Shown one piece after another: positions 1-15,591 of a DNA stretch of 15,591 nucleotides. Position 1 is the stretch's first letter; every line of letters starts with the position of its first letter. The notes beneath the pieces are model-generated. The model searched no databases. It had not been told where the DNA came from and worked only from the letters and a program-made list of their open reading frames with translations. The stretch comes from Candidatus Bathyarchaeia archaeon. GTDB taxonomy: Archaea > Thermoproteota > Bathyarchaeia > 40CM-2-53-6. The stretch is taken from NCBI GenBank assembly GCA_049517415.1, contig JBEKSC010000039.1, positions 1 to 15,591 of the forward strand, given 5' to 3'. A program made the position numbers and the translations under genes.

Positions 1-114
1 GACGCCAGGGAATACGCGGACAATAGAGTTCAGGTCAATATTCTGATGGAGATTACCTGTCGCGACCACGTTCTCAATGTTGATGTACGCTTTATGTTCG
101 GCCAGAGGGCGCAC
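1..114 (-). CDS. tbp: TATA-box-binding protein, N-terminal part (runs off the left edge; not in the ORF track)
   Basis: The minus frame reads VRPLAEHKAYINIENVVATGNLHQNIDLNSIVRVFPGV, the archaeal TBP first-repeat pattern (I-N-I-E-N-V-V-A...I-D-L-N...PGV). An in-frame TAG at 144-142 bounds the start to GTG 114 or CTG 105. Confidence 0.88.
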   Translation of the reverse strand, partial: MRPLAEHKAYINIENVVATGNLHQNIDLNSIVRVFPGV

Positions 115-141
115 CCGAGTGATACTTGCCTGTCTGTGCAA

Positions 142-258
142 CTAAACTCGTGGGCAATTCTCGAAGCCGCATTTCTGGCAAACTCCTCGTTTTCCTTCTT
201 GGATAGATATCAACATAGCAAGCTCCGAGGCCGAATGCTCAAGGTCAGGTAAGAACAT
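142..258 (-). CDS. Possible 38-aa peptide or gene remnant with one CxxC
   Basis: ATG258 to TAG142 gives MFLPDLEHSASELAMLISIQEGKRGVCQKCGFENCPRV. It is in the same frame as tbp and starts right beside the repeat. It may be non-coding. Confidence 0.15.
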   Translation of the reverse strand: MFLPDLEHSASELAMLISIQEGKRGVCQKCGFENCPRV

Positions 259-261
259 GTC

Positions 262-356
262 TGTGTGTGGTATCAATGGTGCGAGCATCGTGATTTGAAC
301 CGTCGTCGTTCGTCGTCAGAAAAAGTGTGTGTGGGTCTAATGGTGCGCACACACAC
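262..356 (-). repeat. Composite repeat, full copy 1 (short ACCA arm + (GAC)n spacer + tRNA-3'-like core + (CA)n arm)
   Basis: Identical over 95 bp to 4429-4523. Minus strand 301-277 reads GG TTCAAAT CACGA TGCTCGC A CCA. Internal 9-bp inverted repeat GTGTGTGTG (325-333) / CACACACAC (348-356). Confidence 0.95.
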
Positions 357-389
357 TAAACCCGCGCCCCTTCGGGGCGGAATGGTAGG
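348..389. repeat. (CA)n tract + GC hairpin module, copy 1
   Basis: 362-389 matches 1934-1961 at 26/28 and both follow CACACACACT. The stem is CGCCCC-TTC-GGGGCG, a GAA triloop on the minus strand. Confidence 0.9.
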
Positions 390-411
390 CGTGATTGCGC
401 GTGACGGTTGG

Positions 412-1749
412 TTAGGTAGAGGTTGGTTTTCGTCCACCCCGCAACGCGACCGCAATCAATACGGCGGCCAACAAGACTACGGCTGCGAGTATGAGGAGTT
501 GGTTTTGCTGGATCAGGCTCATCAGGTCACTTGATGTTTGAGTTGAAGACGCTGAGGTTTCAGTTGAGGAAGCTGAGGATTGCGTTACTACGGCTGCGTT
601 AACTGTTAGAACCAGGTTGGCCACGTGGCTCAATCCTCCTCCACTCCCGGTCACCGTCAACGTATACGAACCAGTTGCAACATCCCCTGATAATACGACG
701 GTGAGGGTCGAAGCAAAGTCTGGAGCTCCCGAGGGGTTGCTGAAGCCCCCATTGGCGCCCGAAGGCAATCCTGAGAGAGACAATGAAACCTGCGAGTTGA
801 ACCCATTCAAACCAGCAACATTAACCGCATATGAAGTGGTCTCACCTTGAAGCACGGTTTGGGATGGCGGACTCACGTTAATCTGAAAATCAGGAATCTG
901 AGATGCAGTCGAATAGGTCGAAGAGGCTGTAGTCGTTTGCTGTGAGGATGCTTGTGCCACCGTGAAAGTAATGCTCTTCATATTGTTACTCTTGTTCGGG
1001 TCCTGACCCACCGGAATCGTCGCTACACCCCAAGTCAGAGTGTGCGTTCCAGCCGTGGCGATCCAGGTAGTTTGTGTGCTCACTGTCATGGGTGTACCCA
1101 GCGGCCCGGGGTAGGTCAATGATCCACCACCGCAGGATACTCCGTCAATCTGGCAGGCAGCAGCGAACTGTTGCGGAAAAGATCCTACAGAGGAGAGCGC
1201 CATCACCGCCATACTAAACGTGACCGGATCACCGAGATGCGGATCAGGGGGACTCAACGAGACAGAAGTGATCGCCCAATCGGTAGCCGAACCAGAAGCA
1301 GAAGTTGTGGTCGTGACCATGGGAATCACCTGGAAGTTTGCGTATCCCGCTACTACGGCTCCGCCACCTGGCCCTGGTATTATCATCTTGAGAAAAGCTA
1401 CGTAACTTCCAACATTGTATATGGGATCACGCTCCGTCTCGACTACGTCTCCAGAATCAATTCCCCCGTAATGGGCCTCCCAGATACTCGGACAGCTTTG
1501 GCAGGTCGAATAGCCGAGGGTACCTGAGGCCGTGCCTGTGTACTGCACGTTAACGCGGAAGAAAAGATGGAAATTGTAGCCCGCGTAGATTGTGTTGGGC
1601 GGCAGCCCGGTAAACCCGATTGGCTCAATCCAAAGGTCAATACCACTCGCGTTCACGGTCTGCAGAACACCCGCCACAAACCCAGAGATGAGAACGCATG
1701 AGAGAAGCAGAATTACGATTACAACTCGCCTATCGCTAGGAGCCAACAA
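412..1749 (-). CDS. Secreted, membrane-anchored cell-surface protein with CARDB/Ig-like beta-sandwich domains
   Basis: 445 aa with a hydrophobic N-terminal signal. DWAITSVSLSPPDPHLGDPVTF...NKSNN is CARDB-like and DFQINVSPPSQTVLQGETTSY is Ig-like. Ser/Thr linkers, a C-terminal TM helix and a basic tail follow. Confidence 0.85.
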   Translation of the reverse strand: MLAPSDRRVVIVILLLSCVLISGFVAGVLQTVNASGIDLWIEPIGFTGLPPNTIYAGYNFHLFFRVNVQYTGTASGTLGYSTCQSCPSIWEAHYGGIDSGDVVETERDPIYNVGSYVAFLKMIIPGPGGGAVVAGYANFQVIPMVTTTTSASGSATDWAITSVSLSPPDPHLGDPVTFSMAVMALSSVGSFPQQFAAACQIDGVSCGGGSLTYPGPLGTPMTVSTQTTWIATAGTHTLTWGVATIPVGQDPNKSNNMKSITFTVAQASSQQTTTASSTYSTASQIPDFQINVSPPSQTVLQGETTSYAVNVAGLNGFNSQVSLSLSGLPSGANGGFSNPSGAPDFASTLTVVLSGDVATGSYTLTVTGSGGGLSHVANLVLTVNAAVVTQSSASSTETSASSTQTSSDLMSLIQQNQLLILAAVVLLAAVLIAVALRGGRKPTST

Positions 1750-1789
1750 TTATCATGTATATTTCATCGGGCCAAGAATTAGCATTTAC

Positions 1790-1805
1790 GATAACATATG
1801 TTATC
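1790..1805. promoter_or_regulatory. Perfect 16-bp palindrome, candidate operator
   Basis: GATAACATATGTTATC is self-complementary and lies 41-56 bp upstream of the surface-protein start. Confidence 0.5.
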
Positions 1806-1846
1806 AGCCGGAGGCTACGCTCCAGAGAAGACTCGTTAAACATTTG

Positions 1847-1878
1847 AAAGTGTGTGGATCTCCCTGGTGCGCATCAAC
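1847..1878 (-). repeat. Short-type ACCA arm of the repeat family
   Basis: AAAGTGTGTGGATCTCCCTGGTGCGCATCAAC. The 15-mer CTGGTGCGCATCAAC (1864-1878) is identical to 7176-7190. Confidence 0.8.
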
Positions 1879-1887
1879 GCCAACCTA

Positions 1888-1931
1888 ACGGTTCAATTCT
1901 CGATGCTCACACCACTAGACCACACACACTT
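1888..1931 (+). repeat. tRNA-3'-like core + (CA)n arm, plus orientation
   Basis: GG TTCAATT CTCGA TGCTCAC A CCA CTAGACCACACACACTT. About 36/42 identical to the reverse complement of 262-303. Confidence 0.9.
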
Positions 1932-1961
1932 CGCCGCGCCCCTTCGGAGCGAAATGGTAGG
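1921..1961. repeat. (CA)n tract + GC hairpin module, copy 2
   Basis: CCGCGCCCCTTCGGAGCGAAATGGTAGG (1934-1961) is 26/28 identical to 362-389. Confidence 0.9.
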
Positions 1962-2035
1962 ATGTGTTTGCTCATTTTACGGTAGCATAGAAGTATAGGA
2001 TACTAGCCGCTACAGTATTTCTTGAATGCGCAGCT

Positions 2036-3265
2036 TCAGCGGCGCGAATATCGATAGTTTGAACGGCGGCGGTGCCTTGGGTATCGTGATCTTCCCCCGA
2101 ACGCGCGACGAGTTTCACCACTAGATATCCACGATTCCTCTCTCCCCCCAGGGCCAGAGGTGAAGCTAAGTCGCTCAATCCGGTCGTCTGCCATCGATTG
2201 TATTGCTCGAAAGTCGCCATTTTGCTCCGCGGATACTATCGTCACCGCGGTTCCTGTTTTGCCCGCTCGTCCAGTTCGACCAATCCTGTGGAAGTAAGTA
2301 TACGGATTCTGAGGGACGTCATAGTTGATAATGTGTGTAACTCCATCAACATCCAAGCCTCTTCCGGCTAAGTCAGTGGCAACTAGGATACGACTCTGAC
2401 CGCTTCGAAACGTCTTCATTGCTCCATCGCGTTGATGTTGGGTAAGGTCACCGTTCAGTGCTATGGCATCTTGATTTCTCCTCCGGAGTGATTGATTCAA
2501 CCAAAATGTGCTCCGTTTGGTTCGACAGAAAACTATGGCACGATGCACTTCTTTGTCCTGCAGAATTCTCAGCAGCGCATCAAGTTTTCTTTCCGGGTCC
2601 ACTTGGTAGTAGTATTGGCTGATCTCCCTGACGCTGAGATCCTCCGGTTCGATCAGAACTTCGCGAGGATTCTTCATATGTCTACGGGCAAGTTTCAGTA
2701 CATCCTTGGGCATCGTTGCGGAGAAGAACGCGATTTGACGTTTACTTCTAGTCTTAGTTAGAATATGCTCAACGTCACCAATGAAACCCATGTCCAGCAA
2801 CCTGTCAGCCTCATCCAAAACAACGTACTGGACTTTGTCAAGGTGAAGGGATCCGCGTTCTACATGATCGATGACTCGCCCGGGTGTTCCAACTATAATC
2901 TGAGGGCAATCTTCCAAGGCGCGCATTTGAACATTAATTGATTGACCACCATAGATCGCAAGAGCACGCTTGCGAGTGAATCTGCCATACGAGTTAATGT
3001 CGCCTGCTACTTGCACCGCAAGCTCGCGTGTCGGAACTAGCACCAGCGCCTGAATATTCAGATTCTTTTCGTCAACGATCTCCAGGAGCGGTAGCCCGAA
3101 GGCAGCGGTCTTTCCAGTTCCAGTATGCGCTTGACCAATGACATCGCTCCCGTGCCGCAGAAGCGGAATAGTTGCTTCTTGGATCGGAAACTGTCGCTCG
3201 AATCCAAGTGCTTTGATAGCATCCAATATTTCTGGGCTTAAACCCAGTTTCTCGAAAGTACTCAT
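2036..3265 (-). CDS. deaD: DEAD-box ATP-dependent RNA helicase (DeaD/CshA-like)
   Basis: Has the Q motif (F..LGL...PIQ), GTGKT, PTRELA, TPGR, DEAD, SAT, RGLD and HRIGRTGR, plus an Arg-rich tail. Start moved to ATG3265 (MSTFEKLGL) because AAGGAG precedes it. Confidence 0.97.
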   Translation of the reverse strand: MSTFEKLGLSPEILDAIKALGFERQFPIQEATIPLLRHGSDVIGQAHTGTGKTAAFGLPLLEIVDEKNLNIQALVLVPTRELAVQVAGDINSYGRFTRKRALAIYGGQSINVQMRALEDCPQIIVGTPGRVIDHVERGSLHLDKVQYVVLDEADRLLDMGFIGDVEHILTKTRSKRQIAFFSATMPKDVLKLARRHMKNPREVLIEPEDLSVREISQYYYQVDPERKLDALLRILQDKEVHRAIVFCRTKRSTFWLNQSLRRRNQDAIALNGDLTQHQRDGAMKTFRSGQSRILVATDLAGRGLDVDGVTHIINYDVPQNPYTYFHRIGRTGRAGKTGTAVTIVSAEQNGDFRAIQSMADDRIERLSFTSGPGGREESWISSGETRRAFGGRSRYPRHRRRSNYRYSRR

Positions 3266-3483
3266 AGATTTTTTCTCCTTATCTTCCACGTCGCGGGTCC
3301 AAGATGAAGACCGAAGACTGGTTCCGTCTTTCACTTATCGTCGGAACGAGATTTCGGTTGTTTCCTCAGACTTCGGCGACTTCGGTCAGTTGCAGCAAGA
3401 AGAAGAACATGCGGTCAATCGTTGCAAATGACTCGTGCCTCTCGTTCTCGACAACTAACTTAGTGCATTCTCGCCTTGGTTCA

Positions 3484-3489
3484 ATATAA
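3484..3489 (-). promoter_or_regulatory. Candidate TATA box (TTATAT) for the helicase, implying a ~200-nt leader
   Basis: The minus strand reads CTTATATTGAACC about 220 bp upstream of ATG3265. No closer TATA-like box was seen. Confidence 0.4.
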
Positions 3490-3690
3490 GGATAGAAAGA
3501 CAAGTACATCGCAAGAATGTCCTTGCTCTGAACTACGGCTTTGTCTGAATACTCGCGAATGCAGCACTCATCGCCTAGGAAAAATGGGTATGAAAAAACA
3601 GTTCCAAAGGGCACCAGGGTTTCAGTGGGAGAGCTTTGTGGCTCTAACTTACTTCAACTTCCTGCTGCAAGGAAATCTTTGGTTCCTTGA

Positions 3691-3852
3691 TTACTTCGAT
3701 CTCTTCTTTGCTTTCTTCTTCGCTTTCGGCACAGAAATCACGTGTAGATATAATGTGACTGTTGTCGGTTTAACACTTCCGACCACCACGAAGTTCTGTC
3801 CGCGCTGCCAGACTTCCTCGTCTTCTTCCTCTTCGTCTGCTTCTTCTGCCAA
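3691..3852 (-). CDS. Hypothetical 53-aa protein with acidic N-terminus and Lys-rich C-terminus (below the ORF-track cutoff)
   Basis: TTG3852 to TAA3691 gives MAEEADEEEEDEEVWQRGQNFVVVGSVKPTTVTLYLHVISVPKAKKKAKKRSK. The sequence is low complexity and purine-rich, so other frames are also open. Confidence 0.35.
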   Translation of the reverse strand: MAEEADEEEEDEEVWQRGQNFVVVGSVKPTTVTLYLHVISVPKAKKKAKKRSK

Positions 3853-3951
3853 AACGACGAAGTATTGTTAGAATCTTGGGCTCGAATGTTCCTTGTTGAT
3901 GTAGGTTAGTGTGGTTTAGAGTCTTGTTTTCGTGAGTTTTTAGATGGTTCG

Positions 3952-3990
3952 TAGCCCACACACACTTTTACGACGACGAATGAGAGTTCA
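3952..3990 (+). repeat. Degenerate middle part of the composite repeat
   Basis: TAGCCCACACACACTTTTACGACGACGAATGAGAGTTCA versus TAGACCCACACACACTTTTTCTGACGACGAACGACGACGGTTCA (reverse complement of copy 1). Confidence 0.8.
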
Positions 3991-4052
3991 CAACGAAATT
4001 CGTGATTTAGGAGTTTTCTGCTAAATCATTATGGCTATTAGGGCCAAGTCTT

Positions 4053-4068
4053 GTTCAATTCTTGGTGC
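4053..4068 (+). repeat. Truncated tRNA-3'-like core
   Basis: GTTCAATTCTTGGTGC is 14/16 identical to 1891-1906. Confidence 0.5.
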
Positions 4069-4170
4069 ATTCTGTTTTAGAGTTGGTTCCGTCATCGCCC
4101 TGGCCGGGGCTCGGGACTTGTTAGCAATTGGTACAAAGTCAGGTTCTTTCTCAAAAGTTTTCTGGACTTT

Positions 4171-4194
4171 GGGGGGTGGGAATTTGGTGCGCAC
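4171..4194 (-). repeat. Degenerate short-type ACCA arm
   Basis: GGGGGGTGGGAATTTGGTGCGCAC versus GTGTGTGTGGGTCTAATGGTGCGCAC. TGGTGCGCAC is exact. Confidence 0.55.
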
Positions 4195-4227
4195 TATAAG
4201 ACCCTCATAACCCCTAAGAAAAACCTT

Positions 4228-4270
4228 CTAAAACCCTACAACGTCCACGTCTAAAACTCAACATCCACGT
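4228..4270 (+). repeat. Imperfect tandem duplication
   Basis: CTAAAACCCTACAACGTCCACGT is followed directly by CTAAAACTCAACATCCACGT. Confidence 0.65.
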
Positions 4271-4428
4271 GGAAGGGCGAAGATTCGAACGCGCCGCAAT
4301 GGGTCAAGGTTTTGCGTGATCTTGTGGAACTGCGCGACACGACGCTAAAGGAGTTGGTCACTCAGGAATGGCAGGACTGATTTCTGCTCGAGGCGAATTC
4401 TCGCGTCCGGGTTTTGGACCGTCAATTG

Positions 4429-4523
4429 TGTGTGTGGTATCAATGGTGCGAGCATCGTGATTTGAACCGTCGTCGTTCGTCGTCAGAAAAAGTGTGTGTG
4501 GGTCTAATGGTGCGCACACACAC
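4429..4523 (-). repeat. Composite repeat, full copy 2
   Basis: 95/95 identical to 262-356 in the same orientation, offset 4167 bp. Confidence 0.95.
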
Positions 4524-4567
4524 AAATTTGAATTATTGCATTAACATAATGGCACCGATGATAAGAG

Positions 4568-5086
4568 TTGACTAAAGTTAGAGATGTGATGTCCACCAGG
4601 ATACCTCGGGTGAATTCTTCGGCTACCGTCCTGGAAGCCTGTACAATTATGAACCGTGAGAAGGTTTCAGGAGTAGTTGTCTTTCAGGAAGATAAGGCGA
4701 TAGGCATGTTGACTGATAGAGGACTACTCCGAGACTTCGCCCCCTTAAACAAGAGACCGGATGAAGTGAAGGTAAGTGAGGTCATAACGCCGCTCCTTAA
4801 GATAGATGCGGGAGCATCGACGAAAGAGGCGGCCAAGACAATTGTAGGGAATGCGTTCACGAGGGTCGGCGTTTTTGATGGCGACAAGTTCTTGGGCTGG
4901 GTTACGATAACCGACTTGGCAAGAGAGGCTTCAAAGAAGAACTTGCTCGATGCACTGCTTCGTCATAATGAACCAGAACTTGTTGTTGTATGTCCAAATT
5001 GCAGGAAAGGCGTCCTAAGAAAGATTATGAACAAAGAGGGGCAGATTTTGAGATGGGAGTGTTCTCAGTGCGACTTCGTCACTTGA
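4568..5086 (+). CDS. CBS-domain pair (Bateman module) with C-terminal Zn ribbon
   Basis: KVRDVMS...GMLTDRGL...KVSEVI...GWVTITDLA, then CPNC...CSQC. Confidence 0.92.
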   Translation: MTKVRDVMSTRIPRVNSSATVLEACTIMNREKVSGVVVFQEDKAIGMLTDRGLLRDFAPLNKRPDEVKVSEVITPLLKIDAGASTKEAAKTIVGNAFTRVGVFDGDKFLGWVTITDLAREASKKNLLDALLRHNEPELVVVCPNCRKGVLRKIMNKEGQILRWECSQCDFVT

Positions 5087-5138
5087 CGACATGTACTTAG
5101 AACACGTCTGATTAGAGCGCACCTCTCTTCAAAACTAG

Positions 5139-5168
5139 AGTTCAATTTCTGATGCTCGCACCATTAGA
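5139..5168 (+). repeat. tRNA-3'-like core, plus orientation
   Basis: AG TTCAATT TCTGA TGCTCGC A CCA TTAGA. 5140-5165 is 22/26 identical to the reverse complement of 4442-4467, with a 15-bp exact block. Confidence 0.88.
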
Positions 5169-5198
5169 AGCCGCCCCCGCCGCTCTTGACTAGATTAA

Positions 5199-5268
5199 CT
5201 TTACGACGCTGAAGACGACGAACGACGACGCCGACGCTAATACGAACGACGACGACGCGGCGAAGTTC
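5199..5268 (+). repeat. Expanded (GAC)n spacer module
   Basis: Contains GACGACGAACGACGACG (5214-5230), the exact reverse complement of 301-317, plus further CGAACGACGACGACG. Confidence 0.8.
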
Positions 5269-5377
5269 TATGAATCATGGAAATTGAAACACGCGAAGAC
5301 AACAGCACAGTGGCATGTAGCGCTAAATTTGTACGCCCATCAAACCTGCAACACAATTCAGAGCGCGAAGAGAATCA

Positions 5378-5833
5378 TCACCGACTGAGAACCACAGTTC
5401 CATGTCCCATTTGTTTGACTTTCGGAGCCTTTGATTTTACCCAACGGAAAATTTGTAGCGCAACGGACACCAGAAGCAAGACGATTGCAGCATTCTCAAG
5501 AAGAATTTTGAAACGGTCTACCGCTTCTTTCTCCACCGTTGGAACTACATGACTTACGTAGCCAGTAATATATTCAGACCCTATTGCTGTCTCACTCAAG
5601 TTCACTGAAATGGTACATGGGTGTACGGCGCATGACGTTCCTGAGGCAATCGTCGTTGAGGTCATAGGAGTGGACGAAATTTGCGTTACGATACTCACGC
5701 TTGTCTGACTCGTGAAAGGCTGGATGATTTGCGCGGCAAAATAATTGCTGAGAAGCAAGCAAAAGAGAGCTAGCAATCCCAAGACCGTTCCCGCATTTTG
5801 CAGGTATCTATCAAGTCGCGGAGTCGGTTGCAT
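5378..5833 (-). CDS. Hypothetical membrane protein (2 TM, Ser/Thr-rich loop)
   Basis: 151 aa with N- and C-terminal hydrophobic helices flanking a T/S-rich segment. Confidence 0.7.
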   Translation of the reverse strand: MQPTPRLDRYLQNAGTVLGLLALFCLLLSNYFAAQIIQPFTSQTSVSIVTQISSTPMTSTTIASGTSCAVHPCTISVNLSETAIGSEYITGYVSHVVPTVEKEAVDRFKILLENAAIVLLLVSVALQIFRWVKSKAPKVKQMGHGTVVLSR

Positions 5834-5881
5834 GAAAAAACTAAAGGACGAACTTACCTATATCTCAATCAAAATCGTTCG

Positions 5882-6064
5882 TCACCGCTCTTTGCCTCCC
5901 AAGTAGTCTTTGGCTATTGCTTTCGCTTCATCCGCTGTCTTAATCGGCAAAGTCTCTACCCAGTGAGGGTAAGGCTGCTGGGATGTCTCAACAGCGTTAG
6001 GATTCTCGGACCGCCGCCGCGAAGGGCCATCCATCAGCTGTGCTTTTCGGTATTTCGCTACCAA
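5882..6064 (-). CDS. Short hypothetical ORF or gene remnant
   Basis: 60 aa, overlapping the GT2 stop. The amphipathic end IKTADEAKAIAKDYL looks protein-like but no family was recognised. Confidence 0.25.
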   Translation of the reverse strand: MVAKYRKAQLMDGPSRRRSENPNAVETSQQPYPHWVETLPIKTADEAKAIAKDYLGGKER

Positions 6065-6972
6065 TCGAATTTCGTCCTGAATCCCCTAGGTGCGGCCAAA
6101 GTGAGCATCATCGCCAACATGTCCAGCATCCTGTATGCCGCTGCGAAAAGGAACAGCACGGGAGCCTCCCAGAAGCTGATGCCCATCATTTCCCTATGCC
6201 TCTTGATTGCTTCGCCATCTAGAGCTAAGCGCCCGAAATAATATAACAGCGGGGCTAGCGCCCACGCTTTCAGTAATCCGCCGCCCCGAAGATTGGGATC
6301 GATTTTTCTGGTCTCAATTACGTGAAAGCCTTCTTGGAACCTCATTTCCACGAAATCACTTATCCGATATGGAAAGTAGTGGTTGATCCGAGCCGACGGT
6401 GAGAAGTAGATGCGGATTCCGTTGTTGTACATGTCGTTGGCCATCGTTATGTCGCCGCCGGTTCTCCAGAACCTCTCGTCGAAGAGGAATTTGCTCGGCT
6501 TGCGGACACCAAAGTTGTTGGCCGCGAAGAACTTAGTGAATTTGGCATTGGTGCTTGGGAAGTATCCCCAGTCTGTGATGTTCATGACTCTGGCGAGAAA
6601 CCCTCCCACGTACAAGCTACGCCCCGCAACCGCCTCAGCTCCGTTTCCGAAAGGCTCAGTGATTGCTGCTAACCAATCAGTGGAAGGGACACAATCACTA
6701 TCGGGGAAGACCACGATCGGTGAACGTGCGTTCTCATAGCCTATGTTCTTAGCTTGAAAGTACCCAGATCCTTTCGCCTCGACTATCCTGACTTGCGGGA
6801 ACAGTTTACTTAGTTCTTGCAACGTAAACTGTGACAATCCGACGTCTATAACCAGGATCTCGCAATCAGGCGGACACTGACGGTAAATGGAGTCCAACGT
6901 CTTGATTAGAAGATGAGGCCCGTAGTGGAGAGCATTGACAGTTTCGACAACGACTGAAACCTTCGGAGCCAA
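6058..6972 (-). CDS. Family 2 (GT-A) glycosyltransferase
   Basis: KVSVVV, EILVIDVG, AKNIG, FPDSDC (DxD), and W-L-A-A-I..PF. Confidence 0.92.
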   Translation of the reverse strand: MAPKVSVVVETVNALHYGPHLLIKTLDSIYRQCPPDCEILVIDVGLSQFTLQELSKLFPQVRIVEAKGSGYFQAKNIGYENARSPIVVFPDSDCVPSTDWLAAITEPFGNGAEAVAGRSLYVGGFLARVMNITDWGYFPSTNAKFTKFFAANNFGVRKPSKFLFDERFWRTGGDITMANDMYNNGIRIYFSPSARINHYFPYRISDFVEMRFQEGFHVIETRKIDPNLRGGGLLKAWALAPLLYYFGRLALDGEAIKRHREMMGISFWEAPVLFLFAAAYRMLDMLAMMLTLAAPRGFRTKFDW

Positions 6973-7108
6973 ACGAAATCCGCTTCGGTCCTGTGCGGTA
7001 ACACGAACAATGTTTTTGAACGCGTCATAATTTGAATATTGCTGATTAGCAAACTGAAATTAGACTGACAGTACGGACTTGGCTATGGTACTGCATTCAT
7101 TCAGTTAT

Positions 7109-7190
7109 TCGTGCGGGCAACGTAATTTGAACCGTCGTCCGTCGTCGTTTCAGGCAATTTGTGTGTGTGAGTATGCTGGTGCGCATCAAC
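7109..7190 (-). repeat. Composite repeat, diverged full copy 3
   Basis: Minus 7133-7109 reads GG TTCAAAT TACGT TGCCCGC A CGA. On plus this is followed by CGTCGTCCGTCGTCG, GTGTGTGTG and CTGGTGCGCATCAAC, the same module order as copy 1. Confidence 0.88.
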
Positions 7191-7244
7191 TGTCCTCACC
7201 TTACGAATCGCAGTAGCTTCGACAAACAGCACGTTTTCAACCGG

Positions 7245-8207
7245 CTACTTCGCGATTGTTCTTGACACTTCTCCAACTAACCGCATTGTCCGATAGTACG
7301 ATTCTGCCTTATCACGCCCCGCCAGAATCGGCGAAACGAGGAGCTCTGCGGCGCCAGAATCGAAAGTCTCTAGAAGCCGCTCTTTGACGCGCGATTCATC
7401 TCCATACAAAGCAATTGCATCGATCATGCTGTCGCTCCAGGCTTTCGTCTGGGCAGCTTCTGGAAAGCCTGCGTCAATGAACATTTGCGCGTAGTTTGGA
7501 AGGGAGGGATAGACGGCTAGCTGTTCGCGTATGGCGGCCAATGCTTCAGTTGGATTTTCGTGGACGCATACAGGAACCTGAGCGACCAGTGGGGGTACTG
7601 GGCGTCCGATTCTTCTTGCACCTGCCCGCAACGCCGGGACGGCGACTTGCTTGACATAGACTCTAGGGCAGACCCATGTAATTGCCCCATCTGCCTCGGC
7701 GCCGCACAGCTCAAAAGATCTGCGTCGGAGTGCCGCAGCCATTACCGGCACATCCAGCGTGACACCAGTCTCCGCATGGGCCTGATAGTGGGAACCATCA
7801 TAGTTCACTTTGCCCTGCTGTAGCAGTGGCTTGAGAATTCGCAAATAGTCACGCAGGTGCGCCAGCGGGGCACGATATTCCAATCCAAAGACGCTTTCAA
7901 TACCCTCTTTGTGGCCGACGCCAATGCCCAACCGAAACCGACCGGGAGCCAGGTCAGTGATGACACGCACTTGCTGCACCATCACAACGGGGTGGCGAGG
8001 CCATGTGGGCGTAATTGAAGTGCCCAGCAGTATACGTTCGGTGTGGGCTGCGCAGACCGCGAGCATGGTCAGGGCGTCATGTCCAGCCCCTGCAGTAGTC
8101 AGCCAAGCTGCTTGGATTCCCATCTCCTCGGCCTGTTGGATCCGCTTCAGCACTTCGCGGCTATCTCTACCAGTCACCTGGACGCCGACTCTTCTTCGAC
8201 TTTCCAT
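7245..8207 (-). CDS. LLM-class flavin/F420-dependent oxidoreductase
   Basis: AEEMGIQAAW, TERILLGTSITPTWPRHP, GRFRLGIGVGH and ADG motifs of the luciferase-like TIM barrel. Confidence 0.93.
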   Translation of the reverse strand: MESRRRVGVQVTGRDSREVLKRIQQAEEMGIQAAWLTTAGAGHDALTMLAVCAAHTERILLGTSITPTWPRHPVVMVQQVRVITDLAPGRFRLGIGVGHKEGIESVFGLEYRAPLAHLRDYLRILKPLLQQGKVNYDGSHYQAHAETGVTLDVPVMAAALRRRSFELCGAEADGAITWVCPRVYVKQVAVPALRAGARRIGRPVPPLVAQVPVCVHENPTEALAAIREQLAVYPSLPNYAQMFIDAGFPEAAQTKAWSDSMIDAIALYGDESRVKERLLETFDSGAAELLVSPILAGRDKAESYYRTMRLVGEVSRTIAK

Positions 8208-8239
8208 TTGAATACCCTGTGTACTTTCATCGTAACATG

Positions 8240-8251
8240 GCGATATATCGC
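8240..8251. promoter_or_regulatory. 12-bp palindrome containing a TATA-like core upstream of the LLM gene
   Basis: GCGATATATCGC lies 33-44 bp upstream of ATG8207. Confidence 0.35.
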
Positions 8252-8493
8252 TTGTCGCGAGTCTTAACAGCTATACGACCTTTTGGTCGCGCCGCGATGA
8301 TTCTTGGAGTGAATATGGATTTGGTAGTGATTAGCGCAGGCAACGCGGCGATACGTGCTACTTGTTATCCAGGAACATTTGAGGAAGGCAAACTTCCAAA
8401 GGCTCGCAGACACAGCCAGAGAACGCGTAACGACAGGAGATTAACAGCCGAAAGGCTTTCGAGCCCTCGATATCGTGGAGACAAATTCTGTTT

Positions 8494-9390
8494 TCAGGGC
8501 GATTGTTCGTATTTTAACGGTCTCTCGTGTATCGGGGCGTGCTTGACTTCCAGATTTGGCATTCCCCAACACTCGTGTCCCATATCATGGGCCATGATTC
8601 CGAGGCCCTCAGTTTCAATTTCTCCATCATATCTTTTCGTTAGGTCCAGAAGTTTCTTCTTCGGCATTGCTCTTAGGACTTTGATGGCTTCTGGTTTTAG
8701 CAAGAGTAAACTGATGATGTCTCTCTTGGTTGCTTGAAATCTCGCTCCTCTGATGAATGGGTTCTTTCCACCGTGAGGGAAGGGAGGGAAGATTAGGCCG
8801 TCTCTATGAATGTCGGCCTTGATGAGCAGCATGGTTCCTCCGACGGCGTCCAGTTTTACGAGTTCACCCTCTTTTCTCATCTGGTCCAGGTGGTACCTGC
8901 CTTTGTCTCTCCAAGCGTTTTGTTCGAAGCTGCTGCCTCCGTACTCAGTGACACAGTGGGGTTGAACGATATCCCTCCCAGTGGCTAAGAGCCTTTCAAT
9001 GATATCATGTGGGTATTCAACAACATCCACATCCAACCATAAGACCCAGTCTTCGTCGTCAAGCGCGCGGAAGAGGAGATGATTGCGACTCTTCGCCAGC
9101 ACAGTTCGACGTTCCTTCTGAAGATACGAAGTCCATCGAGGGGTCCCTAGTGGGAGGTGAAATCCAAAGTCCTTCTTCCAGACGGATGCGGATCTAAAAT
9201 CCTTGTCCAAGCCGGGTAGTCTTTGGACTAGGTTTGTGTAGGTGTTATCGGAGCTATCGCTTTCTAGCAATCCCAGAGAGATTAATCCGTGTGGGTAGGT
9301 TAGTAGGTGAAGAGACTGGAAATAGTTGTCAAGGAACCGCTCGGCATCCTTTACAGGCGTCAGGATGAGAATCTTATCCTTGTGCTCCAT
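8494..9390 (-). CDS. Anp1/Mnn9/Van1-family (GT62-like) glycosyltransferase
   Basis: ILILTP, LTYPHGLISLGLL, RR..LAKSRNHLL, WVLWLDVD, LDAVGGTMLLIKADIHRDG..FP and IETEG...G.PN. GGAGG at 9402-9398 and TTTAAG at 9428-9423 lie upstream. Confidence 0.9.
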   Translation of the reverse strand: MEHKDKILILTPVKDAERFLDNYFQSLHLLTYPHGLISLGLLESDSSDNTYTNLVQRLPGLDKDFRSASVWKKDFGFHLPLGTPRWTSYLQKERRTVLAKSRNHLLFRALDDEDWVLWLDVDVVEYPHDIIERLLATGRDIVQPHCVTEYGGSSFEQNAWRDKGRYHLDQMRKEGELVKLDAVGGTMLLIKADIHRDGLIFPPFPHGGKNPFIRGARFQATKRDIISLLLLKPEAIKVLRAMPKKKLLDLTKRYDGEIETEGLGIMAHDMGHECWGMPNLEVKHAPIHERPLKYEQSP

Positions 9391-9474
9391 GTCAATTCCT
9401 CCACAGTTTTGTAATTACCTATCTTAAAGACTCTCTAAATGACCTACACCCAAAGTCGGCAAGTCTTAGCTGAC

Positions 9475-10698
9475 TCAGCCTAATGGTCTGCTACGAGTTA
9501 GAGTCATTGCGTCGGGTGGACAATGAGCATCGGCGAAGCCCTCGACGACTTGTTGGATTTGACGCATGAAACGCTCTTTAGAGAATTGTGTTCGCTTAGG
9601 CCTAAGATATTTCCGTAACGAATCTTGTTCGTCTCGGTTCTGCATTACACGGGTGATCTTTCTTACGGCCTCGTCAACGGTTCCAAATGTTAGACGATCG
9701 TCTGCGCCAATTATCTCGTGTTGTCCGCCACCCCGTGGAACAAAGACAATGCAGCCAGCATGCATCATTTCGGCAACCGCTATACCGAACGGCTCATTTA
9801 CCATTCCGTGAATCCCATAACGATGGGACGTGACGAGTCCTTCGAGTTCCCTTCGAGTCACATTCTCGCTTAGAGTAAGCCATGCTCGATCCTTTGCGAG
9901 GCGCTGCAGCCGCTTCAAATATGCTCGTGATTCGTCTTTGGTTCCAATGATGTGCAGATGAGCTTCAGGAACTGTTCTTCTGACGCGTGCCGTGATCTCG
10001 ATGAGCGTCTCAAAGTTTTTCGATGGGATAATTCTACCGATGCAGACGAGTCCGTTTTCCCGCTGCCCCCAAGGGACTTCTGGAAAGTCCCCTGCAACAG
10101 GCGGATAAACCGTTTTACTCTCGAATCCATAAATCTCCTTTAGTTTCCTTCCGGTCCATTTGGAATTCACCAAAGTTAAGTTATGTTTCATTCGCTCGAA
10201 TGAAAAGTCGCACAGACGCATCCACGGTCGAAGTTCTCCTCTGAACAGCGTCGAGAGGCTATGGCGAGATAAGCGGCTGAGACTGAGAGTAGGCTTTTCG
10301 TGCGATTCTGAGATCCAATAGGGAGGTTCGTGAAAATACTGAATACCTCTGCGATCGAAGTCTGCCTCATTGTTTACCGAAATAATAACGTCAAAGTCAT
10401 TTCTCATCTTCTTGCACAAGCGTAGCAAGAGCCCTCGTTCAAAAGACGAAAGTACGGGATTAAGCGGGTTCACCTTTGCGAGAAGAGTGAGCAGTCGAGG
10501 TGCAGTGATCGCACTTAACTCCGAGCGCTTTAGCGATGAGCCAAAGAGACGATTAATTTCATCGAAATCGACGGGCTCCCAAGTCAGAATCGAAACCGCA
10601 TACTCGTTTTTTAACGCCTCAATAATGTATGCCGCGACTACGTTTCCGCCCCCGGACGCGGTTAAATAAGGTTGGAAAACCAAAACCCTTCTCTTAAT
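9475..10698 (-). CDS. Family 4 (GT-B) glycosyltransferase, ALG11-like
   Basis: FQPY...GGG N-terminal loop, IGRI.P.K and NEPFGIAVAE (EX7E). Start is TTG10683 or the non-canonical ATT10698, which lies 6 nt after GGTGA. Confidence 0.92.
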   Translation of the reverse strand: MKRRVLVFQPYLTASGGGNVVAAYIIEALKNEYAVSILTWEPVDFDEINRLFGSSLKRSELSAITAPRLLTLLAKVNPLNPVLSSFERGLLLRLCKKMRNDFDVIISVNNEADFDRRGIQYFHEPPYWISESHEKPTLSLSRLSRHSLSTLFRGELRPWMRLCDFSFERMKHNLTLVNSKWTGRKLKEIYGFESKTVYPPVAGDFPEVPWGQRENGLVCIGRIIPSKNFETLIEITARVRRTVPEAHLHIIGTKDESRAYLKRLQRLAKDRAWLTLSENVTRRELEGLVTSHRYGIHGMVNEPFGIAVAEMMHAGCIVFVPRGGGQHEIIGADDRLTFGTVDEAVRKITRVMQNRDEQDSLRKYLRPKRTQFSKERFMRQIQQVVEGFADAHCPPDAMTLTRSRPLG

Positions 10699-10858
10699 CG
10701 ACCTTCACCTTCAGGTTCCGAAGGCCGACTCACCAGAATTCAATAGGGATTCTCTCGGGCGCATTGGCCAACAATTTCTTCGCTCGACTAGATATAAGCC
10801 CTTCAGCCCCTCGGCATCTATTTTCAAAAGTCCTGACGTCCGAGACTATGATCAGTCA

Positions 10859-11635
10859 TCACTCTATGCGTTTCTGATAAAGGATTATTTCTGGATATGA
10901 TCTCAAAATAGTCCACGTAATCCAAGGAATAGAAAACCGCGAGTGGGAGAAGACCAACGGGATTTGCGAAGAGTACATTTGAAGCAGTTGTTTCTTTGCC
11001 TTCGACATCCATCTTATTGATCTTCTCGCCCTCATGACTTTCGCTAGATTACTACGAGTCCAGTTGAAGACTGAGAGGGCGTAAGGGTAATCAACGTAGT
11101 AGTATAGGTCGGTTGGATCAACTGCGCCCTCGGCGGCCTCTCTGACAAGAATATGGTCGAGGTGTCCTCCAACACCGAGAGGCACTACAAACACGCTCTG
11201 ATTTCTGAGCGACAATATGGTTCGTATCAGTACATTGAGCATCTGATCATTTGATGTGCTTCGCCTACGCCCCACGTCAGAATAGCGCAGATTTTCACGA
11301 TCGTATCGAAACGCTGCATCAACGAAGCCTAGCTGGTTCCACGATACACCTAGGGCACTCATCGCCTTGTTGTCTTCATAGATTCTGATGCGTTGAAGAT
11401 CGGCCAAAGAGTCACGGGCTGGGCCTTCAGTCGATGACGTAACTAGTCTAGTGAAAACGGTAACAACACTCACTTGAAGACCAAGTTCTTTCCATGCAAG
11501 AATATGGTCTGAACAATCGAGTGCTGCGTCGTCAGGATGAGGCGAAAGCACGACGATTTCCTTACCGCCTTGCACCCATAACGCTCCCAACAAACCGTTG
11601 CCTATTGTTGGAAAAGCTTTGCTTTGCCGATCCAA
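10859..11635 (-). CDS. PIG-L/LmbE-family N-acetylhexosamine deacetylase
   Basis: VVLSPHPDDA, R..ED, GGHLDH, YVDYPY and YSSQ motifs. The true start may be slightly downstream. Confidence 0.92.
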   Translation of the reverse strand: MDRQSKAFPTIGNGLLGALWVQGGKEIVVLSPHPDDAALDCSDHILAWKELGLQVSVVTVFTRLVTSSTEGPARDSLADLQRIRIYEDNKAMSALGVSWNQLGFVDAAFRYDRENLRYSDVGRRRSTSNDQMLNVLIRTILSLRNQSVFVVPLGVGGHLDHILVREAAEGAVDPTDLYYYVDYPYALSVFNWTRSNLAKVMRARRSIRWMSKAKKQLLQMYSSQIPLVFSHSRFSIPWITWTILRSYPEIILYQKRIE

Positions 11636-11796
11636 TGCTGCTCTCGCGAGCGCACGCTAACGCAACTCTCTCCATACTGGCCATAGAGCAGAGACTCCCA
11701 CCAATCCCGGAATAACCATAAAGATTTCGTTCGCGTTAGCATGCTTTTCTTACCCATGGCGATCCGAATACTATAGACTCGCTTGAAGGCGTCTGC

Positions 11797-12780
11797 ATGG
11801 AAAGCAACATTGACATCGTGTACACTTGGGTTGATGGAGCAGACCCCAACTTTCAGAGCCAATTTGAAACTTCTCTCAAAGCCGTCTCATCGTCGCCGTC
11901 CCAAGCCGCCGTTAGTTCACAGAGGTTTCGCGACAACGAGGAACTGAAGTACTCGCTTAGGTCGCTTGAGGCTTTCGCTCCATGGTTTCGTAAGGTGCAC
12001 ATCGTTACAAATCAGCCGACACCTCGATGGTTGGATCTTACTAATGAGAAAGTCTCAGTCGTTGCGCATGATGTGATTTTTAGCAATAAATCAGACCTTC
12101 CCACCTTCAATTCCAATGCTATCGAGTCTCATCTTCATAGAATACCGACCCTCTCCAAGAATTTCCTGTACTTCAATGATGATGTCTTTCTCGGACGAGC
12201 GGCCTCCTTAGACGACTTCATGACTGCAAAGGGTCAGTACGTTTTCCTTCAGCATATTCCACTACACTCCAATCTTGACGAGGGCCCAATACACGATAGA
12301 GCTTACGCCTATACGCAGAGTCTGATCGATGAACTCTGGGGCGTAAGGCGCCCACGCTTGTTGCCAGCGCATGCTCCGCAGTTATATGACCGTGACATCC
12401 TAGCATGCCTAGAAAACCTACTTCCAAAAGAATACCGGGAAACGTCTCGCCACAGATTTCGTTCAGAAAATGATCTAGTGTTGCGAGTATTGTATTCTTA
12501 CTATCTACTTGAATGTCCAGAGCAGAGAAACCGTCATAAAGCGAAACGCTTGGGGTTTCCGAACTATAGGCTCGTACTTATGGACGACAACTCTCGTAGA
12601 ATGCTGCGAGCTTTCTGGAAGATTCGGCTCCTGAAGCCGAAATTCTTTTGCATTAATGATGAACTTGGAGACACATCAAGAGAACATAAAACGGTAGTTT
12701 ATTTGCGGAGGTTCTTGCGATCTTATTTTCCGCGGCCTTCCTCTTTCGAGCTAAGAACTCAAAACATCGGTTCACTGTGA
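11797..12780 (+). CDS. Stealth-family hexose-1-phosphate transferase
   Basis: CR1 IDIVYTWVDG, CR2 RFRDNEELKYSLRS...APW...LPTFNS.AIE...FLYFNDD, CR3 H.P...T..HRFRS, CR4 KFFCIND. Confidence 0.96.
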   Translation: MESNIDIVYTWVDGADPNFQSQFETSLKAVSSSPSQAAVSSQRFRDNEELKYSLRSLEAFAPWFRKVHIVTNQPTPRWLDLTNEKVSVVAHDVIFSNKSDLPTFNSNAIESHLHRIPTLSKNFLYFNDDVFLGRAASLDDFMTAKGQYVFLQHIPLHSNLDEGPIHDRAYAYTQSLIDELWGVRRPRLLPAHAPQLYDRDILACLENLLPKEYRETSRHRFRSENDLVLRVLYSYYLLECPEQRNRHKAKRLGFPNYRLVLMDDNSRRMLRAFWKIRLLKPKFFCINDELGDTSREHKTVVYLRRFLRSYFPRPSSFELRTQNIGSL

Positions 12781-12806
12781 CGACTCTTTAGAGGCTGGAG
12801 TACAGT

Positions 12807-13649
12807 TTGAAATTCGGCGCTACGAGACTGAGGAGCATCTTACCTACGCAGCTCAAAAAGCCCGCAGCGCATGCGGCTTTCCTAGAGCCCCTCGGATTCG
12901 ATTATGCCGTGTCATCTAGGCATCTGCGATGCCTGAACAAAAGCGGAAGCAAACTCTATGAAATCGAGTTCCGCGAGGGCCCTCCTGTTGGAGGTCTAGC
13001 GCTCGCCGAACTCGTTAATCCAAAAGCTGACAGTACGCGGATTGTTGACTTAGGGACAGGCAACGGGATTATCGCAATTGCTATGGCAGCAAAAGGTTGT
13101 GCCTCCGTTTTCGCCGTGGATGTTTCCGATCGCGATTGCAAGTTGGCTTTGAAAAACGTACGCAGAAATCACAAAGAGCACGCAATCGATGTTCTACGGG
13201 GAGACTTCGCCTCTCCTCTAATGAGCGGAGCATTTGATATCATAGTCGCTAATCCACCCCAACTCCCAACTAAGGTTACTATGCCTGACATACAGAACTT
13301 TGCAGGTCCCACCGGTTACGAAGCCATTGACAAGATAATATCCCAAAGTGAGGCCTGTCTCACCTCAGAAGGAGAATTGTGGCTTTACGTTCTGGGATTT
13401 CTAGGCGTGGAGCGACCGACCGGCTCATTACCTTCCCTTTTCGAGAGGCTTCGAATGTTTGGGTTTCATCCCCACGTGGAACGGAACCTTAGGCGGAGGC
13501 ATTCGCAAGACATCAATATTCAGAAAGCCTTGCCTTTGATTCAAGACCTCTACCCTATGTCCGATATTGCCAGGAATTTTCCTAAGGTTGGATACTACGA
13601 GGCATTTGTAATACGCGCATCGCGGCTGGTTGGTGAAGAGTCCAGATAA
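12807..13649 (+). CDS. Class I SAM-dependent methyltransferase (HemK/MTS-like)
   Basis: DLGTGNGIIAI SAM motif and FDIIVANPPQ. Probably co-transcribed with the Stealth gene (26-bp gap). Confidence 0.88.
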   Translation: MKFGATRLRSILPTQLKKPAAHAAFLEPLGFDYAVSSRHLRCLNKSGSKLYEIEFREGPPVGGLALAELVNPKADSTRIVDLGTGNGIIAIAMAAKGCASVFAVDVSDRDCKLALKNVRRNHKEHAIDVLRGDFASPLMSGAFDIIVANPPQLPTKVTMPDIQNFAGPTGYEAIDKIISQSEACLTSEGELWLYVLGFLGVERPTGSLPSLFERLRMFGFHPHVERNLRRRHSQDINIQKALPLIQDLYPMSDIARNFPKVGYYEAFVIRASRLVGEESR

Positions 13650-13820
13650 TTATGGAGCGGAATTGCGTACTTCGACAAAACCTACAGTCATATTCCAATC
13701 ATCGGAACCCAGCATTTCCAAGAAAAACATCATACAATCGAGAGAAAAAGCGGTTCACGCGTGAGTCTGACATCACAAGGTTAGCCAGTAAAGCCCTGCA
13801 CATAAGCTTGCCCAAAGTTC

Positions 13821-14834
13821 CTAGAACCTTTCAAGGAGCAGGTTCGTTTCATGAAGTCGATGGAGTGAATTGTAATCGTGTCCGACCGGAACACATCTGC
13901 GTTTGTCCTCATCAATACGGCTAATTTCGAAACCAGCGTGAATTAGCTGCGTAGTCAATTTCGCTGGCTCTGTTCCCAGATTTCTCAGAGCTTGTTGCTT
14001 AAACTCCATGAAAATTCTGTCCACACGGCGAAGTATCTTGCTGCCGCCCTCAAAGACTAAGCCCTCTGCCCCCTCAACATCGATCTTCATCACATCAATT
14101 CTTTCGATCGCCAAATCACGTAGGAGTGAATCTAGCGTTACAGTATTGACGTAAACATAGCCCCCGCCTTTCGTGCTAAGGTTATCTTCGGATAAGGACG
14201 GAATGCCGATGAGCTTCTCATCCAAGAACAATCTGGTTCTGCCCGTCCTGTTCGATACAGCTTTTTGAACAGCGATCACGTTCGTGTAAGCGTTAGCTTG
14301 GACGCTCAGACTCAATAACCTGAAATTCCCTGAGTCCGGTTCAATTGCAACAACTTTGCCAGTTCCATTCAGCAACCGAGCGGCGAGAAGCGTGAAGTAA
14401 CCTATGTTGGCTCCTATGTCAACAAAAATCATGTGAGGTTTGATGCTTTGCTTCATCAGCTCAGTTTCATAGGGTTCCCAAGCTCCTTCCGTCAGCAAAC
14501 AGCGAGCGACCGCTACGTCACGCGTGTCAATGTACATCAAGCTACCTTGACAGACGATCTGCATGATCTCGCTGGGCTTTAGCTTTTCAAAAATCCTTTC
14601 ATAGACTGAATAAAGTCTCGACAGGCTTCGCAAGAATGTTCTAGATTTCTTCGGCAGATGCCCAGTGAATTTGTTCATAAAAATAAAAGCTGTTTTCCTA
14701 CCCAATAGAAACCGCCCCTCGCCAGGTCGGCCTAAGTTATCATGCTCTACTAATGGCAATAGCGGCAGTAGCAATTCAACGTATTCTTGTTGAGGATTTT
14801 TTTCTGGTGTTGACATAAAACGTGCGCGGCCCAT
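13821..14834 (-). CDS. FkbM-family methyltransferase
   Basis: WEPYET, FVDIGANIGYFT, AIEP and KIDVEGAE. Alternative start ATG14816. Confidence 0.95.
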   Translation of the reverse strand: MGRARFMSTPEKNPQQEYVELLLPLLPLVEHDNLGRPGEGRFLLGRKTAFIFMNKFTGHLPKKSRTFLRSLSRLYSVYERIFEKLKPSEIMQIVCQGSLMYIDTRDVAVARCLLTEGAWEPYETELMKQSIKPHMIFVDIGANIGYFTLLAARLLNGTGKVVAIEPDSGNFRLLSLSVQANAYTNVIAVQKAVSNRTGRTRLFLDEKLIGIPSLSEDNLSTKGGGYVYVNTVTLDSLLRDLAIERIDVMKIDVEGAEGLVFEGGSKILRRVDRIFMEFKQQALRNLGTEPAKLTTQLIHAGFEISRIDEDKRRCVPVGHDYNSLHRLHETNLLLERF

Positions 14835-14843
14835 CTAAAGCCT

Positions 14844-14870
14844 TATCAAGTGCGAGAATTCAATTTCGAA
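14844..14870 (-). repeat. Possible highly degenerate tRNA-3'-like core
   Basis: TATCAA--GTGCGAGAATTCAATTTCGAA versus TATCAATGGTGCGAGCATCGTGATTTGAA (about 20/29). Confidence 0.35.
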
Positions 14871-14888
14871 TTTAGCTGAGGCATAACA

Positions 14889-15591
14889 ATGCTTTCAACC
14901 AAACCTGTGGCGATCGTGGTTATTGGAATAGTATTCATATCGTTACTGACGCTCGCTTATGCGCTCCCAACGCCACAACTAGCACCTAGAATTCGAGTTG
15001 GACCTTCCACTAGCGCTAATTGGAGCGGATACGCCGTCACGGGCTCTAAGGACTCCGTAAGCGATGTAAAAGCATCATGGGTTGTCCCAGCCATTCAAGG
15101 GACCTGCCCATCAACCAATCAGTATGCAGCTTTCTGGGTTGGAATCGACGGCTACAGTTCAAACACTGTTGAGCAGACTGGTACATCCTCGGACTGCCAA
15201 AATGGATCGCCTGCGTACTATGCGTGGTATGAGTTCTACCCGAAGGCATCGGTCACAATCGCCTCAGTTCCGATTGCGCCAAACGACAAAATCTCCGCGG
15301 AAGTGAACTATACTGGCGGGGCATTCACTATCACAATCTCTGATCTTACCACGAGTAAGACCTTTAGTAGTTCAGCTAAGTTGAACGAGGCTAAGCGGTC
15401 TTCAGCCGAATGGATCGCAGAGGCACCCTCTTCCGGTCGAGTTCTGCCTCTGGCCGATTTCGTAACAGTCACTTTCGGCTACGACAACACTAACGTCAAA
15501 TCAACCTGCTATGCTACAGTGAGCGGAGTCACCGGGCCAATCGGATCTTTCGGTTCATCTGTTCAAACGATCACCATGGTAACCCGATCAT
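14889..15591 (+). CDS. Secreted G1-family glutamic peptidase (eqolisin), truncated by the right edge; not in the ORF track
   Basis: Signal peptide MLSTKPVAIVVIGIVF..., then SANWSGYAV, FWVGIDG, VEQTG (catalytic Gln), YYAWYEFYP, SSAEWIAEAP (catalytic Glu) and LADF. Confidence 0.93.
   Translation, partial: MLSTKPVAIVVIGIVFISLLTLAYALPTPQLAPRIRVGPSTSANWSGYAVTGSKDSVSDVKASWVVPAIQGTCPSTNQYAAFWVGIDGYSSNTVEQTGTSSDCQNGSPAYYAWYEFYPKASVTIASVPIAPNDKISAEVNYTGGAFTITISDLTTSKTFSSSAKLNEAKRSSAEWIAEAPSSGRVLPLADFVTVTFGYDNTNVKSTCYATVSGVTGPIGSFGSSVQTITMVTRS

What the first reader, a model, noticed from the sequence alone, without database searches (positions are those of the whole stretch)
262..7190. Family of tRNA-3'-end-like sites punctuating an array of unrelated genes: candidate archaeal gene-cassette system
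Seen: five cores share the layout G-TTCAAWT(7)-N5-TGCYCRC(7)-A-CSA, at 277-301(-), 1890-1914(+), 4444-4468(-), 5139-5163(+) and 7109-7133(-). They come with recurring modules: a (CA)4-5 arm, a short GCGCACCA arm, a (GAC)n spacer and a GC hairpin. All copies are intergenic. They separate tbp | surface protein | helicase | CBS | membrane protein+GT2 | LLM, genes with no shared function and mixed orientation. Established: T-loop(7)+5+7+discriminator+CCA is exactly tRNA positions 54-76, ...CGCACCA is typical of archaeal tRNA-Gly, and tRNA 3' ends are standard att cores for tyrosine integrases. Inference: these are tRNA-derived recombination sites that have lost T-stem pairing and now delimit 1-2-gene modules, functionally like an integron or pdif array, with the recombinase outside the window. 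Alternatives are scars of serial island integration or a non-autonomous dispersed repeat.
Basis: partly seen in the sequence, partly recalled or inferred. Interest (0 to 1): 0.88.

Follow-up and report, generated by a model that had tools for sequence, protein, structure and literature searches.

The report
Casposon landing sites bounding gene cassettes
The repeated tRNA-tail look-alikes are real, but they are most likely the landing sites and end scars of transposons moved by a Cas1-type enzyme (a casposase), which have stacked small gene cassettes side by side in this soil archaeon.

Summary
Observation confirmed. The five cores sit at the stated coordinates, against 0 matches in 200 shuffles. 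They belong to a family of 31 full copies on 10 of the genome's 59 contigs.

Interpretation partly right. The sites do copy a tRNA 3' end, and they do bound 1-2-gene modules. The best-supported enzyme is a Cas1-type casposase, not a tyrosine integrase.

Each site reads: 17-bp "pad" (GTTCAAAT-N5-TGCY) | 14-bp T (CGCACCA+7) | (CA)n element tip. The conserved positions match the published target determinants of family-2 casposases:
- TCAAATC at -15..-9 (PMC6614799).
- A 14-bp duplication starting CGCA at the tRNA end (PMC6977970).

Supporting cases:
- On contig C3, a 410-aa casposase gene (best solved relative 6opm, E 7e-71) lies in an 8.6-kb element. It has (CA)n tips and sits in a tandem array sharing one identical 14-mer three times.
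- In a related genome, a 1.1-kb single-gene, cas1-less cassette sits in a real tRNA-Gly with a 13/14 duplication.
- The window's helicase cassette ends exactly at its tip in four genomes. It is 91-96% identical across species whose rpoB is only 77-85% identical.

The window itself holds no cas1 and no clean duplication pairs. I found no PolB.

Verdict: new variant of a known kind. Earlier notes of this scan reached the same reading on other DNA.

The parts
1..269 (-). Near end of the TBP cassette. Holds the TBP gene 5' end (141->1, continuing on contig C12), a 38-codon upstream ORF (258->142) and the element tip CCACACACA (269->261).
   Evidence: C12:2-583 matches PF00352 at E 1.6e-61. C39:1-127 is the reverse complement of C12:1-127 at 100%. 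Tip seen.
270..283 (-). 14-bp T site 'Tb', CGCACCATTGATAC.
284..300 (-). 17-bp pad GTTCAAATCACGATGCT (tRNA T-loop mimic).
301..333 (-). Type-1 element end: (CA)4C-TTTTT-CTG(ACG)n.
   Evidence: The same end type occurs on the cas1 elements of C8 and C3.
334..347 (-). 14-bp T site 'Ta', CGCACCATTAGACC, lying between two tips.
348..1857 (-). Cassette X, carrying a 445-aa ORF with no Pfam hit (412-1749). Tips are CACACACAC (348-356) and GTGTGTGG (1850-1857). Its type-2 end contains the GC hairpin and AATGGTAGG (362-389).
   Evidence: (D9).
1858..1871 (-). 14-bp T site CGCACCAGGGAGAT.
1872..1890 (+). Remnant of an element end with a truncated tip (CA-TCAACGCCAACCTAACG). It resembles the TBP cassette's far end on C12.
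   Evidence: My reading (C12:661 row). Inference.
1891..1921 (+). Pad GTTCAATTCTCGATGCT (1891-1907) plus T CACACCACTAGACC (1908-1921).
1921..4180 (+). Cassette Y, carrying a DEAD-box helicase (2036-3334, minus strand). Left end is (CA)n plus the type-2 GC-hairpin end; right tip is the G-rich variant GGGGGGTGGG (4171-4180). It holds extra material at 3507-3982 that G018 lacks, and a decayed type-1 end plus pad at 3955-4005.
   Evidence: Pfam. The left end is exactly at the tip in W, G021, G018 and G016, each with different flanks. Identity is 88-96% in the genus against rpoB 77-96%.
4178..4191 (-). 14-bp T site 'Tc', CGCACCAAATTCCC. It overlaps the ambiguous end of Y's tip.
   Evidence: three-genome comparison of Y's right end.
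4192..4436 (-). Small non-coding unit Z' (245 bp) with tip CACACACACAATTGACGG at 4436. Positions 4271-4348 are 99% identical to C53:1051-1128.
4437..4514 (-).
   Evidence: Repeat D2, 98 nt at 99% identity to 262-359. Also.
4515..5139 (+). CBS-domain cassette (gene 4568-5086) with left tip CACACACAC (4515-4523).
   Evidence: Pfam. The left boundary is at the tip in two copies in G002.
5140..5170 (+). Pad GTTCAATTTCTGATGCT (5140-5156) plus T CGCACCATTAGAAG (5157-5170).
   Evidence: The pad travels with CBS in G002:C11. Pad plus T plus the following C-rich tip are conserved in G016.
5171..7169 (.). Unit G, carrying a 151-aa ORF (5378-5833) and a GT2 glycosyltransferase (6058-6972). Left end is the C-rich tip variant CCGCCCCCGCCGC followed by TTT(ACG)n (to about 5265).
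   Evidence: The same C-rich tip occurs at C9:21031.
7170..7183 (-). 14-bp T site CGCACCAGCATACT. This is the last junction; the LLM gene and a glycosylation cluster lie to the right.
   Evidence: No profile hit beyond 7183 on this contig.

Best explanation
The cores are integration targets and junction scars of casposon-type transposons.

**Layout.** A complete site reads: pad (GTTCAAAT-N5-TGCY, 17 bp) | T (CGCACCA+7, 14 bp) | element tip (CA)n. Pad plus T copies positions 53-76 of a tRNA, plus 7 downstream bases.

**Proposed mechanism.**
- A Cas1-family casposase, encoded elsewhere in this genome on elements with the same ends, recognises TCAAAT in the pad and CGCA at the start of T.
- It joins the two 3' ends of a (CA)n-tipped element 14 bp apart, which duplicates T.
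- Repeated insertion gives pad-T-E-T-E-T arrays. In these, a single T sits between the (GT)n tip of one element and the (CA)n tip of the next.
- The '(GAC)n spacer' and the 'GC hairpin' are the inner parts of two kinds of element end.

**In the window.** Positions 1-7183 are such an array of cas1-less cassettes: TBP | 445-aa ORF | helicase | 245-bp unit | CBS | 151-aa ORF + GT2. They were presumably moved in trans.

**Shown:** the site anatomy; the 14-bp rule; cas1 inside elements with these ends and identical 14-mers; a cas1-less cassette in a real tRNA-Gly; cassette ends at the tips across genomes; and cassette similarity that disagrees with rpoB similarity.

**Inferred:** that the casposase acts on these sites, that the window's own cassettes moved this way, and how T sites in opposite orientations arose.
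For: 1. **Site anatomy.** In 43 of 56 junctions, CGCA lies exactly 14 nt before the (CA)n tip. 25 junctions are flagged as preceded by a pad and 15 by a neighbour's (GT)n tip. Among pad-bearing sites that have a tip, 21 of 30 are at 14 nt.

2. **Match to published targets.** I read passages found by term search in each paper.
- A. boonei casposase needs TCAAATC at -15..-9 and C+1/C+2 (PMC6614799). Here TCAAAT sits at -15..-10.
- M. mazei casposons make 14-bp TSDs with a conserved 5'-CGCA overlapping the last 4 bp of tRNA-Leu, and need upstream tRNA sequence (PMC6977970).
- Tandem casposons sharing one TSD, and insertion in both orientations, are described (PMC4779613).

3. **Array on contig C3 (minus strand).** It reads pad | CGCACCACTATACC | E1 (8.6 kb) | the same 14-mer | E2 | the same 14-mer | E3. 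Flanks beyond the tips are unrelated. This 14-mer occurs only at these three junctions in the genome.

4. **Casposase in E1.** E1 holds a 410-aa Cas1 (PF01867, E 5e-52). Its best solved relative is 6opm_A at E 6.9e-71 over residues 9-404, against 3e-25 for the best CRISPR Cas1. A 72%-identical copy lies between (CA)n ends on C8. All 4 cas1 hits in the genome lie in or beside repeat clusters.

5. **Clean single insertion in G032.** A real tRNA-Gly(CCC) (RF00005, 47.9 bits) is followed by ...GGC | CGCACCAGTCCAGC | CACACAC ... 1.08 kb with one 210-aa ORF ... GTGTGTGTG | CGCACCAGTCCAGA | host.

6. **Composite in G013.** Pad | CGCACCAGCCGACC | 3.4 kb with inner junctions | the same 14-mer.

7. **Class-wide sample of 201 genomes.**
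- The pad+T+tip pattern occurs in 18, and its reversed control in 0.
- A casposase-like gene (E<=1e-40) occurs in 8.
- 5 genomes have both. That is 5 of the 18 with the pattern, against 3 of the 183 without it.
- cas1 lies within about 0.3-11 kb of a pad in G155, G149, G180 and G123.
- Related genomes are not independent, so these counts are descriptive only.

8. **Mobility of the helicase cassette.** Its left end is exactly at the tip in 4 genomes with unrelated flanks. Identity to the window versus rpoB identity:

| Genome | Cassette | rpoB |
|---|---|---|
| G021 | 96% | 85% |
| G013 | 95% | 79% |
| G003 | 94% | 77% |
| G018 | 94% | 85% |
| G016 | 93% | 78% |
| G014 (closest relative) | 89% | 96% |
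Against: - The window has no cas1.
- No window cassette has an identical pair of flanking 14-mers. The only identical 14-mers belong to the duplicated 98-bp module.
- Genome-wide, of 13 intervals with tips at both ends, 7 have T sites in the same orientation and 6 have convergent T sites. Only 1 (C3 E1) has identical T sites.
- Convergent T sites are not what one simple insertion gives. Examples are the helicase cassette in the window and in G021, and unit G.
- Identical 14-mers also occur in inverted orientation: in G013 at L018:4342, and at C12:661(+) against C12:2156 and 3461, both (-).
- Seven real tRNA genes of this genome end in CGCACCA, and none carries an insert.
- 13 of the 18 genomes with the pattern gave no casposase-like hit. 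They include G138 (9 matches, 95% complete) and G034 (6 matches, 96% complete).
- No empty site was found for any insertion.
- No biochemical data exist for this casposase.
Confidence: 0.78

Rival explanations
1. The sites are att-like cores for a tyrosine (or other site-specific) recombinase. Circular cassettes are integrated, excised and inverted at them, as in an integron or a pdif array.
For: - The [(GT)n] [14 bp] [(CA)n] junction looks like a recombination site with inverted arms.
- T sites occur in both orientations, including identical 14-mers inverted. Site-specific inversion could keep that pattern.
- tRNA 3' ends are classical integrase targets (established knowledge; PMC4779613 notes integrase elements in the same tRNA-Leu as casposons).
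- One sub-threshold PF00589 hit lies near a pad on C9.
Against: - A 14-bp asymmetric centre is about twice the spacer of known tyrosine-recombinase cores (recalled knowledge).
- None of the 5 other PF00589 hits lies in a repeat cluster.
- No recombinase was found in the ORFs of at least 90 aa of the C3 and C8 elements.
- The conserved positions are those mapped for casposases.
- cas1 sits inside elements with these ends.
Confidence: 0.07
2. A non-autonomous dispersed repeat (MITE- or REP-like module of 52-98 bp). It spreads on its own or by recombination and merely happens to lie between genes. The genes between copies are ordinary host genes, not cargo.
For: - The 98-bp module is duplicated at 99% within the window.
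- 66-bp units occur in tandem on C2, C12 and C37.
- TBP and the helicase are neighbours in the window, G016 and G018, which could reflect inheritance of the region.
Against: - Similarity between genomes starts exactly at the tips and runs inward through the genes.
- Cassette identity disagrees with rpoB identity.
- A single-gene cassette with a duplication sits in a real tRNA-Gly.
Confidence: 0.08
3. The cores are pieces of working RNA genes: split, permuted or intron-laden tRNA halves, or tRNA-like small RNAs.
For: - This genome's tRNA genes are heavily interrupted. ARAGORN finds only 8 without allowing introns and 28 with introns allowed.
- The cores copy tRNA positions 53-76, including CCA.
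Against: - No tRNA or other Rfam family was found in the window, even at E<=1.
- There is no T-stem partner. The five bases of the would-be stem vary freely while the protein-contacted positions are kept.
- No matching 5' halves were seen next to the cores.
Confidence: 0.02

Closest known systems
Family 2 casposons of Methanosarcina mazei (casposase structure 6OPM; PMC6977970, PMC4779613)
   Same: - A Cas1-family casposase: the C3 protein aligns to 6opm_A over residues 9-404 at E 6.9e-71.
- A 14-bp duplication beginning 5'-CGCA at the last bases of a tRNA gene.
- Dependence on upstream tRNA sequence.
- Intergenic look-alike targets.
- Tandem elements sharing one duplication.
- Either orientation.
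   Different: - No PolB, HNH or HTH-protein family was found in the cas1 elements (Pfam on ORFs of at least 90 aa). The review PMC9939771 calls these genes universal for the family.
- Elements range from about 0.25 to 9 kb.
- Most units carry no cas1 and only one or two ordinary genes.
- Ends are (CA)n tips with two kinds of inner end.
- Most targets are dispersed tRNA mimics that have lost the T stem.
- The host is a Bathyarchaeia archaeon (host label taken from earlier scan notes, not tested here).
AciBoo-C1 casposon of Aciduliprofundum boonei (PMC6614799, PMC5137440)
   Same: - The target is a leader motif, TCAAATC, at -15..-9 in the T-loop part of a tRNA gene, plus the first bases of the duplicated segment.
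- The rest of the duplicated segment is little constrained. This matches the conserved and variable columns here.
   Different: - That target is tRNA-Pro. Here it is a tRNA-Gly-type end that includes the encoded CCA.
- That is a single PolB-bearing element. Here there are arrays of cas1-less cassettes.
Integron gene-cassette arrays (functional analogue only)
   Same: One enzyme and one kind of short site gather unrelated single genes, in a row, at a defined place. Cassettes are shared between species.
   Different: - The enzyme family differs: Cas1 against a tyrosine recombinase.
- The sites are a target plus duplication plus inverted tips, not folded attC hairpins.
- No platform promoter or attI-like site was identified.
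- Gene orientation is mixed.
CRISPR leader-repeat-spacer growth (mechanistic relative)
   Same: The pad acts like a leader and the 14-bp T like a repeat that is copied at each insertion. 66-bp tandem units (T plus 52 bp) occur on C2, C12 and C37.
   Different: T is 14 bp, not 25-50 bp. The inserts are element ends or whole gene cassettes. No cas2 or other cas families were hit by Pfam in the ORFs of at least 90 aa of the cas1 elements.

Membership tests
Casposons (family 2 type) | Cas1-family casposase of the family-2 kind (long form with a C-terminal extension) | tested here: met
   Met in the genome, not in the window. C3 has a 410-aa protein and C8 a 404-aa protein, both PF01867. The best solved relative is 6opm_A, aligned over residues 9-404 at E 6.9e-71. 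The window has no cas1.
Casposons (family 2 type) | Target at a tRNA 3' end, with a T-loop leader motif and CGCA at the start of the duplicated segment | tested here: met
   TCAAAT sits at -15..-10 and CGCA at +1..+4 in all five window sites. A real tRNA-Gly is occupied in G032.
Casposons (family 2 type) | 14-15-bp direct target-site duplication flanking the element | tested here: met
   Met for C3 E1 (14/14, the 14-mer present three times in the array), the G032 cassette (13/14) and a G013 composite (14/14).
Casposons (family 2 type) | The same duplication around the window's own cassettes | tested here: not met
   No window cassette has matching flanking 14-mers. Two units (Y and G) have convergent T sites.
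Casposons (family 2 type) | Terminal inverted repeats | tested here: met
   (CA)n/(GT)n tips occur at both ends of C3 E1, E2, the C8 element, the G032 cassette and window cassettes X, TBP and CBS (left end). Inner parts are only partly inverted repeats. Y and G have G/C-rich tip variants.
Casposons (family 2 type) | Family B DNA polymerase ('self-synthesizing'), HNH nuclease and HTH proteins | tested here: not met
   Pfam at E<=0.001 on 25 ORFs of at least 90 aa from C3 E1, E2 and the C8 region gave no polymerase, HNH or HTH family. Shorter or very divergent genes were not excluded.
Integron / tyrosine-recombinase att arrays | A tyrosine recombinase linked to the array | tested here: not met
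   PF00589 gives 6 hits in the genome. None is in the window or in the main clusters. One sub-threshold hit on C9 lies near a pad and a cas1 fragment.
Integron / tyrosine-recombinase att arrays | A core of two inverted binding arms around a 6-8-bp crossover spacer, or a folded attC | tested here: not met
   The segment between the inverted tips is 14 bp in 43 of 56 junctions. Folding of attC type was not tested.
tRNA genes or halves | Cloverleaf, or at least T-stem pairing | tested here: not met
   ARAGORN found 0 in the window. Rfam gave 0 matches at E<=1. The stem columns vary without partners.
MITE-like non-autonomous elements | Small non-coding unit with the ends of an autonomous element and a target duplication | tested here: inconclusive
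   Z' (4192-4436) and the 52-bp 'type-1 end + pad' units have one good tip each and non-identical flanking T sites.

The most novel reading that the evidence does not exclude
Bathyarchaeia carry a casposase-driven gene-cassette system, an archaeal counterpart of integrons built on a Cas1 enzyme.

- Polymerase-less casposons supply the enzyme.
- Cas1-less cassettes of one or two ordinary genes are moved in trans. The cargo even includes TBP and a DEAD-box helicase.
- The tRNA-Gly-like landing site is itself carried in element ends. Arrays therefore create new targets as they grow, in the manner of leader-repeat growth in CRISPR.
- Cassettes spread between species.
Probability: 0.5. Interest if true: 0.8.

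Novelty: new variant of a known kind. Interest (0 to 1): 0.62.

Why it matters
**What is known.** Casposons are known as a few families of large, polymerase-encoding elements. They are valued mainly as the likely ancestors of the CRISPR adaptation machinery.

**What this adds, if the reading holds.**
- A casposase lineage works without a polymerase gene of its own.
- It serves many small cas1-less cassettes and builds arrays at dispersed mimics of a tRNA end.
- It moves ordinary cellular genes between species of an abundant uncultured soil and sediment archaeal group.
- It would be a second, independent way to build gene-cassette arrays, besides integrons.
- It would be a natural intermediate between a transposon (target plus duplication) and a repeat array that grows at a leader.

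**Practical use.** The site rule (TCAAAT at -15, CGCA at +1, 14 bp, (CA)n tip) allows automatic mapping of this accessory DNA in metagenome-assembled genomes, where it also breaks assemblies.

**Literature searched.** The held library gave no paper joining casposons or casposases with Bathyarchaeia in substance: 3 papers with passing mentions by the counts in the search listing. No non-autonomous casposon was among the 20 of 2,234 hits listed by a looser search, none of which contains the word casposon. The library covers only openly licensed papers and preprints.

Tried and rejected
- **RNA gene.** ARAGORN and Rfam found nothing in the window.
- **Split-tRNA idea.** No 5' halves or T-stem partners lie beside the cores.
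- **Matching 14-mers around each window cassette.** None was found apart from the duplicated 98-bp module.
- **Pure nesting model.** In this model each element carries an inner pad and new elements insert inside older ones. It predicts many T sites followed by non-tip DNA and each inner T present twice. I saw only a few such T sites, and the inner T of C3 E2 occurs only once.
- **Two convergent host pads used in one event.** This predicts divergent T sites next to the tips. 0 of 13 tip-bounded intervals show that.
- **T as part of the inverted repeat.** Rejected, because the cleanest single insertions (G032, C3 E1) have direct T sites, and Y's left tip abuts T in either orientation in different genomes.
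- **Flipping of T.** One idea I could not test: T between two inverted element ends could be flipped by recombination between those ends. That would explain the inverted identical 14-mers.
- **Empty-site search** for the G032 insertion in its two congeners: no match.
- **PolB, HNH or integrase** in the cas1 elements: none found by Pfam.
- **Occupied real tRNAs in this genome.** All seven that end in CGCACCA are unoccupied.
- **Not done.** Supplementary files of the casposon papers were not opened. The TIR and TSD tables there could refine the comparison.

Full report
**1. The observation**

The window is a whole 15.6-kb contig (C39) of a 2.65-Mb, 59-contig genome.

The strict layout matches at 277-300(-), 1891-1914(+), 4444-4467(-), 5140-5163(+) and 7109-7132(-), against none in 200 shuffles.
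- The accompanying (CA)n runs, the TGCGCACCA 'short arm', the (GAC)n stretches and the GC hairpin are also real.
- The strict layout occurs 20 times in the genome.
- A profile built from those copies finds 31 full copies at E<1e-4. They lie on only 10 contigs, mostly small contigs or contig ends: C2, C3, C8, C12, C37, C39, C41, C47, C53 and one on C1. The family is therefore strongly clustered and breaks the assembly.
- ARAGORN and Rfam see no RNA gene in the window.

**2. Anatomy**

Aligning all copies and scanning for 'CGCACCA ... CACACA' gives one rule. In 43 of 56 junctions, a 14-nt segment starting CGCACCA (here 'T') is followed at once by a (CA)n run.

What lies upstream of T:

- In 25 junctions it is flagged as a 17-bp 'pad', GTTCAAAT-N5-TGCY.
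- In 15 it is flagged as a (GT)n run, the end of a neighbouring unit.

The (GAC)n 'spacer' is the inner part of one kind of element end: (CA)n-TTTT-(ACG)n. The GC hairpin plus AATGGTAGG is the inner part of a second kind. The second kind is shared by the 445-aa-ORF cassette and the helicase cassette (D9).

**3. The enzyme**

I tested that lead as follows.

- Cas1 (PF01867) has four hits in the genome: C3:145490, C3:142652, C8:21065 and C9:17654. All lie in or beside repeat clusters.
- On the minus strand of C3 the sequence reads pad | CGCACCACTATACC | (CA)n ... 8.6 kb ... (GT)n | the same 14-mer | (CA)n ... 8 kb ... (GT)n | the same 14-mer | (CA)n. The DNA beyond the tips is unrelated. This 14-mer occurs at no other junction in the genome.
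- The first element (E1) encodes a 410-aa Cas1. Its best solved relative is chain 6opm_A at E 6.9e-71 across nearly its whole length. The best CRISPR Cas1 scores 3e-25.
[quoted passage not shown] That 6OPM is this structure is taken from earlier scan notes and recall; the PDB title seen reads only 'CRISPR-associated endonuclease Cas1'.
- A 72%-identical gene lies between similar ends on C8.
- None of the 25 ORFs of at least 90 aa tested in these elements hits a polymerase, HNH, HTH or recombinase family.

**4. Agreement with published casposase targets**

I read passages found by term search in each paper, not the whole texts.

- The A. boonei casposase needs TCAAATC 9-15 bp upstream of the duplicated segment, plus the first two bases of that segment. 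It tolerates loss of the distal half of the segment (PMC6614799).
- M. mazei casposons make 14-bp duplications with an invariant 5'-CGCA that overlaps the last 4 bp of tRNA-Leu. They need upstream tRNA sequence (PMC6977970).
- Tandem elements sharing one duplication, intergenic look-alike targets and both orientations are described (PMC4779613).

In the sites here, TCAAAT is at -15..-10 and CGCA at +1..+4. The five bases between, the former T-stem strand, vary freely, and the last seven bases of T are only weakly conserved. In that call the TTCAAAT and CGCACCA columns were selected for by construction.

Only the positions the protein reads are kept.

**5. A real tRNA as target, and a cas1-less cassette**

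The pattern pad+T+tip occurs in 18 of 201 sampled genomes of the class. Its reversed control occurs in none.

- In G032 one match is the 3' end of a genuine intron-bearing tRNA-Gly(CCC) (Rfam 47.9 bits). It reads ...GGC | CGCACCAGTCCAGC | CACACAC ... 1.08 kb with a single 210-aa membrane ORF ... GTGTGTGTG | CGCACCAGTCCAGA | unrelated DNA. This is a single-gene cassette without cas1, with inverted tips and a 13/14 direct duplication.
- In G034 an intron-bearing tRNA with the same kind of end is likewise followed by T and a tip.
- A casposase-like gene (E<=1e-40) is found in 8 of the same 201 genomes. Five of them are among the 18 with the pattern. In G155, G149, G180 and G123 it lies within about 0.3-11 kb of a pad.
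- Thirteen genomes with the pattern gave no such hit, and three with the gene gave no strict pattern. Related genomes are not independent, so I draw no statistic from this.

**6. The window read with this rule**

Going right to left on the minus strand, the junctions are:

- T 7170-7183.
- An unoccupied inner pad+T at 7102-7132.
- Pad+T 5140-5170, on the plus strand.
- The module Ta | type-1 end | pad | Tb at 4437-4514.
- Tc 4178-4191.
- Pad+T 1891-1921, on the plus strand.
- T 1858-1871.
- The second copy of the module at 270-347.

The units between them are:

- G (151-aa ORF + GT2).
- The CBS cassette.
- A 245-bp non-coding unit.
- The helicase cassette Y.
- Cassette X (445-aa ORF).
- The TBP cassette.

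The TBP cassette runs off the contig into C12 (127-bp overlap; TBP Pfam hit). It ends at C12:660 with (GT)n | T. C12 carries further junctions up to about 8.8 kb, so the array is probably at least 16 kb long.

No cas1 lies in the window.

**7. Are the window's units mobile?**

Helicase cassette:

- Its left end is exactly at the (CA)n tip in the window, G021, G018 and G016. Outside the tip lies a pad+T in two of them, and an inverted T plus a neighbour's tip in the other two. Further flanks are unrelated.
- Its G-rich right tip is also shared.
- Its identity to the window disagrees with rpoB identity:

| Genome | Cassette | rpoB |
|---|---|---|
| G021 | 96% | 85% |
| G013 | 95% | 79% |
| G003 | 94% | 77% |
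| G018 | 94% | 85% |
| G016 | 93% | 78% |
| G010 | 92% | 77% |
| G008, G005 | 91% | 77% |
| G014 (closest relative) | 89% | 96% |

- This discordance argues for exchange between species.

Neighbourhood: in G018 the helicase cassette lies next to TBP in the opposite orientation. In G016 a different unit fills the slot between TBP and the helicase.

CBS cassette: it starts at its tip in two places in G002.

**8. What does not fit**

- No window unit has matching 14-mers on its two sides.
- Y (in the window and G021) and G have T sites pointing towards each other.
- Genome-wide, of 13 intervals with tips at both ends, 7 have T sites in the same orientation, 6 are convergent and 0 divergent. Only C3 E1 has identical T sites.
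- Identical 14-mers also occur in inverted orientation: in G013, and at C12:661(+) against C12:2156 and 3461, both (-).
- A single concerted insertion cannot give this.
- Two observations suggest units also move as composites with fossil inner junctions. In G013, identical outer 14-mers enclose 3.4 kb with inner junctions. On C3, E2 is flanked by the array's 14-mer but holds a different inner one.
- Flipping of T by recombination between the inverted ends that flank it is a further possibility. I could not test it.
- Many type-1 ends are followed directly by a pad, giving 66-bp tandem units on C2, C12 and C37. The origin of these units is unresolved.
- The seven real tRNAs of this genome that end in CGCACCA are unoccupied.

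**9. Rivals**

- A tyrosine-recombinase system is poorly supported. None of the 6 PF00589 hits is in the window or the main clusters. One sub-threshold hit on C9 lies near a pad and a cas1 fragment. The 14-bp centre does not suit such enzymes (recalled knowledge).
- A free-standing repeat with ordinary host genes in between is contradicted by similarity that starts at the tips and by the rpoB discordance.
- RNA-gene readings fail.

**10. Verdict**

The sites are casposon-type targets, duplications and end tips. The window is an array of cas1-less cassettes.

- Known already: casposons, their tRNA-end targets and tandem insertion.
- Apparently undescribed in the library searched: the lack of a polymerase gene, the many small cas1-less cassettes, the dispersed target mimics and the Bathyarchaeia host. 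The host label is taken from earlier scan notes and was not tested here.
- Earlier notes of this scan reached the same reading on other contigs of this genome and on other genomes. I re-derived it here from independent loci.

Noticed in passing
window 1-141 and C12:1-583 (L013): A TBP paralogue sits inside a tip-bounded cassette. Its first ~127 bases recur at 86-95% identity at several places in many genomes of the genus, for example 4 or more places in G006 and 3 in G018. This suggests that transcription-factor paralogues are spread by these cassettes.
   Followed up: partly
window 7184-15591: The right half holds LLM, three glycosyltransferases, PIG-L, a Stealth protein, two methyltransferases and peptidase A4. 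It has almost no DNA match in 40 relatives, not even in G014, whose rpoB is 96% identical. It looks like a strain-specific glycosylation island. It begins with CATCAAC, the same 7 bases as the end remnant at 1872.
   Followed up: no
window 3551-3850: A ~300-bp segment inside or beside the helicase cassette recurs at 75-80% identity in many genomes, twice or more in some, and at C34:19147-19438 of this genome. It overlaps a 131-aa ORF with no Pfam hit.
   Followed up: no
window 3507-3982: This stretch is absent from the G018 copy of the helicase cassette. Its right edge carries a decayed type-1 end plus pad (3955-4005), but no T was recognised at its borders.
   Followed up: partly
window 5171-5183; C9:21017 region; G016 (L016:15477): A C-rich tip variant, CCGCCCCCGCCGC, replaces (CA)n after a normal pad+T in three places. 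The helicase cassette's right tip is a G-rich variant. Different tip types may mark sub-families or decay.
   Followed up: no
window 142-258 (-): A 38-codon ORF with a CxxC...C pattern lies just upstream of TBP, inside the cassette (my reading).
   Followed up: no
whole genome: tRNA genes encode their CCA ends and are mostly interrupted. ARAGORN finds 8 without introns and 28 with introns allowed. This agrees with earlier scan notes on heavy intron load.
   Followed up: no
C3:128103-128355: A real intron-bearing tRNA lies 90 bp upstream of an occupied pad. That pad closes the far end of the 23-kb C3 array and faces the pad at C3:151800.
   Followed up: partly
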